This document shows positions 1-64,000 of a DNA stretch of 64,000 nucleotides, one piece after another. Made by a program: the position numbers and the translations under genes. Each line of letters starts with the position of its first letter. Positions within the stretch are counted from its first letter, which is position 1. The notes beneath the pieces are model-generated. The model saw nothing but the letters and a program-made list of their open reading frames with translations, did no database searches and was not told the DNA's origin. This stretch comes from an uncultured Planctomycetia bacterium (GTDB lineage: Bacteria > Omnitrophota > Gorgyraeia > CAYWPX01), in assembly GCA_964460615.1 (NCBI GenBank), contig CAYWPX010000006.1:37830-101829 (forward strand), read 5' to 3'.

Positions 1-839
1 AACTCCATAACTTAGTAAGGACCATACATCTCCCTCTCTCGGAAGATTCCGGCATTATACCGCTTACAGCCTTAGAAGGCATGCCTTTTGAAGTCACGAC
101 CGATGAAATAAAGAAGAAGATCTGGGATGGCACTCTGGACTATCTAGGAACCGATCATTTTGTTACTGTTCCGCTTAAGGCCAAGGATAAAGTCCTTGGG
201 GTTATATTAGCGGATAACATTTTTAACAAAAAACCTATCACAAAAAATGATGTCAGGATACTTACCCTTTTTGCCAACCACGCAGGCTTAGCCATAGAAA
301 ATTCCAGGCTTTACGAAGAAAAAGTTTTTCTTTCGAATACCGACTGGCTAACAAAACTGTGGAACCATGGATATTTTCAGACAATACTGACCAAGGAGAT
401 TGCTATAGCTGAAGAAGAAAAAATGCATTTGTCTCTTATGCTTATAGATATAGATGATTTTAAAAATTATAATGATAAATGCGGCCACGTTGCCGGTGAT
501 GAAATCATTAGAGGTATCGCTAAAGTCCTAAAAGATGCTTCCCGAAAAAAAGATTATGTATCGCGTTATGGCGGCGAGGAATACGCAATAATCCTCCCCC
601 ATACTTCAAAAGATGAAGCCTATATGATAGGCGAACGATTAAGGATAAAAGTTGAGGAATTTAAATTTCCGCACATTGAAGTCCAGCCTCAAGGCAAGAT
701 GACCATCAGTATCGGCATCTGTACCTTCCCGGAATCCACAAAAGACAAAAATGACCTTATCCTTAAAGCAGATAAGGCCCTCTATAAAGCCAAAACTCTC
801 GGCAAGAATAAGACTTTGCTTTATAATAACAATATATAA
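1..839 (+). CDS. GAF-GGDEF diguanylate cyclase, 5'-partial; reading frame is open to the window start
   Basis: The frame of ORF 81..839 has no stop back to nt 3, so the N-terminus lies off-window. The visible N-terminal part looks like the end of a GAF domain. The C-terminal domain has the GGDEF signature RYGGEEYAIILPH (GGEEF active site) and ends KALYKAK, typical of the GGDEF fold. Confidence 0.8.
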   Translation, partial: LHNLVRTIHLPLSEDSGIIPLTALEGMPFEVTTDEIKKKIWDGTLDYLGTDHFVTVPLKAKDKVLGVILADNIFNKKPITKNDVRILTLFANHAGLAIENSRLYEEKVFLSNTDWLTKLWNHGYFQTILTKEIAIAEEEKMHLSLMLIDIDDFKNYNDKCGHVAGDEIIRGIAKVLKDASRKKDYVSRYGGEEYAIILPHTSKDEAYMIGERLRIKVEEFKFPHIEVQPQGKMTISIGICTFPESTKDKNDLILKADKALYKAKTLGKNKTLLYNNNI

Positions 840-926
840 TAAATGCCACAAGCTTCACGCCATAGGCTACGAGCAATAAGTTTTATTTATTTGAGTTTAA
901 AGCATGAAGCCTGGAGCAATTTAAAA

Positions 927-3900
927 TTATTCTTTATTGACCAATTCTTCGGGATTGTTATTAACCGGGGTTTCTTTTGGGGCTTCTTCGGTCGAAGTAT
1001 CTGATTTGAAAGGTTCTTGGGTAACCTCAGAACCAGTAATAGGCCTATTCTCTTCGCCTTTTAAGGCTACTCCTGTCTTTTCTTCTTTATGCGATCTATC
1101 GGAGAATTTAACCGAAACTATTTTTGAAATACCGGATTTCTCCATCGTAATACCATACATAACATCGGATAAAGCTATGGTCTTTTTATTGTGAGTGATA
1201 ATAATAAATTGTGAACTTTTGAGAAATTCCTGCAATCCCCGTGAAAATCTATCTACATTGGATTCATCTAAAGGAGCGTCGATTTCGTCGAGAATACAAA
1301 ACGGAGTCGGCTTTATCTTAAGAATAGAAAAAAGAAGTGCCACAGCCGTCAGGGCTTTCTCCCCGCCCGAAAGAAGCGAAATACTCTGAAGTTTTTTGCC
1401 GGGAGGACGGACGATGATCTCTATCCCGCTTTCCAATACATCTCTATCATCCAGAAGCATAAGCTCTGCCTGGCCGCCGTTAAAAAGTAATCTAAAATAA
1501 TTTTTGAACTCTATCTGTATTTTCTGGAATGTCTCGACGAATAATTCGCGTGTAGTCTTATTTATCTTTTGGATGGCTTTCATCAGCTGGTCTTTTGCGT
1601 TAGTCAGATCTTCCTGCTGTTTTGACAAAAAGGCGAATCTTTCTTCAAGTTCTTTATGCTCCTCTATAGCCACCATATTGACCTGGCCCATAGACTCAAG
1701 TTTTGACCTTAACTCCGAAGCCACTGTCCTGAACTCATCCCAATTAACATCCTCTTGAGGCATTTCAACTTCTAGCTTATCGATCTCGACCTTGTATGAC
1801 TGACTAATAGTATTCTTAAGTGTATCAAATTTAAAAAATACATCTTTATTTTTTAATTCGGCTTCGTATAGGCTTTCGCGTATGGTGTTGGATTTTTTCT
1901 GGACCTGATATATACGGTCCTCTGCGATCTTAAGAGTTGCTATTAGAGACTCTCTGGCCTTATCGACTTCTGCAAGTTCGATAGAGACGGCTTCACGTTC
2001 TTTATTTATCCCCTCGATAGTATCAGCCAAATTACCTATTTCGTTATTAAGCTCAGTGATTTTTATCCGGGAAGCTTCGAGCTCAGACTGTTTATTTTGG
2101 ATAAGTTTATTCTCAACCTCAAAGGAAGATTCATAGTTTCTGATATTAAGATATAGATTATCTTTCTCCTTCTGAACCAGGCCGATTTCCGTTTTAAGCT
2201 CAGCTATTCTTATAATAAGGTCTTCACGCTCTTTCTGATCGCCCCCTATGATCGCATCGGAGTTTTTTATAAAATTTTCACTGGTTACGACTTCATTTTC
2301 CATAACAACGATATTTTTCTCGATGGATTCCTTCTGAGAATTAAGATCAAGAATAATATCTTTAATTTCGTCGAGCTCTAAATCAAGGAGGGCTATTTCA
2401 TCATTAAGGCGCTTTACCTCTTTTGTTATTGTATCTTTCTGGTTATTTTTATCTATAAGTTCGAGTTCAAGTTTTTTTACTTCGATCTGCAAACCTTCCA
2501 GCTCTTTTTTGACAAAATCAGATTCTTCGACTTTTTTAATTCTGTCTCCTTCAAAAACAGTTATTTCATTTCTGAAGTTTGTTATGGACTCCCGAAGGTC
2601 ACGGATCTTTATTTCTCTGCCAATAAGGCTTGTTTCTTCTTCCAGGACTATCCTACCCCCGGTTAAGAGATATCTTGAGGCTATCTCACCATCCCTAGAC
2701 ATTATCTTAAAATCATTTTTAGAAAAATCGGCACTTTCGGCGGCCGATTTAATATCATCAACAATAAATATATTGCCGAGGATATTATTCACAAGCCCCT
2801 TAAACCTCTCATCGCAATCAATGAATTCAGACAGTCTGCCGACAGCGTTATTTGGCACCTCATGACAAGTACCGCCAAAAGATTCGTCTATAGTTATAAA
2901 AGAAGCTTTGCCTAAATTATTACTTCTTTGATATTCTATAAGCCTAAGCGCGGTCTGGCGGTTATTAACAACAATAGCATCGGCATTTTCACCCAAAGCC
3001 ACCTCTAATGCTATCTCAAAACCTCTTTTCGGTATTACCAAATCGCACAGCGCGCCAAAAATCCCTTCTATCCCAAGCTGATTATTCTCATTGGCCAAAA
3101 GTATTGCCCTGGCGCCTTCTTTAAATCCTTCATGTTTTTTTACAAGATCTTCAAAAAAACCAAGCTTAGCTTCATTGGCAAATAAAGTGTTCTTCAGATC
3201 ATTAATTTTGGAATCTATACCGGCAAGTTCCTCGGTAACCCTATTGATAGTAGATTCCAGGTTAATCTTCCTGGAATTAGACTCTTCAAAAAGAGCCATG
3301 GTATTCCTTATTCCGTCTTCACATTGGTTTAATTTGTCATTAACCCCGGATAGCTCAACGCTTACAGTCTCTTTCTCCATAACGAGGCGTCTTTCACGCT
3401 GAGAACGGTTCGAAAGGTCGCTTGTGATTTTGATAATCTCATTTTTGGCTTTGGCTAGATTTGCTGACTGGTTAACAATAGTGTTCTTGGATTCTTCGAT
3501 CTTTTGAAGGGTCTCTTTTATTTCGCGCTCGATCTGGTCGATACGTATAGTTCTTTCGTTCAGCTCTGAAGACTTTGCCTGCTCATTTTGTTCAACGCTC
3601 ACGAGATCGGCTCTGAGGTCCTCTATAATACCGGATACATGCTTTAATCTTTCCTGTAATATTAATATCTCTTTATCTAAATTGGCGATTCTAAGATTTG
3701 ATTCATCTATCCTTACTTTGTCAAATTCAATTTTGTTAGAAATGTTTTCTATCGTTGCGCTAATTCTGGAAATCGATTCCCTTAGAGAATAATGCTTATC
3801 ATCAACAGCCCCCAACTTTTCTTTATAGGAAGATGCTTCGGCTTGCGAAACCTCTAATTCTTTCTGCACATTCTCTTCATCGCTTTTTAAGGTGGCGATA

Positions 3901-4640
3901 TTCCTGGAAACAATTTCAAGCTCTCTCGAATAAATATTGAAATCATATTTGCCTAGCTTCAATTCGAGCGTTTTAAGCTCGTCAAATCTTTCTTTATACT
4001 TCTCAGCTTTCTGGACTGATCTAGTGATAGAATTGATCTGGCGCTTTACTTCCTGGATAATATCATTTATTCTGATAAGATTTTCGTCAGTCTGCTCAAG
4101 TTTCCTTAAGGCTTCTTTCTTTTTGGATTTAAATTTAGTAATACCGCTGGCCTCTTCGAATATTTCACGCCTGGCTTCCTGGTCTGAGCTTATTATAGCG
4201 TCGATTTTCCCCTGTCCAATGATCGAATAAGACTCTGTACCTATGCCAGTGCCCATCAGAAGCTCATTGATATCTTTTAACCTGACAGGGGTCTTGTTCA
4301 ATAGATATTCACTTTCACCAGACCTAAAAAGGCGCCTAGTGACAGTAATCTCTTCATAATCTACAGGGAGAAGTTTTGAGTGGTTGGAAAGCGTTAATGA
4401 GACCTCGGCCATATTTATAGCTTCAGCAAGTTCCGTGCCATTAAATATGACATCTTCCATCTTAAGCCCGCGCAGGGATTTGATGGATTGTTCACCGAGA
4501 ACCCATCTTATGGCATCTAATATGTTACTTTTGCCGCAGCCGTTGGGCCCAACTATCGCAGTGACACCGGGTTCGAATTCAAGCTTTGTTTTTGTAGCAA
4601 AGGATTTGAATCCGAAAAGTTCCAGCGATTTAAAATACAT
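927..4640 (-). CDS. smc: Chromosome segregation protein SMC
   Basis: 1237 aa. N-terminal Walker A FKSFATKTKLEFEPGVTAIVGPNGCGKSNILDAIRWVLGEQS. Long coiled-coil arms with a central hinge. C-terminal signature LSGGEKALTAVALLFS and Walker B ILDEIDAPLD. Confidence 0.95.
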   Translation of the reverse strand: MYFKSLELFGFKSFATKTKLEFEPGVTAIVGPNGCGKSNILDAIRWVLGEQSIKSLRGLKMEDVIFNGTELAEAINMAEVSLTLSNHSKLLPVDYEEITVTRRLFRSGESEYLLNKTPVRLKDINELLMGTGIGTESYSIIGQGKIDAIISSDQEARREIFEEASGITKFKSKKKEALRKLEQTDENLIRINDIIQEVKRQINSITRSVQKAEKYKERFDELKTLELKLGKYDFNIYSRELEIVSRNIATLKSDEENVQKELEVSQAEASSYKEKLGAVDDKHYSLRESISRISATIENISNKIEFDKVRIDESNLRIANLDKEILILQERLKHVSGIIEDLRADLVSVEQNEQAKSSELNERTIRIDQIEREIKETLQKIEESKNTIVNQSANLAKAKNEIIKITSDLSNRSQRERRLVMEKETVSVELSGVNDKLNQCEDGIRNTMALFEESNSRKINLESTINRVTEELAGIDSKINDLKNTLFANEAKLGFFEDLVKKHEGFKEGARAILLANENNQLGIEGIFGALCDLVIPKRGFEIALEVALGENADAIVVNNRQTALRLIEYQRSNNLGKASFITIDESFGGTCHEVPNNAVGRLSEFIDCDERFKGLVNNILGNIFIVDDIKSAAESADFSKNDFKIMSRDGEIASRYLLTGGRIVLEEETSLIGREIKIRDLRESITNFRNEITVFEGDRIKKVEESDFVKKELEGLQIEVKKLELELIDKNNQKDTITKEVKRLNDEIALLDLELDEIKDIILDLNSQKESIEKNIVVMENEVVTSENFIKNSDAIIGGDQKEREDLIIRIAELKTEIGLVQKEKDNLYLNIRNYESSFEVENKLIQNKQSELEASRIKITELNNEIGNLADTIEGINKEREAVSIELAEVDKARESLIATLKIAEDRIYQVQKKSNTIRESLYEAELKNKDVFFKFDTLKNTISQSYKVEIDKLEVEMPQEDVNWDEFRTVASELRSKLESMGQVNMVAIEEHKELEERFAFLSKQQEDLTNAKDQLMKAIQKINKTTRELFVETFQKIQIEFKNYFRLLFNGGQAELMLLDDRDVLESGIEIIVRPPGKKLQSISLLSGGEKALTAVALLFSILKIKPTPFCILDEIDAPLDESNVDRFSRGLQEFLKSSQFIIITHNKKTIALSDVMYGITMEKSGISKIVSVKFSDRSHKEEKTGVALKGEENRPITGSEVTQEPFKSDTSTEEAPKETPVNNNPEELVNKE

Positions 4641-4655
4641 TATACCTCATATATT

Positions 4656-4737
4656 GGCTCATAGCTCATAGTTCCGCCTGCTAATGACAGGCAGAGGGCT
4701 CATAGTAAAACAAAAACCACCAACTATGGCTCATAAA
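4656..4737. repeat. Intergenic repeat family A, copy 1 (degenerate palindrome plus GCTCATAG direct repeats)
   Basis: ggctcatagctcatag...gcctg-ctaatga-caggc...gggctcatag...ggctcataaa, between the etfA stop and smc start. Confidence 0.7.
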
Positions 4738-4886
4738 ATTATTGTTATAAATTACCAAACAAAATATATCACATAAGAAACAAGATGTCAAGTTACAAAA
4801 AACACAATTAATGGTTACCGAGTGTATTCATTCTACTATATATAGGGTAGGCTTTTAATTTTCTTAATCCTACCTACTAAATAGCA

Positions 4887-6089
4887 TCATTTTCCCAATA
4901 CCCTTTTAAATTCCTTTGTAAGCATCGGAACTATGGTAAGGACATCGCCAACTATCCCATAAGTAGCATAGTTAAATATAGGCGCATCCGGATCCTTATT
5001 AATAGCTACGATAATTTTGGATGATTGCATACCGATGAGATGCTGTATCTGCCCGCTTATGCCGCATGCAAAATAAATCTTAGGACAAACAGTCTTCCCG
5101 GTCTGGCCAACCTGGTGCGAATACGGCATCCATCCGGAATCAACCGCCATTCTTGATGCCCCTACCGCCCCACCCAGTGTTATCGCAAGTTCCTCGATAA
5201 TCTTAAAATTCTCCGGTCCGCCCAATCCTCTTCCGCCCGACACAATAATATCTGCTTCGGTAAGATTCACCGTAGATTCTATCTCTTCGACAAAATCCAA
5301 AAGTTTTGTCCTTGATAAAAGAAGGTCGTGTGAAAATTTCTTTTCTATTATCTCGCCTTTTCTTTTTGAATCATGCTTTGATTCTTTCATAACCTTATGG
5401 CGGACTGTGGACATCTGAGGCCTGTGATTGGGAGCAACAATAGTCGCCATGATATTCCCGCCAAAAGCAGGTCTAGTCTGAAGCAGCAATCTCTTTTCTT
5501 TATCTATATCGAGGCTGGTACAATCGGCTGTAAGGCCGGCGTTTACTTTTATAGCAACTCTGGCAATTAAAGACCTGCCTATGGTACTGGCTCCCGAAAG
5601 AAGTATCTCAGGCTTATATTCATTTATTAATTCGCATAAAACTTTTGTATAAGGCTCATCCTGATAATGTGCTAGTTCCACCGCATCAGCCAGATACACC
5701 TTGTCAGCTCCTCTATGAATAATCTCTTCGGCCCTATCCTTTACATTGGATCCAAGAAGAACTCCGCAGAGTTTTACTCCAAGGCTATCGGCAAGCTTTC
5801 TCCCCTCTCCAAGAAGTTCCCATGATATGGACTGAATTGCACCTTTTTTCTGTTCGCAAAATACCCATACATCCTTATAAAGGCTCAGGTCCTTTTTGGC
5901 AGTTGGGGTTGATTTTTTATCGATCTGAATGGCTGAAAATTTACAGGAAGGAGCGCATGCGCCGCAAAGAGTGCATTTATCAAGATCTATCACTGCCTTT
6001 TTATCAACCATCTTGATCGCAGAAAAAGGGCATGTTTTAACGCACAGAGAACAACCAACACATTTATCAGTTAGGACTTTTATAGACAT
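4887..6089 (-). CDS. etfA: Electron transfer flavoprotein alpha subunit with an N-terminal 2x[4Fe-4S] ferredoxin domain
   Basis: Two CxxCxxCxxxC(P) motifs at the N-terminus (CVGCSLCVKTCP and CTLCGACAPSC). The remainder is an EtfA/FixB fold with a C-terminal FAD-binding region (GISGQIQHLIGM). It lies immediately upstream of etfB and an acyl-CoA dehydrogenase. Confidence 0.85.
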   Translation of the reverse strand: MSIKVLTDKCVGCSLCVKTCPFSAIKMVDKKAVIDLDKCTLCGACAPSCKFSAIQIDKKSTPTAKKDLSLYKDVWVFCEQKKGAIQSISWELLGEGRKLADSLGVKLCGVLLGSNVKDRAEEIIHRGADKVYLADAVELAHYQDEPYTKVLCELINEYKPEILLSGASTIGRSLIARVAIKVNAGLTADCTSLDIDKEKRLLLQTRPAFGGNIMATIVAPNHRPQMSTVRHKVMKESKHDSKRKGEIIEKKFSHDLLLSRTKLLDFVEEIESTVNLTEADIIVSGGRGLGGPENFKIIEELAITLGGAVGASRMAVDSGWMPYSHQVGQTGKTVCPKIYFACGISGQIQHLIGMQSSKIIVAINKDPDAPIFNYATYGIVGDVLTIVPMLTKEFKRVLGK

Positions 6090-6090
6090 T

Positions 6091-6870
6091 TTATACCTCG
6101 CCTTTCAAAAGTTCTGCCAGTTTTGAAGCTATCTCATCGGGTTCACCGGTAAGCTTCTGGCCGCCCTCTCTTTTCGGAGGCATAAATATTTTTACAACCT
6201 TTGTAGGAGAACCTTCCAACCCTATATTTTGGCTTTCAGCGTTTATATCTTTGGCGCTGTAAGTAAATATCTCTATCTTTGAAGCTTTCATCTTACCTTT
6301 TAAAGAAGGAAGCCTGGGTTCATTTATCTCTTTTACGACAGTAAGTAAACACGGAAGAGGAGTCTCTATTACCTCATAACCTTCCTCCATCATCCTTTCA
6401 ACCTTTATCTTGCTTGTCCCTGCTTCTTCGATCTTTTTTACATATGTAACTTGCGGTATATCAAGCCACGTTGAAATACCGGGCCCCACTTGCGCAGTAT
6501 CACCGTCTGATGCCTGCTTACCACAAATGATAATGTCAAAACTCCCGATTTTTTTGATAGCTTGACTAAGCGTGTAGCTGGTTGCCCAAGTATCGCTACC
6601 GGCAAATGCCCTGTCAGAAACCAATATCGCTTCATCGCACCCGACCGATATCGCTTCCCTTAAAGCATCCTTTGCCTGCGGCGGGCCCATTGTAACTACT
6701 GTAACTTTACCTCCAAACTTTTCCTTAAGGCGCACTCCTGCCTCAATGGCGTAAGTATCAAATGGATTAATAATGGATTTAACGCCCTCTCTAACTAAAG
6801 TGTTGGTCTCAGGATTAATTTTAACATCCGTAGTATCCGGAACCTGCTTTATACATACTATTATATTCAT
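6091..6870 (-). CDS. etfB: Electron transfer flavoprotein beta subunit
   Basis: 259 aa. N-terminus MNIIVCIKQVPDTTDVKINPETNTL is the canonical EtfB/FixA start. Separated from etfA by 1 nt. Confidence 0.85.
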   Translation of the reverse strand: MNIIVCIKQVPDTTDVKINPETNTLVREGVKSIINPFDTYAIEAGVRLKEKFGGKVTVVTMGPPQAKDALREAISVGCDEAILVSDRAFAGSDTWATSYTLSQAIKKIGSFDIIICGKQASDGDTAQVGPGISTWLDIPQVTYVKKIEEAGTSKIKVERMMEEGYEVIETPLPCLLTVVKEINEPRLPSLKGKMKASKIEIFTYSAKDINAESQNIGLEGSPTKVVKIFMPPKREGGQKLTGEPDEIASKLAELLKGEV

Positions 6871-6915
6871 CTATTTCTCTCTTTTTCGGTTTTACTATAA
6901 GCTATTTGCCATTCG

Positions 6916-8067
6916 CTATTTCGCCATTTCCTTTATTATCTGCAAAGCTATGACATTTCTCTGAATCTGGTTTGTACCCTCATATATCTGAGTAATTTTA
7001 GCGTCTCTCATATATTTTTCGATCGGGTAATCTCTCATATAACCATATCCGCCGTATATCTGTATAGCGTCGGTCGTTACTTTCATAGCCACATCACTGG
7101 CAAATAGCTTTGCCATAGCTGAAGGCTTGGAAACATCTTTTGCTCCGCTATCAACCATCCTTGCAACTGAATAAACAAGCGCCCTGGAAGCCTCGACCTG
7201 CGTTGCCATATCAGCGATCATCCACTGAATACCCTGAAAGCTTGAAATACTATGGCCAAACTGCTTTCTTTCTTTGGCATATTTTACCGCCAGATCCAAA
7301 GCGCCTTGAGCTATGCCTACTGCCTGGGCCGCTACTCCCGGACGAGAATTATCGAATGTTTTCATCGCTACTATAAATCCAAGGCCTTCTTTGCCGAGAA
7401 TCTGGTCTTTGTGGACCTTGCAATTGGTAAAGATAAGTTCTCTGGTACTTGACGAACGAATGCCGAGTTTTTTCTCTTTTTTGCCGAATTCAAAACCTTT
7501 CATACCTTTTTCGAGTATGAATACGGTTGCGCCTCTAGCACCTTTTTCCTTATTGGTCATTGCAACTACCGTATAGACATCGGCTTCTCCGCCGTTTGTT
7601 ATCCACTGCTTTACGCCATTTAAGATATAATAATCGCCTTCTTTTCTGGCGGTAGTCTTTGTGGCACTGGCATCTGACCCGGCTTCCGCCTCTGTTATGG
7701 CGAATGCAGCAAGTTTTTTGCCTTTAGCAATATCAGGAAGATATTTTTTCTTCTGGGCATCATTCCCATATAAAAGTATGGGATAGGTTCCTAGCGCTGT
7801 TGCTGCTAATCCTAGAGATATGCCTCCGCATGCCTTGGAAAGTTCTTCTGTGCAAACGCAAAGTTCCATTACCCCGCCACCCAAACCACCATACTCTTCG
7901 GGTATATACACACCAAAAAGATCACTCTCTCCCAATATCTTAACAATTGGCCAGGCAAACTCTTCTTTTTCATCATATTCAGCAGCTACAGGACGGATCT
8001 TCTCATCCGCTATCTGTTTAGCTAAATCTCTAATCATAATCTGCTGTTCATTTAATAAATAATCCAT
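6916..8067 (-). CDS. bcd: Acyl-CoA dehydrogenase (short-chain/butyryl-CoA dehydrogenase type)
   Basis: 383 aa with ACAD family motifs (GGYGYMRDYPIEKYMRDAKITQIYEGTNQIQR near the C-terminus). RBS GGAGG precedes the ATG. Together with etfBA it forms a classical bifurcating Bcd/Etf module. Confidence 0.85.
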   Translation of the reverse strand: MDYLLNEQQIMIRDLAKQIADEKIRPVAAEYDEKEEFAWPIVKILGESDLFGVYIPEEYGGLGGGVMELCVCTEELSKACGGISLGLAATALGTYPILLYGNDAQKKKYLPDIAKGKKLAAFAITEAEAGSDASATKTTARKEGDYYILNGVKQWITNGGEADVYTVVAMTNKEKGARGATVFILEKGMKGFEFGKKEKKLGIRSSSTRELIFTNCKVHKDQILGKEGLGFIVAMKTFDNSRPGVAAQAVGIAQGALDLAVKYAKERKQFGHSISSFQGIQWMIADMATQVEASRALVYSVARMVDSGAKDVSKPSAMAKLFASDVAMKVTTDAIQIYGGYGYMRDYPIEKYMRDAKITQIYEGTNQIQRNVIALQIIKEMAK

Positions 8068-8151
8068 CTTTATCCTCCGAATTTTGATTTTTAAATTCGT
8101 CCCGAATCTGCCCTAAAGGGGCAAGATGAGGGGCATTCCTTAATAATTAAG

Positions 8152-8213
8152 TAAATTTAATCCTGAGACAGCGCAAAAATGCGATCGCTGGGAGCATTTT
8201 AGCTGCCGAAGAA
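8152..8213. repeat. Conserved 5'-region element family B, copy 1 (upstream of bcd)
   Basis: aaatttaatcctgagacagcgcaaaaatgcgatcgctgggagcattttagctgccgaag aligns at ~75% identity with copy 2. Contains an AAAATGC...GCATTTT hairpin. Confidence 0.7.
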
Positions 8214-8601
8214 CTTCCTTTTAAATTCTTCCACCTGCCAACAGGCAAGCAGCCGCTAAATAAACACTATTAAACCCACCTAAAACTTAGCAAAACCCTA
8301 AGTTCGTTACAATACATAAAGCGCCATTATAACCTTAACAATAAGTATTGTCAATAATTTTGAAGCTAAAATCTACCTAAAATCTGGTTTTTTTGTACTG
8401 CCACTCTAGATTACAACAATTATTCCTGATATCCTTTCATGGTAAAATATTCCCGCAAAAGAGCATACAGATTGTATTTGGTATGGGTGAGCGCATTAGG
8501 AAGGTTCGATCAAACACAATGTCAAACAAAAACATAATATATTAATTTATAGAAAAATATCCGTTTTATAACTTTTCATTACCAACTAAAATTACCTGTC
8601 T

Positions 8602-10932
8602 CTACTCGTAGGAAATTGTCAAAACAAAAGTCTGAGAATCTTTTCCGAGATTTTTAGGAAAAGATGGAAATGGGGCAGCATTTTCAACATTCTGCCTAAC
8701 CAAGTTCCCGAGCTTACTATCGACCTCATTAAGTATTTTGGGCTCTCCCATCAGTTTTCCTTCGGGGTCAACTTTAAAATATACCTTAACATCCCCCTGC
8801 AAATTCTCTGTGGGAGAGTTGACCTTTGTATACCGCAAAACTTTATCCCTGACCACCTCATAATACCCATAACTTGAACCGCTCCTTAAAATATTTGATG
8901 GTTCACTTATAGGAATTTCTTTTGTAATAACTTTCGGGACTTCCTTAACTACCTCTTTAACTTTTACGACAGGTTTTTCCACAACTTTTTCTATTATCTG
9001 AGGTTTTGGCTCAGGGATCTTTATAACATGCTGTTTGGGTTTAAGCGGTTTTGGTATAAGATCGATCTCTTTTTCTTTTGTCGTTGAGGTTTTTGACATT
9101 TTTACTGTAGTTTCGACATTTGCAAGTGTAGCATTATACCTATCTCCGGTAATTATGTGAGGAGTAAGAAAGATCACTATCTCCTGTTGAGTAATAGTAT
9201 TATCAGTCTGCTGAAAAGCCCTGCCAATAAAAGGTATGTCGCCCAAAAACGGGATCTGTTTCTTTTGCTTATCATCAATATCCTTCATAAGCCCGCCTAT
9301 TACAATAGTAAGGCCGTCTTTGACCATAACGCTTGTCTCAACCTCTGATGTATTTACGATAGGTATTTTGACATTCGCTGTTGTGGTATAATTTGAGCTC
9401 GACGAACTGACTTCGGGCCTTATTTTCATAGTAATAAAATCTTCATTATTGATTGTAGGCGTGACATAGAGTTTGATGCCTACATCAACAAACGTTACGT
9501 TTGTCGCCGTTGTAGCCGTACCCGAAGCAGGCTGAACAACAGTATCAGTAGTATAGGGCTGCTTCGTACCAACAAGGATCTTAGCTTCCTGATTATTTAA
9601 GGCAACTATTCTCGGCCTTGACAGAGTCTTGGTTTTTCCGATAGACTGGAGTACTTGTATAAGCACCTGGTAGCCATCGCTTGTAAGAGTGCCCACCGCC
9701 AATTCTCCTATCGGCCCTGCTCCACCTGCAGCAGCATAACTAAAAAGACTGCTTAATGTAAGGCCATTATATTTTTTTAGGAGCTCCTGCCAATTGATAC
9801 CCATTTTCGTCTCGTCAGTCAAATTTACTTCCATTATTTCAGCATCTATCAATACTTCTTTATGTTTTTCATCAAATGCATTGATAACATTTTCGATCTC
9901 TTCTAACTTTTTTCTTGTATCAGTCACAACAATTTTATTAGTCCTCTCATCAACCTGCAAAATCCCCGAACCCTTGGTGATAAGATCGTTGATCTTTACC
10001 TTAAGATCCTCTGCCTTGGCATAGTCAAGGGAGAAGACCCTGGTTTCAGTCTCAGTGTCCAGCTTTGCCACCATGTCTTCCATTTCCATAACCTGAACCG
10101 GGTTGTCTATCAAAATTATGGTATTAGAAACATCATCGGTAATAATTTTGCCTATCCTTGACTTCATCTGATTGAGAAATTTTGCTACCTCACTTGCTTT
10201 GGCATATTGAAGCTTAATTATCCTGATCTTGGTTTTGTCATTGAATTTTTCACCATAAATCAGTTCATAATCACGCTCAGTCATAACATTTATTATGTCG
10301 CCTCTCTTATCAAAAGCCAATTCATTTGAGGCAAGAATAATCTCAAAAGCATCCCATAAATCAACATCATTCAAAAATATAGTTACTTTCCCTCTTACGT
10401 TTTTCCCTACCACTATATTCAGACTGCTTCTTGATGCAAGCATCTTTAAAACATCGACTACATCCACCCCCTTGAGATCCAAAGAAATCGTCCCATCATT
10501 TGTTTCCCTCAATTCTTTATTACTTTTAGCGGGAGGTTGGGATACGCTCGCCTTAGAGCCTGTTTGAGCACCTTTAGTGACGGTTTTTTCCGGGGTTTCT
10601 TTTGCTACAGGCTTATAAGCCGTAACAGCCGGGGTTACATTCGTGCTTGAAGGGGGCTCTTCCTCATACACTTCAGAGGTAATGGCTTCGGCAGGAGGTT
10701 CTTCCGTATTTATGATTTCGGGGCTTCCTGCCTCATCCGGCAAAGCACCTTCAGGGATCTGTCTTTGCCCAAAACCAGGCGGCATATTCGGCATCACAAA
10801 AGGAGGCATGATCATATTAGGAGAGCTTGGGATTGCCGGGCCTTCATTTAGAGTCTCTTGACAAAAAACACCCATCTCGCTAAATAAAAAAATAAAACAT
10901 AAGATAAAACTCAAAATTTTATTGGCCATCAA
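8602..10932 (-). CDS. gspD: Secretin (GspD/PilQ family) with a C-terminal TonB-like module
   Basis: Signal peptide followed by a ~120-aa Pro-rich low-complexity region. N0/STN-like domain (ISLDLKGVDVVDVLKMLAS...) and repeated secretin_N domains. Secretin C-domain (IPFLGDIPFIGRAFQQTDNTITQQEIVIFLTPHII). Then a K/P/V/E-rich rod (KPLKPKQHVIKIPEPKPQIIEKVVEKPVVKVKEV...) and a terminal domain matching TonB_C (GDVKVYFKVDPEGKLMGEPKILNE...NVENAAPFPSFP...TFVLTISYE). Confidence 0.85.
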   Translation of the reverse strand: MMANKILSFILCFIFLFSEMGVFCQETLNEGPAIPSSPNMIMPPFVMPNMPPGFGQRQIPEGALPDEAGSPEIINTEEPPAEAITSEVYEEEPPSSTNVTPAVTAYKPVAKETPEKTVTKGAQTGSKASVSQPPAKSNKELRETNDGTISLDLKGVDVVDVLKMLASRSSLNIVVGKNVRGKVTIFLNDVDLWDAFEIILASNELAFDKRGDIINVMTERDYELIYGEKFNDKTKIRIIKLQYAKASEVAKFLNQMKSRIGKIITDDVSNTIILIDNPVQVMEMEDMVAKLDTETETRVFSLDYAKAEDLKVKINDLITKGSGILQVDERTNKIVVTDTRKKLEEIENVINAFDEKHKEVLIDAEIMEVNLTDETKMGINWQELLKKYNGLTLSSLFSYAAAGGAGPIGELAVGTLTSDGYQVLIQVLQSIGKTKTLSRPRIVALNNQEAKILVGTKQPYTTDTVVQPASGTATTATNVTFVDVGIKLYVTPTINNEDFITMKIRPEVSSSSSNYTTTANVKIPIVNTSEVETSVMVKDGLTIVIGGLMKDIDDKQKKQIPFLGDIPFIGRAFQQTDNTITQQEIVIFLTPHIITGDRYNATLANVETTVKMSKTSTTKEKEIDLIPKPLKPKQHVIKIPEPKPQIIEKVVEKPVVKVKEVVKEVPKVITKEIPISEPSNILRSGSSYGYYEVVRDKVLRYTKVNSPTENLQGDVKVYFKVDPEGKLMGEPKILNEVDSKLGNLVRQNVENAAPFPSFPKNLGKDSQTFVLTISYE

Positions 10933-10960
10933 AATCCTCCGTTAAAATTATTTTACGAAA

Positions 10961-11644
10961 TTAAAGTACCAACTCGTACTGTTTACCATTAATATCTATG
11001 ATTACCTTGTTTTCAAAAATATCCGATATCGTCGCTTCGCCTATAGCATCGCCCTTATTCAAAAAATAACTTTTTTGGCCTTTTTTATCTTCAATAATCG
11101 CCTGAGGATTATCGCCTTTTACTATCCCCATAAGGCTAAGATTAGAGATTATTTCTTTAGCTATCTTCTCTTCGTCAATTTTTGGCTTTTCGACTTCTTC
11201 CGATTGTCCGCTTCCTGCTCTAAACAAATCTTTTGCATCAAGATTGTCAGAATAGTAAGAAAAAGGTTTTTCATCCCCCTGATTGGTTTGTTCGGTTTTT
11301 GGTATAGAACCCTCATTAACACTTACAAGCTCCAAGTCTTTAGTAAAAAGCGGCGTCTCTTCAGGAGACGACAACTCATAAATAACATAGCCTCCTATTG
11401 ACAGGAGAACAATAGCCAACACGATATTAAGATATTTTAATTCGCTTATTTTAGAAAGCCATTTTCTTTCGACATTGGACAACTTCTTCTGAAATACGCT
11501 TGCAGTATTAGAAGAGGCTTGAGGATTTTCAAATCTGCCAAAATAAGGATCATGCTTTTCAGTCGGAGACAGATTATCGCTTTCGCTCTTTTTAGCCCTG
11601 ATAACATTAAGAAGTTTTTCTTCCGGAGAGACGTCTTTTTTCAT
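10961..11644 (-). CDS. GspC/PilP-like secretin-interacting protein: cytoplasmic N-terminus, single TM helix, periplasmic HR-type beta domain
   Basis: TM helix LNIVLAIVLLSIGGYVIYEL. The C-terminus LSLMGIVKGDNPQAIIEDKKGQKSYFLNKGDAIGEATISDIFENKVIIDINGKQYELVL fits the PilP/GspC-HR pattern. It lies between the ExeA-like ATPase gene and the secretin gene. Confidence 0.45.
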   Translation of the reverse strand: MKKDVSPEEKLLNVIRAKKSESDNLSPTEKHDPYFGRFENPQASSNTASVFQKKLSNVERKWLSKISELKYLNIVLAIVLLSIGGYVIYELSSPEETPLFTKDLELVSVNEGSIPKTEQTNQGDEKPFSYYSDNLDAKDLFRAGSGQSEEVEKPKIDEEKIAKEIISNLSLMGIVKGDNPQAIIEDKKGQKSYFLNKGDAIGEATISDIFENKVIIDINGKQYELVL

Positions 11645-12462
11645 TTATATGCTACCTCATCGCTAGTAATCTCGTTAATAATTTCATCGTCAACAACTCT
11701 GCGATCATTCATAACAAGAAATTCTAAAGCATTGTGGCACATTATTGAAATGCGCCTTGGATACCCTAGGGTACTTTCGTGAATCAGTTTAATAGCACCG
11801 CCCGTAAATAAAGGCGTATTGCCCATATAACCGGCCTCTTTGAGACGGAATTCGATCATATTTCTGGTCTCGTTTTCATCTAAAGGGTTGATGATATATT
11901 TAAGTGTAACCCTATCCATGAAATTTTTTATTCTTCTTATTCTTGGCAAAAATTCCATCTGCGCGAAGATAACAAGCTGCAGAAGTTTATATTCATTAGT
12001 CTCATAATTTAGAAGCGTTCTTAATATCTCCAAAAATGTAGGACTAAGCTTTTGGCCTTCATCAATAAGAAGAACTATTGTCTTATTTTCTTCAACACCT
12101 TTTTGGAAAAGATATTTTTCTATCGACTCCTTATAATCAAGAGTAGAGCGAAAAAGCGGCTTAGCGCCAAACATCTTAGTAAGGCTGGATAAAAACTGGA
12201 ATTCGGATTTATAGGTTGGATCGAGGATCATATGAAAAATATAATTATCTTCGTTATTGAAAGACTGGAGAAGCGTTCTACCTAGGGTTGTCTTGCCGGT
12301 ACCAACATCGCCAAGAATAAGGCTAAGCCCTCTTCTTAATCTGATCCCTATCTCAAGCCTGTGAAGAGCTGTTTCATGAGCGCTTGACCTATAAAAAAAA
12401 GCAGGATCAGGGCTTGAAGAAAACGGCTCTTTCTTTAGGTTAAGCATTTCAAAATAACTCAT
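11641..12462 (-). CDS. ExeA/GspA/MshM-family AAA ATPase (short form without a periplasmic domain)
   Basis: Walker A GDVGTGKTTLGRTLLQSF and Walker B VLLIDEGQKL. The 273-aa length matches the short MshM-like members of the ExeA family. 4-nt overlap with the downstream gene. Confidence 0.7.
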   Translation of the reverse strand: MSYFEMLNLKKEPFSSSPDPAFFYRSSAHETALHRLEIGIRLRRGLSLILGDVGTGKTTLGRTLLQSFNNEDNYIFHMILDPTYKSEFQFLSSLTKMFGAKPLFRSTLDYKESIEKYLFQKGVEENKTIVLLIDEGQKLSPTFLEILRTLLNYETNEYKLLQLVIFAQMEFLPRIRRIKNFMDRVTLKYIINPLDENETRNMIEFRLKEAGYMGNTPLFTGGAIKLIHESTLGYPRRISIMCHNALEFLVMNDRRVVDDEIINEITSDEVAYK

Positions 12463-12507
12463 AAAACTCCTTGTACCTGTCAGTTTATTTCTAAATCAGA
12501 ACATTCT

Positions 12508-12753
12508 CTATAATAAATTAAGCTCCTCTTTAATAGCCGCGAGAGAATGGCCATGGATCCTTAAATCTCTTATAGTTTTTAGATTGTTAAGAGTAGAATT
12601 ATCAAAATACCTAAAATTACTGCGCGGGGTTTTTCCTATCTCTCTTATAAGGCCCAGTTTTAGATAGTACTTTATCGTATAAACTGATAAACCTGATAAA
12701 TATGCTAAATCTTTGATCAAATATATTTGATTGGTACTCAAATTACTCTCCAT
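12508..12753 (-). CDS. Mini MerR-family HTH transcriptional regulator (DNA-binding domain only, 81 aa)
   Basis: IYLIKDLAYLSGLSVYTIKYYLKLGLIREIGKTPRSNFRYFDNSTLNNLKTIRDLRIHGHSLAAIKEEL matches the MerR N-terminal wHTH plus the start of the dimerization helix. No effector domain. A nested three-half-site palindrome abuts the start codon. Confidence 0.65.
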   Translation of the reverse strand: MESNLSTNQIYLIKDLAYLSGLSVYTIKYYLKLGLIREIGKTPRSNFRYFDNSTLNNLKTIRDLRIHGHSLAAIKEELNLL

Positions 12754-12789
12754 ATAGAGAGTGTTTATATACTCTCTATGTAGAGAGTA
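12754..12789. promoter_or_regulatory. Nested three-half-site palindrome abutting the mini-MerR start codon (candidate operator or 5'-UTR switch)
   Basis: + strand ATAGAGAGT-gtttatat-ACTCTCTAT-g-TAGAGAGTA. Arms 1/2 and 2/3 are each perfect 8-9-bp inverted repeats. A minus-strand TTGAAA-N17-TATACT promoter lies immediately upstream (overlapping arm 3 on the minus strand). Confidence 0.55.
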
Positions 12790-12832
12790 TATATTAAATT
12801 ATGCTATTTTTCAAGTGTTTTGATAAAATTCA

Positions 12833-13366
12833 TTATTTTATTAAAATTTTTGTCAAGTATAGAGTGCTTTTTAGCGTTCCAGCCTCTGCAACTTTGGCGG
12901 ATAAGCTCAATCTCTTTACCTTGATAAGCTTCTTTAAAGACTGCAGGTCATATATAAATTTTATTAATTCATTTATTCCGGACTCAGAACTGACTTCAAA
13001 AATAATCTCTTTGTAAGAAGGAGTATCTATTGAAGGCGAAGGTTTGATATTAATGATAGAAAAAGAATTGTTTTTTGCTACAGTCTCTATGTCAGCCAGA
13101 ACATTTGCCGCCTCCTCTTCCTCGCTCATACCGGATTTAATTGAAGAAAGGAATTTCTTGTACTCTTTTTCAATAGTATCTTTTTTGGAAAGCAGTTTGA
13201 TGTCCTTTTTTAATTTTATGGACTTTGACGTGATCTCTTTATCAAGATTCATCCATCTTTTGATCACTCTTTCGACAACCTGGGTATACAAAAGAAAGAT
13301 AGCCACAAACAAAATAGTCAGTACGGTTATTGTTTTTTCCCTTTTTGTTAAATTTGCAAAAACCAT
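12833..13366 (-). CDS. GspM/PilO-like bitopic inner-membrane assembly protein
   Basis: 177 aa with an N-terminal TM helix (ITVLTILFVAIFLLYTQVV) followed by a coiled-coil/periplasmic domain. Positioned directly downstream of the GspL-like gene, as gspM would be. Confidence 0.45.
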   Translation of the reverse strand: MVFANLTKREKTITVLTILFVAIFLLYTQVVERVIKRWMNLDKEITSKSIKLKKDIKLLSKKDTIEKEYKKFLSSIKSGMSEEEEAANVLADIETVAKNNSFSIINIKPSPSIDTPSYKEIIFEVSSESGINELIKFIYDLQSLKKLIKVKRLSLSAKVAEAGTLKSTLYLTKILIK

Positions 13367-13368
13367 AT

Positions 13369-14793
13369 TTACTCCGAATGATTTATAATAGTCAAAGGAC
13401 CGTTGATCTCAAAATCTGTCATATCCCGGCCTCTTATCCGTCTATTTGTTACATACTTAAGCTTAACTGATTCAAAATAATCGGAACTCTCAAGGCTCGT
13501 AACAAGCCTGAGAACGTCTGAAAGCGTAGAAGCATTCCCTTTTAACACTACTGATTTGCCTTCCTCATAATTAAGCGCCGTAAGATATATCCCTGCCGGC
13601 ATTATCTTGTAGACCTCTCTTATGATATCTATGCTGGACCCCCGAAGGTTCAGCTGATTTTTGACAATACTGAGATTTTTTGAAATCTTATCCAGCTTTG
13701 TGACTTCAGGTTCAAGAGATTTAATGCGGCTTTCGATGCCATTTAAAACCTCTGACTTCTCCCTTATCTTAAAATAAATTACCGACGAAAAACTGATTAT
13801 TGTCGCTAAAAGCAGGCTGGCGAATATAATAAAATTTCTTCTTAGCGAATGCATCTGCCTCCCGAATAAAATATCTTTTGGGAGAAAATTCAGGGTAAGC
13901 GCATTAGGATTAAACAAACATCCCATGATCGCATTGAACGACACCCCTTGAGCACTCTCGATATCTTTTGTTATTTCAACAGATAGGGAAAGATTTTCAA
14001 ACTGCGATACTTTTTTAACATCTATATCTATGCCTTTTTTGATGGCATCTATAATCGCCTCTAGGTCCTCTTCCTGGCCTGTGACAATAATTGACCCAAC
14101 TTTGGACTCTTTTTCGCTAGAATAAGTAGTGAATGTGAGGCGAACTTCGTCAACAAACTTATCGAGATTGTCTAATTTATAAGAGAAGCTTCTTGAAAAC
14201 TCAAAATTATTCTCTCCGACAATAATAATTTCGGCATTTGCACTATCCAAATCTATAACTGCGTAAGGCATCTTCATTGCGGATGTATCATACAATAAAA
14301 ATCTTGACCAAAGCGAATCCGTACTTATTGTAACCACATCTACATCCAGACCATTTTGATAGAAAAGATCTAATCTTTTTTTAATAACGTCCTGATGCGC
14401 TATGGCAAAAAAGACGCTTGAAAATCCATCCGAAAATTTCTCAATAATTTTAAAATCAGTTACTATCTCTTCTTTTGCATAGGGTATCTGCCTGGTAGCC
14501 TGAAGCTCCAGGATATTCCTTATCTCCAATTCCTCAAAAGACGGTATCTTCATGTTCCTTACGGTAAAATATCTTCGCGATATGCATAAAATTATCTGAG
14601 GTTTAGATTTTTTATAATGGTTTACAATATCTTTTAATGCTTTATAACCATCTCTTGGATCATTTGGGTTAAACTCTTTTTTACCAAGCTTAATAAGAAG
14701 GTTTTTATCATTCTTGTAGCTTAAGATAGCATATTTTATATAGCCATCTTCTATCTCAAAAGCCAAAATATATTTTTCTTTAATAAATAACAT
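13369..14793 (-). CDS. gspL: GspL-like protein (fused PilM-like cytoplasmic actin-fold domain, TM helix, PilN-like periplasmic domain)
   Basis: 474 aa. The cytoplasmic ~300 aa resemble PilM/GspL-cyto. Then a TM helix FIIFASLLLATIISFSSVIYF and a ~150-aa periplasmic domain. Position follows gspK. Confidence 0.6.
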   Translation of the reverse strand: MLFIKEKYILAFEIEDGYIKYAILSYKNDKNLLIKLGKKEFNPNDPRDGYKALKDIVNHYKKSKPQIILCISRRYFTVRNMKIPSFEELEIRNILELQATRQIPYAKEEIVTDFKIIEKFSDGFSSVFFAIAHQDVIKKRLDLFYQNGLDVDVVTISTDSLWSRFLLYDTSAMKMPYAVIDLDSANAEIIIVGENNFEFSRSFSYKLDNLDKFVDEVRLTFTTYSSEKESKVGSIIVTGQEEDLEAIIDAIKKGIDIDVKKVSQFENLSLSVEITKDIESAQGVSFNAIMGCLFNPNALTLNFLPKDILFGRQMHSLRRNFIIFASLLLATIISFSSVIYFKIREKSEVLNGIESRIKSLEPEVTKLDKISKNLSIVKNQLNLRGSSIDIIREVYKIMPAGIYLTALNYEEGKSVVLKGNASTLSDVLRLVTSLESSDYFESVKLKYVTNRRIRGRDMTDFEINGPLTIINHSE

Positions 14794-14817
14794 TAAGATT
14801 TGCCTTTATAATGATCT

Positions 14818-15834
14818 TTATTCTTCATGATAATAAAGATAGCTTAAGTTTGGGTCATCTTTTTTTACTACTATATCAACAATTCTTTTGACGCGGCTGT
14901 TTGCTACCAAACCAAGGACCCGTACCCTAAAAAAACTTGATTTAACCTTAAAATTAACCGACGCCTTATCATAGACTGTTTGATACGCTAATTCAAGATT
15001 TAAATCATTAACTACATCTATAGAGGTGCTATAAAAAACATGGTTAGATATATTTCCATCTTCAAAATTATTTCTTCTATAACTTATCATAGCATCTGCC
15101 AAAGTTTTTGCTATTGCTTCATTTGGCTCGGTGCTTTGTATCACTAGTTTTAATACTTCTCCTGAAACAGTGTTAATATTTACCTTTGAATCATCCCCAA
15201 AAACAGTTATATAGTCCTTAATTTTAGAATAGATCTCGGGGGTTACCCCTTTCACTAATATTAGCTCCTCAATAGCATCAAACTCTTTATGTTTTTCTTT
15301 ATATTTCAACTCTTCATAATAAGGGTCATCAGGAATCCCTGCAGTCCTCCAATTTATTACAGATGGAGCTATTTCAGGATTATCCAAAAAAAGAACCTTA
15401 AGCTGTTCCAATGAAGCCTTATTAATATTTATCTTACTATCCTCATCAGAAGCACCGTAAAGATAAATATCTTTACCGGCCTCATCTTTCCCGACTGAAT
15501 GAAGCGCCGTATAAGTCCCAATAACATTATTAGACTCATCCATCAGGCTAACATCTTTAAAAATAGATGTCTCATGCAGCGCATCAATACCATTGCTCCA
15601 AATCTCATTAAGCGAATCATAATCATTTGTATCCGCCTTAAGAACAGCAAGCCATTGGTTTACGCCACCTCTTGCCAAATATATGGCTTTTTGCTTATTT
15701 ATACTAAACTTCGACATCTTCAGTTCTAATGACAATCTAAATCCGATCCCGATAGCAAGCATAACTAAAATTGCCAGGACCCACAAACAAACTACTAAAA
15801 TTGTACCTCTATTATTGACTGAATTAAACCGCAT
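14818..15834 (-). CDS. gspK: Minor pseudopilin GspK-like
   Basis: N-terminal hydrophobic segment GTILVVCLWVLAILVMLAIGIGFRL, a large periplasmic domain and a helix-hairpin-helix-like stretch (ASLEQLKVLFLDNPEIAPSVINWRTAG) typical of GspK. Last gene of a G-H-I-J-K pseudopilin series. Confidence 0.65.
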   Translation of the reverse strand: MRFNSVNNRGTILVVCLWVLAILVMLAIGIGFRLSLELKMSKFSINKQKAIYLARGGVNQWLAVLKADTNDYDSLNEIWSNGIDALHETSIFKDVSLMDESNNVIGTYTALHSVGKDEAGKDIYLYGASDEDSKININKASLEQLKVLFLDNPEIAPSVINWRTAGIPDDPYYEELKYKEKHKEFDAIEELILVKGVTPEIYSKIKDYITVFGDDSKVNINTVSGEVLKLVIQSTEPNEAIAKTLADAMISYRRNNFEDGNISNHVFYSTSIDVVNDLNLELAYQTVYDKASVNFKVKSSFFRVRVLGLVANSRVKRIVDIVVKKDDPNLSYLYYHEE

Positions 15835-15840
15835 GGTATT

Positions 15841-16470
15841 TTATGTTTTTTCCCCTAATGTACCCGATGGGATGAAAATCATTTTTGTATAAACCTCTTC
15901 GCTTGCCTTATTATCTGGATTTTTAATTTTAAAAAAAACTTTAATCCCTCTTGGTACTATTTTTGAATTTTCCCATACACCAAGCCACTCGTAAGGATTA
16001 GCTTCATCTTTGGTATCATATGCATAAGAAAAGCTTACATCAGAAATATTTGATATGACTATCTCGCCCTTGGACTTATCAATCTCAAACCCTGCCAACT
16101 GGTCAGCCTGAGCTCTTTTAAAGCTTAATATCCCGCCCTTTTCCTCGTTAATAAAATAAGAGACAACACAAAGTTTTCTTCCGCCTTCCTGATTTAAAAG
16201 AGTCAAAAATCTTATTTCTTTTTCCAAGCCGTTAAAACCGAGAAGCGGGTCATCCTGGCTGTAGTTTATGGCATTTTTTAGCTCAACAGCCAAATCCTCC
16301 AAAGCCAATCTTAGGTCCTGGTTGAAGGCAATAGAATTTTCTCCCTGCCTCCAAACCCTGATACCGGTGCCAAATGCCGAATAGATTGAGATCGCTATAA
16401 TAGAAAATATAGTTATAGCTATCATTAATTCAACGAATGTAAAACCTTTGTTAGCAATGTGTTTTTTCAT
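15841..16470 (-). CDS. gspJ: Minor pseudopilin GspJ-like (prepilin-type N-terminus)
   Basis: MKKHIANKG|FTFVELMIAITIFSIIAISIYSAF prepilin leader with a GFTxxE processing site. Confidence 0.6.
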   Translation of the reverse strand: MKKHIANKGFTFVELMIAITIFSIIAISIYSAFGTGIRVWRQGENSIAFNQDLRLALEDLAVELKNAINYSQDDPLLGFNGLEKEIRFLTLLNQEGGRKLCVVSYFINEEKGGILSFKRAQADQLAGFEIDKSKGEIVISNISDVSFSYAYDTKDEANPYEWLGVWENSKIVPRGIKVFFKIKNPDNKASEEVYTKMIFIPSGTLGEKT

Positions 16471-16878
16471 CTAAGGTTCGGTCTTTTCTTTTAAGAATGT
16501 TGCATAAGCAAGGTTTCCCTCAGAGTCGCCGCTTTTCCAGGAAATTTTTGGGATAACTTTATATATCTTATATGTTGATGCCGTTTCCGGATCCGGTATC
16601 GTAGAAACAACAGTCCACTTATATAAATCATCCTGAGGGAATGTCCCATCAAAACTGCCGGCGGTTATCCCCTTGTCATTATAAGGCCACATCGCCTCCT
16701 CCATAAATAACGTAGCTTTGAAATATTCCCTGGAAACTTTAAAGGCTTTTATTGAAGTGGAAAATGACCTGAATACAAAAACGATCCCTATCGATATCAC
16801 AAGGATGCTTACCAAAACCTCCAGCAAAAGAAAGCCGTGATTATTTGATCTCAGGATCTTCTTTTGAAATATTGACAT
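16471..16878 (-). CDS. gspI: Minor pseudopilin GspI-like
   Basis: Leader ...NNHG|FLLLEVLVSILVISIGIVFVF with a class III signal-peptide motif. 135 aa, typical for GspI. Confidence 0.6.
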   Translation of the reverse strand: MSIFQKKILRSNNHGFLLLEVLVSILVISIGIVFVFRSFSTSIKAFKVSREYFKATLFMEEAMWPYNDKGITAGSFDGTFPQDDLYKWTVVSTIPDPETASTYKIYKVIPKISWKSGDSEGNLAYATFLKEKTEP

Positions 16879-17356
16879 AACCCGCCTTTAAACTTGTACT
16901 TAAATATAAACTCTCATCTTTGGACGATAATTTTATACTGATCTTATCAGATCTACCATCGGGATAAAAATTAGCTAAATTTTTCTCTCCTTCAATTTCC
17001 ATAGAATCCGGAATCTTAAAAACCGCACCGAATCTGTCATTTTTAAAAGCCTTGAATTCCGAGCCCTGAAGATCCTGAGCGGTAAGCCAATATGTCTTTT
17101 TTGTAAAATCAAAATTTATCCTCAAAGAGTTGCTTTCCACTATCGCACGCTCCTGAGCAAACCGAATAAGTTTTGAAATATTCAAAGCGCAGTTATTGAG
17201 CTCTAAACTCCTATACGTCCTACCGAAAAGCGGTATAGACCCGGCTATTATTATCAAAATTATAACGGTAATAATAGCTAGCTCTATAAGAGTAAACCCC
17301 GTTATCTTTTTTTTACTGATTTTCAGCAGAGTCTTTCTCCCAATTCGTGACATCAT
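16841..17356 (-). CDS. gspH: Minor pseudopilin GspH-like (start moved to an internal Met)
   Basis: The ORF-track start at 17464 would overlap gspG by ~150 nt. The sequence from MSRIGRKTLLKISKKKITG|FTLIELAIITVIILIIIAG gives a prepilin leader plus hydrophobic helix. The exact start is uncertain. Confidence 0.5.
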   Translation of the reverse strand: MMSRIGRKTLLKISKKKITGFTLIELAIITVIILIIIAGSIPLFGRTYRSLELNNCALNISKLIRFAQERAIVESNSLRINFDFTKKTYWLTAQDLQGSEFKAFKNDRFGAVFKIPDSMEIEGEKNLANFYPDGRSDKISIKLSSKDESLYLSTSLKAGYVNISKEDPEIK

Positions 17357-17750
17357 CTCCGCCGCCACCGTCATCTTTACCATCGGGCCCGAATGAATAG
17401 AGATCATAATCGACACCATGTGTTGAGGGAACGGCATATTTATACTGATTACCCCAGGGGTCAAGAGGTTCTTTTTTCAGGTAAGGTCCTTTCCAATTTT
17501 TGTATTTTGTTGAATCAGGATTCTGTCTTAAGGCCTTAAGCGCCTGCTCTGATGTAGGGTACGAACCGCAATCAAGCTCAAACAGATCCAACGCTAAGGC
17601 AATATTTGATTTTATGTCGGCTTCGCATGCAGCAACTCTGGCTTGTTCGCTCCTGCCTGCAAGCCTAGGCACAACCATAGCAACAAGGATCCCTATTATT
17701 ATTACTACAAGCATTAATTCAACAAGCGTAAATCCTTTTTTGTTTTTCAT
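17313..17750 (-). CDS. gspG: Major pseudopilin GspG
   Basis: MKNKKG|FTLVELMLVVIIIGILVAMVVP...SYPTSEQALKAL...LDPWGNQYKY...YDLYSFGPDGKDDGGGGDDVTNW closely matches the GspG consensus, including the Ca-binding loop. Confidence 0.9.
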   Translation of the reverse strand: MKNKKGFTLVELMLVVIIIGILVAMVVPRLAGRSEQARVAACEADIKSNIALALDLFELDCGSYPTSEQALKALRQNPDSTKYKNWKGPYLKKEPLDPWGNQYKYAVPSTHGVDYDLYSFGPDGKDDGGGGDDVTNWEKDSAENQ

Positions 17751-17837
17751 TTTTATTTTACTCCTTTGAAATCAGTTTTTTAAAATTTTTATTTTTGTTT
17801 CTTACTCATAACTATAAACTAATAACTCCTAACTTAC

Positions 17838-19052
17838 TCATCTTGCCATAAAATTAATCTGGAATATCGGCAAAAGCATTGAAACAACAATAAAACCTAC
17901 AACTAACCCTAAAGATAAGATCAGTAACGGCTCCAGCAAAGAGGTCATTACCCTTATGGTCTTATCAACCTGTTTTTCGTAGGAGTCCGCTACTTTAGCC
18001 AACGAACTTTCCAGTAAACCCCCTTCTTCTCCTACGGCAATCATATTTATAACGAACAGAGGGAAATTTTTACCTTTTGAAAGCCCATCGGTTAAGGTGG
18101 AGCCTGTTTGAACCTCTTTAAGGGCGGTCCTGACGTCATTTCTCAAGACATCGTTTGTTAGGGTATTGCTCACTACGTCGAGCGCCTCTATCATTGGAAC
18201 TCCGTTGGACAAAAGAGTGCTTAATGTCCTGGCAAACCTTGAGATTTCGGTTCTTTTTGTCAGTTCTCCAAAAATAGGGACCTTTAATTTAAAATTATCA
18301 AATGCAAGCCTGCCTTCTTTTGTTTTGATAGCTCTATTACCGATAAAATAAATTATTAAAATCCCGCTGAGCGCTAAATACCAGAATTTCTTAAAAAACA
18401 TGCTTATTGCAACCAAAATCATCGTCGGAATAGGAAGAGATTGCCCAAGGTCTTGGAACATGACAACGATCCTCGGGATAACAAATGTCAAAAGAACAAA
18501 TATGGTAGCCAAACCTACAAATGCCATCAAGGCCGGGTATGCCATCGCTGATTTGACCTTTGTCTGCAGCTCCAGCTGTTTTTCTGAAAATTCCGCAAGT
18601 CTTGCCAAAACTCCTTCCAATGCGCCGCCTGTTTCACCCGATCTGATCATACTTACAAATAAATTTGAAAAAACTTCCGGATGCTTACTCATCGCCTCTG
18701 AAAGAGTATTACCGTCTCTTACGAAGTCCCTCATCTGGTTTACGATTGAGGCAAGATTCTTATTTTCCGTCTGCTTAGTAAGAACATCCAGTGCTTTTAC
18801 AAGCGGAAGCCCTGCCCCTAATAGATCCGATAACTGCCTGGTAAATACACTTACGTCAGATAATTTTGCCCTATTAAAAAAAGAGAGAGGGCCTAAGGAT
18901 TTATTCTTAGAGATATCCTCTCTTTTGACCAAAAGAGGAAAGTAACCCATATCGGTTACTTTCCTTATTGCACCGTTTTCGCTTTCTGCTTCAATAATTC
19001 CTTCAACAAAATCTTTTGGGCCTGTCTTAGCTTTATAATAAAACTTTGGCAT
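17838..19052 (-). CDS. gspF: Inner-membrane platform protein GspF/PilC family
   Basis: 404 aa with two GspF repeats (3 TM). C-terminus PLLILSLGLVVGFIVVSMLLPIF. Confidence 0.9.
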   Translation of the reverse strand: MPKFYYKAKTGPKDFVEGIIEAESENGAIRKVTDMGYFPLLVKREDISKNKSLGPLSFFNRAKLSDVSVFTRQLSDLLGAGLPLVKALDVLTKQTENKNLASIVNQMRDFVRDGNTLSEAMSKHPEVFSNLFVSMIRSGETGGALEGVLARLAEFSEKQLELQTKVKSAMAYPALMAFVGLATIFVLLTFVIPRIVVMFQDLGQSLPIPTMILVAISMFFKKFWYLALSGILIIYFIGNRAIKTKEGRLAFDNFKLKVPIFGELTKRTEISRFARTLSTLLSNGVPMIEALDVVSNTLTNDVLRNDVRTALKEVQTGSTLTDGLSKGKNFPLFVINMIAVGEEGGLLESSLAKVADSYEKQVDKTIRVMTSLLEPLLILSLGLVVGFIVVSMLLPIFQINFMAR

Positions 19053-19089
19053 TTTTTGCCTGTTTGTTTATGGTTTTTGGCTGACAGCT

Positions 19090-19130
19090 TCGCCTGTTAA
19101 CGGACAGGCAGATCTGATAGCTGATAGCTA
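19090..19130. repeat. Intergenic repeat family A, degenerate copy 4
   Basis: cgcctgttaacggacaggcag...tgatagctgatagcta (G-for-C variant of the CATAGCT unit). Between the gspE stop and gspF start. Confidence 0.5.
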
Positions 19131-19133
19131 TAT

Positions 19134-20831
19134 TTATATCTCTTCAGCTACTCTAACAACTTCTTCCGGCGTCGTAATACCCATGACTATCTTTTCCCAG
19201 CCGTCCTGACGAAGAGTACGCATACCTTTTTCCATTGCGACTTTTTTTATCTGGTCGCTTGAAGCGCGTTTTAAGATCAGCTCTTTTATCGCTTCATCTA
19301 TAACAAGGATTTCGTAAATAGCTGTTCTTCCGCGATACCCGGTGAATTTGCACGCATCACAGCCTTTCCCTTCAAATATCCTTATCTTTTCTATATGCGA
19401 AGGCTTAACACCAAGCTCTTTTACCATCTCAGCTTTTGGCTGAACCTCCCTTTTACACTCACTGCATATAACCCTGACAAGTCTCTGTGCTATTATACAC
19501 TCAACTGAACTCGAAACGAGAAACGGCTCTACTCCCATATCGAGTAACCTCGTCACCGCCCCAGGGGCGTTATTTGTATGAAGCGTGCTGAAAACAAGAT
19601 GGCCAGTCAAAGCGACTCTGATGGTTATCTCAGCGGTCTCATAATCCCTGACCTCTCCGACCATCATTACATCAGGATCGTGCCTTAGCATACTTCTTAG
19701 GCCTGCCGCAAATGTAAAACCAATCTTTGGATTGACCTGTATCTGCGTGATACCTTTTATCTGATACTCAATAGGGTCTTCGATAGTTATAATTTTTTTA
19801 TCCGGGCTGTTTATTTTGCTCAAGGATGCATACAAGGTTGTGGTCTTACCGCTGCCTGTCGGCCCGGTTACAAAAATAATCCCGTGCGGTTTTTTGATCA
19901 TATCCTCAAGTATCTCAAGATCTTTTTTGAATAACCCGAGATTTTCAAGACCAAATAAGACATTGCCCGACAAAAGCCTAATAACAACACTCTCTCCGTG
20001 CGCTGAAGGCAGAATAGATACCCTGAGGTCAAGGTCCACGTCTCCCACCTTAACGCTTATACGCCCATCCTGCGGCAAGCGCCTTTCGGCGATGTTCAGT
20101 GATGACATGATTTTGATTCTTGAAACTATCGCAGATTTAAAATGCTTTATTGTGGGCGGGATCGGCACATCATGCAAAATACCGTCTATTCTGTATCTTA
20201 TCTTCAATTCGTCTTCATAGGGTTCAATGTGAATATCAGTACTTCTGTCACGGTAGGCCTGAAGCAATATCTGATTAACAAATTTTATTATCGAGGCATC
20301 TTCTGCCATTTCCTCAATATCTTCCGTCTTTTTAAATTCCGCCGGGAGAGCTTCTCCTACCGTATCCTCCATCATACTTTCTATGGTTTCAGCGCCTACT
20401 CCATAATATTTTTTTATTGCTTCCAAAATATCTTTCTCTCCGCACAATACAGGCGTGATTTCATATCCTAAGAGAAGCTTTATATCATCCAATGTCTGAA
20501 TATCCAATGGGTCTGTGACCCCCAGATTCAGATTGTTATCTTTAAAACTGATCGGCATCAACTTATAATGGCAGGCAAATTTGGCAGGAACCTTTTCTAT
20601 TACCTTGGGATCTATGGATGTGTTTTTTAGCTTAACATACCGGATATTCAGATGTTCAGCCAGCAAAGGGACAAGCTCTTCTTCGCTGATAAAACCCAGC
20701 TTGACAAGCGTAGTCCCTAAAAATTCATTGGTTTTTTTGTGCTCTTTTAAGGCTTTATCCAGCTTATCGGCAGTTATAATTCCTCGATCTAAAAGAAACT
20801 GTCCCAGAAGAACTGTCTTTCGCAGAATCAT
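19134..20831 (-). CDS. gspE: Secretion ATPase GspE/PilB family
   Basis: N-terminal GspE-N domains, Walker A VTGPTGSGKTTTL, Asp/His boxes, and a tetracysteine motif CSECKREV...CDACKFTGYRGR. Confidence 0.9.
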   Translation of the reverse strand: MILRKTVLLGQFLLDRGIITADKLDKALKEHKKTNEFLGTTLVKLGFISEEELVPLLAEHLNIRYVKLKNTSIDPKVIEKVPAKFACHYKLMPISFKDNNLNLGVTDPLDIQTLDDIKLLLGYEITPVLCGEKDILEAIKKYYGVGAETIESMMEDTVGEALPAEFKKTEDIEEMAEDASIIKFVNQILLQAYRDRSTDIHIEPYEDELKIRYRIDGILHDVPIPPTIKHFKSAIVSRIKIMSSLNIAERRLPQDGRISVKVGDVDLDLRVSILPSAHGESVVIRLLSGNVLFGLENLGLFKKDLEILEDMIKKPHGIIFVTGPTGSGKTTTLYASLSKINSPDKKIITIEDPIEYQIKGITQIQVNPKIGFTFAAGLRSMLRHDPDVMMVGEVRDYETAEITIRVALTGHLVFSTLHTNNAPGAVTRLLDMGVEPFLVSSSVECIIAQRLVRVICSECKREVQPKAEMVKELGVKPSHIEKIRIFEGKGCDACKFTGYRGRTAIYEILVIDEAIKELILKRASSDQIKKVAMEKGMRTLRQDGWEKIVMGITTPEEVVRVAEEI

Positions 20832-20888
20832 AATATCCCCTTAGTCTCAAAATTTTATTCTATAAATTAATACAGAGTAATTTGAGCT

Positions 20889-20944
20889 TATAATTATATT
20901 ATTAATATAATTATAGTATATCATATAAGTAGATTTTATTTCAA
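20889..20944 (-). promoter_or_regulatory. Candidate promoter of the gsp operon with two self-palindromic TATAATTATA decamers at the predicted transcript start
   Basis: Minus-strand TTGAAA-N18-TATACT (20915..20944). Two TATAATTATA units at 20889..20898 and 20906..20915 are separated by ttattaa. Confidence 0.35.
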
Positions 20945-20981
20945 TTAATTTGTTAGGAACAATCGGTTTAAAGGAAAGATT

Positions 20982-22229
20982 TTATAAAAATTTCTTTACG
21001 GCGATAGTTGCATTGTGGCCGCCGAAACCAAATGCGTTGGAAATAGCAACTCTGACTGTTGCCTTTCGGGCCTTATTTGGAACATAATCGAGATCGCAAT
21101 CAGGGTCAGGGGTCTCCTGATTAATTGTAGGAGGGATAATACCTTCTTTTATTGTCATAGCGCAAACTATGAACTCTACACCGCCGGCTGCACCTAATAG
21201 ATGCCCTGTCATAGATTTGGTGGAGCTTACGGCAAGCTTATAAGCATGTTTTCCAAAAACTTTTTTAATTGCAAGTGTTTCAATTTTATCATTAAGCTCT
21301 GTTGAAGTACCATGAGCATTTATATAATCTATATCTTCGGGTTTAAAACCGCCATCTTTAAGGCACGCCTGTATGCATCTAACAGCCCCATCACCCTCCG
21401 GATGAGGAGCAGTCATGTGATACCCATCACCACTCATACCGTATCCGGCCATCTCAGCATATATCCTGGCATTTCTTGCTTTGGCATGCTCAAGCTCTTC
21501 TAAAATAACCAAACCGGCGCCCTCGCCCATTACAAAACCGTCTCTACCCTTATCAAAAGGCCTACTAGCTTTTTCAGGCGCATCATTCCTGGTGGATAAG
21601 GCCTTTAATGCGCAAAACCCTCCGAAACCCAAAGGCGTAATTGCTCCTTCAGTGCCTCCGGCTATCATAACATCCGCATCGCCGCGTTGAATGATCTTAT
21701 AAGCATCCCCAATAGCATGATTTCCCGTAGCACAGGCCGTAGCAACAGTCGAATTGGGGCCTTTAAACCCAAGCATAATAGATACTTGCCCGGATGCCAT
21801 ATTTACTATAAGCATAGGTATAAGAAATGGCGTTATTCTGGATGGTCCTTTTTCGATATATTGAAAAGCTTCTTTTTCAATAGTATGAAGGCCACCGATA
21901 CCGGATCCAATTAAAACACCGGCCCTGTTCAAATCCAGTTTTCCAAGGTCTAAGCCGCTATCTTCGATACAAGACTTGGCTGCAACAATGGCAAACTGGA
22001 CAAACCTATCCGTTCTTCTTAATTCTTTTGGATTTAAATATTGGGAAGGGTCAAAATCAATAGCTTCAGCGGCAATATGGGAACTAAATTTGGATGAATC
22101 GAACGCTTTTAGTTCTTTTACCCCGCTAACACCATTGACTAAAGAATTCCAGAATTTTTCCTTAGTGGATCCGACAGGCGAAACCAAGCCTACGCCAGTT
22201 ACGACAACTCTTCTTGGGTTTGAGCTCAT
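20982..22229 (-). CDS. fabF: 3-oxoacyl-ACP synthase II
   Basis: [21 protein letters not shown]... with active-site Cys (ATACATG) and HGTST / [10 protein letters not shown] motifs. Confidence 0.92.
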
Positions 22230-22238
22230 TAAAGGATA

Positions 22239-22478
22239 TTATTTCGTTGTCTTTTCTTCGATATACTTAATAGCCTCACCAACGGTCTTTAGCTTTTCGG
22301 CATCTTCATCCGGAATTTCCATGCCAAACTCTTCTTCTAAAGCCATTACAAGCTCTACCGTATCAAGAGAATCTGCACCTAAATCATCTACAAAAGAAGC
22401 TGAATCTGTTACTTCTTCCTTCTTTACCCCTAACTGCTCAGCTATGATTGACTTAATTTTGTCTGCTGATATCGCCAT
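22239..22478 (-). CDS. acpP: Acyl carrier protein
   Basis: 79 aa with [17 protein letters not shown] (phosphopantetheine Ser). Confidence 0.92.
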
Positions 22479-22532
22479 TTAACTTCCTCCTTTTTATGAT
22501 TAATTAATAAACTGTTAAGCCATAATGCTTAT

Positions 22533-23273
22533 TTACGTTACCATACCGCCATCTATCTGAAACACATGTCCTGTTATATAACTTGAATTTTCACTTGCCA
22601 AAAATAGCGCCAAATTTGCAACATCTTTTGGCGTTCCAAGCCGGCCTAGGGGAATAAGTTTAAGCATTGCATCCTGGATCTCCTGGCTAAGTTTAGCTGT
22701 CATGTCGGTCTGTATGAAACCAGGAGCTATTGCATTTACATTCACATTTCTTGAGGCAAGTTCTTTTGCAACGCTTTTGGTAAATGCTATTACGCCTCCT
22801 TTAGAAGCGGCATAATTAGCCTGTCCGGCATTACCCATAATACCAATAATTGAAGCCATATTAACAATTTTGCCATAATGGCTTTTCATCATGGTCTTTG
22901 AAACAGCCTTCGTACAAATAAATGTCCCTTTTAGGTTAACATTTAACACCGCATCCCAATCAGATTCTTTCATTCTGATCAAAAGGCCATCTCGGGTTAT
23001 GCCAGCATTGTTGATAAGTATATCAATCTTGCCAAATTTGTCAAGAGTTTTTTCCACCATTTCTTCAACCTGAGCCGAATTAGTAACGTCCACAACAAAG
23101 GTAGCAACTTTTCTTCCGGTTTTTTCAATATCTGCCTTAGCTGCGTCAAGCGCCTCCTGGCTGACATCACAGATAGCTATATCAGAACCGTTATTTGCAA
23201 ATAGCATGGATATCTCTTTTCCGATACCCCTTGCGCCACCTGTTATTATAGAAACCTTATCTTTTAACAACAT
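22533..23273 (-). CDS. fabG: 3-oxoacyl-ACP reductase
   Basis: SDR family with TGGARGIGKEIS, NNAG and YAASKGG motifs. RBS GGGAG precedes the ATG. Confidence 0.9.
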   Translation of the reverse strand: MLLKDKVSIITGGARGIGKEISMLFANNGSDIAICDVSQEALDAAKADIEKTGRKVATFVVDVTNSAQVEEMVEKTLDKFGKIDILINNAGITRDGLLIRMKESDWDAVLNVNLKGTFICTKAVSKTMMKSHYGKIVNMASIIGIMGNAGQANYAASKGGVIAFTKSVAKELASRNVNVNAIAPGFIQTDMTAKLSQEIQDAMLKLIPLGRLGTPKDVANLALFLASENSSYITGHVFQIDGGMVT

Positions 23274-23331
23274 AGCATCTCCCTTTTTAACTCCAAATTT
23301 TCAAAAATTAACCCTCTGGAAAATTTGTTGT

Positions 23332-23359
23332 ATTTTACCAAAAGGAAAACTTTTGTCAA
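23332..23359 (-). promoter_or_regulatory. Sigma70-type promoter for fabG-acpP-fabF
   Basis: Minus-strand TTGACA-N16-TGgTAAAAT (extended -10), ~55 nt upstream of the fabG ATG, which has a GGGAG RBS. Confidence 0.5.
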
Positions 23360-23383
23360 TAATTTTCTTTAAATATTCTTAGA

Positions 23384-24757
23384 TTAGTCCAGCTGGAGAA
23401 GAAAACTCTTCTTTTTATAGGCTCGCAGGAATCCAGTTACTATCTCTGGATCGAATTGAGTGCCGCTGCATTTTTTCAGCTCTGCTACAGCAATATCCAA
23501 CTTCAACCTAGGCCTGTAAGGCCTATCACTAGTCATAGCATCAAAGGCATCAGCTACCCCGATTATTCTGGAAAGCAGCGGTATATCGCTCCCTTTTAAT
23601 CTATCCGGGTATCCTTCGCCATTAAACCATTCCTGGTGATTCCTTACGGCTTTTATAATACTAGGGCAAAGCTCCTTTATCGGGAAAAGTATAGTAGTTC
23701 CTATTATCGGATGTTTACTGACTTCAATTCTTTCCTCAAATGTAAGAGGGCCTTTTTTCCTTAGTATATTATCCGGGATCCCGATTTTTCCGACATCGTG
23801 CAACAGGGATGTAATATGGAGGTTTTCGCGGAATTTCCTGTCTTTAGCGATTTCCGGTAAATAACTTATCTCATCCAAAATAGACATGGAAAAACTTGTA
23901 ACGCGCTCTGAATGGCCCTGTGTATATGAGTCCCTGGCATCAATCGCCGTAGCAAGCGCAATAGCTGTCTGGATAAAAAGCCTGTGCTCTCTCGAAAACG
24001 ACTCCTCGACCTCTTTGACTCTTTTTTGCAGGCTTTTAATAAGCTGCGAATTAGTAATGGCCATGGCAACATCATTAGCCAGAGTAACAAATAGGTGCAT
24101 CTCATCCTTTGTAAATTTTTCGACTGATAATTTCCTGCCAAGGATAAGGACTCCCAGTAATCTCCTTTTAAAATAGCAAGGAACGCATATTGCGGCTTTT
24201 ACCATATCCATCTCTTTCCTTACTCCTTCAAGGAGGGACCTGAAACCTGCATCATTTGTAATTATGTTTATATTTTCAAGTGCCAGCTTCAGATCATCAT
24301 ATATTACAGCACCACTATTACTCAAAAGAAAATTCTTGCCTTCTTCAAACATGCTAATAAGAGCGCTGTCAACAGTAAACCTTATAAAACCAACGGGCAA
24401 TTTTTTCCCGACTTCGCCTTTGCTATCTATAAGAACATATGAATTTTTCTCTTCTTTGTACATTAAAATGCCGGTATGCTCGACTTTTACCTCTTTATCA
24501 ATAAGCCTGCCTATCATCTTTATAAGATGTTCAGGGCTTTTAAAACGGATCATGGATTTGGAAGCATTAAGGAGAGTTTCGTGATAATTGCGGGATATTT
24601 CTATTTCAGGGCCGATAATTTTCTGGCTTGGTAAAGGCGTTACACTTGTAGTACTAGGGTTAGGCCTGCCCTTTCCTTCCCTAACAAGAAGCCTCTCAAT
24701 AAACAAATTCTGAAAATTTAACCAGTTGAGCTCCAGAACCTGTTCTAATTTATCCAT
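23384..24757 (-). CDS. GAF domain / HD-GYP c-di-GMP phosphodiesterase
   Basis: HD motif (LLHDVGKIGIPDNIL) and GYP motif (HQEWFNGEGYPDRLKG). Its start overlaps the receiver gene stop (ATGA). Confidence 0.8.
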   Translation of the reverse strand: MDKLEQVLELNWLNFQNLFIERLLVREGKGRPNPSTTSVTPLPSQKIIGPEIEISRNYHETLLNASKSMIRFKSPEHLIKMIGRLIDKEVKVEHTGILMYKEEKNSYVLIDSKGEVGKKLPVGFIRFTVDSALISMFEEGKNFLLSNSGAVIYDDLKLALENINIITNDAGFRSLLEGVRKEMDMVKAAICVPCYFKRRLLGVLILGRKLSVEKFTKDEMHLFVTLANDVAMAITNSQLIKSLQKRVKEVEESFSREHRLFIQTAIALATAIDARDSYTQGHSERVTSFSMSILDEISYLPEIAKDRKFRENLHITSLLHDVGKIGIPDNILRKKGPLTFEERIEVSKHPIIGTTILFPIKELCPSIIKAVRNHQEWFNGEGYPDRLKGSDIPLLSRIIGVADAFDAMTSDRPYRPRLKLDIAVAELKKCSGTQFDPEIVTGFLRAYKKKSFLLQLD

Positions 24758-25182
24758 TATTTCCTCTTATTCTTGAATAATTTTTTTCCGGGTTTTTCCG
24801 GCAGATCAGAAATCAGGCAAACTTTTTTGACAGTTTCCAGTAAATCCTCTAAAAGTAAAGGTTTAGTTATATAACTTTCTGCACCTCGCGTCATAGCCTC
24901 ATTTATCTTTTCCTGGTCGTCAATACTAGTCACAATGACAACCTTGGTACCAGGATTTATAGTTTTTATATAAGGAAGAGCATCTAAGCCGCTCATCCCC
25001 GGAAGCTTGATATCCATCAAAAGAACATCCGGTTTTTCCTTTTCCACCATAGGAAGCGCATCGAGGCTATTATGCGCATAAACAACCTCAAAATTTCTTT
25101 CTTCAAAAAAGCTTTTTACAAAACCACAAACATCCTTTTCAACATCCACAATCATTAGTTTTGGATTTTTTTTGTCTTTCAT
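24757..25182 (-). CDS. Single-domain response regulator receiver (CheY-like)
   Basis: 141 aa. Phosphoacceptor region DVLLMDIKLPGMSGLDAL and conserved Lys (ITKP). Confidence 0.75.
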   Translation of the reverse strand: MKDKKNPKLMIVDVEKDVCGFVKSFFEERNFEVVYAHNSLDALPMVEKEKPDVLLMDIKLPGMSGLDALPYIKTINPGTKVVIVTSIDDQEKINEAMTRGAESYITKPLLLEDLLETVKKVCLISDLPEKPGKKLFKNKRK

Positions 25183-25313
25183 TATTGAGTCAGGGTTTGA
25201 TATTACATAAGCTTTTCGGGAAACTCTTTATCATATATATAATTCCAATTTATTAATTACTCACCCCTAAAAGCATCATAAAAACATCCAACCCCTCAGT
25301 CATCACCTCTTTT

Positions 25314-25748
25314 CTATAATGATTTATTTTCCCTCGCCGCAAAACTGATCTGGCCTTTTGCCACAATATCGTCCCCAACTTTGGCCTCAACTTCCGCAAA
25401 ACCGGCGTTTTTTATGAATTTCAAAATCTTAGACTCAATGCGAAGCTGGTCACCTGGCATAACCGGCTTTTTAAATTTTACATCTATGCCTGCAAAAAAA
25501 TATAACAAATTTTTCATATTTTCATCATGCATCATAACTATAGACGCCTGAGCCATTGCTTCTGTTATAAGAACACCCGGCATAATCGGTTCTCCCGGAA
25601 AATGGCCGACAAAATACGGTTCATTGACCGTAACATTCTTTATAGCGACAACTCTTTTTTTAGGTTCAAGCTCGACTATCCGATCAATCATTAAAAAGGG
25701 GTATCTTTGAGGGATCATCTTTTGAATCTCTTTAACATCAAGCTCCAT
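25314..25748 (-). CDS. fabZ: 3-hydroxyacyl-ACP dehydratase
   Basis: IPQRYPFLMIDRIVELEPKKRVVAIKNVTVNEPYFVGHFPGEPIMPGVLITEAMAQ matches the FabZ hotdog consensus, including the catalytic His. Confidence 0.9.
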   Translation of the reverse strand: MELDVKEIQKMIPQRYPFLMIDRIVELEPKKRVVAIKNVTVNEPYFVGHFPGEPIMPGVLITEAMAQASIVMMHDENMKNLLYFFAGIDVKFKKPVMPGDQLRIESKILKFIKNAGFAEVEAKVGDDIVAKGQISFAARENKSL

Positions 25749-25766
25749 AACTATCCTTTTATTATG

Positions 25767-25994
25767 CTAAATATTGGACATTTTCCTGCGATCTCGACCA
25801 GCAATATTATATTCTTCTTTTTCTTTTATCCATCTTTCTATCGAATCGGTATAAAATCTCCAGTCATCCCCTATCTTAAAAGCAGGGATCTTACCTTCCC
25901 TGGTATATTTATAAACCGTTTGAGGGTGGACACTTAAATACTCTGACACCTCGACTACATTCATAACAGCTTTTTTTGCTTTGTCATGCTGCAT
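25767..25994 (-). CDS. Small HTH DNA-binding protein (excisionase/MerR-superfamily HTH_17-like); start placed at the internal Met with a strong RBS
   Basis: MQHDKAKKAVMNVVEVSEYLSVHPQTVYKYTREGKIPAFKIGDDWRFYTDSIERWIKEKE. AGGAAGG lies ~8 nt upstream of the ATG at 25994, which puts the tandem 13-mers in the promoter region rather than in coding sequence. The ORF-track start at 26081 is unlikely. Confidence 0.6.
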   Translation of the reverse strand: MQHDKAKKAVMNVVEVSEYLSVHPQTVYKYTREGKIPAFKIGDDWRFYTDSIERWIKEKEEYNIAGRDRRKMSNI

Positions 25995-26015
25995 ACGATT
26001 ACCTTCCTTTAAAAT

Positions 26016-26041
26016 ATTGTATCTGATAATTGTATCTGATA
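26016..26041. promoter_or_regulatory. Perfect tandem 13-bp direct repeat (ATTGTATCTGATA)x2 22-47 nt upstream of the HTH gene start
   Basis: Read directly from the sequence. It lies upstream of the RBS-supported ATG at 25994. Confidence 0.6.
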
Positions 26042-26153
26042 CCTGTTGAGTTCTATTAATTCTTAGTAAACAATAGCGCAATAACTAAATATATACTAAT
26101 TTCTGCTAATTGTCAAGATATTGAAAAATATTACTTGTTAAGAAATATAAATT

Positions 26154-28178
26154 TTATCGTAGGTTTAACCCTTTCTCAAAGTAATCGCGGGCTATCTTAT
26201 TCCCGGGATCCAGAAAAAGAACCCTGTCCCATTCCCTTGAGGCATCACGCCTTTTTCCGACAATATAATAAGATACGCCTAAATTGATTCTGGCATCTAT
26301 AAAATCTGGTTTAATGGACAGGGCCTTCATAAAGCAAGCCTGGGCGTTTTGCTGATCATTAATGGAGCCGTAGGCAACCCCTAAATTTAAGTAGAAATCA
26401 GGATTATCATCCTTTATCCCTATGGCCTTTAGATACATTTTAATTGCCGGTTCCGGCTTGGATGTCCTGATATATATATTACCCAGATTATTATAAATCC
26501 CTGCAACGTTTTGATTAAATAGAACGGCTTTCAAATAATTTGTTTCAGATTCATTTAAATCCCCCATATCAAAATACAAATTCCCCAGATTATTATAAGC
26601 CTCAAAATAATAAGGATTTTTCTCTATAGCAACCTTGTAACTATTGACTGCCAAGTCAGTGTCTTTAATCTTCTCATAAAGAAGGCCGAGATTATAATAG
26701 CCTTTTGAATAATCAGGATTAATTACAATACACTTTTTTAGCTGAATAAAAGCATCGTCAATCCTGTCCATTTTTGAATACAGACTAGCCAGATTAAAAT
26801 AAGTAAGATAGCTCTTCGGGTCATTCAACAAGGCCCTCTTATACATACTCTCTGCTAAAATATAATCTTTCCTGGATGTATAAATATTCGCAAGGTTATT
26901 CAGTATAGATATACTATTAGGATTATATTCAAGAGTTTTTATATAAAACGTCTCTTTGTCCCGCCAATCATCATTTCTTACGACGGTTCTGGCAGTAATT
27001 AATATAATGAAAATGACTACCAGGCTGAATATAATTCTTCTTTTTAGCTTAGATTTATCAGCAAATTTTACTACCAAAGAACTTAGAGCAATTAAAAAAC
27101 CCATAATGGCTATGTACATCCAATGCTCTGACATATTTGCTTTTAGAGGTAGTACCCCTGAGACCGGGATTAAACTAACTAAAAACCAGAGAAGGCCGAA
27201 TGAAATGACTTTGAAATGATTAAATAGCCTGAATATTAAAAATATCAAGAATAAGACAACTAAAAAGGAAAAGATTATCCCCGTTTCAAAAAATGTAGTG
27301 GCGAATGGGATAGACCGCTCCATAAAAAGTTTTATCGGAAAGAAAAAGAGGTCTATATACCCGGTTATTGCTTTTAGGCCGGTTAATAGCCCAAGGTAAA
27401 AATTGTAACCATGGCCTATAAATTCTTCCTTTCTAAAATTGAGCGCAGATGTCCTTAGTATAAGATAGACTGCTGAGATCACTAAAAATGGATAAACAAA
27501 TTTAAACCCCACCATTTTCTCGGACCGGCTGATCTCATCCTTTGTTTTAAAAAACCAAGCATAAACAAAAATGATTATGGGAAAAATAACCGCCGACTCT
27601 TTGGAAAATAGCGCTAATAAAAAGGAGATAGCTGATGCTCCTAAATATAAAATCGCCTTCCTTTTTTCTTTCACAAAGTGACTGTCAAAAAAAAGTATCG
27701 AGAGTAACAAAAATATTCCCATAATGGAATCCGCTCTTCCCGATATATATGTAACAGACTCAATATTCAATGGATGAACTATAAAAATCGCTGACGCGAC
27801 AAAAGCAACTCTATTGTCTTTTGTAAGTCTTTTTACAAAAAAATATAGTAGGATTGTCACAAAAAGATGAAAAACCAGATTTGACAGATGATAACCAAAG
27901 GGTTCAAGTTTCCATAAAGAATAATCCAGATTATAGGATATCATTTGCATTGGCCTGTAATAATTTGAAGCACTATTATAAAGATCCGTAACAAAATATT
28001 GCCACCAATTGCTCCAGCTCTGCACTGAATAATTATTTACTATCAAAAAATCATCGTCCCAGAGAAATTGATTGCTGAATGTATTAAAATATGCAGCCAG
28101 CCCCAGAAGTACTAATAACAATATGTTACGTAGATCAAGGGGCTTGTTCTCATATTTATTTTTTAGTCTTTTTTTCAT
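26154..28178 (-). CDS. TMTC-like GT-C membrane glycosyltransferase with C-terminal TPR repeats (DUF1736/PMT_2 plus TPR)
   Basis: Around 10 N-terminal TM helices with an FLWDDD acidic motif in the first extracytoplasmic loop. The C-terminal ~300 aa are TPR repeats (NLANIY..., NLGLLYEK..., YNNLGNLY..., NLGVAYGS...). Confidence 0.6.
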   Translation of the reverse strand: MKKRLKNKYENKPLDLRNILLLVLLGLAAYFNTFSNQFLWDDDFLIVNNYSVQSWSNWWQYFVTDLYNSASNYYRPMQMISYNLDYSLWKLEPFGYHLSNLVFHLFVTILLYFFVKRLTKDNRVAFVASAIFIVHPLNIESVTYISGRADSIMGIFLLLSILFFDSHFVKEKRKAILYLGASAISFLLALFSKESAVIFPIIIFVYAWFFKTKDEISRSEKMVGFKFVYPFLVISAVYLILRTSALNFRKEEFIGHGYNFYLGLLTGLKAITGYIDLFFFPIKLFMERSIPFATTFFETGIIFSFLVVLFLIFLIFRLFNHFKVISFGLLWFLVSLIPVSGVLPLKANMSEHWMYIAIMGFLIALSSLVVKFADKSKLKRRIIFSLVVIFIILITARTVVRNDDWRDKETFYIKTLEYNPNSISILNNLANIYTSRKDYILAESMYKRALLNDPKSYLTYFNLASLYSKMDRIDDAFIQLKKCIVINPDYSKGYYNLGLLYEKIKDTDLAVNSYKVAIEKNPYYFEAYNNLGNLYFDMGDLNESETNYLKAVLFNQNVAGIYNNLGNIYIRTSKPEPAIKMYLKAIGIKDDNPDFYLNLGVAYGSINDQQNAQACFMKALSIKPDFIDARINLGVSYYIVGKRRDASREWDRVLFLDPGNKIARDYFEKGLNLR

Positions 28179-28193
28179 ACCTTCCCTCTTCGT

Positions 28194-29564
28194 CTAATCC
28201 AAACCGAAAAAACCCAAGACTTTAAGCGGCAGCCTGAACCATTTATCCTTAAAAAACCGATAGACCTTATGAAGATCCCCCTTAAGCACTATCTCTATAA
28301 AGACTTTTCTCCACGACTCAAACTCTATTTTTTTAAGCTCTCTTTTGGATAACTTAGAGAAATTGGTATTATCAAGGTTTGATTTTAGTATATCAGGAGT
28401 ATAATCGGCCCATTCAATAGTAGTAGAAGGCGCGGTAATAATCTTTTTTTCCGTAAGATCCTTAAAATAAAAACTCCCCGGATAAGGAGTAAATATACAA
28501 AATGTTATCCAGCTTGGCTTAAGCGATTTGGCAAATTCCACCGTCTTGAGCGATTCTTCGGCTGTCTCATTGGGGAGGCCGAGGATAACCGAAGCGGTTG
28601 TAAGAATATTTTTATAATTGTCGATAAGTTCGAATGCTTTTTTTATTGTCTCTATCTCAACCATCTTATTCATCTTCTTTAAAAGCGCCTCCGAACCCGA
28701 CTCGACGCCTATGAATATCCAAACCTTTTTAAATTTTTTTAATGAATCAAGAAGCTCTTTATCAATATGTTCGGGCCTTGCCTCAATATAAAGCGAATGA
28801 TCGCTTGTAAGCCCTTCCATTATCTTAATAACTCTTTTTTTATCAACGGTAAAATTATCATCGTGGAATTTGAGGTGTTTATTTTTTGTGATCTTTTCCA
28901 CCCTTTTGATCTCTTCCAGCACCCTTCCTGCGCTCTGCGCTCGCCACCTTCTCTTATTGAATTCCTGATTATAGCAAAAATTGCAGTTATACGGACATCC
29001 TCTGGAACTTACTAACACAACCTCAAGGTCTAAATATTTTTTTGCATTTATAAGATCCCAGTTTATAAGAGGAAGGGAATCCAGGTTATCGATAAAAGCC
29101 CTCTCCGGGGTTCTGATTATTTTGCCGTCGTCTTTTAAGCAAAGGCCGGGGATGTTTTTTAGATCTTTCTTATCCCTAAGCGCATCCAGCAGATCCGCAA
29201 ATGTCTCCTCGCCTTCGCCTATTACAATTATATCCACAAAATCATTTGAAACAGTCTCGTCAGGCAGAAGGCTTGGATGTATCCCTCCCCAAACAATCTT
29301 TGTCCTGTCGCCCAGTTCTTTTTTTATAAATCTTGATATCGAGATCGCATCTTTAATAAGAGGGCCTGTAAAAACAGATATTCCTACTACATCCGGTTTA
29401 AATTCTTTTATTAATCTTTTAGTAAAAAAATCGACATTCCTATCAACAATCTTCACTTCGTGACCGCGGAGCCTGGCAGCTTCGGCTACGAAAAGAAGCG
29501 CTAATGGCGGCGTAAGGATACCTCTTGAGGTTATAGAATTGGGTTGAATAAGAAGTGCCTTCAT
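28194..29564 (-). CDS. B12-binding-domain radical SAM protein
   Basis: N-terminal cobalamin-binding Rossmann-like domain (PPLALLFVAEAARLRGHEVKIVD...IVWGGIH). Radical SAM cluster motif SSRGCPYNCNFCYN (CxxxCxxC). Confidence 0.8.
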   Translation of the reverse strand: MKALLIQPNSITSRGILTPPLALLFVAEAARLRGHEVKIVDRNVDFFTKRLIKEFKPDVVGISVFTGPLIKDAISISRFIKKELGDRTKIVWGGIHPSLLPDETVSNDFVDIIVIGEGEETFADLLDALRDKKDLKNIPGLCLKDDGKIIRTPERAFIDNLDSLPLINWDLINAKKYLDLEVVLVSSRGCPYNCNFCYNQEFNKRRWRAQSAGRVLEEIKRVEKITKNKHLKFHDDNFTVDKKRVIKIMEGLTSDHSLYIEARPEHIDKELLDSLKKFKKVWIFIGVESGSEALLKKMNKMVEIETIKKAFELIDNYKNILTTASVILGLPNETAEESLKTVEFAKSLKPSWITFCIFTPYPGSFYFKDLTEKKIITAPSTTIEWADYTPDILKSNLDNTNFSKLSKRELKKIEFESWRKVFIEIVLKGDLHKVYRFFKDKWFRLPLKVLGFFGLD

Positions 29565-29565
29565 A

Positions 29566-30321
29566 TTATTTTTTTATCCCTCTGGCTATTATATTGGATG
29601 AGCTTTTTAATCTTCCGGTCTGGCCGCAAAGAAGCTCAAAGGTGAGATTATTTTTTTCAAAGATTTCTTTAAGTTCATTTGGCGTGTAAAAATGTTTTAC
29701 CGGAACAAAGAACCAATCCTCAACCTGGCTATCAATAGTTATATTATCCTGTCTGACATTCGTCCTTTTACCAAGAAACTCCAGGACTCTTACTATAAGC
29801 GCTACGGATCTAATAAAACACTTCCTGAATATCTTAGACTTAATGGATATGCAGATCTTTCTAATGGTCTCATGTATTAATGATAGCCTTGTCCTAAGAT
29901 ATACCGCCACTATCAAATAACCATCCTTTTTTAAGACCCTGGTTAATTCTTTAAATACCTTCTCAGGATCAACCGAGTGGTGTATAACACCCCATGATAA
30001 AATCAGGTCAAAAGAAGAGTCCTTAACGGGTACTTCGAGTAGACTGGCATTAATCAAATCGATATTTTTTAATAAAAGACCCTTTTTTAGGCTATCCTCC
30101 GTCTTTAAACATTCTAAGCTAAGGTCTATTGATACAACCCGTTCGGCACTACTCGCAAGCGCCAAAGAACACACTCCCGTCCCAGAACCTGCGTCAAGCG
30201 CAATACCTATTCTACCGCCTGGTAAAAGAGTATCTATATGTTCTTTAGTTTTCCGGTAATCAGGGATATTCTTGGGCCAATACTGATCGTAAAAATTTTG
30301 CGTGTCTTTTTCTTTTGTCAT
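29566..30321 (-). CDS. Class I SAM-dependent methyltransferase
   Basis: Motif I GIALDAGSGTGVCSLALA, with an acidic residue after beta2 (VVSIDLS). Confidence 0.7.
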   Translation of the reverse strand: MTKEKDTQNFYDQYWPKNIPDYRKTKEHIDTLLPGGRIGIALDAGSGTGVCSLALASSAERVVSIDLSLECLKTEDSLKKGLLLKNIDLINASLLEVPVKDSSFDLILSWGVIHHSVDPEKVFKELTRVLKKDGYLIVAVYLRTRLSLIHETIRKICISIKSKIFRKCFIRSVALIVRVLEFLGKRTNVRQDNITIDSQVEDWFFVPVKHFYTPNELKEIFEKNNLTFELLCGQTGRLKSSSNIIARGIKK

Positions 30322-31022
30322 AGTTTCCTTACGACTGCAATGTAATTCAATGGGTAGAGTTTTCTCATTCCGAATACCTTATCGGCATAAAAAATAATAA
30401 CTGATAATGCCGCTGATAATAAATAAATAACTTTTCCCAAGAACGGTATTTTTGAAAAAAGAGAATTCATTAAAATAAAAAAGGGGGTCATGGTAAAACA
30501 TATTATTCCGCCGCTTTGGCAATACTCTATTATCTCCAGCTTACCTTCGCACAAGTTTTTGAAACCATATATTGTAAATCTCTGATAATCCTCCGGCTCT
30601 CCGTGAATATACGATAAATGAGGAAAAGAAATAATAGCCTTACCGTCTTTTTTTAATACCCTTGAAATTTCACAAATAATAGATCGGGGGTCTTTGGTAT
30701 GCTCCAGGACTTGTATCGATATCGCCCTATCAACCTTTTCATTTCCAATTGGCAATAATCCGCCATCGCCTACTATACTTAGCTTAGAGGAATTTATGGC
30801 TATATCCAAAGAGAAATACTCTTTTGAGAATTTTTCAATTACAAATTTCCAAAAAAGCCTTCCGGCTCCCACATCTACGACGGTTGCGCCATCGATATGC
30901 TTTTTTAAGACCGGCAATAGATCGGCATAAATACAATAGTGACTAGGCGATAAGAAAAAATATCCTACTTTACCGGCGTAACTATCTTCGGTATCTTTCC
31001 ACATCTTTTTTAAGTTAATCAT
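30318..31022 (-). CDS. Class I SAM-dependent methyltransferase
   Basis: Motif I ATVVDVGAGRLFW, FSLDI, and a KDGKAIISFPH post-II region. 4-nt overlaps with both neighbours. Confidence 0.65.
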   Translation of the reverse strand: MINLKKMWKDTEDSYAGKVGYFFLSPSHYCIYADLLPVLKKHIDGATVVDVGAGRLFWKFVIEKFSKEYFSLDIAINSSKLSIVGDGGLLPIGNEKVDRAISIQVLEHTKDPRSIICEISRVLKKDGKAIISFPHLSYIHGEPEDYQRFTIYGFKNLCEGKLEIIEYCQSGGIICFTMTPFFILMNSLFSKIPFLGKVIYLLSAALSVIIFYADKVFGMRKLYPLNYIAVVRKL

Positions 31023-32976
31023 TTTTTATGCTCAGATTTATTCCTGCTTTTTGGAGATCGTCTCCCCTGAATATCCAGGCCTGCGTAAAACCTCTAAAGG
31101 CTATAGTAAAAACCGGCTTAACATCATAAGGAAAATCAACTCCATTTTGGGTCACAGAAGATCTGTTAATAACATAATAATCCCTCTCGGAATATGTGGA
31201 GTTTTTATCAATGGGTTGTATATTCAACGCTTTAGAGCCTACCCACTCACCTTTATAACTATAATACAAATTTATTTTCCCGCAATCAATTTTATTAGCT
31301 TTGCAAATTTTCTCAATTTTTTTTCCAGCGAGCATAACCTCCTCACCCCACCCCTGCCAGGGGCCATTTATCCTTCCGGGTTCAGGATTATTAGAATACG
31401 TTCTGGGATAGCTGGACCATATCGGCCTGAATGGAGCAAAAAGCGGCCCAAAAGGAAGTACCTCTAAGAACAGTACTATTAAAATAAGCGAAACGGCTAT
31501 TCCTTTTTTTCTTCTCTCCAGCTCTCCGAAAACAAAATCCAAGACAATAAGACAAAACAAGGCAAATAAAAGTACAGGAATATTAAAATACCTGTTTACG
31601 ACCGGAGTTTCGGTAATCCCAAAAATAACCGGGCATAACATAACAAAGAAAAACATCACATCCCAACCGGCAAAATATTTCTTCCCGGAATTTTTGTTCT
31701 TGACCACCGTTACAACAAATAAAGCCAACACGATCCAGAAAACTGTCGGAATAGCATTAACAAAAACCGATACGGCAAGTCCGATGTAAGATAATATATG
31801 CTGAAGCTTGCTAGCTGCATCAAAATGCCAGGTAACGCCATTCATAGAGAATGGCGGAATATAAAGACCTGATTTTATCGGATGAAAAGGAGCCCAGTAA
31901 GCATTTATAATAAAAGTAGATGAAATCCCCAGTAGTAATAAAGGAAGCCATAAAAATAAATTAATCATTTTAATTTTTAGTATAAACTTTTGGATCAGGC
32001 TTGCCGACTTGAAAAATAAAATCATTGAAACAAAAATTACTACAAAATATGCTACGAAAAAAAATAATGGATTCAATATTGCCAGTTCGTTTACCCCTCC
32101 GAATAATACAATAAACAAACGGATCAAAGGCCAAACCCAGGCAAATATCGGAAAGCAAACCGATGAAAAACTGAAGTCCGGGAACCCATCCTCCTTTGAA
32201 AACCATACAACAAAAAATGTCGCTGCCAGGATAAATAAACCCAATCCCAATGAAGCTAAAGAAGCCTTAAATAAAGATATCCACTTGTCTTTTTTATCTT
32301 TGTTAGCTGAAAAAAGATAGCATAAATTCACCGATGCCATCAGAAAAAACGGCGAGGATATAAGCTTTTCCTGTGAGGCAAATACTGAGATCAGAACCGC
32401 TAAAATAGCATTCTTAAGGCTGTTATTCTTTAAAGATATGAATATATACACAACAGTCAATATGGACAGCAGCATCGAAAAAAGATCATAAGTAAAGACC
32501 TTAAAAGCTATCATGTTGGTAGGAAGCAAGAAGATAAAGTACATGAACAACATAGAAAAGTAAACTTTATTTTTCTCCTGGATAAAATTCTTTAGCAAAA
32601 GATTATATATAACCATTACCAATAAAAACCCAAAAAACCAGTGCATTGATTTTGCTAATATTACTAATAAACTTAATGACGGCTTAATAAAACTTTGAAG
32701 AATTACAAATGGAACCCCTATAAATAAATCGGTAGTTCTTAAGGCATAAAAATCCCATTGCGTCAATGGTAACTTTTTAAGAAAAATAATTTCAGGAAGC
32801 GTAAAATATTCATCTATAGTAAGAAATTGTGTAACAGACTCCAATGACAAATAAATTGGCATCATAGATATGAGCGTTAAAAAAGTAGCCTTCTTATTCG
32901 ATCCAAGGCCAGATCTAAAAATAAAAAAAAGAATTATTAAGGAAACAATAAACACGGCTAATTCAAAAAAATTCAT
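31015..32976 (-). CDS. Large polytopic membrane protein (~14 TM helices plus a ~200-aa C-terminal soluble domain); possible GT-C glycosyltransferase or polymerase
   Basis: Hydrophobicity pattern only. No catalytic motif recognised. It sits inside the glycosyltransferase cluster and overlaps its neighbours by a few nt. Confidence 0.35.
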   Translation of the reverse strand: MNFFELAVFIVSLIILFFIFRSGLGSNKKATFLTLISMMPIYLSLESVTQFLTIDEYFTLPEIIFLKKLPLTQWDFYALRTTDLFIGVPFVILQSFIKPSLSLLVILAKSMHWFFGFLLVMVIYNLLLKNFIQEKNKVYFSMLFMYFIFLLPTNMIAFKVFTYDLFSMLLSILTVVYIFISLKNNSLKNAILAVLISVFASQEKLISSPFFLMASVNLCYLFSANKDKKDKWISLFKASLASLGLGLFILAATFFVVWFSKEDGFPDFSFSSVCFPIFAWVWPLIRLFIVLFGGVNELAILNPLFFFVAYFVVIFVSMILFFKSASLIQKFILKIKMINLFLWLPLLLLGISSTFIINAYWAPFHPIKSGLYIPPFSMNGVTWHFDAASKLQHILSYIGLAVSVFVNAIPTVFWIVLALFVVTVVKNKNSGKKYFAGWDVMFFFVMLCPVIFGITETPVVNRYFNIPVLLFALFCLIVLDFVFGELERRKKGIAVSLILIVLFLEVLPFGPLFAPFRPIWSSYPRTYSNNPEPGRINGPWQGWGEEVMLAGKKIEKICKANKIDCGKINLYYSYKGEWVGSKALNIQPIDKNSTYSERDYYVINRSSVTQNGVDFPYDVKPVFTIAFRGFTQAWIFRGDDLQKAGINLSIKND

Positions 32977-34112
32977 AGTCTCTCACCTTTGACCAGCCTG
33001 CACAAAGAGTCGGCTATTGTTCTCCAGTTATGTTTTTTGACCTTATCTAGATTATTCTTCCCTAATTTAAGCCTCAAGGCTTCATCCGTTACTAGTTCAT
33101 TAATAGCCCTACTTAAGGATCTTACATCATTTACATCGATCAGATACCCATTGACGCCGCTCTCTACAAGCTCTCTATGCGCGGTAATATTACTGACTAC
33201 AACCGGCAATCCGGAAGCCATAGCTTCTAAAAGTGAATTAGACATCCCTTCGTCCAGGGAAACCGAAACAAAGATATCGGATCTATTATAAATTTGAGGA
33301 ATTTTATCTCTCTCAACCCAGCCGGAAAATAAAACGATATCACTGATACCAAGCTCGGAACACCTATTGACCAAACTCTTTTTTTCCGGACCTTCGCCTA
33401 TTATTTCAAGAGTAAAACAGTTAGCAGTATCTTTTTTTGCCAATGATACAGCCAGAAGAAGATTATCTAAGTTTTTCTGTTTACTCAACCTTCCTATATA
33501 GATTAATTTCACAATTCCTTCTTTTTTACGCTCCGACACCGGCTGAAATAGTCCATCAACTCCGTTCGGGATAACATATATAGGCCTTTTGTCCAAAGTC
33601 TTTAAAGCAAGCTCTTTAAGGCTATGGCTATTTGCAACAATATATTCGGCATTAACCCAGATATATTTGATCAAGGGCTTTAAGAGCTTATTTAGAACGC
33701 TGAATTTTCCTCCATAAAAACCAGGGACATCTATACCCCTTAAAAAAACTATGTAAGGTATATTATGAATCTTTTTGATAAAAAGCGCCGTTAAGCCGGA
33801 GGGAATAGTAAAAAATGCGAATACTTTATCAAAACTCGTTTTATTGATATTCTTAATTGAAAAAAATATCGAGTTTAACGTAAAAAACAGATAATCCTGG
33901 ATGCTACCTGTATGGACATCCCTTCTAAAACTTTTAATCCTCAAGATCTTACAATTATTCAACAGATTTTCTTTCGGAAGACCCTTATAGGATCCCGTCA
34001 GGACCGTTACATCATTACCAAACCCCGCAAGATGCTTTGATATCTCGGCTGAGGCCGTCGCCCCGCCTCCTCCAACAGGAGGAAATTCATGGTTTATTAT
34101 TAGTATTTTCAT
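32973..34112 (-). CDS. Glycosyltransferase family 4 (GT-B fold)
   Basis: MKILIINHEFPPVGGGGATASAEI start and the EX7E-type motif EGMSNSLLEAMASGLPVVVSNI. Confidence 0.8.
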   Translation of the reverse strand: MKILIINHEFPPVGGGGATASAEISKHLAGFGNDVTVLTGSYKGLPKENLLNNCKILRIKSFRRDVHTGSIQDYLFFTLNSIFFSIKNINKTSFDKVFAFFTIPSGLTALFIKKIHNIPYIVFLRGIDVPGFYGGKFSVLNKLLKPLIKYIWVNAEYIVANSHSLKELALKTLDKRPIYVIPNGVDGLFQPVSERKKEGIVKLIYIGRLSKQKNLDNLLLAVSLAKKDTANCFTLEIIGEGPEKKSLVNRCSELGISDIVLFSGWVERDKIPQIYNRSDIFVSVSLDEGMSNSLLEAMASGLPVVVSNITAHRELVESGVNGYLIDVNDVRSLSRAINELVTDEALRLKLGKNNLDKVKKHNWRTIADSLCRLVKGERL

Positions 34113-36016
34113 TATGTTTTTTTAAGCCAATTATCGTGCCAAAGTTCAAAAATAAAAAGCGTCCACAATTTTTTTCTGTTGTCTTTTGTCAAATCGTGAT
34201 GTTCTTCCAACAGATTCTGGATATACTCTGAATCAAAATTCCCCTCTCGTTTTATCTTATCGGTTGACAGCGTATCCATAAATAAATCTTTAAGATCGGA
34301 GTTGATCCATTTCCCTATAGGTATCCCAAACCCCTTCTTTGAGCGGCTTATTATCTTATGCGGCAAATCATTTTTTAGAGATCTTTTGAGGATATATTTA
34401 GATTCAAAATTGTGAAGTTTGCTATATGGGTCAAGCGAAAGAGCGAATTCTACGAATTTATAATCCAAAAACGGAGCTCTTACCTCCAGAGAGTTCGCCA
34501 TACTTGCTCTGTCAACTTTAGTAAGAATATCATCAGCAAGATAGAATTTACAATATAAATATGTCAGAAGGTCTATATAGTTTTTGGCATTACAGTCTTT
34601 TAGCGAATCTTCAATATCCCTGAATAATTCCCCGTTCTTTAGATCGGGCTCAAGTATCAGGCTTTTCTGCTCAACCGGCAAAAATGAACCTAGCCATGCC
34701 TGGTTTCTTGCTGGCAGATCGAACTCTATCCCTCTTAAAAATTGTTTAAGTTTGAAATCAAGGCTCATGTTATTAAGTGACACCGGGAGCTTGAGGAAAG
34801 CCTGATAAAAAAACCCTCTTAGAAACGCCGGCAGTTTCTTATAGATATTGGCTATCTTATGCGCCTGGAATGTTTCGTAACCGGCAAAAAGCTCATCCCC
34901 TCCGTCTCCCCCAAGGGCAACCGTCACATACTCTTTTGTGAACTTGGACAAAAGATATGTCGGTATTATTGATGCATCTGCCAAAGGCTCATCCAGAAAA
35001 TTTGCAATTTCCGGTATGATCCTTAACATAGCCTTAGGGTCTAATATTTTCTCATGATGGTCAGTATGAAACATTTCGGCCAGTTGCCGGGCATAAAGTG
35101 CTTCATCAAAACTCTTATCTTCAAAACCTATCGTAAAAGTCTTTATATCTTTTGAGGGCTTCAATTCCGACATAAGATAAGTGATCGCGCTTGAATCTAT
35201 CCCGCCGCTTAAAAAGACACCCAAAGGCACATCGCTTATAAGACGGTTTTTTACGGAGGATTTTAGATCACTTTTAAGCTGAGAAGAAGTATCGGCATAT
35301 TTTTTTTTATTAAAATCAAGGCTCCAGTATCTTTTTTGTATTATAGCCTTATCTTCATTAAAGAGAATAAAATTACCGGCATCAAGGCGTTTTATGTTCT
35401 CATAAATCGTGCTCGGCGATGGAACATATTCATAAAGAAGATATTTTTGCAAAGAGAGCCTATCTAGTCTTCTATTAAATTTGGGATATTTAAGAATAGC
35501 TTTTGGTTCTGAGGCAAAAACAAAATTACCTCCGAACTGTGTATAATATAAAGGTTTTTTTCCCATACGGTCCCTAGCCAGAAAAAGAGACCTTTTCTTG
35601 TTATCCCAAATAGCAAAAGCAAACATCCCGTTAAATCTCTGAAGGCACTCTTCGCCCCATTCTTCATAACCGTGGATTATTACTTCTGTATCACACTTAG
35701 AAATAAATTTATGGCCTTTTTGTGCCAATACTTGACGGAGTTCAAGAAAATTGTAGATCTCACCGTTATATGTAACCCAGATAGACCCATCTTCATTTGT
35801 CATCGGCTGATGAGCGAATTTGGAAAGATCTATTATACTCAGACGGTTGTGGCCAAAAACAACTTTTAGCGGATCTTCTTTATCAAAGCCCTCAAAATAC
35901 GTCCCATAATCATCCGGCCCCCTGTGTTTAATAGACAAACACATTTCGAGGATGACCTTTTCGGCTTCTTTTCTCCCCAAAGAATCATTTGTGATGAAAC
36001 CGGCTATTCCGCACAT
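34112..36016 (-). CDS. asnB: Asparagine synthase (glutamine-hydrolysing) family amidotransferase
   Basis: N-terminal nucleophile MCGIAGF (Cys2). Ntn glutaminase domain plus synthetase domain (SGGIDSS PP-loop). 634 aa. Often a WbpS-like amidotransferase when found in glycan clusters. Confidence 0.85.
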   Translation of the reverse strand: MCGIAGFITNDSLGRKEAEKVILEMCLSIKHRGPDDYGTYFEGFDKEDPLKVVFGHNRLSIIDLSKFAHQPMTNEDGSIWVTYNGEIYNFLELRQVLAQKGHKFISKCDTEVIIHGYEEWGEECLQRFNGMFAFAIWDNKKRSLFLARDRMGKKPLYYTQFGGNFVFASEPKAILKYPKFNRRLDRLSLQKYLLYEYVPSPSTIYENIKRLDAGNFILFNEDKAIIQKRYWSLDFNKKKYADTSSQLKSDLKSSVKNRLISDVPLGVFLSGGIDSSAITYLMSELKPSKDIKTFTIGFEDKSFDEALYARQLAEMFHTDHHEKILDPKAMLRIIPEIANFLDEPLADASIIPTYLLSKFTKEYVTVALGGDGGDELFAGYETFQAHKIANIYKKLPAFLRGFFYQAFLKLPVSLNNMSLDFKLKQFLRGIEFDLPARNQAWLGSFLPVEQKSLILEPDLKNGELFRDIEDSLKDCNAKNYIDLLTYLYCKFYLADDILTKVDRASMANSLEVRAPFLDYKFVEFALSLDPYSKLHNFESKYILKRSLKNDLPHKIISRSKKGFGIPIGKWINSDLKDLFMDTLSTDKIKREGNFDSEYIQNLLEEHHDLTKDNRKKLWTLFIFELWHDNWLKKT

Positions 36017-36017
36017 A

Positions 36018-36971
36018 TCAGAGATTTATCTTTTCTTTTATAAAATAGGAAGGTTTTTTTAACGACTCAAAATAAGTCCTAATCTGCATCTCTGCCAGGA
36101 GGCCCATCAGTATAAACTGCACTCCAACCATTAGTAATACCGCAGATATAATTAACAACGGGCTCTGGATCATCGATATACCTTTGATAACCTTATTATA
36201 GATAAGCATTGCGGTAGACATAAAGCTAAGTAAAAAAGAGATCAGTCCTATTCCCCCAAAAATATATATCGGTTTTGAACCATAGCTTGCCAAAAATTTT
36301 ATTGTAATCAGGTCTAGGATAACCTTTAAGGTTCTCCATATATTATATTTTGATTTACCGTGTATCCTCGGCCTGTGGTTAACCGGAATTTCTGCAATTC
36401 TTGCTCCTACCCATGAGGCATAAATCGGAATAAATCTATGCATCTCTCCATAAAGCTTGATATCTTTTAATACCGAGGCCCTATAGGCTTTAAGGGTGCA
36501 CCCATAGTCATTCAAATGAACACCTCCGATAATAGATATTAATTTATTTGCTAGTATCGAGGGCAGCCTTCTATTAAAAAAAGCATCCTTCCTATCTTTC
36601 CTCCATCCGCTCACCACATCAAAACCCTCATTAATCTTTAAGAGCAATTTCGGAATATCGTTAGGATCGTTCTGAAGATCCCCATCCATAAATAATACTA
36701 TTTCTCCCTCGGCAAAATCGATCCCGCAAACCAAAGCAGCGGTCTGGCCAAAGTTTCTGGAAAAAGATATTACCTTTACAGACCCGTCATTCGAAGAAAT
36801 ATGCTTGAGCATATCCAGGCTCTTATCCAAACTGCCGTCATTTACAAAAATTATTTCATAAGTCAGTTTTTCTCTCTCTATGACCTGCTTAATCTCTTTA
36901 TAAAGTTCATCTATATTGCTCTCTTCATTGAATATGGGAATTATTATTGATATATTTGGTTTATTTTTCAT
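36018..36971 (-). CDS. GT2 polyprenyl-phosphate glycosyltransferase (DPM1/ArnC/GtrB-like) with two C-terminal TM helices
   Basis: ISIIIPIFNEESNI...FVNDGSLDKS...FMDGDLQNDP (DXD) in a GT-A fold. Two C-terminal TM helices, as in GtrB/ArnC. Confidence 0.8.
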   Translation of the reverse strand: MKNKPNISIIIPIFNEESNIDELYKEIKQVIEREKLTYEIIFVNDGSLDKSLDMLKHISSNDGSVKVISFSRNFGQTAALVCGIDFAEGEIVLFMDGDLQNDPNDIPKLLLKINEGFDVVSGWRKDRKDAFFNRRLPSILANKLISIIGGVHLNDYGCTLKAYRASVLKDIKLYGEMHRFIPIYASWVGARIAEIPVNHRPRIHGKSKYNIWRTLKVILDLITIKFLASYGSKPIYIFGGIGLISFLLSFMSTAMLIYNKVIKGISMIQSPLLIISAVLLMVGVQFILMGLLAEMQIRTYFESLKKPSYFIKEKINL

Positions 36972-37698
36972 CTTTTTCTCCGTTCTTGATCTTGGCTAGG
37001 ACAAGTATAAGATCTCCCTTAAAATTTAAATTGAGAAAAAAAACTAAATACAAAAAAATTGCCGCAGCTTTTTTTAAAAAACCGAATTTTCCTTCACTCG
37101 TATTCTGCGGAAGCGCCTGGCACAAATCCCTGTATAAAGGCGAGTAAAAAGGAAATCCCCATTTTTTTGCCTTAACAATATAAAAACCTGCGCTCTTTAT
37201 CTTAGTTAACAGCTCATCAAAAGAATAATTCCTTACGTGCCCCATGATTTTTTCAAAAGGCCGCATCTTCCCCAATAAAGTACATATCAAAAGATATTTA
37301 CCGGACATTTTGGAAAGATTCTTCAAAAAATTGACATCATTATTAATATGCTCTATTACATCGATCGCGGTAATAAGATCGTATTTTTCTTGTAGATATT
37401 CCTTTTCAAAATCGACAATATAAAATTTAGAACCGGGAAAATTTTCCTCTGCATTATTTATGGCAGTTTGAGAAATATCTGCGCCACTTAAAACAATTTT
37501 AGGATTTTTAGAAGCCACAAATCTTAAAAACGAACCTTCGCCGCATCCTATATCAAGCATAGAATTAACATTCAATTTTTTTATAATGCCAAAACACAGC
37601 CGCCTCGTATGGCGTGACATAGGGCCGAATTTTTTCATGTCAAACCATCTTGACCATGAACTATCATAAAACTTTTTATCAAAATTTTCTTTTGCCAT
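36961..37698 (-). CDS. Class I SAM-dependent methyltransferase
   Basis: Motif I SMLDIGCGEGSFL and motif post-I GADIS. Confidence 0.7.
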   Translation of the reverse strand: MAKENFDKKFYDSSWSRWFDMKKFGPMSRHTRRLCFGIIKKLNVNSMLDIGCGEGSFLRFVASKNPKIVLSGADISQTAINNAEENFPGSKFYIVDFEKEYLQEKYDLITAIDVIEHINNDVNFLKNLSKMSGKYLLICTLLGKMRPFEKIMGHVRNYSFDELLTKIKSAGFYIVKAKKWGFPFYSPLYRDLCQALPQNTSEGKFGFLKKAAAIFLYLVFFLNLNFKGDLILVLAKIKNGEKDEK

Positions 37699-37706
37699 AA
37701 TTCCCT

Positions 37707-39050
37707 CTAATTAAATACATCGAAAGTTGCTGTATTGCTGAAAACCGCCCCGAGGCCCAAATTTATTGACCACGCTGATACTAAAAATAGAAGCAGCACC
37801 GTTATTAGATTGCCCAGGTTGCCTCCGCCTTTATAATTGTTCAGATATACTCTTATTTTCTCCAAGGAGAGTGCGGATATTATAGCGATCGATGGATAGA
37901 CCGGAAGCATGTATCTCTCCTCTTTGGCAGGAATAATTACCAGGAAAATTATATGAACAAAAAACCAAGTCAAACATATTATCCTTTCCGGAGTAAAAAT
38001 TTTTCTAAATATTATTTTTACTGATTCAACATAAAAAAACAGGAATAACGGCGAAAGATACACAAAATAATAGAATTGGCCGTAACGAGGCCTTTTACTC
38101 AAAAGAATGAACCAGCTTGAGACCTTCTCAATGCCGGGCTGATAAGGCATATACCACGGTGACCCATAAATAGCTGTAATCTTGTAATACCAGAAAAAAC
38201 ATACAAAGAAAGCGCTTAAAATAAAAAACATAAGCCTTTTGTCAAAGATATTTTTAAAACTTAAGCCACCCATCCCTTTTTCTTTTAAATTAATAAGTAA
38301 AAATGATAGGGCTAATATGATGATTATAAAAACCCCTGACTGTTTCGTCAAGCCGGCCAGCCCCCCCATAATACCGCTCAATACAAAATAATAAATTTTA
38401 TCCTTTTTAAAACCAAGCCAAAAAAAGATTACGCATAATATCGTAAAAAACGACACCATTTCATCCGTCCAAAGCCTTTGCGAAGTCAGAATATCAACCG
38501 GGCTTGTAGCAACCAGTATCGACGCCCACAATCCGACATTTTCACTAAAAAAAAGTTTCCCGAGAATAAAAACTAAAAGTATAAACAATATGCTGAATAA
38601 AAAATTGGGCCAAACAGCATAGAATTGAGCTTTTAAAAAAAAATCCGGCCTTATAAAAATAGCAAACGGCCCAAGATTACTGTTTACGGATAAATACGGG
38701 GCATGGCTTGCAAATAATTTATGCGAAAGCATCATTAGGAAACTAAATGCCGGAGGCATATTAGATAGAATTTCTTTTGAATAATAAAATACATTATCTT
38801 TTTCAAAGCTTTCAAGGAGAACCCCCTTGCCCTCCATAGGACTAAACTCCAGGAGGTGATTTACTTTTTTTACATCGATACCATTGAGGTTGTAGCCTTT
38901 CAGGCCAAACTTATCCAATTTCATAGCAAGGCCCAAAAATGAAACCTGATCACCGTGGTTATGAGGAAGGTAAAAGGTGTGCATACGAAGGCTTATAGAA
39001 AAAATAACTATAAGCAAAACTATTACAAGGCTATTAATTTTATTTTTCAT
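37707..39050 (-). CDS. GT-C family membrane glycosyltransferase (ArnT/PMT_2-like)
   Basis: 447 aa, ~11 TM helices, short N-terminal loop with HNHGDQ after TM1. Encoded next to the GT2 polyprenyl-P sugar synthase, a pairing typical of ArnC/ArnT-like systems. The family assignment rests on topology only. Confidence 0.5.
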   Translation of the reverse strand: MKNKINSLVIVLLIVIFSISLRMHTFYLPHNHGDQVSFLGLAMKLDKFGLKGYNLNGIDVKKVNHLLEFSPMEGKGVLLESFEKDNVFYYSKEILSNMPPAFSFLMMLSHKLFASHAPYLSVNSNLGPFAIFIRPDFFLKAQFYAVWPNFLFSILFILLVFILGKLFFSENVGLWASILVATSPVDILTSQRLWTDEMVSFFTILCVIFFWLGFKKDKIYYFVLSGIMGGLAGLTKQSGVFIIIILALSFLLINLKEKGMGGLSFKNIFDKRLMFFILSAFFVCFFWYYKITAIYGSPWYMPYQPGIEKVSSWFILLSKRPRYGQFYYFVYLSPLFLFFYVESVKIIFRKIFTPERIICLTWFFVHIIFLVIIPAKEERYMLPVYPSIAIISALSLEKIRVYLNNYKGGGNLGNLITVLLLFLVSAWSINLGLGAVFSNTATFDVFN

Positions 39051-39068
39051 GGTATTATTTTAAGTAGC

Positions 39069-39100
39069 CAAAAAAATATAGCGCATAAATTGCGCTATAT
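39069..39100 (-). terminator. Rho-independent terminator downstream of fabD
   Basis: Perfect 10-bp inverted repeat ATATAGCGCA-taaat-TGCGCTATAT (39076..39100). On the minus strand it is followed by a run of seven T (39069..39075), 34 nt past the fabD stop. Confidence 0.7.
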
Positions 39101-39133
39101 AAAATTTATATAATCTCTTTATAAAAAATAGTA

Positions 39134-40057
39134 TTATAATTTAAGGTCATCGGCAGTTTCAATATTATTGACCAGCAAAGACGGATCAATCCTTCTTATA
39201 AGCCCCTTCAGGACTTTTCCCGGCCCTATCTCAAGAAAACTCGTTACGCCGTTCCTAGACGCAAGCCTTACCGAATCTTCAAATCTTGTGGTACTGGCTA
39301 CCTGCAGATAAAGATTCTTTTTTATTTCGTTCGGGTTATCCTCATAATCGCTTGTTACATTGGCAATAACGGGAATCTGGGGCATCCTAATCTCTATCTT
39401 TTCAAGTTCATCTTTAAGCTTTAGAGAGGCACTTTTCATATAGTTAGAATGAAACGGCCCGCTGCAATCAAGCTGTATTACTTTCTTTGCGCCTTTAGCC
39501 TTAGCCAGTTCCTGAAACTTTTCGCTATTCTCAAGCCCCGCTGAAACAACTACCTGTCCGGGACAGTTAAGATTTGCTATGTAACTGGAAGTTTCGTTGC
39601 AAACAGCCTCAACAGCTTCCTTTTCCAATCCTATAACCGAGAACATTTTTCCGGGATTTTCAAGAGAGGCCTCTTCCATATACTCACCGCGTTTTCTAAC
39701 CAGTTTTACGGCATCTTTAAATTCCATTGCCCCGCATGCTACTAAAGCAGAATACTCGCCCAAGCTCAACCCAAATGTTAAAACGCATTCAAACCTTTTT
39801 GGTTCCAAACTATTTATCACCGCCAAAGCCGCCATGCTCGTAGTGAGTATTGCCGCTTGGGAATTTCTGGTTGAAGACAACTCATCAGCCGGGCCCTCAA
39901 AACAAAGTTTTTTGATATCAAAATTCAACAAATAGGATGCGCTATCAAAAATATCCTTCGCCTCGGAAAAATTTTCATAAAGCGACTTACCCATTCCGAC
40001 GTACTGAGACCCCTGTCCCGGAAATATAAACGCACATTTTTGTTTATTTATCGTCAT
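39134..40057 (-). CDS. fabD: Malonyl-CoA:ACP transacylase
   Basis: CAFIFPGQGSQYVGMGKSLYE with the GLSLGEYSA active-site Ser motif. Confidence 0.92.
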   Translation of the reverse strand: MTINKQKCAFIFPGQGSQYVGMGKSLYENFSEAKDIFDSASYLLNFDIKKLCFEGPADELSSTRNSQAAILTTSMAALAVINSLEPKRFECVLTFGLSLGEYSALVACGAMEFKDAVKLVRKRGEYMEEASLENPGKMFSVIGLEKEAVEAVCNETSSYIANLNCPGQVVVSAGLENSEKFQELAKAKGAKKVIQLDCSGPFHSNYMKSASLKLKDELEKIEIRMPQIPVIANVTSDYEDNPNEIKKNLYLQVASTTRFEDSVRLASRNGVTSFLEIGPGKVLKGLIRRIDPSLLVNNIETADDLKL

Positions 40058-40082
40058 TTTATTTTTTTTCTTTTTTTGTTTT

Positions 40083-40117
40083 TACTGTGTACTATGAACT
40101 GTGTACTTGTGTACTGT
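40083..40117. repeat. Degenerate array of the same heptamer (TACTGTG-like x5) between the fabH stop and fabD start
   Basis: tactgtg tactatg aactgtg tacttgtg tactgt, ending 5 nt from the fabH stop codon. Confidence 0.6.
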
Positions 40118-40122
40118 TTTGA

Positions 40123-41106
40123 TTACATCTCTATCGAAACAGCTCCCCAGGCCAACCCGCCGCCGAAGGCTACCAGTACAATAACATCGCCTTTTTTAAA
40201 TTTCCTTTCGTCCATTGCCTCGCAAAGCGCCACAGCGCTTGATGCGCTGGACATATTGCCATATTTATCAATATTCAAAAAGATCTTCTCTTCGGGCAAT
40301 TTCATCATCTTTGCCACTGCCATAATAATTCTGATATTCGCCTGATGTGGTATTACACACGCAAGCTCTTTACAGGAGTGGCCGGTCATTGTAAGTACTT
40401 TGTTGCCGGCATCCGCCATTACCTTGACTGCGATCTTAAATAACTCAGTCCCTGACATCTTTATATAATGCAACCTGTCGTCAACGGTTTTATGAGTTGC
40501 CGGATGCTGAGATCCTCCACCGGGAAGATTAAGGATTTCTGAATTATTCCCATCAGCCGCGAGATATGTCGCCAAAATCCCGCCTCTTTTGACCTTGCCC
40601 ATGACCACCGCTCCTGCGCCGTCTCCAAACAAAACGCAGGTGTTCCTGTCTTTCCAGTCGGTGATACTTGACAATTTTTCAGCGCCTATAACTAAAATAT
40701 GCTTATATGTGCCGTTCTCTATAAACTGTTTTGCAGTAGATATGGCGTATACAAACCCGGCGCATGCTGCGCTTATATCAAAACTAGCGGCATTTATCGC
40801 GCCTATCTTTTTTTGGACCAGACACGCCGTAGAAGGAAAAACCATATCGGGGGTTATAGTAGCTACGATAATTAGATCAATATCCGCCGGTTTAAGACCT
40901 GCTGATTCGATAGCCTTTTTAGCAGCTTCACTAGCCAAATCACTGGTAAATGTATTATCATCTGCAATCCTACGTTCCTTGATCCCGGTGCGGGTTGTTA
41001 TCCACTCATCGGAAGTCTCGACCATCTTTTCAAGGTCTTTATTCGTAAGGACCTTGGCCGGAAGGCTCTTACCCCAGCCAAGAAAACCTACCTGGATTTT
41101 AGCCAT
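40123..41106 (-). CDS. fabH: 3-oxoacyl-ACP synthase III
   Basis: Active-site Cys (ACAGF), His (HQANIRI) and Asn (GNMSSAS). Ends GGGLAWGA. Confidence 0.92.
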   Translation of the reverse strand: MAKIQVGFLGWGKSLPAKVLTNKDLEKMVETSDEWITTRTGIKERRIADDNTFTSDLASEAAKKAIESAGLKPADIDLIIVATITPDMVFPSTACLVQKKIGAINAASFDISAACAGFVYAISTAKQFIENGTYKHILVIGAEKLSSITDWKDRNTCVLFGDGAGAVVMGKVKRGGILATYLAADGNNSEILNLPGGGSQHPATHKTVDDRLHYIKMSGTELFKIAVKVMADAGNKVLTMTGHSCKELACVIPHQANIRIIMAVAKMMKLPEEKIFLNIDKYGNMSSASSAVALCEAMDERKFKKGDVIVLVAFGGGLAWGAVSIEM

Positions 41107-42127
41107 TATTATTTTTATTGGAAGATTTGACCCCTTCCAACTCCTTTAAGATGTGTGTATTTACGTCTTCATCTACAAAATGTTTTGCGGCTTTTACCGC
41201 ATTTTTAATAGCCTTGGCCGACGACCTGCCGTGAGAAATAATTACGCTCCCGTCAACTCCTAATAGAGGGGCACCGCCGTATTCAGAATAATCCATCTCT
41301 TTGATGATTTTCTTAAACCCGCGGCTATTCACTATTAAAAGCGCCATAAGTTTTGTAAAGATATTTGATTTAAAATATTTCTTCAGGGTTTTACCGATCG
41401 CCTCGGCTATACTTTCAGCAACCTTTAGAACAACATTCCCGACAAACCCGTCACAGACAACAACATCGCTTTTCCCGGCAAATATATCCTTACCCTCGAT
41501 ATTACCGATAAAATTGAGATCCGTTTCAGATAATGATTTATATGCATCCTTTATGAAATCAGTACCCTTAGTCTCTTCTTCTCCAATGCTCAATAACCCG
41601 ATGCTGGGATTTTTCTTGCCTAAGATATGTTTGGAATATGCATCAGCCATGACAGCATAGTGCAATAGATGTTTCGGAGTCGGAGCAATATTAGCCCCGA
41701 CGTCAATGATCATGGAAAAACCTTTTGCAGTCGGAACAACTATCGCGATCCCTGGCCGTTCAATATCAGGAAGGAGTCTCAATTTAAGCGTCGCCGCCAC
41801 AACCACAGCCCCTGTATTGCCGGCAGATATAAAAACATCCGCTTTTTTGTCGGCGACAAGGTCCATTCCTATACTGATGGAAGAATTTTTCTTTTTTCTG
41901 ATGGCTAGCGCCGGATGTTCATGCATCTCAACAATATCCGATGCATGCTCAATAGAGATCCTATCCATTCTTGCGTTTGGATATTTTTTTAGCTCAGATT
42001 CGATCTTTTCTTTAACACCGACGAGAATGATCTCGCAATCAAATTCTGCCGCAGCTAAAACCGCTCCTTCAACTATAGCACCAGGAGCATCATCCCCACC
42101 CATTGCATCAAGGACAATTTTTGTCAT
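41099..42127 (-). CDS. plsX: Phosphate acyltransferase PlsX
   Basis: MTKIVLDAMGGDDAPGAIVEGA... is the canonical PlsX N-terminus. Overlaps rpmF and fabH by a few nt. Confidence 0.92.
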   Translation of the reverse strand: MTKIVLDAMGGDDAPGAIVEGAVLAAAEFDCEIILVGVKEKIESELKKYPNARMDRISIEHASDIVEMHEHPALAIRKKKNSSISIGMDLVADKKADVFISAGNTGAVVVAATLKLRLLPDIERPGIAIVVPTAKGFSMIIDVGANIAPTPKHLLHYAVMADAYSKHILGKKNPSIGLLSIGEEETKGTDFIKDAYKSLSETDLNFIGNIEGKDIFAGKSDVVVCDGFVGNVVLKVAESIAEAIGKTLKKYFKSNIFTKLMALLIVNSRGFKKIIKEMDYSEYGGAPLLGVDGSVIISHGRSSAKAIKNAVKAAKHFVDEDVNTHILKELEGVKSSNKNNNG

Positions 42128-42318
42128 TTTTCTGTTCCTTTTTCAGCTTTAATCACTACCGGTTTCCCTTTATAAAAACCACAATGAGGGCAGATCCTGT
42201 GTGGCATTTTTTCTTTCTGACATTGAGGGCAGATGGATGCATTGCCAGCTTTTAGGGCATCGTGTGTACGACGCTTTCTTGTCATTGTATTCGAATGTCT
42301 ACGCTTCGGATTTGGCAT
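42124..42318 (-). CDS. rpmF: 50S ribosomal protein L32
   Basis: 64 aa, MPNPKRRHSNTMTRKRRTHDALK... with a CxxC...CxxC zinc ribbon. Canonical rpmF-plsX-fabH-fabD synteny. Confidence 0.85.
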   Translation of the reverse strand: MPNPKRRHSNTMTRKRRTHDALKAGNASICPQCQKEKMPHRICPHCGFYKGKPVVIKAEKGTEK

Positions 42319-42355
42319 TTTTCGTGTCTCCTTTTACGGTTTTATGTCTCTACTA

Positions 42356-43525
42356 TTAGTAGCTACTTATTAATTTTTTTGAATTATTGATCTTATCATA
42401 AGCATCTCGGGCTATCATAAGCTCTTCATTTGTAGGGATTACCAATATTTTAGTTTTAAATTTATTTATTATATTAGATACGCTTTTTTTAATACTGCCT
42501 ATTAGCTCCGGGTTATGCTGGCCGATACCGGCAGTAAAAACTATCGCATCTACGCCATTCATGCTGGCCGTATATGCACCGATATATTTAATAATCCTGT
42601 AAGCAAAGATCTCAAGAGCGATCTTGGCCTTTTTATTGCCTTTCTTTACAGCATTCTTAAGGTCTCTCATGTCATTACTGACTTCGGATATTCCAAGTAG
42701 GCCGCTTTTCTTATTCAGCACGTTGTTGATCTCTTTTAGACTTAGCCCCTCTTTATCCATGAGGTATATAATTATTGCCGGATCGATATCCCCGGAACGC
42801 GTCCCCATAACAAGCCCCTCTAAAGGCGTAAACCCCATTGATGTATCAATAGCTCTTCCGTTCAAAGTCGCTGTCATGCTGCAGCCATTGCCCAAATGAC
42901 AAGTTATGAGTTTCAGTTTTGAGATAGGCTTTTTCAGAATCTTCGCTGCCTCATTCGCGACATATTTATGGCTTGTCCCGTGAAAACCGAAACGTCTAAT
43001 ATTATAATGTGTATAAAATTTATAAGGCAGTGCGTATAGATACGCCTTCTGGGGCATTGTCTGAAAAAATGCCGTGTCAAACACCGCCACCTGCGTTGTC
43101 CCGGGAAACTCTTTCAAGCATGCCTTTATGCCCAATAATGACGGCGGATTATGTAAAGGAGCAAGTTCGTTATATTTTTTTAAAACCTCTATTACTCTTT
43201 TATTTATTATTGTTGCTTCCCTGAAATCCTCTCCTCCATGCACTACCCTGTGGCCTATCCCTTTGATTTCCGAGATATCATCCAAAACTCCGGTTTCTCT
43301 ATCTGTCAGGATATCTTTGATAATCTTAATCGCTTCGTAATGATCCGGGCAATAGATCTTTTTGACGAGGGACTGTGTTTTCGATCTATCAAAGATAAGA
43401 TGCGAATTCTTATCGCCTATTCTTTCAATAAGCCCTTTTGCCAAAACCGAAACTTTACCGGGCCCAAGATCAAATACCTCAAATTTAGCAGATGAGCTGC
43501 CGCAATTAATAACCAAAATAAACAT
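42356..43525 (-). CDS. ackA: Acetate kinase
   Basis: ILVINCGSSSAKFEVF N-terminal motif, GHRVVHGG, and FHGTSH. Confidence 0.92.
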   Translation of the reverse strand: MFILVINCGSSSAKFEVFDLGPGKVSVLAKGLIERIGDKNSHLIFDRSKTQSLVKKIYCPDHYEAIKIIKDILTDRETGVLDDISEIKGIGHRVVHGGEDFREATIINKRVIEVLKKYNELAPLHNPPSLLGIKACLKEFPGTTQVAVFDTAFFQTMPQKAYLYALPYKFYTHYNIRRFGFHGTSHKYVANEAAKILKKPISKLKLITCHLGNGCSMTATLNGRAIDTSMGFTPLEGLVMGTRSGDIDPAIIIYLMDKEGLSLKEINNVLNKKSGLLGISEVSNDMRDLKNAVKKGNKKAKIALEIFAYRIIKYIGAYTASMNGVDAIVFTAGIGQHNPELIGSIKKSVSNIINKFKTKILVIPTNEELMIARDAYDKINNSKKLISSY

Positions 43526-43569
43526 ATTAAAAAAATCCTTAAAAGATTCTTAAAACTTCAATAATTAGT

Positions 43570-44601
43570 CTAGGCCGAGTAAAGAGTGGTGTTGGTAGAA
43601 GGATCTATCTGCGCGCTAACTACCGTAAGAGCAATAGCATCGATAATATCTTCTATAAGACATCCACGGGACAAATCGCTACAAGGTTTATTTAAACCTA
43701 TTAGAAAAGGCCCCACAGCGCGGGCTTTTGCAAGGCGCTGGGTAAGCTTGTAACAAATATTCCCCGCGTCCAGATTCGGGAAAATAAGCACATTTGCTCT
43801 TCCTGCTACCTGGCTTTCTTTACATTTGATCTTCGCTACTTCAGGTATTATCGCTGCATCCAGCTGAAATTCTCCGTCGATAAACATATCCGGAGCGAGC
43901 TCATTTGCTTTTTTAACCCCGTTCACTACTTTCTCTACCATCTCGCCGTCTGCGCTTCCTTTTGTTGAATAACTGAGCATGGCAACTCTAGGGGTAGCAT
44001 TAAAAAGTTTTTTCATGAATTTTCCGGCCGATATGCCGATATTCGCCAACTGCACACTTGAGGGGTCAGGAATACTGCCACAATCTGCATAAATAAAAAC
44101 TCCTTCGTGTCCGAAGGATTTATCATCAAGTTCTATAAGAAAACAGCTTGATACTGTGCCGACTTTTTTGTTTGGCTTAACACAATAAATTGCTGCTTTA
44201 ATTACGCTTCCGCTAGTGTGTGAAGCCCCCGCCACAAACCCGTCTGCTAAACCGAGAGCAACCATCATGGCGCCAAAAAAAAGAGGACTTTCATCTATAG
44301 CCTTGCGGGCATCATCCGGGCTTATACCCTTATGCTTTCTGAGTTCATAGAAATTGGTTACGATCTTATCTAGATCAGGGGACTTTTTGGGATCCACTAT
44401 TTTAGCTTTCCCTAGATCCAAAGAAAGTTCCTTGGAAAACCTGTTTATTTCATCAATATCGCCTAAAATCGTTATATCGGCAATGCCCAATTTTAAAGCC
44501 CGGTCACAGGCTATCAAAGTCCTTTCTTCGGTACCTTCGGGTAATACTATCTTTTTTGGATCTTTTGCCGCCCTGATTCTAAGTTCGTCTATTAAACTCA
44601 T
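43570..44601 (-). CDS. pta: Phosphate acetyltransferase (PTA_PTB domain only)
   Basis: 343 aa PTA_PTB family, KIVLPEGTEERTLIA...SHTSGSVIKAAI. Adjacent to ackA. Confidence 0.88.
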   Translation of the reverse strand: MSLIDELRIRAAKDPKKIVLPEGTEERTLIACDRALKLGIADITILGDIDEINRFSKELSLDLGKAKIVDPKKSPDLDKIVTNFYELRKHKGISPDDARKAIDESPLFFGAMMVALGLADGFVAGASHTSGSVIKAAIYCVKPNKKVGTVSSCFLIELDDKSFGHEGVFIYADCGSIPDPSSVQLANIGISAGKFMKKLFNATPRVAMLSYSTKGSADGEMVEKVVNGVKKANELAPDMFIDGEFQLDAAIIPEVAKIKCKESQVAGRANVLIFPNLDAGNICYKLTQRLAKARAVGPFLIGLNKPCSDLSRGCLIEDIIDAIALTVVSAQIDPSTNTTLYSA

Positions 44602-45083
44602 TTCGAAAGCCTTTCTTTAACCATTTTTGCCACAAACCCCGGTGCAAAATTATCAATATCTGAGCCCAGCGAAGCAACCTCTTTAATAAGCTTGCTTGAG
44701 ATATATAAATAAGAATTGCTTGGCATCATAAATATGGTTTCGATATCATCCGCCAGCTTTCTATTCATGAGAGCCAGCTGGAATTCATATTCAAAATCTG
44801 AGATCATCCTTATGCTTCTTATTATAACTTTACACCCATGTTTCTTGGCGTAATCCACAGTAAAACCATCAAAATCATCGATAGTAACATTTTTTAAGCC
44901 CTTAATAGCCCTCTTAAGCATTCCGACGCGTTCTTCCACACTAAAAAGAGATATTTTGGCGCTTTTATGCGCCACCGCAACAATGACCTTATCAAATACC
45001 TTTGAAGCCCTCTTAATGATATCTATATGACCAAAAGTAACGGGATCAAAGCTTCCCGGGTACATGGCGATTTTAGCGGACAT
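44598..45083 (-). CDS. coaD: Phosphopantetheine adenylyltransferase
   Basis: IAMYPGSFDPVTFGHIDIIKRA (HxGH nucleotidyltransferase motif). Confidence 0.92.
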   Translation of the reverse strand: MSAKIAMYPGSFDPVTFGHIDIIKRASKVFDKVIVAVAHKSAKISLFSVEERVGMLKRAIKGLKNVTIDDFDGFTVDYAKKHGCKVIIRSIRMISDFEYEFQLALMNRKLADDIETIFMMPSNSYLYISSKLIKEVASLGSDIDNFAPGFVAKMVKERLSK

Positions 45084-45088
45084 ATATA

Positions 45089-45679
45089 TTATTCTCTCTT
45101 CTTTTTAAAAAAAGACACCTTTGTATCCCCGTATATAGCGGATTTTTTAAGCTCAAGTGTCTTTAACGCGCCAAGATCATCCTTTAAATGATGCTCAGCT
45201 ACTATTAAACCTGAAGGCATTAATATATCATATTCATCCAGCATTATCAAGGTTTTTTTTGCCATAGAAACCACTTTCTCCCCGTCTTTGGAAATAAACA
45301 TCTCTTTCCAGTAAGGCGGGTCCAGGAATACCAGGTCATAATTATATTTATTAGTATATAATTTAGGGATAAGCTTTAATACATCGGCCTTAACCACTTT
45401 CGTCTGGTTTTCAAGGCTAAGGCCTTCAATATTATGCCTGATGGCTTTGATTGAATTTACATTGTTATCTACGAAAAGGACCGAATTTGCGCCCCTTGAA
45501 ATAGCCTCAAGCCCATACGCGCCGCTTCCGGCAAAAAGGTCCAGAACCGTAGCCCCATCAGGGTACCCTCCGATAATATTAAATACGGATTCGCGCACCT
45601 TATCCTGGGTAGGACGGACGAACCTGTCATTTGGCATTTCCAATAAACGGCTCCTAAGAGTACCGGCGATTATTCTCAT
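45089..45679 (-). CDS. rsmD: 16S rRNA (guanine966-N2)-methyltransferase RsmD
   Basis: VLDLFAGSGAYGLEAISRGA and LDPPY motifs. Upstream of coaD, as is common. Confidence 0.85.
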   Translation of the reverse strand: MRIIAGTLRSRLLEMPNDRFVRPTQDKVRESVFNIIGGYPDGATVLDLFAGSGAYGLEAISRGANSVLFVDNNVNSIKAIRHNIEGLSLENQTKVVKADVLKLIPKLYTNKYNYDLVFLDPPYWKEMFISKDGEKVVSMAKKTLIMLDEYDILMPSGLIVAEHHLKDDLGALKTLELKKSAIYGDTKVSFFKKKRE

Positions 45680-45727
45680 ATTAGGTTTATAAATCCTTTC
45701 TTTCTTTAGTATATCACGCCAAATATA

Positions 45728-47809
45728 TCATCCTACTTTAATAAAATCGATATTCTTGCCAAAACGGCTTTTAAGGCTTTCTTTTAAAACAATATTCCTG
45801 CTTTCGTTTAAGCCGGGATCATTTTTTACTATTTCGAATGCTTCCAATCTTGCTTCTTCAAGGATCTTGGCATCTCTGATAATATCGCCGAATCTAAGCT
45901 CCGGCACCCCATGCTGCTTTGTTCCAAAAAATTCCCCTGATCCGCGCAACTTGAGGTCCTCTTCGGCGATGTCAAATCCGTCCCTTGAATCAGTGATCGC
46001 TTTTATTCTTCTTCTGGCTTCTTCGCTTTTGGGGTTTGATATAAGAATACAATATGACTCATGCTCGCCTCTCCCAACCCTGCCTCTGAGCTGATGAAGC
46101 TGAGCTAAGCCGAACATCTCGGCGTTCTCTATGACCATAATAGTGGCATTCTCGACATCTATACCAACCTCAATAACAACGGTCGAAACTAAAATATCTA
46201 CCTTGCCTTTTTTAAAATCAAAAAAAACTTTTTCTTTCTCTTTTGATGATAACCTTCCATGGATAAGGCCTACTTTAAGATCCTTAAATTCGGAATCCTT
46301 TAGTTCGGAGTACATCAATAAGGCTGACTTAGTATCAGAAATTTCACCTGCTTCAATTTTTGGATAAACAATGTATGCCTGCCTTCCTTTTTTCACCTCT
46401 TCTTTAATAAAATCATACACCTTTTTCCGCCTGGATTCTTCTACCCAATAGGTCTGGGTATCAACCCTCCCGGGCAGCTTGTCTTTTAATATTGAGATAT
46501 CCAAATCCCCGTAAATAGTAAGCGCCAGGCTTCTGGGTATAGGAGTAGCCGTCATGATCAATACGTCAGGGCTTGTCCCTTTAGAAAGTATAGCCTGACG
46601 CTGTGTTACCCCGAATTTGTGCTGCTCGTCCACTACAACAGCTCCGAGTTTTTGGAATTCAATATCTTCTTCCAAAAGCGCATGGGTCCCGATTATGATA
46701 TCGCACTCGCCCTTTTTTAGATCATCTTTGATAGTCTTTTTCTCTTCGGATGAGGTACCGCCAACAAGAAGCCTTATATCAGCATCTAACTTCATAAAAA
46801 ATTCATTCAAAGTAACATAATGTTGTCTGGCTAATATCTCTGTAGGAGCCAATATTGCTGCCTGGAAGCCGTTTGAAACCGAAAGCGCCAGTGCATGCGC
46901 GCTGACCACCGTCTTGCCGCTTCCGACATCTCCCTCCAGAAGACGATTCATAGGCCTCTCGGATCTCATATCTTTTTCTATATCTGCGACTGCTTCTAGC
47001 TGACTTTTTGTAAGTACAAGTTTTATATTCCTTTTGAAATTGTCATATAACTCGCCTTCAAGGCTATGTTTAATCCCCGCTTCGGATTTAATCTCAATTT
47101 TTTTAAGCGCTATTGCAAGCTCGAGAAGAAAAAATTCTTCGAATATCAGCCTTCTATAGGCCATAGATAGATTATTAATACTGGCAGGAAAATGGATATT
47201 CGAAATAGCGAATTTTATATCTGCGAGCTTATACTTAGCCCGTAAATTCACAGGAAGATTCTCCTCCAGTTGATTGGAGAATTTATTCAATGCCTCATGG
47301 ATAACGGACCTCAGGAATCTGGACCCGATAGTTTTTGTCTCATGATATTTGGGAACGATCCTAAGAGAATGAAGGAATTTGTCCTTATCCAAAGACACTA
47401 TTTCAAATTCAGGATTGGTCATCTGTTTTACCTTGAACAATTGCACCTTGCCATAAAGAACGACCTCATCCCCGACTTTAAAATATTTTTTCAAAAATGG
47501 CTGGTTAAACCAAAGAGCTTCGAGCCTGGCGGTGTTGTCGCTGACGACCATTTTAAAAATATTCATTCCGCTCTTTGACCTCCAAACTCCGGAAAGAAGG
47601 ACCTTTCCCTTCACAAGCTGTGCTTCGTCAACTTTTAGATCCTTAATACTTATAAGCTCAGAGCGGTCCTCATGCCTTGAGGGCAGATAATAAAAAAGAT
47701 CCCCCAAAGTGGCTATCGAAGCCTCTTCTAAGAGACATTTTGCCCTTTTAGGGCCTACCCCCTTAATAAATTGGACCGGGGTACTTAGAATATTAATTTT
47801 TTGTTGCAT
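45728..47809 (-). CDS. recG: ATP-dependent DNA helicase RecG
   Basis: Wedge domain plus SF2 helicase: GDVGSGKT Walker A, DEQH, and the TATPIPRSLAL motif. Confidence 0.92.
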   Translation of the reverse strand: MQQKINILSTPVQFIKGVGPKRAKCLLEEASIATLGDLFYYLPSRHEDRSELISIKDLKVDEAQLVKGKVLLSGVWRSKSGMNIFKMVVSDNTARLEALWFNQPFLKKYFKVGDEVVLYGKVQLFKVKQMTNPEFEIVSLDKDKFLHSLRIVPKYHETKTIGSRFLRSVIHEALNKFSNQLEENLPVNLRAKYKLADIKFAISNIHFPASINNLSMAYRRLIFEEFFLLELAIALKKIEIKSEAGIKHSLEGELYDNFKRNIKLVLTKSQLEAVADIEKDMRSERPMNRLLEGDVGSGKTVVSAHALALSVSNGFQAAILAPTEILARQHYVTLNEFFMKLDADIRLLVGGTSSEEKKTIKDDLKKGECDIIIGTHALLEEDIEFQKLGAVVVDEQHKFGVTQRQAILSKGTSPDVLIMTATPIPRSLALTIYGDLDISILKDKLPGRVDTQTYWVEESRRKKVYDFIKEEVKKGRQAYIVYPKIEAGEISDTKSALLMYSELKDSEFKDLKVGLIHGRLSSKEKEKVFFDFKKGKVDILVSTVVIEVGIDVENATIMVIENAEMFGLAQLHQLRGRVGRGEHESYCILISNPKSEEARRRIKAITDSRDGFDIAEEDLKLRGSGEFFGTKQHGVPELRFGDIIRDAKILEEARLEAFEIVKNDPGLNESRNIVLKESLKSRFGKNIDFIKVG

Positions 47810-47963
47810 AATAAGTAGATTTATGTTAATATTTGGAGACTTATTTTAGTGATATTTTACCATAAAATTTCGCTAATACACTAAAAAATGCTATAAATCA
47901 TAACTAGAGAATTTCAATAAAGCAGGTTTGAAATATACTCAAAATGAAAGAAGAGGAGAAAAA

Positions 47964-48215
47964 ATGTCAAGAGTTTGTGAGATTTGCGGAAAACACACCC
48001 AATCCGGATACCAAATTAAACGCAGAGGTTTAGCAAAGAAAAAAGGCGGTGTCGGCAGAAAAATTACAGGTAAAACTTTAAGAAAATACCTTCCGAATCT
48101 TAAAAAAGTCAAAGCGCTTGTTAAAGGCACTGTAATGACAATGACTGTCTGCACAAAATGTCTCAAAAAAGGCAAAGTACAGAAAGCCCCTAAGAGAAAT
48201 TACGTAAAACCTTAA
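47964..48215 (+). CDS. rpmB: 50S ribosomal protein L28
   Basis: MSRVCEICGKHTQSGYQIKRRG...KTLRKYLPNLKKVKAL matches the L28 consensus. The start is placed at the internal ATG (47964), which is preceded by AGGAGAA. The ORF-track start at 47928 lacks an RBS. Confidence 0.85.
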   Translation: MSRVCEICGKHTQSGYQIKRRGLAKKKGGVGRKITGKTLRKYLPNLKKVKALVKGTVMTMTVCTKCLKKGKVQKAPKRNYVKP

Positions 48216-48239
48216 GAAATTTGTATATTAACTTATTTT

Positions 48240-48279
48240 AAAACCCCTTTTATTTAATTAAAAGGGGTTTTGTTTTGTT
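48240..48279 (+). terminator. Rho-independent terminator of rpmB
   Basis: AAAACCCCTTTT-atttaatt-AAAAGGGGTTTT hairpin followed by GTTTTGTT, with further T-runs to ~48300. Confidence 0.8.
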
Positions 48280-48325
48280 AGGCGGCTTTTTATTTTTTTT
48301 GTTTTGTTTGTAATGCTTCTTTTAA

Positions 48326-48381
48326 GTACTGTGTACTGTGTACTGTGTACTGTGTACTGTGTACTGTGTACTGTGTACTGT
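48326..48381. repeat. Perfect tandem heptamer array (GTACTGT)x8
   Basis: Read directly: eight uninterrupted GTACTGT units ending 2 nt before the stop codon of the minus-strand hydrolase gene and ~45 nt after the rpmB terminator. Confidence 0.95.
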
Positions 48382-48383
48382 CT

Positions 48384-49253
48384 TTATTTCATCGTCTCAA
48401 AAAACCATGTCATTATCAGTTCTTGCATCCTCTGGGGATATTGCTCGATAAGGCGCTCCGAATGAAACCCGCCTTTAATTATCTCTATCTTCTTCTCCGT
48501 ATCGAGAGCGCTAAAAAGTTTTTTTGAATGACGGTCTTTTATTATCCAGTCATTATCTCCATGGATAAATAGAATTGAAGTATTTTTTATCTTACCTATG
48601 GAATCAATAGGGTCTTTCTTTTTTAAAAATATGCTATCTGCCTTTGCGCCTTTTCCTTCCCACTTGCAATCAATATTATCAATAAGATCACTTAACATCC
48701 CCGGTTCCCAAAAATGAAAATCTATTGCGCTAAATTTTGAAGGAGTGCTTATTAAAACCATACTCTCGATATCATTTCTCCTGGCTGCGACATTTATTGA
48801 AGTGGCTGCTCCCAAAGAAAAAGCTAAAATACCGATATGCCTGTAGCCATTTAATTTTGCATAATCCAAAATAGCGTTCAAGTCCTCATCCTCTTTAAGA
48901 GTCCAGGTAAATTTACCGGAGCTTTCGCCATGTCCCCTAAAATCAAAGATAATTACATCATACACCGGGTAGATCATATTAACGGATTTTATCATCCATC
49001 TATTTTTGAGGCTATTATAAAATCCCGGACATATAATTATAACTGAATCAGACCCTATCTTATAATTGTTTAAATAGATCTTTGTTCCGTCTTTAGTTGT
49101 TACCGTACCCGAGATGATTTCCTGACCATAAATACCCGGTACCATACTAATAAAAATAAAAAATAAAGCTACAATAAGCCGGTAAATAAAAAAATCCCGA
49201 AATTTATCGGGATAAGGAATTCTGTTGATCTCCTTTTTAAGAGGAATGTCCAT
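48384..49253 (-). CDS. Alpha/beta hydrolase with an N-terminal membrane anchor
   Basis: Nucleophile elbow GILAFSLGAATS (GxSxG), a later HGDND Asp and GGFHSE His. N-terminal TM helix. Confidence 0.7.
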   Translation of the reverse strand: MDIPLKKEINRIPYPDKFRDFFIYRLIVALFFIFISMVPGIYGQEIISGTVTTKDGTKIYLNNYKIGSDSVIIICPGFYNSLKNRWMIKSVNMIYPVYDVIIFDFRGHGESSGKFTWTLKEDEDLNAILDYAKLNGYRHIGILAFSLGAATSINVAARRNDIESMVLISTPSKFSAIDFHFWEPGMLSDLIDNIDCKWEGKGAKADSIFLKKKDPIDSIGKIKNTSILFIHGDNDWIIKDRHSKKLFSALDTEKKIEIIKGGFHSERLIEQYPQRMQELIMTWFFETMK

Positions 49254-49267
49254 AATATTTTTTCTAC

Positions 49268-50956
49268 TTAGAGCTCCCTGATGTCTTTAATATCAAGCTG
49301 AATTGTTTTGATCCCCTGCCAGCTATGTATCGAAGGCACATAGGCAATATTAAAAGGCGTATTTAAGCCGGGTACAAATTCGACCTGAGGCCCAAAACCT
49401 ATCGCCTCATAGGTATATTTCCCGTCAGTCACCCACATCTTTACTCCGGATTTACTGATTTTTTTCGGAGGAAGTTTAAGCTTAAGCTTGGACGAAGAAA
49501 AAAGCGGCCTTGGGTTCCCTATTCCAAATGGTGCCAACCTCGAGATGCCCTCAACCACACTTTCGCTTAATCCCCCGACAGGCATAGACATATCAATATC
49601 AAGTTTTGGAACAAGATGTTCGGGCGTCAGAATACCCTTTGCAATAGAATTAATATGTACCCTGAAGTCTTCTATCATATCCTTGTGTATGGATATCCCG
49701 CATGCGCTCTCATGCCCGCCAAAACCATCCAATAGATGTTCGCACTGCGAAATAGCATCAAATAAATGAAAATCTCTTATGCTTCTGGCAGATCCTTTGC
49801 CCTTATTAGCTTCTAAGGCGATCATAATAGTCGGTCTATAAAATCTTTCTACTATCCTTGAGGCTACTATGCCTATCACACCAGGATGCCAGGCTTCATT
49901 TTCAAGGACTATAACCTTGTGGTCAGTAAAATTAACCCTTGATTCTATCTGGCTAAGAGCGTCTTTTAAGATCTTCTCTTCGATATTTTGCCTAGAGCGA
50001 TTTTCCAAATTCAGTTTTTTAGCCAGCTCTTCCGCCTCAAGCTCGTCTTCAGTTGTCAATAGCCTTAGGGCTGTCTCCGGAGTGCTGATCCTTCCGACTG
50101 CATTTATCCTGGGGCCCAGTATATAACCAATATGAGTCGTATTAAGAGAATCGGACTTCAGGGATGACGCTTTCATAAGCGCTTTTAAGCCAATATTTTT
50201 TGTGTCTTTAAGCCCTTCTAAACCAAATTTTGTCAAGATCCTGTTTTCGCCTAACATATTGACAACATCGCTTACAGTCCCTATGGATACCAAATCCAGA
50301 TACTCATCCGCCAGGCTCCTTTTTCCAAAAAGCGCCCAGCATAGCTTGTAGACCAGTCCGACAGCTGCCAAATTTTTGAAATTATGAGCGCAACCCTCTT
50401 GGAAAGGATTAATAACTGCAAAGGCGTTGTGAGGAAAACTCTCTTTTTGGACACGGTGATGGTCAACTATGATCGCATCTATACCAACACTTTTTAGATA
50501 ATCAACTTCGACTTTGGAGCCGGTACCGCAATCTACCGCAATAAGAAGTTTGATATTTTTATCCGAAAGTTTTTTTAACGAGGTTATATTCATCCCATAT
50601 CCCTCGCTTAAACGATTTGGAATATATGTTATTACTTTAGCACCCATTCTGATAAGCACCCTAAAAAGAAGAGATGTGCTTGTTATGCCATCGGCATCAT
50701 AATCTCCGTATATGATGATATTTTGTTTTTTTAATATGGCCTCTTTGATCCTTACCACAGCCTTATCCATATCCTTAAGCAAAAATGGATCCGAGATATC
50801 TTCCATGGTTGGATTCAGAAAATTATTTGCTTCTTTGGGTGTTGTTATTTTACGGTTTATAAGTAACTGCGCAATGATAGGCGGTATTTTAAGGCTGCTT
50901 GTGAGGATAGCCTGAAGTGAAGGATTATCTTTTTTAATATTCCAGATTTTCTGCAT
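49268..50956 (-). CDS. recJ: Single-stranded-DNA-specific exonuclease RecJ
   Basis: DHH family motifs (IIYGDYDADGITS, AIIVDHH) with a DHHA1 domain and OB fold. Confidence 0.9.
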   Translation of the reverse strand: MQKIWNIKKDNPSLQAILTSSLKIPPIIAQLLINRKITTPKEANNFLNPTMEDISDPFLLKDMDKAVVRIKEAILKKQNIIIYGDYDADGITSTSLLFRVLIRMGAKVITYIPNRLSEGYGMNITSLKKLSDKNIKLLIAVDCGTGSKVEVDYLKSVGIDAIIVDHHRVQKESFPHNAFAVINPFQEGCAHNFKNLAAVGLVYKLCWALFGKRSLADEYLDLVSIGTVSDVVNMLGENRILTKFGLEGLKDTKNIGLKALMKASSLKSDSLNTTHIGYILGPRINAVGRISTPETALRLLTTEDELEAEELAKKLNLENRSRQNIEEKILKDALSQIESRVNFTDHKVIVLENEAWHPGVIGIVASRIVERFYRPTIMIALEANKGKGSARSIRDFHLFDAISQCEHLLDGFGGHESACGISIHKDMIEDFRVHINSIAKGILTPEHLVPKLDIDMSMPVGGLSESVVEGISRLAPFGIGNPRPLFSSSKLKLKLPPKKISKSGVKMWVTDGKYTYEAIGFGPQVEFVPGLNTPFNIAYVPSIHSWQGIKTIQLDIKDIREL

Positions 50957-50992
50957 GAAATTTCTTATTTCTTTTTTTGTAACACATGTAAA

Positions 50993-51036
50993 ATAAGCGA
51001 AGTATTTTGGCTAATGCCAAAAATAACTTCGCTTAT
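50993..51036. other. Long near-perfect hairpin between the recJ start and secDF stop
   Basis: ATAAGCGAAGTATTTTGGC-taat-GCCAAAA(a)TAACTTCGCTTAT, a ~19-bp stem with one bulge. Confidence 0.6.
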
Positions 51037-51051
51037 TCTAGCTTTAAGGAT

Positions 51052-53280
51052 CTACTTTATAGTATGGCCTTTTCTAAAGAACATGATAATAGGGCTTGAG
51101 ATAAATACCGTCGAATACACTCCTGCAAAAAAACCAACCAATAAACAAAAGGCAAAATTATTCAACACCTCTCCGCCAAATATAAACAGTATAGACGTAA
51201 CTATAAGCACCGTAAGAGTCGTTAAGAGAGTTCTACCCAGCATCTGATTGATAGTAAGGTTCAATATCTCCCCAAAAGAGCCTTTTTTCATCAGCTTAAG
51301 ATTTTCTCTGATCCTATCATATATGACTACAGTATCGTTTATGGAAAAACCGGCTATAGTAAGAAGTGCTGCCACTATAGTAAGGTCGAACTGCCTTCCG
51401 GTTATCGCCATTGCGCCTATAGCAATAAATATATCGTGCACTAGCCCAAATACGCCGGCAAATGCATAGACCATATTGAACCTTATAGCAACATATACAA
51501 AAATACCGAGCAACCCAAGCGCAATGGACCAAAAAGCGTTGGATCTCAGGTCTTTTCCTACTGCGGGCCCTACTGTTTCAATCCTTAGAACTTCATATTT
51601 ATTGTCAGGGAATAATTCATTGAACTTTCCTTCTATAAGCTTTGTCTCTTCTTTCTGCGTCTTGATCATTATCTCTTTGGAAGATTTTTCAATTCCCAGT
51701 TTGGATGAAGATTGTATAGAGATATCTCCTATCTTAAGCGTTTCTAAGGCAGCTCGTATTTTATTAATATCAACATCTTTTTGGAAGGCATACTGATACA
51801 TCGTTCCTCCAGAAAAATCTACACCATAGTTCCTGTCCCCTCTTTTCATGAAAGCAAAGAAGCCGACAAAAATAAAAATAACCGATAATATAATACAGAT
51901 GTCTCTCTTGCCGGCAAAATCAATTTTTGTAAGCTTTGGAAAAAATTGGAGCATTTTAAGCTTCTCAATCCTGTTGTTATTTAACAAGAGCTCAAATATA
52001 ACCCTGGTTACCGTTATTGAAGTAAAAAGGTTGGCTATAATACCGATTGAGAGCGTCAAAGCAAAACCTCTTATAGGACCCGTTCCGAACCTGAATAAAA
52101 GCGCTGCCGCAATAATGGTAGTTACATTTGAGTCAAATATCGCTGAAAAAGCTTTATGATATCCCGCCTGTATAGCGGCTCTTAAAGTCTTACCAAGATG
52201 GAGCTCTTCGCGGATCCTCTCATAAATAAGAACGTTCGCGTCCACCGCCATACCGATCGTTAAAATTAAACCCGCTATACCTGGTAAAGTAAGCGTCCCG
52301 TGAAAAAACCCTAAGCAACCAAGTATAATGAGCATGTTCAATGCTAGTGCTACGTTCGCAACAAATCCGGCAAATAAATAATATACCAACATAAAAATTA
52401 TTACAGCCACTGCACCTATAATTGAAGATCTTATACCTGATTGTATCGAATCCTGCCCCAAACCCGGGCCAACGGTTCTTTCTTCTTCTATGACCAAAGG
52501 ACACGGAAGTTTTCCTGAACGAAGAATAATAGCCAGGTCCTTAGCCTCATCAGTAGAAAAACTTCCGGAAATCTGGGCTCTACCCGAAGGAATTCTTTCT
52601 CTGATCACCGGTGCCGACTGAACGTTTCCGTCTAATACTATTGCCAAGCGTTTATCCACATTCTCGCCTGTAATTTTGGCAAATGTCTTAGAACCCTTTT
52701 CATTAAATACCAAAGATACCGTAGGCTCTCCCATTGACGATGCATTAAATTCTACTGTTGCGTCATTGATGGCATCACCGGTCAGAAGCGATTCACTTTT
52801 TAATAACAAAGGATCCGGGCCGATATATTTTAGCTCGTATCCAGCCGGGACATTACCGTCAAGCGCCTGCTTCAATAGATCGGGATTTTCGGAAACAAGT
52901 TTAAATTCCAGAAGTGCCGTCTTGCCTATAATATCAATAGCTCTCTGCCTGTCTGTAAAGCCTGGAAGCTGAACAACGATCCTATCTATGCCCTGCTTAG
53001 TGATAAACGGCTCTGAAACGCCGAATTTATCAATTCTATTTCTTACGATCTCAAGGGCTCTATCTATAGCCCCTTTTCTTTCTTGTTCACTAAGCTTCGA
53101 AGTATCAACCTTCAGCACTAAATGCATGCCGCCCTGCAGGTCAAGGCCTAAATTCAGTTTTCCCTTTTTTAACAGATTTCCATCCTTATCCTTAACGTCA
53201 AAAGGCGGTATGGAATAAAACAAAGCTACCAGAGCTACTGCTATGATAACTATTATCTTCCACTGTAAACCTTTATACAT
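51052..53280 (-). CDS. secDF: Fused protein-export membrane protein SecDF
   Basis: 742 aa. SecD periplasmic domain plus 6 TM, followed by a SecF-like second 6-TM module. Confidence 0.9.
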   Translation of the reverse strand: MYKGLQWKIIVIIAVALVALFYSIPPFDVKDKDGNLLKKGKLNLGLDLQGGMHLVLKVDTSKLSEQERKGAIDRALEIVRNRIDKFGVSEPFITKQGIDRIVVQLPGFTDRQRAIDIIGKTALLEFKLVSENPDLLKQALDGNVPAGYELKYIGPDPLLLKSESLLTGDAINDATVEFNASSMGEPTVSLVFNEKGSKTFAKITGENVDKRLAIVLDGNVQSAPVIRERIPSGRAQISGSFSTDEAKDLAIILRSGKLPCPLVIEEERTVGPGLGQDSIQSGIRSSIIGAVAVIIFMLVYYLFAGFVANVALALNMLIILGCLGFFHGTLTLPGIAGLILTIGMAVDANVLIYERIREELHLGKTLRAAIQAGYHKAFSAIFDSNVTTIIAAALLFRFGTGPIRGFALTLSIGIIANLFTSITVTRVIFELLLNNNRIEKLKMLQFFPKLTKIDFAGKRDICIILSVIFIFVGFFAFMKRGDRNYGVDFSGGTMYQYAFQKDVDINKIRAALETLKIGDISIQSSSKLGIEKSSKEIMIKTQKEETKLIEGKFNELFPDNKYEVLRIETVGPAVGKDLRSNAFWSIALGLLGIFVYVAIRFNMVYAFAGVFGLVHDIFIAIGAMAITGRQFDLTIVAALLTIAGFSINDTVVIYDRIRENLKLMKKGSFGEILNLTINQMLGRTLLTTLTVLIVTSILFIFGGEVLNNFAFCLLVGFFAGVYSTVFISSPIIMFFRKGHTIK

Positions 53281-53327
53281 TTATAATGCCTCCTTTAATA
53301 AGTTCATTACATAAGTTACTATATTGA

Positions 53328-53639
53328 TTAGGACTGTTTTTTGATAACTGCTATTGCGCTCTTCTGAAATTCGATCTTCACATTATCATCAACTCTTAAG
53401 ACGACTGTATTATCCTTAACATTGACGACTGTACCCAAGATCCCGCCTATTGTCACTACCTCATCATTCTTCTTTAGGCCGCCTACCATCTTTTCGTGTT
53501 CCGCCTGTTTTTTCTTTTGGGGCTTGATAAGGATAAAATAGAAAATGGCAAATATCATTGCCATCAGGATCATCTGCATCATTAAAGGATTCGGCGCATT
53601 AGGCGCTGGCGCTACCTGGGCAAACGGTAAAAAATTCAT
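53328..53639 (-). CDS. yajC: Preprotein translocase subunit YajC
   Basis: 103 aa, single TM helix, the conserved YajC motif ILIKPQKK, and the motif KKNDEVVTIGGILGTV. Upstream of secDF. Confidence 0.8.
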   Translation of the reverse strand: MNFLPFAQVAPAPNAPNPLMMQMILMAMIFAIFYFILIKPQKKKQAEHEKMVGGLKKNDEVVTIGGILGTVVNVKDNTVVLRVDDNVKIEFQKSAIAVIKKQS

Positions 53640-53656
53640 TTTTGAGTCTCCTATTT

Positions 53657-53717
53657 AGCTCATTCCTGCCTGCCGGCAGGCAGGGCTCATGGTTCATAGC
53701 TCATAGGGAAAAACCCT
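53657..53717. repeat. Intergenic repeat family A, copy 2
   Basis: tagctcatt-CCTGCCTGCCGGCAGGCAGG-gctcatggttcatagctcatag. The 20-bp core is a perfect palindrome. Between the tgt stop and yajC start. Confidence 0.85.
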
Positions 53718-53724
53718 AATAAAA

Positions 53725-54861
53725 CTATAAACCCTCGGAACAATAATCACTTTTAAACTTCTTTTTAAACTCCTCGAACTTTCCTTCTTCGATAGAGCAT
53801 CTGATTTTATCCATAAGTTTAACATAAAAATAAATATTATGCAACGAAACTAATCTAAGTCCGAGTATCTCATACGAATTGATTAAATGCCTTATATAGC
53901 TTCTCGTATAACCGCCTTTACATGCAATACAACCACAATCCTCTTCTATGACCTTAAAATCATCGGCATATTTGGCATTCCTAAGAATAACCTTACCTTT
54001 GAAACTAAAAGCGGTCCCGTTGCGGCCGTTTCTTGTGGGCATAACGCAGTCAAATATATCCGCTCCGTAAGTAACTCCTTCCAGGATATCTAAAGGAGTA
54101 CCTACTCCCATAACATAATGAGGCTTATCAAAAGGCAAAAGCGGCAAGGTATGGGCCATCACCTCATACATCAGCTCTTCCGGTTCCCCTACACTTACCC
54201 CGCCTATAGCATAGCCGTCAAAACCGATATTTACAATCTCTTCGGCGGACCTCTTTCTTAAATCCTTATACGTCCCGCCCTGGACTATTCCAAAAAGCAT
54301 CTGATCTTTTTGGCCATCCAGTAAAACCAGTTCATCAAACTTGAGCTTTGATCGTTTTGCCCAGTTTGTAGTAAGCTCCAGAGACTCTCTGACATAATCG
54401 ATCGTTGAAGGATATTTTACGCATTCATCTAAAGGCATTATTATGTCGCTTCCCAAAACATTTTTTTGAAAAGTGACCACGTCTTCAGGCCTCAAAAAAT
54501 GCTTAGCCCCATCAATGTGTGACTGAAACTGGACCCCGTCTTCTTTAAGTTTTACCAGTTGGGCCAGGCTGAATATCTGAAAGCCCCCGCTATCGGTCAA
54601 TATTAAGCGCGGCCAATTCATAAACTTATGAAGCCCTCCGGCTTTTTTGATAATTGATTCGGCCGGCCTTAGGTATAAATGATATGCGTTGGATAATATA
54701 CCCTCTACGTTACAATCAAGGAGGTCTTCTCTCGAAAGGGTCTTTACGGTAGACTGGGTCGCTACTGGAAAAAAGGCAGGCGTATTTACTTCGCCGTGTG
54801 GTGAAGTGATCTTTCCTGTTCTAGCTAATGTGGCTTTATCTTTTGATATTATTTTAAACAT
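53725..54861 (-). CDS. tgt: Queuine tRNA-ribosyltransferase
   Basis: TIM-barrel TGT motifs (LILTDSGGFQ), zinc site CGCIACKGGYTRSYIRHL...H. Confidence 0.92.
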   Translation of the reverse strand: MFKIISKDKATLARTGKITSPHGEVNTPAFFPVATQSTVKTLSREDLLDCNVEGILSNAYHLYLRPAESIIKKAGGLHKFMNWPRLILTDSGGFQIFSLAQLVKLKEDGVQFQSHIDGAKHFLRPEDVVTFQKNVLGSDIIMPLDECVKYPSTIDYVRESLELTTNWAKRSKLKFDELVLLDGQKDQMLFGIVQGGTYKDLRKRSAEEIVNIGFDGYAIGGVSVGEPEELMYEVMAHTLPLLPFDKPHYVMGVGTPLDILEGVTYGADIFDCVMPTRNGRNGTAFSFKGKVILRNAKYADDFKVIEEDCGCIACKGGYTRSYIRHLINSYEILGLRLVSLHNIYFYVKLMDKIRCSIEEGKFEEFKKKFKSDYCSEGL

Positions 54862-54870
54862 AATTGTATT

Positions 54871-54948
54871 AGCTCTTACCTGCCTGCCGGCAGGCAGGGC
54901 TCATTGCTCATGGCTCATAATTAGCGTTTTAGCTATGAACTATGAGCT
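54871..54948. repeat. Intergenic repeat family A, copy 3
   Basis: agctctta-CCTGCCTGCCGGCAGGCAGG-gctcattgctcatggctcataa ... agctatgaactatgagct (inverted copy of the CATAG unit). Between the queA stop and tgt start. Confidence 0.85.
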
Positions 54949-54971
54949 CACGTTATTCTTCGATAGTGTCG

Positions 54972-56021
54972 CTACAAAATAAGCATCGCGTCGCCATAAC
55001 TAAAAAGCCTGAATTTATTGGCGATAGCATATTTATACGCTTCCATTATCAACCTATGTCCGCAAAATGCGCTTACCAATAACATCAGTGTTGATTTCGG
55101 AAAATGAAAATTGGTCAAAAGCGCATCTACGACCTTAAACTCATAAGGCGGATAGATAAATATCTCGGTATCGGACTCTTTAGCCTCAACCATACCGGAA
55201 TCGTTTACACATGATTCCAAAACTCTTAGCGATGTCGTTCCTACGGCAAATACTTTATATTTATTAAGCTTTGTCCTGTTTACAATATCAGCGGTTTCTT
55301 TGGATAGCTTAAAATGCTCTTTATGCATTTTATGCTTCCTAAAATCCTCTTCCTCCTTAATCGGAGAAAAAGTTCCAAATCCTACATCAAGAGTTACAAA
55401 ACCAATATTGATTTTCCTGTCGAGGGCTGCCTTAAGAAGGCTTTCGGTAAAATGGAGGCCTGCCGTCGGTGCTGCTGAGGCATTACCAACATTAGCATAT
55501 ACCGTCTGATATCTTGCTTCATCCAGCTCCTCAGCCGGCCTTTTGATATAAGGCGGCAAAGGCACCTCTCCGATGCTTTCGATTATGTCTTCAAGTTTAT
55601 CACTTTCACCAGGCTTAATAAACTTAATTTTTTTAATAGAGCCTGTGTTATCCGTGACTATGCATTTAAGGCCTTTTTTAAAACTTATTTTGCTCCCTAT
55701 TTTAATTCCTCTCGGAGGGCTGATAAGCGCCCCGAATAACTCGCTTTCATATTCTTCAACGATAAGTACCTCCACAACACCGCCCGTCACCTTTTTCCCA
55801 AACAACCGGGATTTCCTAACTCTGGTGTCATTAAGTATAAGCGCGTCATTTGGAGCTATATAGTCCAAAATCCCGGAAAATTTTGTTTCTACAAAATTAT
55901 TCTTTTTCCTATCTACCACCAAAAGCCGGGAATCATCTCTTTTGCCAAGCGGGTATTTGGCTATAAGTTCTCTTGGATAATCAAAATCAAAATCCGAAAG
56001 TTTCATATTTTCTCTAGACAA
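54972..56021 (-). CDS. queA: S-adenosylmethionine:tRNA ribosyltransferase-isomerase
   Basis: MKLSDFDFDYPRELIAKYPLGKRDDSRLLVV... is the canonical QueA N-terminus. Adjacent to tgt. Confidence 0.92.
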   Translation of the reverse strand: MSRENMKLSDFDFDYPRELIAKYPLGKRDDSRLLVVDRKKNNFVETKFSGILDYIAPNDALILNDTRVRKSRLFGKKVTGGVVEVLIVEEYESELFGALISPPRGIKIGSKISFKKGLKCIVTDNTGSIKKIKFIKPGESDKLEDIIESIGEVPLPPYIKRPAEELDEARYQTVYANVGNASAAPTAGLHFTESLLKAALDRKINIGFVTLDVGFGTFSPIKEEEDFRKHKMHKEHFKLSKETADIVNRTKLNKYKVFAVGTTSLRVLESCVNDSGMVEAKESDTEIFIYPPYEFKVVDALLTNFHFPKSTLMLLVSAFCGHRLIMEAYKYAIANKFRLFSYGDAMLIL

Positions 56022-56082
56022 AAAAGACAGATTTTTGATCTGTCTTTTTGCTCTTAATTTGAAATTAATAATTTTCCCTTAA

Positions 56083-56460
56083 TTATTTATCTTTAGCTGT
56101 TATGAATAATTTCTGCTTGCTATCTTTTTTGGTATTTGTAATGTTCTTATTTTTAGTTTTCTGATTTTGTTTTTTAGCTGTTTTAGCCTTTGAACTATTT
56201 TTTTTCTTTGCCGCCAGTTGCTTTTTGTTCTCTTTTTTTAAAGCTTTTTCTCCTGCGATCTGTTTTTTCTTATCAGCAGCTTTTCTTTCTTTTATAATCT
56301 TTTTTTCTAACTCCTTGGCTTTTTTTAAAGTCTTCTTATCTACAGTTGAGCCTTTTTTCTCTGTTGCAGCAGAGCTTTTAATCTCAGCTGCAAACGACGA
56401 AACACCCAAAAAAGAAAATACGAAAATGGTTAAAATTAAAAAAATTGCCGGTTTTTTCAT
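56083..56460 (-). CDS. Secreted lysine-rich low-complexity protein (signal peptide plus ~100 aa with ~40% Lys)
   Basis: Signal peptide MKKPAIFLILTIFVFSFLGVSSFA|AE. The mature part is KK/AK-rich with no recognisable fold. Strong RBS (GGGGGGG) and a palindrome upstream. Confidence 0.5.
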   Translation of the reverse strand: MKKPAIFLILTIFVFSFLGVSSFAAEIKSSAATEKKGSTVDKKTLKKAKELEKKIIKERKAADKKKQIAGEKALKKENKKQLAAKKKNSSKAKTAKKQNQKTKNKNITNTKKDSKQKLFITAKDK

Positions 56461-56470
56461 ATCCCCCCCT

Positions 56471-56548
56471 TAAATTTGCGTGCAAATTTAACCCTGAGGC
56501 GGCGTTAAAATGCGACCCCCTTGTGGAGCATTTTAGCCGACGAAGGGC
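56471..56548. repeat. Conserved 5'-region element family B, copy 2 (upstream of the Lys-rich protein gene)
   Basis: TAAATTTGCgtGCAAATTTA palindrome followed by accctgaggcggcgttaaaatgcgacccccttgtggagcattttagccgacgaag. Confidence 0.7.
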
Positions 56549-56570
56549 TAAATAATTACTACGTGTAAAT

Positions 56571-58274
56571 TTATTCTAAAACTTGCGCAAGCTCTTTTTC
56601 AAAATCAGAAACATTTATAACTCTCTTAATATTCCCTTTTCTGAGCTTGATCTCTATCTTATTTTCTTTGAGATTCTTTTCACCAATAACAATCTGCACA
56701 GGTATACCCATAAGGTCGGCATCTTTAAACTTCATACCGGCCCTAAGCGGCCTATTATCAAAAAGCACATCCTTAGTTAAGCTAAGGGCCTTTTTATAAA
56801 GCGAATCTGCGACCTCTTTTAATGCTGCATCCTCATAATTCAAAGGTAGCATTATTATTTTAAAAGGTGCAATGGGCTGGGGAAAAATCATTCCAAACTC
56901 ATCATGATTCTGTTCTATGCACGAAGCAATAATCCTATTTACGCCTATTCCATAACAACCCATTATCATAGGTTTAACCGCGCCCGATTCATCTAGAAAG
57001 GTGGCCTCAAGGGAGCTCGAATATTTGGTACCGAGTTTAAATATATGTCCTACCTCTATCGAGTGCTCTATTTTTATAGGTTTGGCGCATTTCGGACACA
57101 GATCAGCGCTAGTAATTCCCCTGGCATCAATATATTCACTGACCTTAAAATCCCTGTCTATATTTACATTTATTAAATGGGTATTGTTCTTATTGGCTCC
57201 GGTCACAAAATTGGACATTCCTATCAGAGAATAATCGGCGATTATCCTTACTTCTTTAAGGCCAACGGGCCCGCTAAAACCTACCGGTGAATTGGCGATC
57301 TTTTCTATGGTTTGGCTATCTGCCATAACCAACTCTTTTACTTTAAGATAGTTCTTCAGCTTTGTCTCATTGATCTCATAATCACCCCTGATAAGGACCG
57401 CTACAATATTGCCGTCGGCTTTATAAAAAATCGTCTTAACGAGGCCCGAATCACCGATTTTAAGAAAACTTGTAACATCCTTAACGCTTTTAACATTTGG
57501 AGTGTGGACCTCTAATAAAGATTTTAGCTCAATATCGGCCTTTGGAGAATTATTTTTAAGTATCTCGGCTTTGTCAAAGCTTACAGCATAATTGCATGAG
57601 GTGCAGAGTACTATCAGGTCCTCCCCTATCGGCGAGGGAACCATAAATTCATGCGACACATTCCCGCCCATTATTCCGGTATCCGCTTCTACAGGGATAA
57701 AATTAAGGCCGCATCTTGTAAATATCCTGCAATAGGCGTTATACATTTTTTCATAACTTTTATCCAAACCTTCCCATGAGGTGTCAAAGCTATAAGCATC
57801 CATCATGATAAACTCTTTTGATCTTATAACCCCGAATCTGGGCCTCGGTTCATCGCGGAATTTAGTTTGTATCTGGTAAAATGTTACGGGAAGCTCCTTA
57901 TAGCTTTTTATCTCGTTTTTAGCCAGATCAGTTATGACCTCTTCATGTGTGGGCCCCAGGACCATATCCTTTCCGTGACGGTCTTTAAATGAGATCATAT
58001 CCTCACCCAACACATCAAATCTCCCGGAGCGTTTCCATAGCTCTGCCGGCTGCAATGCCGGGAGTAAAACCTCCTGTGCAAGCGCAGATGACATCTCTTC
58101 CCGAACAATATTTATAACCTTATTTAAGGATCTGAAACCGAGCGGCAAATACGAATAAGCTCCGCTTACAAGCTTTCTGATAAAACCTGCCCTAAGCATG
58201 AGTATATGGCTACTAACCTCTGCCTCTGAGGGCGTCTCCTTAAGTGTCGGAATAATAATATCGCTATATAACAT
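56571..58274 (-). CDS. proS: Prolyl-tRNA synthetase (bacterial type with INS editing domain)
   Basis: 567 aa. Class II aaRS motifs, HILMLRAGFIRK N-terminal region, C-terminal anticodon-binding domain. Confidence 0.93.
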   Translation of the reverse strand: MLYSDIIIPTLKETPSEAEVSSHILMLRAGFIRKLVSGAYSYLPLGFRSLNKVINIVREEMSSALAQEVLLPALQPAELWKRSGRFDVLGEDMISFKDRHGKDMVLGPTHEEVITDLAKNEIKSYKELPVTFYQIQTKFRDEPRPRFGVIRSKEFIMMDAYSFDTSWEGLDKSYEKMYNAYCRIFTRCGLNFIPVEADTGIMGGNVSHEFMVPSPIGEDLIVLCTSCNYAVSFDKAEILKNNSPKADIELKSLLEVHTPNVKSVKDVTSFLKIGDSGLVKTIFYKADGNIVAVLIRGDYEINETKLKNYLKVKELVMADSQTIEKIANSPVGFSGPVGLKEVRIIADYSLIGMSNFVTGANKNNTHLINVNIDRDFKVSEYIDARGITSADLCPKCAKPIKIEHSIEVGHIFKLGTKYSSSLEATFLDESGAVKPMIMGCYGIGVNRIIASCIEQNHDEFGMIFPQPIAPFKIIMLPLNYEDAALKEVADSLYKKALSLTKDVLFDNRPLRAGMKFKDADLMGIPVQIVIGEKNLKENKIEIKLRKGNIKRVINVSDFEKELAQVLE

Positions 58275-59344
58275 TATAAATTCTCCAGTTCCTTAAATAG
58301 TGAATTAACAAATTCATTTTCTTTGACAACTTTTATCTGTTTCCCTTTTTTGAAAATTACTCCCTTGCCGATCCCGGCCGCAATACCTAAATCCGCCTCT
58401 TTCGCTTCACCCGGGCCATTTACGACACATCCCATAATGGCAATCTTAATATTCAACTTATTAAATTTAGAATTATTTTTCAGCTTATTATTGAACTCAT
58501 TAACGATCTTTACGAGATTTACCTTTGTTCGCCCGCATGTGGGACATGACAAGATCTCGGGACCAAAATTTCTAAGTTTAAGGGCTTTTAATATGGACTT
58601 TGCAGTGTATACCTCGTCAATTGACGGACCAGTAAGAGATACCCTTATTGTATCCCCAATACCATCGGCTAAAAGAGCGCCGATACCAACTGAAGATTTT
58701 ATTACCCCCTCTTCTTTCGGGCCGGAAGCAGTAATGCCTAGATGTAAGGGGTAATCGGTAAACTTGCTGACTTTTCTATAGGCATCAATTGTACCTAAAA
58801 CATCCGAAGATTTGCTTGATAGTATTATATCATAAAACCCCAGAGACTCAAAAATTGCCAGATATCCTTTAAGGCTTTTCACAAAGCTTTCAGTCTCATC
58901 ATGCCTTCTAGAAAGACTTCTATCGACAGAACCAGAATTTACGCCTATGCGGATCGGAATAGATCTTTTTTTGGCTAATTTAATGATCTTCCCTAAACTA
59001 GCCTTATCTTTAATGTTCCCGGGATTAAGCCTTATCTTGTCAGCGCCGTTTTCTATGGCCATGATTGCCAATTCCGGGCTAAAATGTATATCGGCAACAA
59101 GCGGGATTTTGATCCCCTTTTTAATATTTTTTATTGCTCGCGCGGCATCTTGGTCCTTAACCGCTACTCTAATAATCTCGCAACCACTAGCTTCAAGAAG
59201 CTTTACCTCTTTAACAACGCTTTTTATGTCAACGGTATCGGATTTGGCCATAGACTGAATAACTATCGGATTATTCCCGCCGATCTTTACATCGCCAACC
59301 CTTACAACCCTTGTTTCATGTCTAACTATAATATTTCTTACCAT
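58274..59344 (-). CDS. ispG: 4-hydroxy-3-methylbut-2-enyl diphosphate synthase
   Basis: GcpE family, TRVVRVGDVKIGGNNPIVIQSM start, C-terminal [4Fe-4S] cysteines (CPTCGR...GCVVNGPGE). Confidence 0.92.
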   Translation of the reverse strand: MVRNIIVRHETRVVRVGDVKIGGNNPIVIQSMAKSDTVDIKSVVKEVKLLEASGCEIIRVAVKDQDAARAIKNIKKGIKIPLVADIHFSPELAIMAIENGADKIRLNPGNIKDKASLGKIIKLAKKRSIPIRIGVNSGSVDRSLSRRHDETESFVKSLKGYLAIFESLGFYDIILSSKSSDVLGTIDAYRKVSKFTDYPLHLGITASGPKEEGVIKSSVGIGALLADGIGDTIRVSLTGPSIDEVYTAKSILKALKLRNFGPEILSCPTCGRTKVNLVKIVNEFNNKLKNNSKFNKLNIKIAIMGCVVNGPGEAKEADLGIAAGIGKGVIFKKGKQIKVVKENEFVNSLFKELENL

Positions 59345-60411
59345 AATTTATTAGTAAAGATCCTTATTATGTCATTCCAGGTGACAAAAAGAACAAAACC
59401 GATTATCAACGCCCACGAAGCATTTATGATAAATTCGTAAGCCTTTTTGCTCATAGGTTTTCTTCTTAATTTTTCTATACCCAAAAATAATACCTGTCCT
59501 CCGTCTAAAATCGGGAATGGCAGAAGGTTAAATACCGCTATAGCTAAATTTATATTTGCCATTATTATCATGAGATAAACAAAACCAAGGTCTGCTGCTT
59601 TTTTTGTAATAACAAAAATCCCCACAGGTCCGGCCACGGATTCTTTAACCGGGATCCCGCCTGTAAATAGATACCAGATCCCCTTATATGTAATTACGGT
59701 CAGCTTAATCAAACGCTCATAACCGTAGTAAAACGACTCAAAAAAACCATATTTCAATTTAACAAGCTCATCTTTAGGGCCGATGCCGATCTTTCCAAGC
59801 CTAAGGGTCTTGCCGAAAATGTTCTTTCCCTCTGAGATCTTCGGAATAATATTTACGGTTACCTGGTTTCCGCCTCTATCTATTAATAAATTTATCGGCT
59901 TTCCGGTATTGGCATTCTGTATAGATTCGACCATGTCCTCCCAGAATCTTACGCTTTTACCGTCGACAGTTAGAATTTTATCATTTTCTTTAATAAGCCC
60001 TGACTCTTTTGCAGGCATCTTGTCCACCATTGTGCCAACAGTAGTTCCCATGCCTGGATACCCTATCATGAATACTGCCGAAAAAAGCACGAATGCCAAA
60101 ACATAGTTTAGGAATGCCCCTGAAACAAGTACCAAAAATCTCTGCCACGGCTTTTTGGACATAAATTCGCCGGGGTCTTTTGCCTTGGCATCCGCAGAAT
60201 CCTCCCCGAGCATCTTAACATACCCGCCCAAAGGTATCGCAGAAATAACATATTCGGTCCCCCCGAATTTTCTGGAGATTAATTTAGGGCCCATACCTAA
60301 AGAAAATGTCTCTACAGTCACACCCATAAGCTTTGCCACTATAAAATGCCCGAACTCATGCACCAAAATCAGAATCCCAAAAGAAATTACTACCAATAAA
60401 ATCGATATCAT
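59338..60411 (-). CDS. rseP: RIP site-2 metalloprotease RseP
   Basis: HEFGHFIVAK (HExxH) in TM1, a PDZ domain, and the C-terminal LDG motif (NLLPFPILDGG). Confidence 0.85.
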   Translation of the reverse strand: MISILLVVISFGILILVHEFGHFIVAKLMGVTVETFSLGMGPKLISRKFGGTEYVISAIPLGGYVKMLGEDSADAKAKDPGEFMSKKPWQRFLVLVSGAFLNYVLAFVLFSAVFMIGYPGMGTTVGTMVDKMPAKESGLIKENDKILTVDGKSVRFWEDMVESIQNANTGKPINLLIDRGGNQVTVNIIPKISEGKNIFGKTLRLGKIGIGPKDELVKLKYGFFESFYYGYERLIKLTVITYKGIWYLFTGGIPVKESVAGPVGIFVITKKAADLGFVYLMIIMANINLAIAVFNLLPFPILDGGQVLFLGIEKLRRKPMSKKAYEFIINASWALIIGFVLFVTWNDIIRIFTNKLW

Positions 60412-60431
60412 TTAAAAAAAGCTCCTTTTCA

Positions 60432-61586
60432 TTATAGCTTAAGCTTACGGCTTAAAACCGATTCAGCTTCAACTCTCGCCCATTTATCTGCCCACAAAAT
60501 CTCGCTAAGCGTCGGGTTTGACTTATTTTTCGCCTTAGACAAAACTCTTTCTATTATTTTAGGTATATCATAAAAAGCAATCCTACCGTCAAGAAACGCC
60601 CTGACAGCCACTTCGTCAGAAGCACACATAATGGCGGGCATTAAACCCCCGCTTTTACCGGCTTTGTAAGCAATTCCTAAGGAGGGGAATTTTTTTGTAT
60701 CGGGCTTTTCAAAATTCAAGTTTTTTACTTTATTAAAATCCAGCTTCGGGGATCCTGATATAAATCTCTCCGGATAACTCATTGCGTATAAAATAGGTAT
60801 CCTCATATCCGGACACGATAACTGCGCAAGCACAGTTCCGTCTACAAACTCAACCATAGAATGGATTATCGCCTCAGGATGGATAAGAACCTCTATTTTA
60901 TCTAACGTAACGTCAAAAAGAACGGCGGCCTCCAAAACCTCAAAACCCTTATTCATCAGCGTTGCAGAATCAATAGTGATCTTTGACCCCATCTTCCAGC
61001 GCGGGTGGTTAAGAGCATCTTTGGAAGTGACTTTGCTTAATCTGGATTTTGAAAAATTCCTGAATGGCCCGCCGGTACCCGTTAGATAGATCTTTTTTAA
61101 AGAACTCTTATTTTCCTTATTTAAGCACTGGAAAATTGCGCTCTGTTCGCTGTCAACCGGTATCAGGGATGTCCGATGCTCCTTAAGGGCCTCTTTTACC
61201 AGCCCTGAGGCGCTCACCAAAGACTCCTTATTGGCCGTTACAATCTTTTTATTAGATTCAATAGCACTGATCAAAGGCTCAATGGCGGCATTGCCGCTTA
61301 TTCCTATAACTACAATATCTATCTCTTTATTTTTTACCAATTCTGATATACCTTTGATACCAAAATAGATTTCACTATTTATATTTTTTAATTCTTTGGA
61401 ACATTCAAACTCTTCTCCCAGGCCTATGAATTTTGGCTTATAAAGAAGGGCCTGTGATTTAAGAAGCTTTAAATTGGAATTTGCAGTAAGCGCTACTGCC
61501 TTAAATTCCTTTTTATGCTCATCGATGACTTTAAGGGTGTTTAACCCTATAGAACCCGTAGAACCTAATATAGCGACATTTTTCAT
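60432..61586 (-). CDS. dxr: 1-deoxy-D-xylulose 5-phosphate reductoisomerase
   Basis: VAILGSTGSIGLNTLKV NADPH-binding start and conserved DXR catalytic region. Confidence 0.92.
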   Translation of the reverse strand: MKNVAILGSTGSIGLNTLKVIDEHKKEFKAVALTANSNLKLLKSQALLYKPKFIGLGEEFECSKELKNINSEIYFGIKGISELVKNKEIDIVVIGISGNAAIEPLISAIESNKKIVTANKESLVSASGLVKEALKEHRTSLIPVDSEQSAIFQCLNKENKSSLKKIYLTGTGGPFRNFSKSRLSKVTSKDALNHPRWKMGSKITIDSATLMNKGFEVLEAAVLFDVTLDKIEVLIHPEAIIHSMVEFVDGTVLAQLSCPDMRIPILYAMSYPERFISGSPKLDFNKVKNLNFEKPDTKKFPSLGIAYKAGKSGGLMPAIMCASDEVAVRAFLDGRIAFYDIPKIIERVLSKAKNKSNPTLSEILWADKWARVEAESVLSRKLKL

Positions 61587-61594
61587 AATATTCT

Positions 61595-62440
61595 TTAAGA
61601 CCTGAAATAAAAAATCACTAAATAAAAATAAAATATCGGGATAGTGAATAACAGGCTATCGGCAACATCAAGTATACCGCCTAAGCCGGGGAAGATCGCG
61701 CTGGAATCCTTTACCTGGCAACCCCTTTTTATCAGGGATTCGCTCAAATCGCCTAGCTGGCCTATTCCCCCTATTAAAAGACCCAAAACAAATAAATGCC
61801 ATGAATTTATTCCGGGAAGACAAAAACTGCTTATTAAAGCAGTGATAATGCTGAACAAAATCCCACCAAAAGTCCCTTCGATGGATTTTTTAGGACTGAT
61901 ATGTTTTATAAGACTGTGTTTACCGAAAAAAGAACCTATGAAATAGGCCCCAACATCCCCCATCTTCGTGACAAAAAGGATAAACAGGACCAGAGATCTT
62001 CCATTCTCAAAATACATGATATTAATAAGAAATGACGGGAACCAGCTTATGTACAGTATCCCAAATACCGTTATAGCGATCCTGGTAAGCGCCTCTTGGT
62101 TATCTTTGCGTTCAAATTGCAAAATAAAGATAAATAGCGCAACAATAACAATAAGAAATGGCTCAAGATTGCTGGCTATCTTGTTCATCTCAAGAAAAAT
62201 CGTAGTGAATATAGGCACAATAACCCCGAACACTGTCCCAAAATACCTATACACCTTAATATTAGTCAACTCAACCAGGTTAAAAAATTCCAATAATCCC
62301 AAGCCCACCATTATGGTTATAAATAAAGCAAATACCCATTTTGGCAAAAAGAACACTATGCCTAAGATAATCCCTATTATAAGGCTTGAGCTTATCAGGC
62401 GTTTAACGAGGTTACTATTTATCTCTATTTTATCCACCAA
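61595..62440 (-). CDS. cdsA: Phosphatidate cytidylyltransferase
   Basis: Polytopic protein with the C-terminal CTP-transferase signature (SLIKRGCQVKDSSAIFPGLGGILD). uppS-cdsA-dxr-rseP synteny. Confidence 0.85.
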   Translation of the reverse strand: MVDKIEINSNLVKRLISSSLIIGIILGIVFFLPKWVFALFITIMVGLGLLEFFNLVELTNIKVYRYFGTVFGVIVPIFTTIFLEMNKIASNLEPFLIVIVALFIFILQFERKDNQEALTRIAITVFGILYISWFPSFLINIMYFENGRSLVLFILFVTKMGDVGAYFIGSFFGKHSLIKHISPKKSIEGTFGGILFSIITALISSFCLPGINSWHLFVLGLLIGGIGQLGDLSESLIKRGCQVKDSSAIFPGLGGILDVADSLLFTIPIFYFYLVIFYFRS

Positions 62441-63140
62441 ATCTCCTTGATCTATTCAAATACTCCTCTATAGCTAAAGATAAGTCTTCTTTTGTAAAAT
62501 CAGGCCATAATTTAGCGGTAACATAAATTTCGGAATAAGACGATTGCCATAAAAGAAAATTGCTTAAGCGCATTTCACCGCTTGTTCGTATGATAATATC
62601 CGGATCGGGAATGTCTTTTGTATAAAGTTTTGAAGAAAAATATTTCTCATCAATAAAGTCCGGGTCCACCTTGCCCGCTACAACATCCTTTGAAATATTT
62701 TTAGCGGCATCGACTATTTCGTTTCTCGATCCATAGTTAATGGCCAAATTAAGGACAAGCTTATCACCGCCTGAAGTCTTTTCTGAGAGATTCTTTATTC
62801 CATTTTGGATATCGTTCGATAGGTCGCTCAATCTTCCGATAGCCATAAACTTTATGCCGTTTTTAACAAGTTCTTTTTCTTCTTTTTTAAGATAATCTCT
62901 CAATAAATTCATAAGCCCGTCGACTTCTTCTTTCGGCCGCTTCCAGTTTTCGCTTGAGAAAGCGTAGAGAGTCAGGTATTTTACGCCTTTATCAATACAG
63001 GCATTCGAAACAGCTCTGATAACTTCTGCCCCTTTAGAGTGGCCCATTATTTTTGGCAAATGACGGTTCGCTGCCCATCTGCCATTCCCATCCATAATAA
63101 TAGCGACATGCTTAGGTATTTTGAGATTATCAGACATCAA
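62430..63140 (-). CDS. uppS: Undecaprenyl diphosphate synthase
   Basis: HVAIIMDGNGRWA and the downstream cis-IPPS motifs (LTLYAFSSENWKRP). Confidence 0.92.
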   Translation of the reverse strand: MMSDNLKIPKHVAIIMDGNGRWAANRHLPKIMGHSKGAEVIRAVSNACIDKGVKYLTLYAFSSENWKRPKEEVDGLMNLLRDYLKKEEKELVKNGIKFMAIGRLSDLSNDIQNGIKNLSEKTSGGDKLVLNLAINYGSRNEIVDAAKNISKDVVAGKVDPDFIDEKYFSSKLYTKDIPDPDIIIRTSGEMRLSNFLLWQSSYSEIYVTAKLWPDFTKEDLSLAIEEYLNRSRRFGG

Positions 63141-63156
63141 TTTTCCTTAAGTTAAA

Positions 63157-63203
63157 AGAGGTTTGGAAGAGTAACATCTCCAAACCTCTCTTTAATTTTT
63201 TTA
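63157..63203. terminator. Stem-loop between uppS and the OmpA-like gene (probable terminator for the OmpA-like gene)
   Basis: GAGGTTTGGA...TCCAAACCTC 10-bp stem 40 nt downstream of the minus-strand stop. A T-run sits on the + side, and the minus side is only partially U-rich. Confidence 0.45.
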
Positions 63204-63231
63204 ACAATAAACCAAAATTAAAAAATAAAGT

Positions 63232-63954
63232 TTATTTAATCTGTTCCTCTTCTTCCGCTTTTTTTGATTCCATGGCCTTTATTTCGCGCTCAGCCCTTTT
63301 CATGTCTTCCTCAAATTGCACCTTCGGGATCTCTTTTGGGAGAATAACTATCTCAACGCGCCTGTTTTTTTGGCGGCCTTCAGGTGTATCATTGGTAGTA
63401 ACGGGCCTGTATTCGCCGTATCCTATAGCAGCCAAATGGCTCGGATTCAGCTTGCCATCCTCGATAAGATAATGGAGGACGCTTGTTGCGCGTGCAGTTG
63501 AAAGTTCCCAGTTTGATTTCCAACCAGAACGCTTAATCGGAACATTATCCGTATATCCTTCCACACCTATGTCTCTATCCGACACCTTCTCTTTGACTAC
63601 TTTAGCAACCTTATTAAGAGCCTCATATGCCTCTGGCCTAATCTGGGCTTTTCCTGAATCAAAAAGGATTTCGCTTACGAATGTTATTACTAATCCTCTT
63701 TCTGCGAGTTCCAGTTTAATCTGGTCTTCATCGATCTCTTTTTTCAAACGCTCTTCAAGCAAAGCCTTAGCATCTTCGAGCTCTTTCTTTTCTTTGCTTC
63801 TTAAGTCATTAAGCCTCTCTACTTCGCTCGTAAGATTCCCTATCTTTTCATTATCACCTGGCCTGCCTCTGTAAAATTTCACCGTGCATCCTGAAATAAA
63901 AAGAAGCTCGAAAATAAAAAGAATAGCCAAACTGAACGCCCAGAACCTTTTCAT
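63232..63954 (-). CDS. OmpA-family lipoprotein (lipobox, coiled coil, OmpA-like peptidoglycan-binding domain)
   Basis: Lipobox LFISGC. OmpA_C-like region GYTDNVPI...STARATSV...NRRVEIV. Charged coiled-coil tail. Confidence 0.7.
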   Translation of the reverse strand: MKRFWAFSLAILFIFELLFISGCTVKFYRGRPGDNEKIGNLTSEVERLNDLRSKEKKELEDAKALLEERLKKEIDEDQIKLELAERGLVITFVSEILFDSGKAQIRPEAYEALNKVAKVVKEKVSDRDIGVEGYTDNVPIKRSGWKSNWELSTARATSVLHYLIEDGKLNPSHLAAIGYGEYRPVTTNDTPEGRQKNRRVEIVILPKEIPKVQFEEDMKRAEREIKAMESKKAEEEEQIK

Positions 63955-64000
63955 TTTAACCCTCCGATTTTTCTATAGAAAAATCATCCTAGTGAAGAGC

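What the first reader, a model, noticed from the sequence alone, without database searches (positions are those of the whole stretch)
8602..9090. Secretin carrying a C-terminal TonB-like periplasm-spanning module (Pro/Lys/Val-rich rod plus TonB_C-like domain)
After a normal secretin C-domain, the protein continues with a (KP/EP/KV)-rich extended segment that resembles the TonB proline-rich rod. The terminal ~85 aa follow the TonB C-terminal domain pattern residue by residue (compare E. coli TonB EGQVKVKFDVTPDGRVDNVQIL...NAMRRWRYEP with GDVKVYFKVDPEGKLMGEPKIL...NVENAAPFPSFP). A TonB-like periplasmic arm anchored in the outer membrane via a secretin would invert the usual TonB topology. It could tether the secretin to peptidoglycan or to an inner-membrane partner in place of a GspC PDZ domain, which the adjacent GspC-like protein lacks. 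The N-terminus also has an unusually long Pro-rich spacer before the N0 domain.
Basis: partly seen in the sequence, partly recalled or inferred. Interest (0 to 1): 0.7.

Follow-up and report, generated by a model that had tools for sequence, protein, structure and literature searches.

The report
Secretin with TonB-type C-terminal domain
The outer-membrane pore protein (secretin) of this Omnitrophota bacterium's type II secretion-like machine ends in a flexible tether carrying a TonB/TolA-type binding domain; this fusion is conserved across the phylum, seems undescribed in the literature, and probably fastens the pore to the cell envelope rather than transmitting energy.

The parts
10861..10932 (-). 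Signal peptide of the secretin (residues 1-24, ...GVFC|QE). The annotated public start is the ATG at 10929.
   Evidence: Hydrophobic N-terminal helix at residues 4-21 in the AF2 model. Homologues show Sec-type A-x-A|Q-like sites and no lipobox. P0001 is 775 aa.
10495..10860 (-). Disordered Pro/Glu-rich N-terminal spacer before N0 (residues 25-146).
   Evidence: P 16% and E 13%. pLDDT is below 50 for residues 22-143. The length before N0 varies from 27 to 181 aa in the family, with no conserved motif.
9874..10494 (-). Periplasmic N0 domain and two Secretin_N ring domains (residues 147-353).
   Evidence: Pfam Secretin_N 9e-24 in two stretches, with weak N0 and STN hits. AF2 gives confident alpha/beta domains at 148-226, 235-291 and 295-353.
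9142..9873 (-). Secretin beta-barrel and gate domain (residues 354-597), ending in the conserved ...FLTPHII motif.
   Evidence: Pfam Secretin 1.6e-48. phmmer hits XcpQ 5wln at 2e-42 and PilQ 6ve2 at 4e-39. Foldseek ranks PulD, GspD and ExeD first.
8881..9141 (-). Flexible charged linker (residues 598-684). It has one short helix at 601-606 and no S-domain.
   Evidence: pLDDT is below 50 for residues 605-679. Composition is K 18, V 14, E 12, I 12 and P 12%. Family linker lengths are 28-121 aa. The [KE]P density is the highest in the family.
8605..8880 (-). C-terminal TonB/TolA-type domain (residues 685-776), with helix 687-704, strand 713-721, helix 739-752 and strand 767-775. The protein ends ...ISYE.
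   Evidence: Y690, F719 and G725 are invariant, and P731, P754, F755, F758, P759 and F769 are nearly invariant, across 82 full-length homologues.
10961..11644 (-). GspC/GspB-like protein. It has a cytoplasmic N-terminus of about 70 aa, one transmembrane helix and a C-terminal T2SSC homology region, with no PDZ. Its start overlaps the end of the AAA_22 gene by 4 bp.
   Evidence: Pfam T2SSC 8.8e-9 and no PDZ hit. TIGR01713 GspC scores only 25 bits against a cut-off of 101.6. The gene is conserved upstream of both tailed and tail-less secretins.
11641..12462 (-). GspA/ExeA-like AAA_22 ATPase (273 aa) with no membrane or peptidoglycan-binding part.
   Evidence: AAA_22 5e-17. TIGR03015 4.9e-52, below its cut-off.
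12508..12753 (-). Small MerR-family protein embedded in the operon.
   Evidence: MerR_1 3.2e-13. It sits at the same position in L001 and L002.
12833..20831 (-). Rest of the T2SS-type operon: PilO/GspM (12833-13366), PilM-PilN fusion equivalent to GspL (13369-14793), GspK (14818-15834), three minor pseudopilins (15841-17464), GspG (17313-17750), GspF (17838-19052) and GspE (19134-20831).
   Evidence: Pfam hits. The same gene order occurs in L001-L004.

Best explanation
Shown: this is the outer-membrane secretin of the conserved Omnitrophota T2SS-type machine. Where classical T2SS secretins have an S-domain, each subunit continues into a disordered, charged tether of variable length that ends in a TonB/TolA-superfamily globular domain.

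Inferred: the secretin multimer (12-15 subunits in solved secretins) would display a ring of these domains on the periplasmic side, just under the outer membrane, outside the barrel. The protein has a cleavable signal peptide instead of TonB's N-terminal membrane anchor, and the window has no ExbB/ExbD or TolQ/TolR gene. The domain therefore cannot be energised by the proton-motive force. I propose it acts as a passive binding module. It probably uses the beta-strand-augmentation surface that TonB and TolA use for the TonB box and the TolB N-terminus. Its role would be to fasten the secretin to an envelope ligand close to the outer membrane, either peptidoglycan or a peptidoglycan- or outer-membrane-associated protein. 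That would stabilise or position the pore in place of an S-domain/pilotin pair, or of the peptidoglycan-binding module that the local GspA-like ATPase lacks. The ligand is not identified.
For: - Domain identity.
- The fusion is conserved: 120 of 120 closest homologues and 72 of 80 GTDB species representatives, plus one frameshifted copy.
- No S-domain: only one short helix follows the barrel.
- T2SS class: the operon has GspG, GspK and a GspC-like gene, and T2SS secretins are the best fold matches.
- No ExbBD, TolQR or PilT in the window, and no other tail-type domain in the window.
- Linkers as short as 28 aa (contour at most 10.6 nm, rms about 3 nm) keep the domain near the outer membrane in part of the family.
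- The domain can be multiplied: P0121 is a secretin with three tandem tails.
- TonB_C-superfamily domains also occur on other proteins that lack a secretin core. These include lipoprotein P0228 (80 bits to the tail profile), the TolC-like OEP protein P0239 with three copies, and proteins with 2-6 tandem copies, most of those inspected having a signal peptide. Multi-copy arrays are typical of modules that bind polymers or scaffolds.
- The GspA-like ATPase lacks the periplasmic peptidoglycan-binding part known from ExeA (ExeA background in PMC4098917).
Against: - No binding partner was identified, and there is no direct evidence of peptidoglycan binding.
- Fold searches do not return LysM, OmpA-like or other established peptidoglycan-binding folds.
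- The tail domain's pI is not uniform (4.5-10.2), so no simple electrostatic ligand is implied.
- Five species lack the tail yet keep the same operon, so it is dispensable.
- The domains of the tandem-repeat and OEP proteins score only about 8-54 bits each against the tail profile. That is no closer than a genuine TonB (one search compared), so they support the general theme only loosely.
- Periplasmic topology is inferred by analogy and was not tested.
Confidence: 0.45

Rival explanations
1. Rosetta-stone reading. The TonB-type domain docks onto part of the secretion machine itself: the STN-like N0 domain of the same or a neighbouring secretin subunit, or the GspC/GspB-like protein. It would form a collar or a gate-coupling strut. 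This would be the covalent equivalent of the TonB3 (PocAB)-PilQ link proposed in Pseudomonas.
For: - The N0 domain belongs to the 'Secretin and TonB N-terminus' (STN) fold (weak STN hit).
- PMC5285504 reports that TonB3/PocAB is needed for type IVa pilus assembly and speculates that TonB3 contacts PilQ N0.
- The title of PMC8811193 links TonB2 to natural transformation in Acinetobacter.
- N-terminal spacer length and C-terminal linker length correlate (Spearman 0.46).
- The window protein's 75-87-aa linker could reach the base of the channel (contour about 30 nm).
Against: - The shortest linkers (28-34 aa) probably cannot reach N0 from the outer-membrane-proximal C-terminus.
- There is no conserved TonB-box-like motif ahead of N0.
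- The tail does not covary with the GspC-like gene.
- The length correlation may only reflect shared ancestry.
Confidence: 0.2
2. Self-piloting or assembly module. The tail replaces the S-domain/pilotin system and helps target, oligomerise or protect the secretin during outer-membrane insertion, with no lasting structural role afterwards.
For: - It sits exactly where the S-domain lies in T2SS secretins, and no S-domain is present.
- No pilotin-like lipoprotein gene is visible in the operon.
- The tail is dispensable in some lineages, as pilotins are in some systems.
Against: - TonB/TolA domains have no known chaperone or piloting role.
- Tail-less relatives show no compensating extra gene within about 4 kb. 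The exception is an unrelated 689-aa ORF in L069.
Confidence: 0.15
3. Surface display. As reported for type IV pilus secretins, the C-terminus is extracellular, so the tether and the TonB-type domain are exposed on the cell surface. They might then serve in adhesion of these host-dependent nanobacteria.
For: - PMC4453517 detected the C-termini of BfpB and PilQ on the cell surface.
- By sequence the secretin core is almost as close to PilQ (4e-39) as to XcpQ (2e-42), and TIGR02515 PilQ slightly outscores the GspD model.
- The alignment proteins are PilM/N/O-like.
- The abstract of bioRxiv 10.64898/2026.06.07.730766 describes a host-dependent, episymbiotic lifestyle for Omnitrophota.
Against: - The operon has GspG, GspK and GspC-type genes, and the window has no PilT.
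- T2SS secretins rank first in the fold search.
- In the same study the T2S and T3S secretin C-termini were not surface-exposed.
- All characterised TonB/TolA domains act in the periplasm.
Confidence: 0.1
4. Artefact. A frameshift or assembly error has joined a secretin gene to a separate TonB gene.
For: None found. One relative (L072) shows the opposite case, a tail split off by a frameshift or stop.
Against: - The reading frame is continuous.
- An identical protein is present in two sources, NCBI and Logan.
- The same architecture is found in 120 of 120 homologues and in 72 of 80 species.
- The tail has no TonB N-terminal anchor of its own.
Confidence: 0.01

Closest known systems
TonB / HasB C-terminal domain (Pfam TonB_C PF03544; PDB 6sly, 5lw8, 2m2k, 1xx3, 2grx)
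   Different: There is no N-terminal membrane anchor and no ExbB/ExbD partner in the window. The domain is attached to an outer-membrane protein, so the polarity is reversed. The linker is disordered and variable rather than a conserved (EP)n(KP)n rod. The window sequence itself falls just below the TonB_C gathering score.
TolA domain III (PDB 2x9a, 1tol, 6s3w, 4g7x)
   Different: Sequence profiles favour TonB_C and TonB_2 over TolA. There is no TolQ/TolR, TolB or Pal context here, and the domain is anchored in the outer membrane.
T2SS secretins with an S-domain and pilotin (PulD-PulS 6hcg, GspD-AspS 5zdh)
   Same: These are the best full-length fold matches. The N0, ring-domain and secretin-barrel order is the same, and the gene sits in a GspC-to-GspM-type operon.
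   Different: The S-domain is replaced by the linker plus a TonB-type domain, and no pilotin gene is seen. The GspD and PilQ equivalog models both score below their cut-offs, so this is a distinct secretin subfamily.
Peptidoglycan-anchoring accessories of secretin machines: PilQ AMIN domains, TsaP and FimV LysM domains, and ExeA/GspA with ExeB (PMC5285504, PMC4098917)
   Same: The functional logic is the same: secretin systems repeatedly acquire a module that ties the pore to the cell wall. The operon also has a GspA-like ATPase and a GspB/C-like partner.
   Different: The fold is different (TonB/TolA rather than AMIN, LysM or PG_binding_1). The module is fused in cis at the C-terminus. Peptidoglycan binding is not demonstrated for this domain.
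PocAB-TonB3 of Pseudomonas aeruginosa and TonB2 of Acinetobacter baumannii (PMC5285504, PMC8811193)
   Same: These give a genetic link between a TonB-family protein and secretin-dependent pilus or competence machines.
   Different: Those are separate, inner-membrane-anchored TonB paralogues with a motor. Here the TonB-type domain is part of the secretin and has no motor.

Membership tests
Secretin (Pfam PF00263; GspD/PilQ superfamily) | C-terminal secretin beta-barrel domain above the Pfam gathering score | tested here: met
   165 bits against a cut-off of 27.5, E 1.6e-48. XcpQ hits at 2e-42.
Secretin (Pfam PF00263; GspD/PilQ superfamily) | Periplasmic N0 plus Secretin_N ring domains and a signal peptide | tested here: met
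   Secretin_N scores 83.9 bits in two stretches. N0 and STN are sub-threshold at 21 and 19.5 bits, but AF2 gives confident domains at 148-353 and a signal helix at 4-21.
T2SS secretin GspD (NCBIfam TIGR02517 equivalog) | Score at or above the curated equivalog cut-off | tested here: not met
   261.3 bits against a cut-off of 351.35. The PilQ model TIGR02515 scores 267.4 against 284.35. This is a distinct subfamily lying between the two.
T2SS secretin GspD (NCBIfam TIGR02517 equivalog) | Encoded with GspC, E, F, G, K and L/M-type genes | tested here: met
   The synteny is conserved in L001-L004.
T2SS secretin GspD (NCBIfam TIGR02517 equivalog) | C-terminal S-domain that binds a pilotin | tested here: not met
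   Only one 6-residue helix follows the barrel, and then the chain is disordered. No pilotin gene is in the operon.
TonB_C / TolA-TonB C-terminal superfamily (PF03544, PF13103) | Profile match above the gathering score | tested here: inconclusive
   Window tail alone: TonB_C 24.1 bits (cut-off 24.6) and TonB_2 23.8 bits (cut-off 22). In the full protein the scores are 20 and 19.5. Family level: 56 of 63 tails match TonB_C (best 4e-10), and the profile hits the H. pylori TonB C-terminal domain at 3.3e-7.
TonB_C / TolA-TonB C-terminal superfamily (PF03544, PF13103) | alpha-beta-beta-alpha-beta fold of the C-terminal domain | tested here: met
TonB energy transducer (functional TonB) | N-terminal inner-membrane anchor that couples to ExbB/ExbD | tested here: not met
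   The N-terminus is a cleavable signal peptide followed by secretin domains. No ExbB/ExbD or TolQ/TolR gene is in the 64-kb window. The rest of the genome was not available.
TonB energy transducer (functional TonB) | Conserved proline-rich periplasm-spanning spacer | tested here: not met
   The linker is 11-12% Pro here and 8% pooled across the family. Its length is 28-121 aa, it is mostly acidic in homologues, and it is predicted to be disordered.
TonB energy transducer (functional TonB) | Binds the TonB box of an outer-membrane receptor | not testable with these tools
   No multimer prediction or binding assay was available. No conserved TonB-box-like motif was found ahead of N0.

The most novel reading that the evidence does not exclude
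The fusion records a general physical partnership between TonB-type C-terminal domains and secretins, which would explain why TonB3/PocAB and TonB2 are needed for pili and competence in proteobacteria. In Omnitrophota, motor-independent TonB_C modules attached to secretins, TolC-like channels and lipoproteins would form a previously unrecognised system that tethers outer-membrane components to the envelope, taking the role that Lpp, Pal or OmpA-type anchors play elsewhere.
Probability: 0.15. Interest if true: 0.8.

Novelty: new variant of a known kind. Interest (0 to 1): 0.55.

Why it matters
- Secretins are the outer-membrane gates of T2SS, T4P, T3SS and filamentous-phage export. How they are positioned and held in the envelope differs between lineages (S-domain with pilotin, AMIN, LysM partners, ExeAB).
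- A phylum-wide replacement of the S-domain by a TonB/TolA-type domain adds a new solution to that problem. It also shows this fold used without a motor and with reversed membrane polarity.
- It offers a concrete handle on the unexplained genetic links between TonB paralogues and pilus or competence secretins.
- On the practical side, public annotation currently names several of these secretins 'TonB family protein' or 'energy transducer TonB'. That misleads metabolic reconstructions of Omnitrophota, for example by implying TonB-dependent uptake.

Tried and rejected
- A word-indexed homology search with the tail alone (residues 596-776) returned nothing, even though an identical protein is in the database. 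This is a limit of the index, not evidence of absence.
- A single-sequence phmmer search of the tail against the PDB found only chance hits. A family profile was needed.
- The search for related loci with the tail alignment failed for lack of a conserved 7-10-column stretch. It was redone with a full-length alignment.
- Covariation of the tail with the GspC-like, AAA_22 and MerR genes: none found.
- A separately encoded tail near tail-less secretins: none on either strand.
- A conserved TonB-box-like motif in the N-terminal spacer: none found.
- Uniform charge of the tail domain as a clue to its ligand: pI ranges from 4.5 to 10.2, which is uninformative.
- Literature searches for a prior description listed none. 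The TolA/TonB evolution survey PMC12204202 mentions neither secretins nor Omnitrophota.
- The frameshift or fusion-artefact explanation is rejected.
- The tools returned no model coordinates or PAE, so I could not assess intramolecular docking of the tail in the full-length model.
Full report
**What is there**

The finding lies at the 3' end of a 776-codon ORF on the minus strand, 8602-10932. Pfam identifies a strong Secretin domain (1.6e-48), two Secretin_N stretches and weak N0/STN matches. At the extreme C-terminus it gives near-full-length but borderline matches to TonB_C (20 bits in the full protein, cut-off 24.6) and TonB_2 (19.5 bits, cut-off 22). NCBIfam places the core between PilQ (267 bits) and GspD (261 bits). 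Both scores are below their equivalog cut-offs.

The gene is the last in a complete minus-strand operon, in this order:
- GspE
- GspF
- GspG
- three minor pseudopilins
- GspK
- a PilM-PilN fusion (the GspL equivalent)
- PilO/GspM
- a small MerR protein
- a GspA/ExeA-like AAA_22 ATPase
- a 227-aa GspC/GspB-like protein with a T2SSC homology region and no PDZ
- the secretin

The rest of the window is housekeeping and contains no ExbB/D, TolQ/R or PilT gene. It also contains no second copy of the tail-type domain.

**Is the TonB-like tail real?**

On the single sequence the evidence is marginal. phmmer against the PDB finds nothing relevant, and the isolated tail scores 24.1 bits on TonB_C and 23.8 bits on TonB_2.

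The family settles the question. A full-length search found 1,445 relatives at E of 1e-10 or better. The best 120 carry Candidatus Omnitrophota/Omnitrophica names wherever a source names them, and many have precomputed TonB_C or TonB_2 hits. All 120 carry the same C-terminal module of about 90 aa, and in 119 it ends within 5 residues of the C-terminus.

I aligned 63 non-redundant tails (alignment A1). That profile hits the H. pylori TonB C-terminal domain at 3.3e-7 and 1.7e-6, and HasB at 6.7e-4. Individually, 56 of the 63 tails match TonB_C, the best at 4e-10.

The domain therefore belongs to the TonB/TolA C-terminal superfamily. By sequence it is nearer TonB. By structure it is slightly nearer TolA-III, because of its long first helix.

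**Not an artefact, and how widespread it is**

In GTDB species representatives, 313 loci encode relatives. The best 80 are nearly all labelled Omnitrophota. The rest carry NCBI Planctomycetia or Planctomycetales labels, apart from one labelled only 'bacterium' and one Candidatus Aceula lacicola. Among those 80:
- 72 secretins have one tail.
- One (L072) has its tail split off by a frameshift or stop.
- Two are cut off by contig ends.
- Five truly end 12-28 aa after the barrel.

Tail-less loci keep the same GspC-like, AAA_22 and MerR neighbours. They have no separate tail gene nearby. Operon order is conserved, and the MerR/AAA_22 pair is optional.

NCBI names some of these secretins 'TonB family protein' or 'energy transducer TonB'. 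The domain is thus visible to pipelines, but the proteins are misnamed. I found no paper describing the fusion.

**Anatomy of the whole protein**

The full-length AF2 model (pLDDT 75.6) shows these parts:
- a signal helix at 4-21
- a disordered spacer at 22-143, with 16% Pro
- N0 and two ring domains at 148-353
- the barrel at 359-594
- a single short helix at 601-606
- a disordered linker at 605-679
- the TonB-type domain at 687-775, with pLDDT above 92

There is no S-domain. The full model matches T2SS secretins best (PulD 7e-25, GspD, ExeD, EpsD) and PilQ less well (1e-21 to 6e-17). By sequence, XcpQ (2e-42) and PilQ (4e-39) are close to each other.

**The 'rod'**

The window's linker is K, V, E, I and P-rich, with 11-12% Pro overall and 23% in its richest 30-aa stretch. 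It has the highest [KE]P density of the family. Across 118 homologues, however, the linker is 28-121 aa long (median 66) and mostly acidic (median pI 5.2), with only 8% Pro pooled. It is a variable flexible tether and not a conserved TonB-like rod. N-terminal spacer length and linker length correlate (rho 0.46), but shared ancestry could explain that.

**How it probably works**

What is shown: a motor-less TonB/TolA-type domain tethered to the C-terminus of a T2SS-class secretin, conserved across a phylum.

What is inferred, from established knowledge of T2SS secretin structures: the S-domain packs on the outside of the barrel beneath the outer membrane. In addition, PMC4453517 found that T2S and T3S secretin C-termini are not surface-exposed. 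On that basis the tails hang into the periplasm as a ring around the pore.

The shortest linkers have a contour length of at most about 10.6 nm and an rms extension of about 3 nm. The function shared by the whole family is therefore likely to lie near the outer membrane and not at the inner membrane or the channel entrance.

With no anchor and no ExbBD, the domain cannot transduce energy. I propose that it is a passive binding module that fastens the pore to peptidoglycan or to an envelope protein.

Circumstantial support comes from the exhaustive profile search, which found 12,077 proteins at E of 1e-3 or better and 1,250 at 1e-10 or better. Among the best 150:
- 48 are secretin fusions, one of them with three tandem tails (P0121).
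- 57 are single-domain sequences, mostly short.
- 45 are non-secretin proteins with 2-5 tandem copies (up to 6 in one cluster member).
- P0228 is a lipoprotein with an in-family tail (80 bits).
- P0239 is a TolC-type OEP protein with three N-terminal TonB_C domains.

Most of the multi-copy proteins I inspected have signal peptides. The only one whose genomic context I examined (P0127) has no ExbBD nearby.

One caveat applies. The individual domains of the tandem and OEP proteins score only about 8-54 bits against the tail profile. That is no closer than a real TonB, so they illustrate a superfamily theme and not the same subfamily.

**Rivals**

1. The tail docks on N0/STN or on the GspC-like protein. 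This is a Rosetta-stone version of the proposed TonB3-PilQ contact (PMC5285504).
2. The tail acts as a self-piloting or assembly module in place of the S-domain and pilotin.
3. The tail is surface-exposed, as reported for T4P secretin C-termini (PMC4453517).
4. The fusion is an artefact. This is refuted.

None of rivals 1-3 is excluded. The tools gave no multimer prediction and no model coordinates.

**Verdict**

This is a new variant of a known kind (a new secretin architecture and a new use of the TonB/TolA fold). It is conserved and apparently undescribed, and its ligand is unknown.

Noticed in passing
window 11641-12753 (-): A small MerR-family gene and a GspA/ExeA-like AAA_22 ATPase (273 aa, with no membrane or peptidoglycan-binding part) sit inside the T2SS operon. 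The end of the ATPase gene overlaps the start of the GspC/GspB-like gene by 4 bp. The trio is conserved in 44 of 49 tailed loci that had enough upstream sequence, but it is absent from L003.
   Followed up: partly
P0121 (851 aa, Logan contig of 3.3 kb): A secretin homologue with three tandem copies of the tail domain (73-84 bits each) after the barrel.
   Followed up: partly
P0239 / L086 6001-8391: A TolC-type OEP outer-membrane channel protein with three N-terminal TonB_C domains. It is encoded next to a giant ORF of more than 2,294 aa. No signal peptide is seen at the called start.
   Followed up: partly
P0122/P0266, P0123, P0126, P0127 (L005 8001-9047), P0129, P0131: Proteins made of 3-6 tandem TonB_C/TonB_2 domains. 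The seven whose N-termini I inspected have signal peptides. The one context examined (P0127) has no ExbBD nearby. One of them (P0131) is labelled as Candidatus Melainabacteria.
   Followed up: partly
P0228 (315 aa): A lipoprotein (lipobox ...FISGC, Pfam Lipoprotein_16) carrying a C-terminal tail that scores 80 bits against the secretin-tail profile. It is therefore in the same subfamily but on a different outer-membrane-anchored carrier.
   Followed up: no
L069 1510-3576: In one tail-less locus, an uncharacterised ORF of about 689 aa is inserted between the GspC-like gene and the secretin.
   Followed up: no
L072 1421-3490: The secretin tail is separated from the barrel by a frameshift or stop. 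The tail lies in the next ORF and scores 86 bits. This is a probable pseudogenisation or sequencing error.
   Followed up: no
P0022, P0033, P0037, P0044, P0050, P0095, P0096: NCBI names these full-length secretins 'TonB family protein' or 'energy transducer TonB'. This is a systematic misannotation driven by the C-terminal domain.
   Followed up: yes
window 1-64000: Essentially every long ORF in the window is on the minus strand, and GC skew is negative throughout (cumulative skew falls monotonically). This is consistent with a single replichore with strong gene-strand bias.
   Followed up: no
window 31015-32976 (-): A 653-aa ORF with no Pfam hit sits inside a cluster of glycosyltransferase, methyltransferase, asparagine synthase and PMT-like genes.
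   Followed up: no
window 10929-10932: The ORF list starts the secretin at a TTG (776 aa). The public protein P0001 starts at the adjacent ATG (775 aa), which is the likelier start.
   Followed up: partly
window 16841-17464 (-): This minor-pseudopilin ORF, as listed (TTG start, 207 aa), overlaps gspG. Its N_methyl motif is at residues 52-76, so the real start is probably about 45 codons downstream.
   Followed up: no

Follow-up and report, generated by a model that had tools for sequence, protein, structure and literature searches.

The window, a 64,000-nt stretch of DNA from an uncultured Omnitrophota bacterium, contains ten open reading frames, all on the minus strand between 39050 and 26154, that overlap or nearly abut. 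This block lies after rpmF-plsX-fabH-fabD and before an HTH gene, fabZ, response regulator (RR) and HD-GYP genes, and fabG-acpP-fabF. The genes of the block and its flanking features are as follows.

42124..42318, rpmF, in the upstream flank, then plsX and fabH
39134..40057, fabD, last gene of rpmF-plsX-fabH-fabD
39076..39100, minus, intrinsic terminator closing rpmF-plsX-fabH-fabD (10-bp stem with 4 G-C pairs, 5-nt loop, T7 run)
37707..39050, minus, GT-C glycosyltransferase, PMT_2/ArnT-like, 447 aa (Pfam PMT_2, PMT)
36961..37698, minus, class I SAM methyltransferase MT1, 245 aa, hydrophobic C-terminus (Methyltransf_12/23/31)
36018..36971, minus, polyprenyl-phosphate glycosyltransferase, GT2, ArnC/GtrB type, 317 aa (Glycos_transf_2, 120 bits)
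34112..36016, minus, AsnB-type glutamine amidotransferase, 634 aa (Asn_synthase, 331 bits; GATase_7, 169 bits)
32973..34112, minus, GT4 (GT-B fold) glycosyltransferase, 379 aa, cytoplasmic (Glycos_transf_1, 141 bits; Glyco_transf_4, 61 bits)
31015..32976, minus, unk653, 653-aa polytopic protein of an undescribed family, candidate third lipid-carrier-dependent transferase
30318..31022, minus, class I SAM methyltransferase MT2, 234 aa, hydrophobic C-terminus (Methyltransf_11, 38.6 bits)
29566..30321, minus, class I SAM methyltransferase MT3, 251 aa, soluble (Methyltransf_11, 74 bits)
28194..29564, minus, B12-binding radical SAM enzyme, 456 aa (B12-binding, 74.7 bits, cut-off 32.1; Radical_SAM, 80.3 bits, cut-off 29.5)
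26154..28178, minus, GT-C glycosyltransferase with 8 C-terminal TPRs (TPR-GT-C), TMTC-like architecture, 674 aa (Pfam PMT and TPR families), conserved anchor of the locus
25767..25994, minus, small HTH_17 (excisionase/MerR-like) regulator (Pfam HTH_17, 56 bits)
23384..25748, minus, FabZ-like dehydratase, response regulator and GAF-HD-GYP genes (Pfam), a conserved flank
25314..25748, FabZ/FabA-like gene, first of that flank
22239..22478, acpP, in the downstream flank, between fabG and fabF

The nine junctions in the block consist of overlaps of 11, 1, 4, 8 and 4 nt and gaps of 8, 1, 1 and 15 nt. This spacing suggests a single transcription unit, and the ten genes would form one operon-like unit. 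The sequence-only reading had described tightly packed same-strand genes between fabD and the rest of the fab genes, as well as a terminator at the end of rpmF-plsX-fabH-fabD. The open reading frame layout bore out the first claim, and the terminator is real. Pfam and NCBIfam bore out its domain calls, namely two GT-C glycosyltransferases, a GT2 polyprenyl-phosphate sugar synthase, a GT4, an AsnB-like amidotransferase, three class I methyltransferases, a B12-radical SAM enzyme and a 653-aa protein of unknown family. One correction is needed: besides the cassette, four more genes (HTH_17, fabZ, RR and HD-GYP) lie between fabD and fabG, and relatives have them in the same position. The HTH_17 gene likely starts at the ATG at 25994, after AGGAAGG, which gives 75 aa compared to 64-74 aa in relatives. 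A promoter-like site of its own, TTGACA-17-TATATT, lies at 26116..26088.

The 674-aa protein scored 27.5-28.2 bits with PMT (PF02366), above the Pfam gathering cut-off of 22.7. In its AlphaFold model (pLDDT 94, pTM 0.91), membrane helices extend to residue ~403 and are followed by 16 helices, which make up the eight TPRs. The TPR part matches structures of OGT, SPY and consensus TPRs. A WDDD motif is found at residues 40-43, and across 73 homologues D41-D42, R75-P76, R148 and S192/E194 are nearly invariant. D41-D42 is the acidic first-loop catalytic motif expected of PMT-clan GT-C enzymes, with the topology taken from hydropathy only. TMTC1-4 are eukaryotic protein O-mannosyltransferases of the GT-C/PMT clan with C-terminal TPRs, for which seven motifs, M1-M7, are given: DD, SHKSYRP, RxD, KE(T/Q)xxT, DW, PxxP and ERxxY (PMC7801869). 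Like these enzymes, the 674-aa protein has a far-side TPR array after a multi-pass GT-C domain at the N-terminus. The earlier description of it as TMTC-like holds for the architecture and for the motifs DD, YRP (74-76), RxD (as GRAD) and KE (as SKE), which are nearly invariant in its family. It does not extend to DUF1736, the Pfam marker of TMTCs, for which residues 1-410 gave no match at a limit as loose as E<=1. Neither DW nor PxxP was found, and in place of ERxxY the sequence reads EHWMY, leaving roughly four of the seven motifs. The donor would be undecaprenyl-linked, in contrast to eukaryotic TMTC1-4. A literature search found no characterised bacterial TMTC-type member.

The first gene of the block encodes the second GT-C enzyme. 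This 447-aa protein reached 43.2 bits with PMT_2 (PF13231; cut-off 26.1) and 30.4 bits with PMT (cut-off 22.7), and it has ~9 hydrophobic segments and a first loop of 111 aa. It is homologous to the N-domain of the TPR-GT-C protein (hhalign probability 96.5%, E 9e-10). In that alignment GDQ at residues 33-35 falls on the DD motif of the 674-aa protein, with the topology again from hydropathy only.

Residues 6-315 of the GT2 align full length to the solved structures of ArnC (186 bits) and GtrB sll0501 (158 bits). A DGD motif (DxD) is present, and the C-terminus has two hydrophobic TM helices, at residues 234-259 and 261-297. The scores stay under the NCBIfam equivalog cut-offs for ArnC (NF007986, 214 vs 529 bits) and PgfS (NF047588, 190 vs 500). 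By these matches, the GT2 is a member of the ArnC/GtrB-type family and not an orthologue of ArnC or PgfS. The neighboring AsnB-type enzyme, which carries Cys2 and an SGGIDSS loop, scored 511 bits with TIGR01536 (cut-off 267) and 572 bits with TIGR03108, which is below the cut-off of 817. WbpS of P. aeruginosa and WbtH of Francisella are uronamide-forming AsnB-like amidotransferases of O-antigen clusters. The enzyme in the block resembles them and TIGR03108 in its two-domain glutamine-hydrolysing fold, its Cys2 and PP-loop, and its place among glycosyltransferases. It differs from the XrtA/PEP-CTERM amidotransferases of TIGR03108 in its score below cut-off and in lacking an exosortase context. 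Both in the block and at six or more unrelated loci, the AsnB gene directly follows the ArnC-like GT2 gene; to our knowledge, this arrangement has not been described for WbpS or WbtH.

No TM segment was found in the GT4. MT1 and MT2 have hydrophobic stretches at residues 206-234 and 171-219, respectively, and are apparently membrane-anchored. The radical SAM enzyme has an N-terminal B12-binding domain and a CxxxCxxC motif, present as CPYNCNFC (C190-x3-C194-x2-C197), features that place it among the class B (cobalamin-dependent) radical SAM enzymes. Neither this enzyme nor the methyltransferases reached an NCBIfam equivalog cut-off, so their substrates could be non-sugars.

The 653-aa protein, unk653, had no sequence match in Pfam, NCBIfam or the PDB. 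Its family, which is undescribed, comprises 269 cluster representatives in a library of 1.84 billion proteins. D55 in the first loop is nearly invariant, and the window protein and the relatives closest to it also have E56. K109, P152, Y163-D164, E203-K204 and a C-terminal WxGWGEE domain are also conserved. When 69 family members were searched, one matched DUF6056 (5e-5) and one matched PMT_2 (6e-3). The hhalign comparison with the two GT-C groups was not significant (E 0.006-0.012, probability 3-6%), with conserved motifs in the same order. The AlphaFold model was poor (pLDDT 45), and the Foldseek list obtained with it was led by STT3 chains, with EmbB lower, at a best E of 0.39, which is not significant. 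On contigs of 30-70% GC, the family travels with ArnC-like GT2 (47-55% identity), AsnB (32-46%), methyltransferase and GT4 genes. MT1 homologues (37-46% identity) adjoin unk653 homologues in loci L087, L088 and L097, and MT2 homologues (31-36% identity) directly adjoin them in L002/3, L089, L093 and L095 and are nearby in L096. We consider unk653 to be probably a third lipid-carrier-dependent transferase.

Gene order, domain membership, synteny and the co-occurrence of the orphan family with GT2, AsnB and methyltransferase genes underlie our main reading. The block would use a polyprenyl-phosphate carrier to put modified sugars on targets in the cell envelope, in an extracytoplasmic glycosylation of the three-component type encoded at an ancestral locus. 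We put the probability of this reading at about 0.6. Lipid-carrier-dependent glycosylation had been proposed before as the function class, and homology (the GT2, at least two PMT-clan GT-C enzymes, and enzymes for amidation and methylation) supports it. The substrates, order of steps, acceptor and catalytic role of unk653 that we infer are as follows. On the cytoplasmic face, the ArnC/GtrB-like GT2 would take a sugar from a nucleotide donor and attach it to undecaprenyl phosphate; uppS is encoded within the window. Tailoring of the sugar would take place either before it is loaded or afterwards. The AsnB-type enzyme may convert a carboxylate to a carboxamide, as has been suggested for uronamide sugars, and the three SAM methyltransferases and the B12-radical SAM enzyme may also act on the sugar. 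A second sugar could be added by the GT4. The carrier-linked sugar would then be flipped by a flippase encoded elsewhere, and the periplasm-facing 447-aa PMT_2 enzyme, the TPR enzyme and probably unk653 would move it onto envelope acceptors. The TPR domain on the GT-C enzyme points to a protein or polymer as the acceptor.

The framework of three-component systems has been reviewed (PMC11127046, PMC8035078). Like ArnC/ArnE-F/ArnT, GtrB/GtrA/GtrC, CsbB/GtcA/YfhO and the streptococcal PgfS-type systems, the block combines an ArnC/GtrB-homologous GT2 that has two C-terminal TM helices with GT-C transferases in one operon. Unlike them, it has no flippase gene, and where they have one GT-C-type protein it has two or three. 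None of the ten proteins matched GtrA, GtcA, DUF2304, LPG_synthase_TM or ArnE/F, and the block has no room for further genes, although flippase-type genes (LPG_synthase_TM or DUF2304) are present in related cassettes. It also goes beyond these systems by adding the AsnB-type enzyme, three methyltransferases, the B12-radical SAM enzyme and the GT4.

In another explanation, the block is a conventional O-antigen, capsule or EPS cluster, the glycan is built on undecaprenyl diphosphate, and unk653 is a Wzy/WaaL-like polymerase or ligase. GT4, GT2, AsnB and methyltransferase genes are typical of O-antigen clusters, and unk653 homologues occur among Wzm/Wzt ABC transporters, a pyruvyl transferase and epimerases in L002 and L091. 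Wzm/Wzt genes also lie just after fabF in the relative L100, and the model that AsnB matches best is that of the PEP-CTERM EPS amidotransferase, at a score short of the cut-off. However, the cassette contains no WecA/WbaP-type phosphoglycosyltransferase, Wzx/Wzy/Wzz, ABC exporter or nucleotide-sugar synthesis genes. Along its whole length the GT2 belongs to the ArnC/GtrB monosaccharide-carrier type, and the cassette includes two bona fide PMT-clan GT-C enzymes. We find a conventional polysaccharide cluster unlikely, while allowing it some weight.

The B12-radical SAM enzyme and the methyltransferases could also tailor membrane lipids instead of sugars. This would explain the position inside a fatty-acid/phospholipid cluster, since the block sits between plsX-fabH-fabD and fabZ-fabG-acpP-fabF, and the apparent membrane anchoring of MT1 and MT2 would fit as well. 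The radical SAM enzyme is weakly similar to the hopanoid methylases (HpnR, HpnJ) and to a lipid-biosynthesis B12-radical SAM model, and MT1 to CMAS/cyclopropane-synthase, but these matches are generic domain matches that fall far below the family cut-offs. In addition, the methyltransferases travel with unk653, GT2 and AsnB in contigs without fab genes. In other cassettes at the fab site, radical SAM and methyltransferase genes adjoin the TPR-GT-C gene along with further glycosyltransferases; paralogues of the radical SAM enzyme do so in L084 and L099. Lipid tailoring is very improbable, and sugars are the favored substrates.

The same site was compared in relatives. Five of these (L084, L085, L086, L099 and L100) were judged to be Omnitrophota by synteny and 69-83% FabG identity. 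All five have TPR-GT-C orthologues (36-54% identity) in the same place, in the common order (fabD)-cassette-TPR-GT-C-HTH_17-(fabZ)-RR-HD-GYP-fabG, with fabD itself visible on three of the five contigs. The FabZ-like/RR/GAF-HD-GYP flank is 73-76% identical in L084. RR and HD-GYP genes were also found in L030, L085, L086 and L100, and HD-GYP in L099. All cassette-bearing relatives, and L004 too, have HTH_17 between fabD and fabG; in L030 it was not detected. The gene sets upstream of TPR-GT-C differ among the relatives around a common theme of PMT_2, GT2, radical SAM and methyltransferase genes. A PMT_2 gene is found at the locus in L099, directly after fabD, and in L100, where its product is 36% identical to the 447-aa protein and the GT2 is 53% identical to that of the window. 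The cassette is absent in the more distant Omnitrophota L004 and L030 (FabG 46-58% identical) and in other phyla.

The sequence-only reading had called the block a ~13-kb island splitting the fab cluster. On an insertion account, a unit of this size was recently acquired by horizontal transfer and split an intact fab operon in this genome. Some observations fit such an event. The overall GC of the block is 0.362 vs 0.394 in other genes (p=0.001), each of the ten proteins is alone in its cluster at 90% identity, and L004 and L030 do without the cassette. The closest relative found, L084 (FabG 83%, FabZ 76%), carries a different one, and unrelated phyla also have the inner GT2-AsnB-GT4-unk653-MT module. 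However, the lower GC sits in codon positions 1 and 2 and so reflects amino-acid content. GC3 barely differs (0.365 vs 0.384, p=0.06), and the codon-usage distance of 0.348 ranks fourth of 41 ten-gene blocks, the top twelve of which span 0.33-0.37. The comparison with the flanks that had been suggested as a check on 26154..39050 therefore showed no deviant synonymous composition or codon usage. No tRNA was found in the window, no integrase, transposase or other mobility domain was found, and the only flanking direct repeats were AT-rich chance repeats. The interrupted fab order in five other lineages, with syntenic orthologues of the last gene and recurrence of PMT_2 and GT2, together with the absence of a synonymous skew, largely refutes an island for the block as a whole. 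We regard it as improbable; at most, an inner sub-module was exchanged, long enough ago for its composition to ameliorate.

Since related lineages carry different sets of sugar genes at this site, the block behaves like an old variable surface-antigen locus and not like a mobile or recently inserted island. Within an Omnitrophota clade the locus is ancestral, with TPR-GT-C and the HTH/RR/HD-GYP genes fixed and the upstream tailoring and donor genes exchanged. Variable surface-polysaccharide loci such as O-antigen clusters likewise have conserved flanks and an anchor gene, with content that differs between related lineages. In contrast to those loci, this site lies inside a fatty-acid synthesis cluster, and its constant part is TPR-GT-C with the HTH/RR/HD-GYP regulators. 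Hypervariable loci of Omnitrophota chromosomes are reported to include cell-surface biosynthesis genes (preprint 10.64898/2026.06.07.730766).

The fab cluster of the window is interrupted by ten ORFs, all on the minus strand, which run from 39050 down to 26154. This is an ancestral variable locus that is anchored by a GT-C protein with TPRs (TPR-GT-C; 674 aa; 26154..28178, minus strand) and contains one undescribed protein family, represented by a 653-aa polytopic protein (unk653; 31015..32976, minus strand). The gene description in the sequence-only reading was accurate, and the ten-gene block, its flanks and the fabD terminator were all found again. Overlaps of 1-11 nt, which had been attributed to most of the genes, are seen at five of the nine junctions (11, 1, 4, 8 and 4 nt), but the other four are gaps of 1-15 nt (8, 1, 1 and 15 nt).

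Features flanking the ten-gene block
42124..42318: rpmF, in the upstream flank, followed by plsX and fabH
39134..40057: fabD, the last gene upstream of the block
39100..39076, minus strand: intrinsic terminator (10-bp stem, 5-nt loop, T7 run), within the 83-nt spacer 3' of fabD
26116..26088, minus strand: promoter-like site TTGACA-17-TATATT, ahead of the HTH_17 gene
25994: probable ATG start of the HTH_17 gene (75 aa), the first gene downstream of the block

Downstream, the order is HTH_17, a FabZ/FabA-like dehydratase, a response regulator (RR), GAF-HD-GYP, fabG, acpP (22239..22478) and fabF. The RR and GAF-HD-GYP phosphodiesterase genes (23384-25182, minus strand) are a conserved part of the fab cluster in several lineages of Omnitrophota. 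Between the promoter-like site and the likely HTH_17 start, the 10-nt sequence ATCAGATACA occurs as two direct copies (26040..26031 and 26027..26018, minus strand), spaced with a period of 13 nt. This repeat pair could be an operator.

The block had been proposed to be an island that splits the fab cluster, and this proposal did not survive comparison with related genomes. Judged from its relatives, the source is an uncultured Omnitrophota lineage: the best genome match of FabD is an Omnitrophota MAG (52% identity), most named relatives of TPR-GT-C are from Omnitrophota, and the ten block proteins are all singletons at 90% identity. In five relatives the site is occupied and holds an orthologous TPR-GT-C.

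Gene order at the same site in five relatives, with percent identities
L084 (closest relative; FabG 83%, FabZ 76%): DUF2079-GT2-PMT_2-rSAM-rSAM-MT-GT2-GT2-DUF2304-TPR-GT-C (54%)-HTH-fabZ-RR-HD-GYP
L085 (FabG 71%): pta-plsX-fabH-fabD-three small ORFs-TPR-GT-C (41%)-weak PMT_2 (opposite strand)-HTH-RR-HD-GYP-fabG-acpP-fabF
L086 (FabG 73%): rSAM, DUF2079, GT9 and GT2 genes-TPR-GT-C (39%)-HTH-HK-RR-HD-GYP-fabG-acpP-fabF
L099 (FabG 70%): ...plsX-fabH-fabD-PMT_2-TPR-GT-C (41%)-MT-B12 rSAM-MT-unknown-PMT_2-HTH-HD-GYP-fabG
L100, upstream part (FabG 69%): fabH-fabD-GT2 (53% to the window GT2)-GT4-GT4-rSAM-pyruvyl transferase-LPG_synthase_TM
L100, after LPG_synthase_TM: PMT_2 (36%)-TPR-GT-C (36%)-HTH-RR-HD-GYP-fabG-acpP-fabF

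Among more distant Omnitrophota, L004 (FabG 46%) has HTH_17 alone in the gap, and L030 (FabG 58%) has unrelated genes together with RR/HD-GYP. In most loci from other phyla, fabG-(acpP)-fabF or fabF comes straight after fabD. The composition of the block gives no sign of recent import. Its GC content is 0.362 against 0.394 for the other genes, and the deficit lies in codon positions 1 and 2, which fits the hydrophobic, Lys/Asn/Ile-rich proteins encoded there. GC3 differs little (0.365 vs 0.384, p=0.06). In synonymous codon-usage distance the block comes fourth among 41 ten-gene blocks, whose values span a narrow range. Searches for a tRNA, an integrase, a transposase, and flanking or att-like repeats found none around the block. 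Since relatives share the interrupted order and composition is not skewed, the interruption is not an insertion into this genome. It is ancestral to a clade, in which TPR-GT-C and the HTH/RR/HD-GYP genes are fixed and the genes lying between fabD and TPR-GT-C turn over. A recent island, contradicted by both synteny and composition, is thus very unlikely, although an inner sub-module may have been swapped long ago.

TPR-GT-C diverges faster than its neighbours (54% vs 73-83% identity in L084), as genes with surface-related roles typically do. Hypervariable loci of Omnitrophota chromosomes are reported to include cell-surface biosynthesis, with no mention of the fab-cluster site (preprint 10.64898/2026.06.07.730766). 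The HD-GYP/fabG junction is a second variable point of the same cluster: L084 has an extra GT2 gene there (14683-15459), and the window has a 110-nt spacer.

Profile searches confirmed the families that had been assigned to the block's enzymes. The 447-aa protein matched both PMT_2 and PMT above their curated cut-offs, the 317-aa protein is a GT2, the 379-aa protein is a GT4, and the 245-aa, 234-aa and 251-aa proteins (MT1, MT2 and MT3) are class I methyltransferases. The 634-aa AsnB-type amidotransferase passes TIGR01536; its nearest model is the PEP-CTERM EPS amidotransferase, with a score under that cut-off. The 456-aa protein has B12-binding and radical SAM domains and reaches no equivalog cut-off. 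The translations contain the expected signatures: Cys2 and SGGIDSS in AsnB, CxxxCxxC in the radical SAM protein, DGD in the GT2 and GxGxG in the methyltransferases. Because residues 6 to 315 of the GT2 align with solved ArnC structures (186 bits) and GtrB sll0501 (158 bits), and its C-terminal end consists of two hydrophobic helices, it was assigned as an ArnC/GtrB-type polyprenyl-phosphate sugar synthase. Its score is well under the ArnC and PgfS equivalog cut-offs, and therefore the assignment covers the type and not the sugar.

MT1 (36961-37698) and MT2 (30318-31022) have hydrophobic C-termini (residues 206-234 and 171-219, respectively), which suggests that both act at the membrane. Such C-termini are unusual among soluble sugar methyltransferases and fit a lipid-linked substrate. 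A defence function for the block was not supported, as its matches to models of defence systems were limited to generic methyltransferase and rSAM hits.

In TPR-GT-C, a PMT domain above cut-off is followed by TPRs. The AlphaFold model, made with 73 homologues in the input, is of high confidence (pLDDT 94, pTM 0.91) and has a multi-helix membrane domain to about residue 403, then eight TPRs built from 16 helices. D41-D42, R75-P76, H135-P136, R148, S192/E194 and E351/Y355 are among the residues that are nearly invariant across the family. TPR proteins were the sole Foldseek matches in the PDB, and PDB profile searches with the N-domain gave no match. The N-domain is homologous to the 447-aa PMT_2 protein and its locus-mates in relatives (hhalign probability 96.5%, E 9e-10). 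The label TMTC-like holds for the architecture and for the DD, YRP, RxD and KE motifs, as listed for TMTCs (PMC7801869). However, DW and PxxP are not evident, ERxxY is replaced by EHWxY, and the DUF1736 model did not match even at E<=1. TPR-GT-C is of the PMT clan with a TMTC-like architecture and should not be classed as a member of the TMTC family.

TPR-GT-C relatives are very numerous, with 661 at E<=0.001 among 8000 scored candidates. The literature searches found no characterised bacterial enzyme with this architecture and, as the sequence-only reading had stated, no characterised substrate for bacterial TMTC-type enzymes. The family is multi-copy in Omnitrophota. Two of its proteins, P0018 and P0029, are on the same 1.82-Mb contig. 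In an NCBI Omnitrophota MAG (L101, 5066-12241), three paralogues lie in tandem away from fab genes, the first and second separated by one gene for a response regulator. With its conserved syntenic site and defined partner genes, TPR-GT-C is a good starting point for study.

unk653 had been described as a protein of unknown family, and it had no match at all in profile searches. A word-indexed search returned only two relatives; an exhaustive search returned 269 cluster representatives, mostly of 640-690 aa, with 153 at E<=1e-30. Neither Pfam nor NCBIfam has a model for the family, and PDB profile searches gave it no relative of known structure. Its members begin with a hydrophobic helix and a loop of about 60 residues bearing D55, which is nearly invariant and in the closest relatives precedes E56. 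There are about a dozen membrane segments and a conserved soluble C-terminal domain of about 135 residues (WxGWGEE). Other conserved polar residues are K109, H112, Y163-D164 and E203-K204.

The gene neighbourhood is consistent over 14 distinct loci, whose GC ranges from 0.30 to 0.70 and whose sources include a metagenome scan. An AsnB homologue is near unk653 homologues in 10 of the 14, and an ArnC-like GT2 (47-55% identical to the window GT2) is present in six, in every case with an AsnB gene directly after it, which is also the arrangement in the window. In most loci a class I methyltransferase adjoins the unk653 homologue, a GT4 is often present, and a PMT_2 or LPG_synthase_TM protein is sometimes present. 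unk653 and its companions are a conserved module across several phyla. At one locus (L001, 3882-10155; contig GC 70%), two tandem unk653 homologues adjoin an LPG_synthase_TM gene. A C-terminal domain extends each to about 1040-1049 aa, and one of the two weakly resembles Wzt_C (E 0.0045).

The most economical reading is that unk653 is a periplasm-facing transferase or other handler of a lipid-linked sugar, with the GT2 as its partner. We put the chance that it is GT-C-like at roughly two in three, although the direct signs of such a fold are weak. Against GT-C groups, hhalign gave E 0.006-0.012, with the conserved motifs in the same order as DD, YRP, HP, RxD and KE, and single family members match DUF6056 and PMT_2. 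A structure prediction from three sequences was poor (pLDDT 45); its best Foldseek matches were STT3 chains, with EmbB lower down, and none was significant. The DUF2079 proteins of neighbouring cassettes were compared with unk653 and are not related to it.

Behind the terminator, a single block of closely spaced genes on one strand encodes a polyprenyl-phosphate sugar synthase, two GT-C enzymes of the PMT clan, tailoring enzymes of the cytoplasm and a GT4; uppS is in the same genome. The GT2, the GT-C enzymes and the amidation and methylation enzymes support the earlier idea of lipid-carrier-dependent glycosylation, but its island framing was dropped. In such a pathway, the GT2 would put a sugar on undecaprenyl phosphate. 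AsnB would amidate a carboxyl group, by analogy with WbpS/WbtH-type enzymes, which form uronamides. The methyltransferases and the B12-radical SAM enzyme would add O-, N- or C-methyl groups or perform other radical chemistry. A flippase encoded elsewhere would move the lipid-linked sugar across the membrane, and the GT-C enzymes would pass it to envelope acceptors. No flippase gene, nucleotide-sugar genes or hint of the acceptor was found in the cassette. For the 674-aa enzyme, the TPR array makes a protein or polymer the likelier acceptor; the 447-aa enzyme could equally well act on lipid A or core in the manner of ArnT. It is no more than a guess that the fab-cluster position serves to regulate the making of envelope lipids and glycans together.

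A more far-reaching reading links two proposals: unk653 would be the founder of a new family of lipid-carrier-dependent GT-C-like transferases, and TPR-GT-C would be a bacterial protein O-glycosyltransferase related to the ancestors of eukaryotic TMTCs. The probability of this linked pair is about 0.3. If true, unk653 would supply the envelope with a sugar that is both amidated and methylated, in a three-component pathway so far undescribed, and TPR-GT-C would use its TPR array to pick periplasmic or surface proteins in Omnitrophota. Conventional polymer assembly, with unk653 as polymerase or ligase, seems rather doubtful: some homologous loci carry Wzm/Wzt, but the cassette is without an initiating transferase, Wzx/Wzy or an exporter. 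That the rSAM and methyltransferase genes serve to tailor lipids, a reading based only on position and sub-threshold similarities, is highly improbable.

Omnitrophota are an uncultured phylum of often ultra-small, possibly host-dependent cells, and we know of no account of their surface chemistry. A fixed site with a lineage-specific glycosylation cassette would be where Omnitrophota surface diversity arises and a handle for lineage typing. The unk653 family and its constant GT2-AsnB-methyltransferase partners define a testable, undescribed sugar-modification module. The locus extends the three-component theme and overturns no current concept.

The remainder of the window consists of housekeeping genes, including recJ, recG, rsmD, coaD, pta and ackA on one side, and an Rfam search found no RNA element. 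An envelope/isoprenoid cluster, uppS-cdsA-dxr-rseP-ispG-proS, lies near the far end (56571-63140, minus strand), and its uppS provides the undecaprenyl carrier that the proposed pathway assumes. Directly after fabF is a type II secretion/type IV pilus-like cluster (8602-20831, minus strand) with a GspE/MshE ATPase, GspF, pseudopilins, a PilM-PilN fusion, PilO, an AAA protein, a T2SS-C-like protein and a secretin. It also contains a 207-aa ORF without a Pfam match (16841-17464, minus strand). The order fabF-GspE-GspF-GspG is common to the window and L086. Among the c-di-GMP genes, a GAF-GGDEF cyclase is encoded at the window start (81-839, plus strand).
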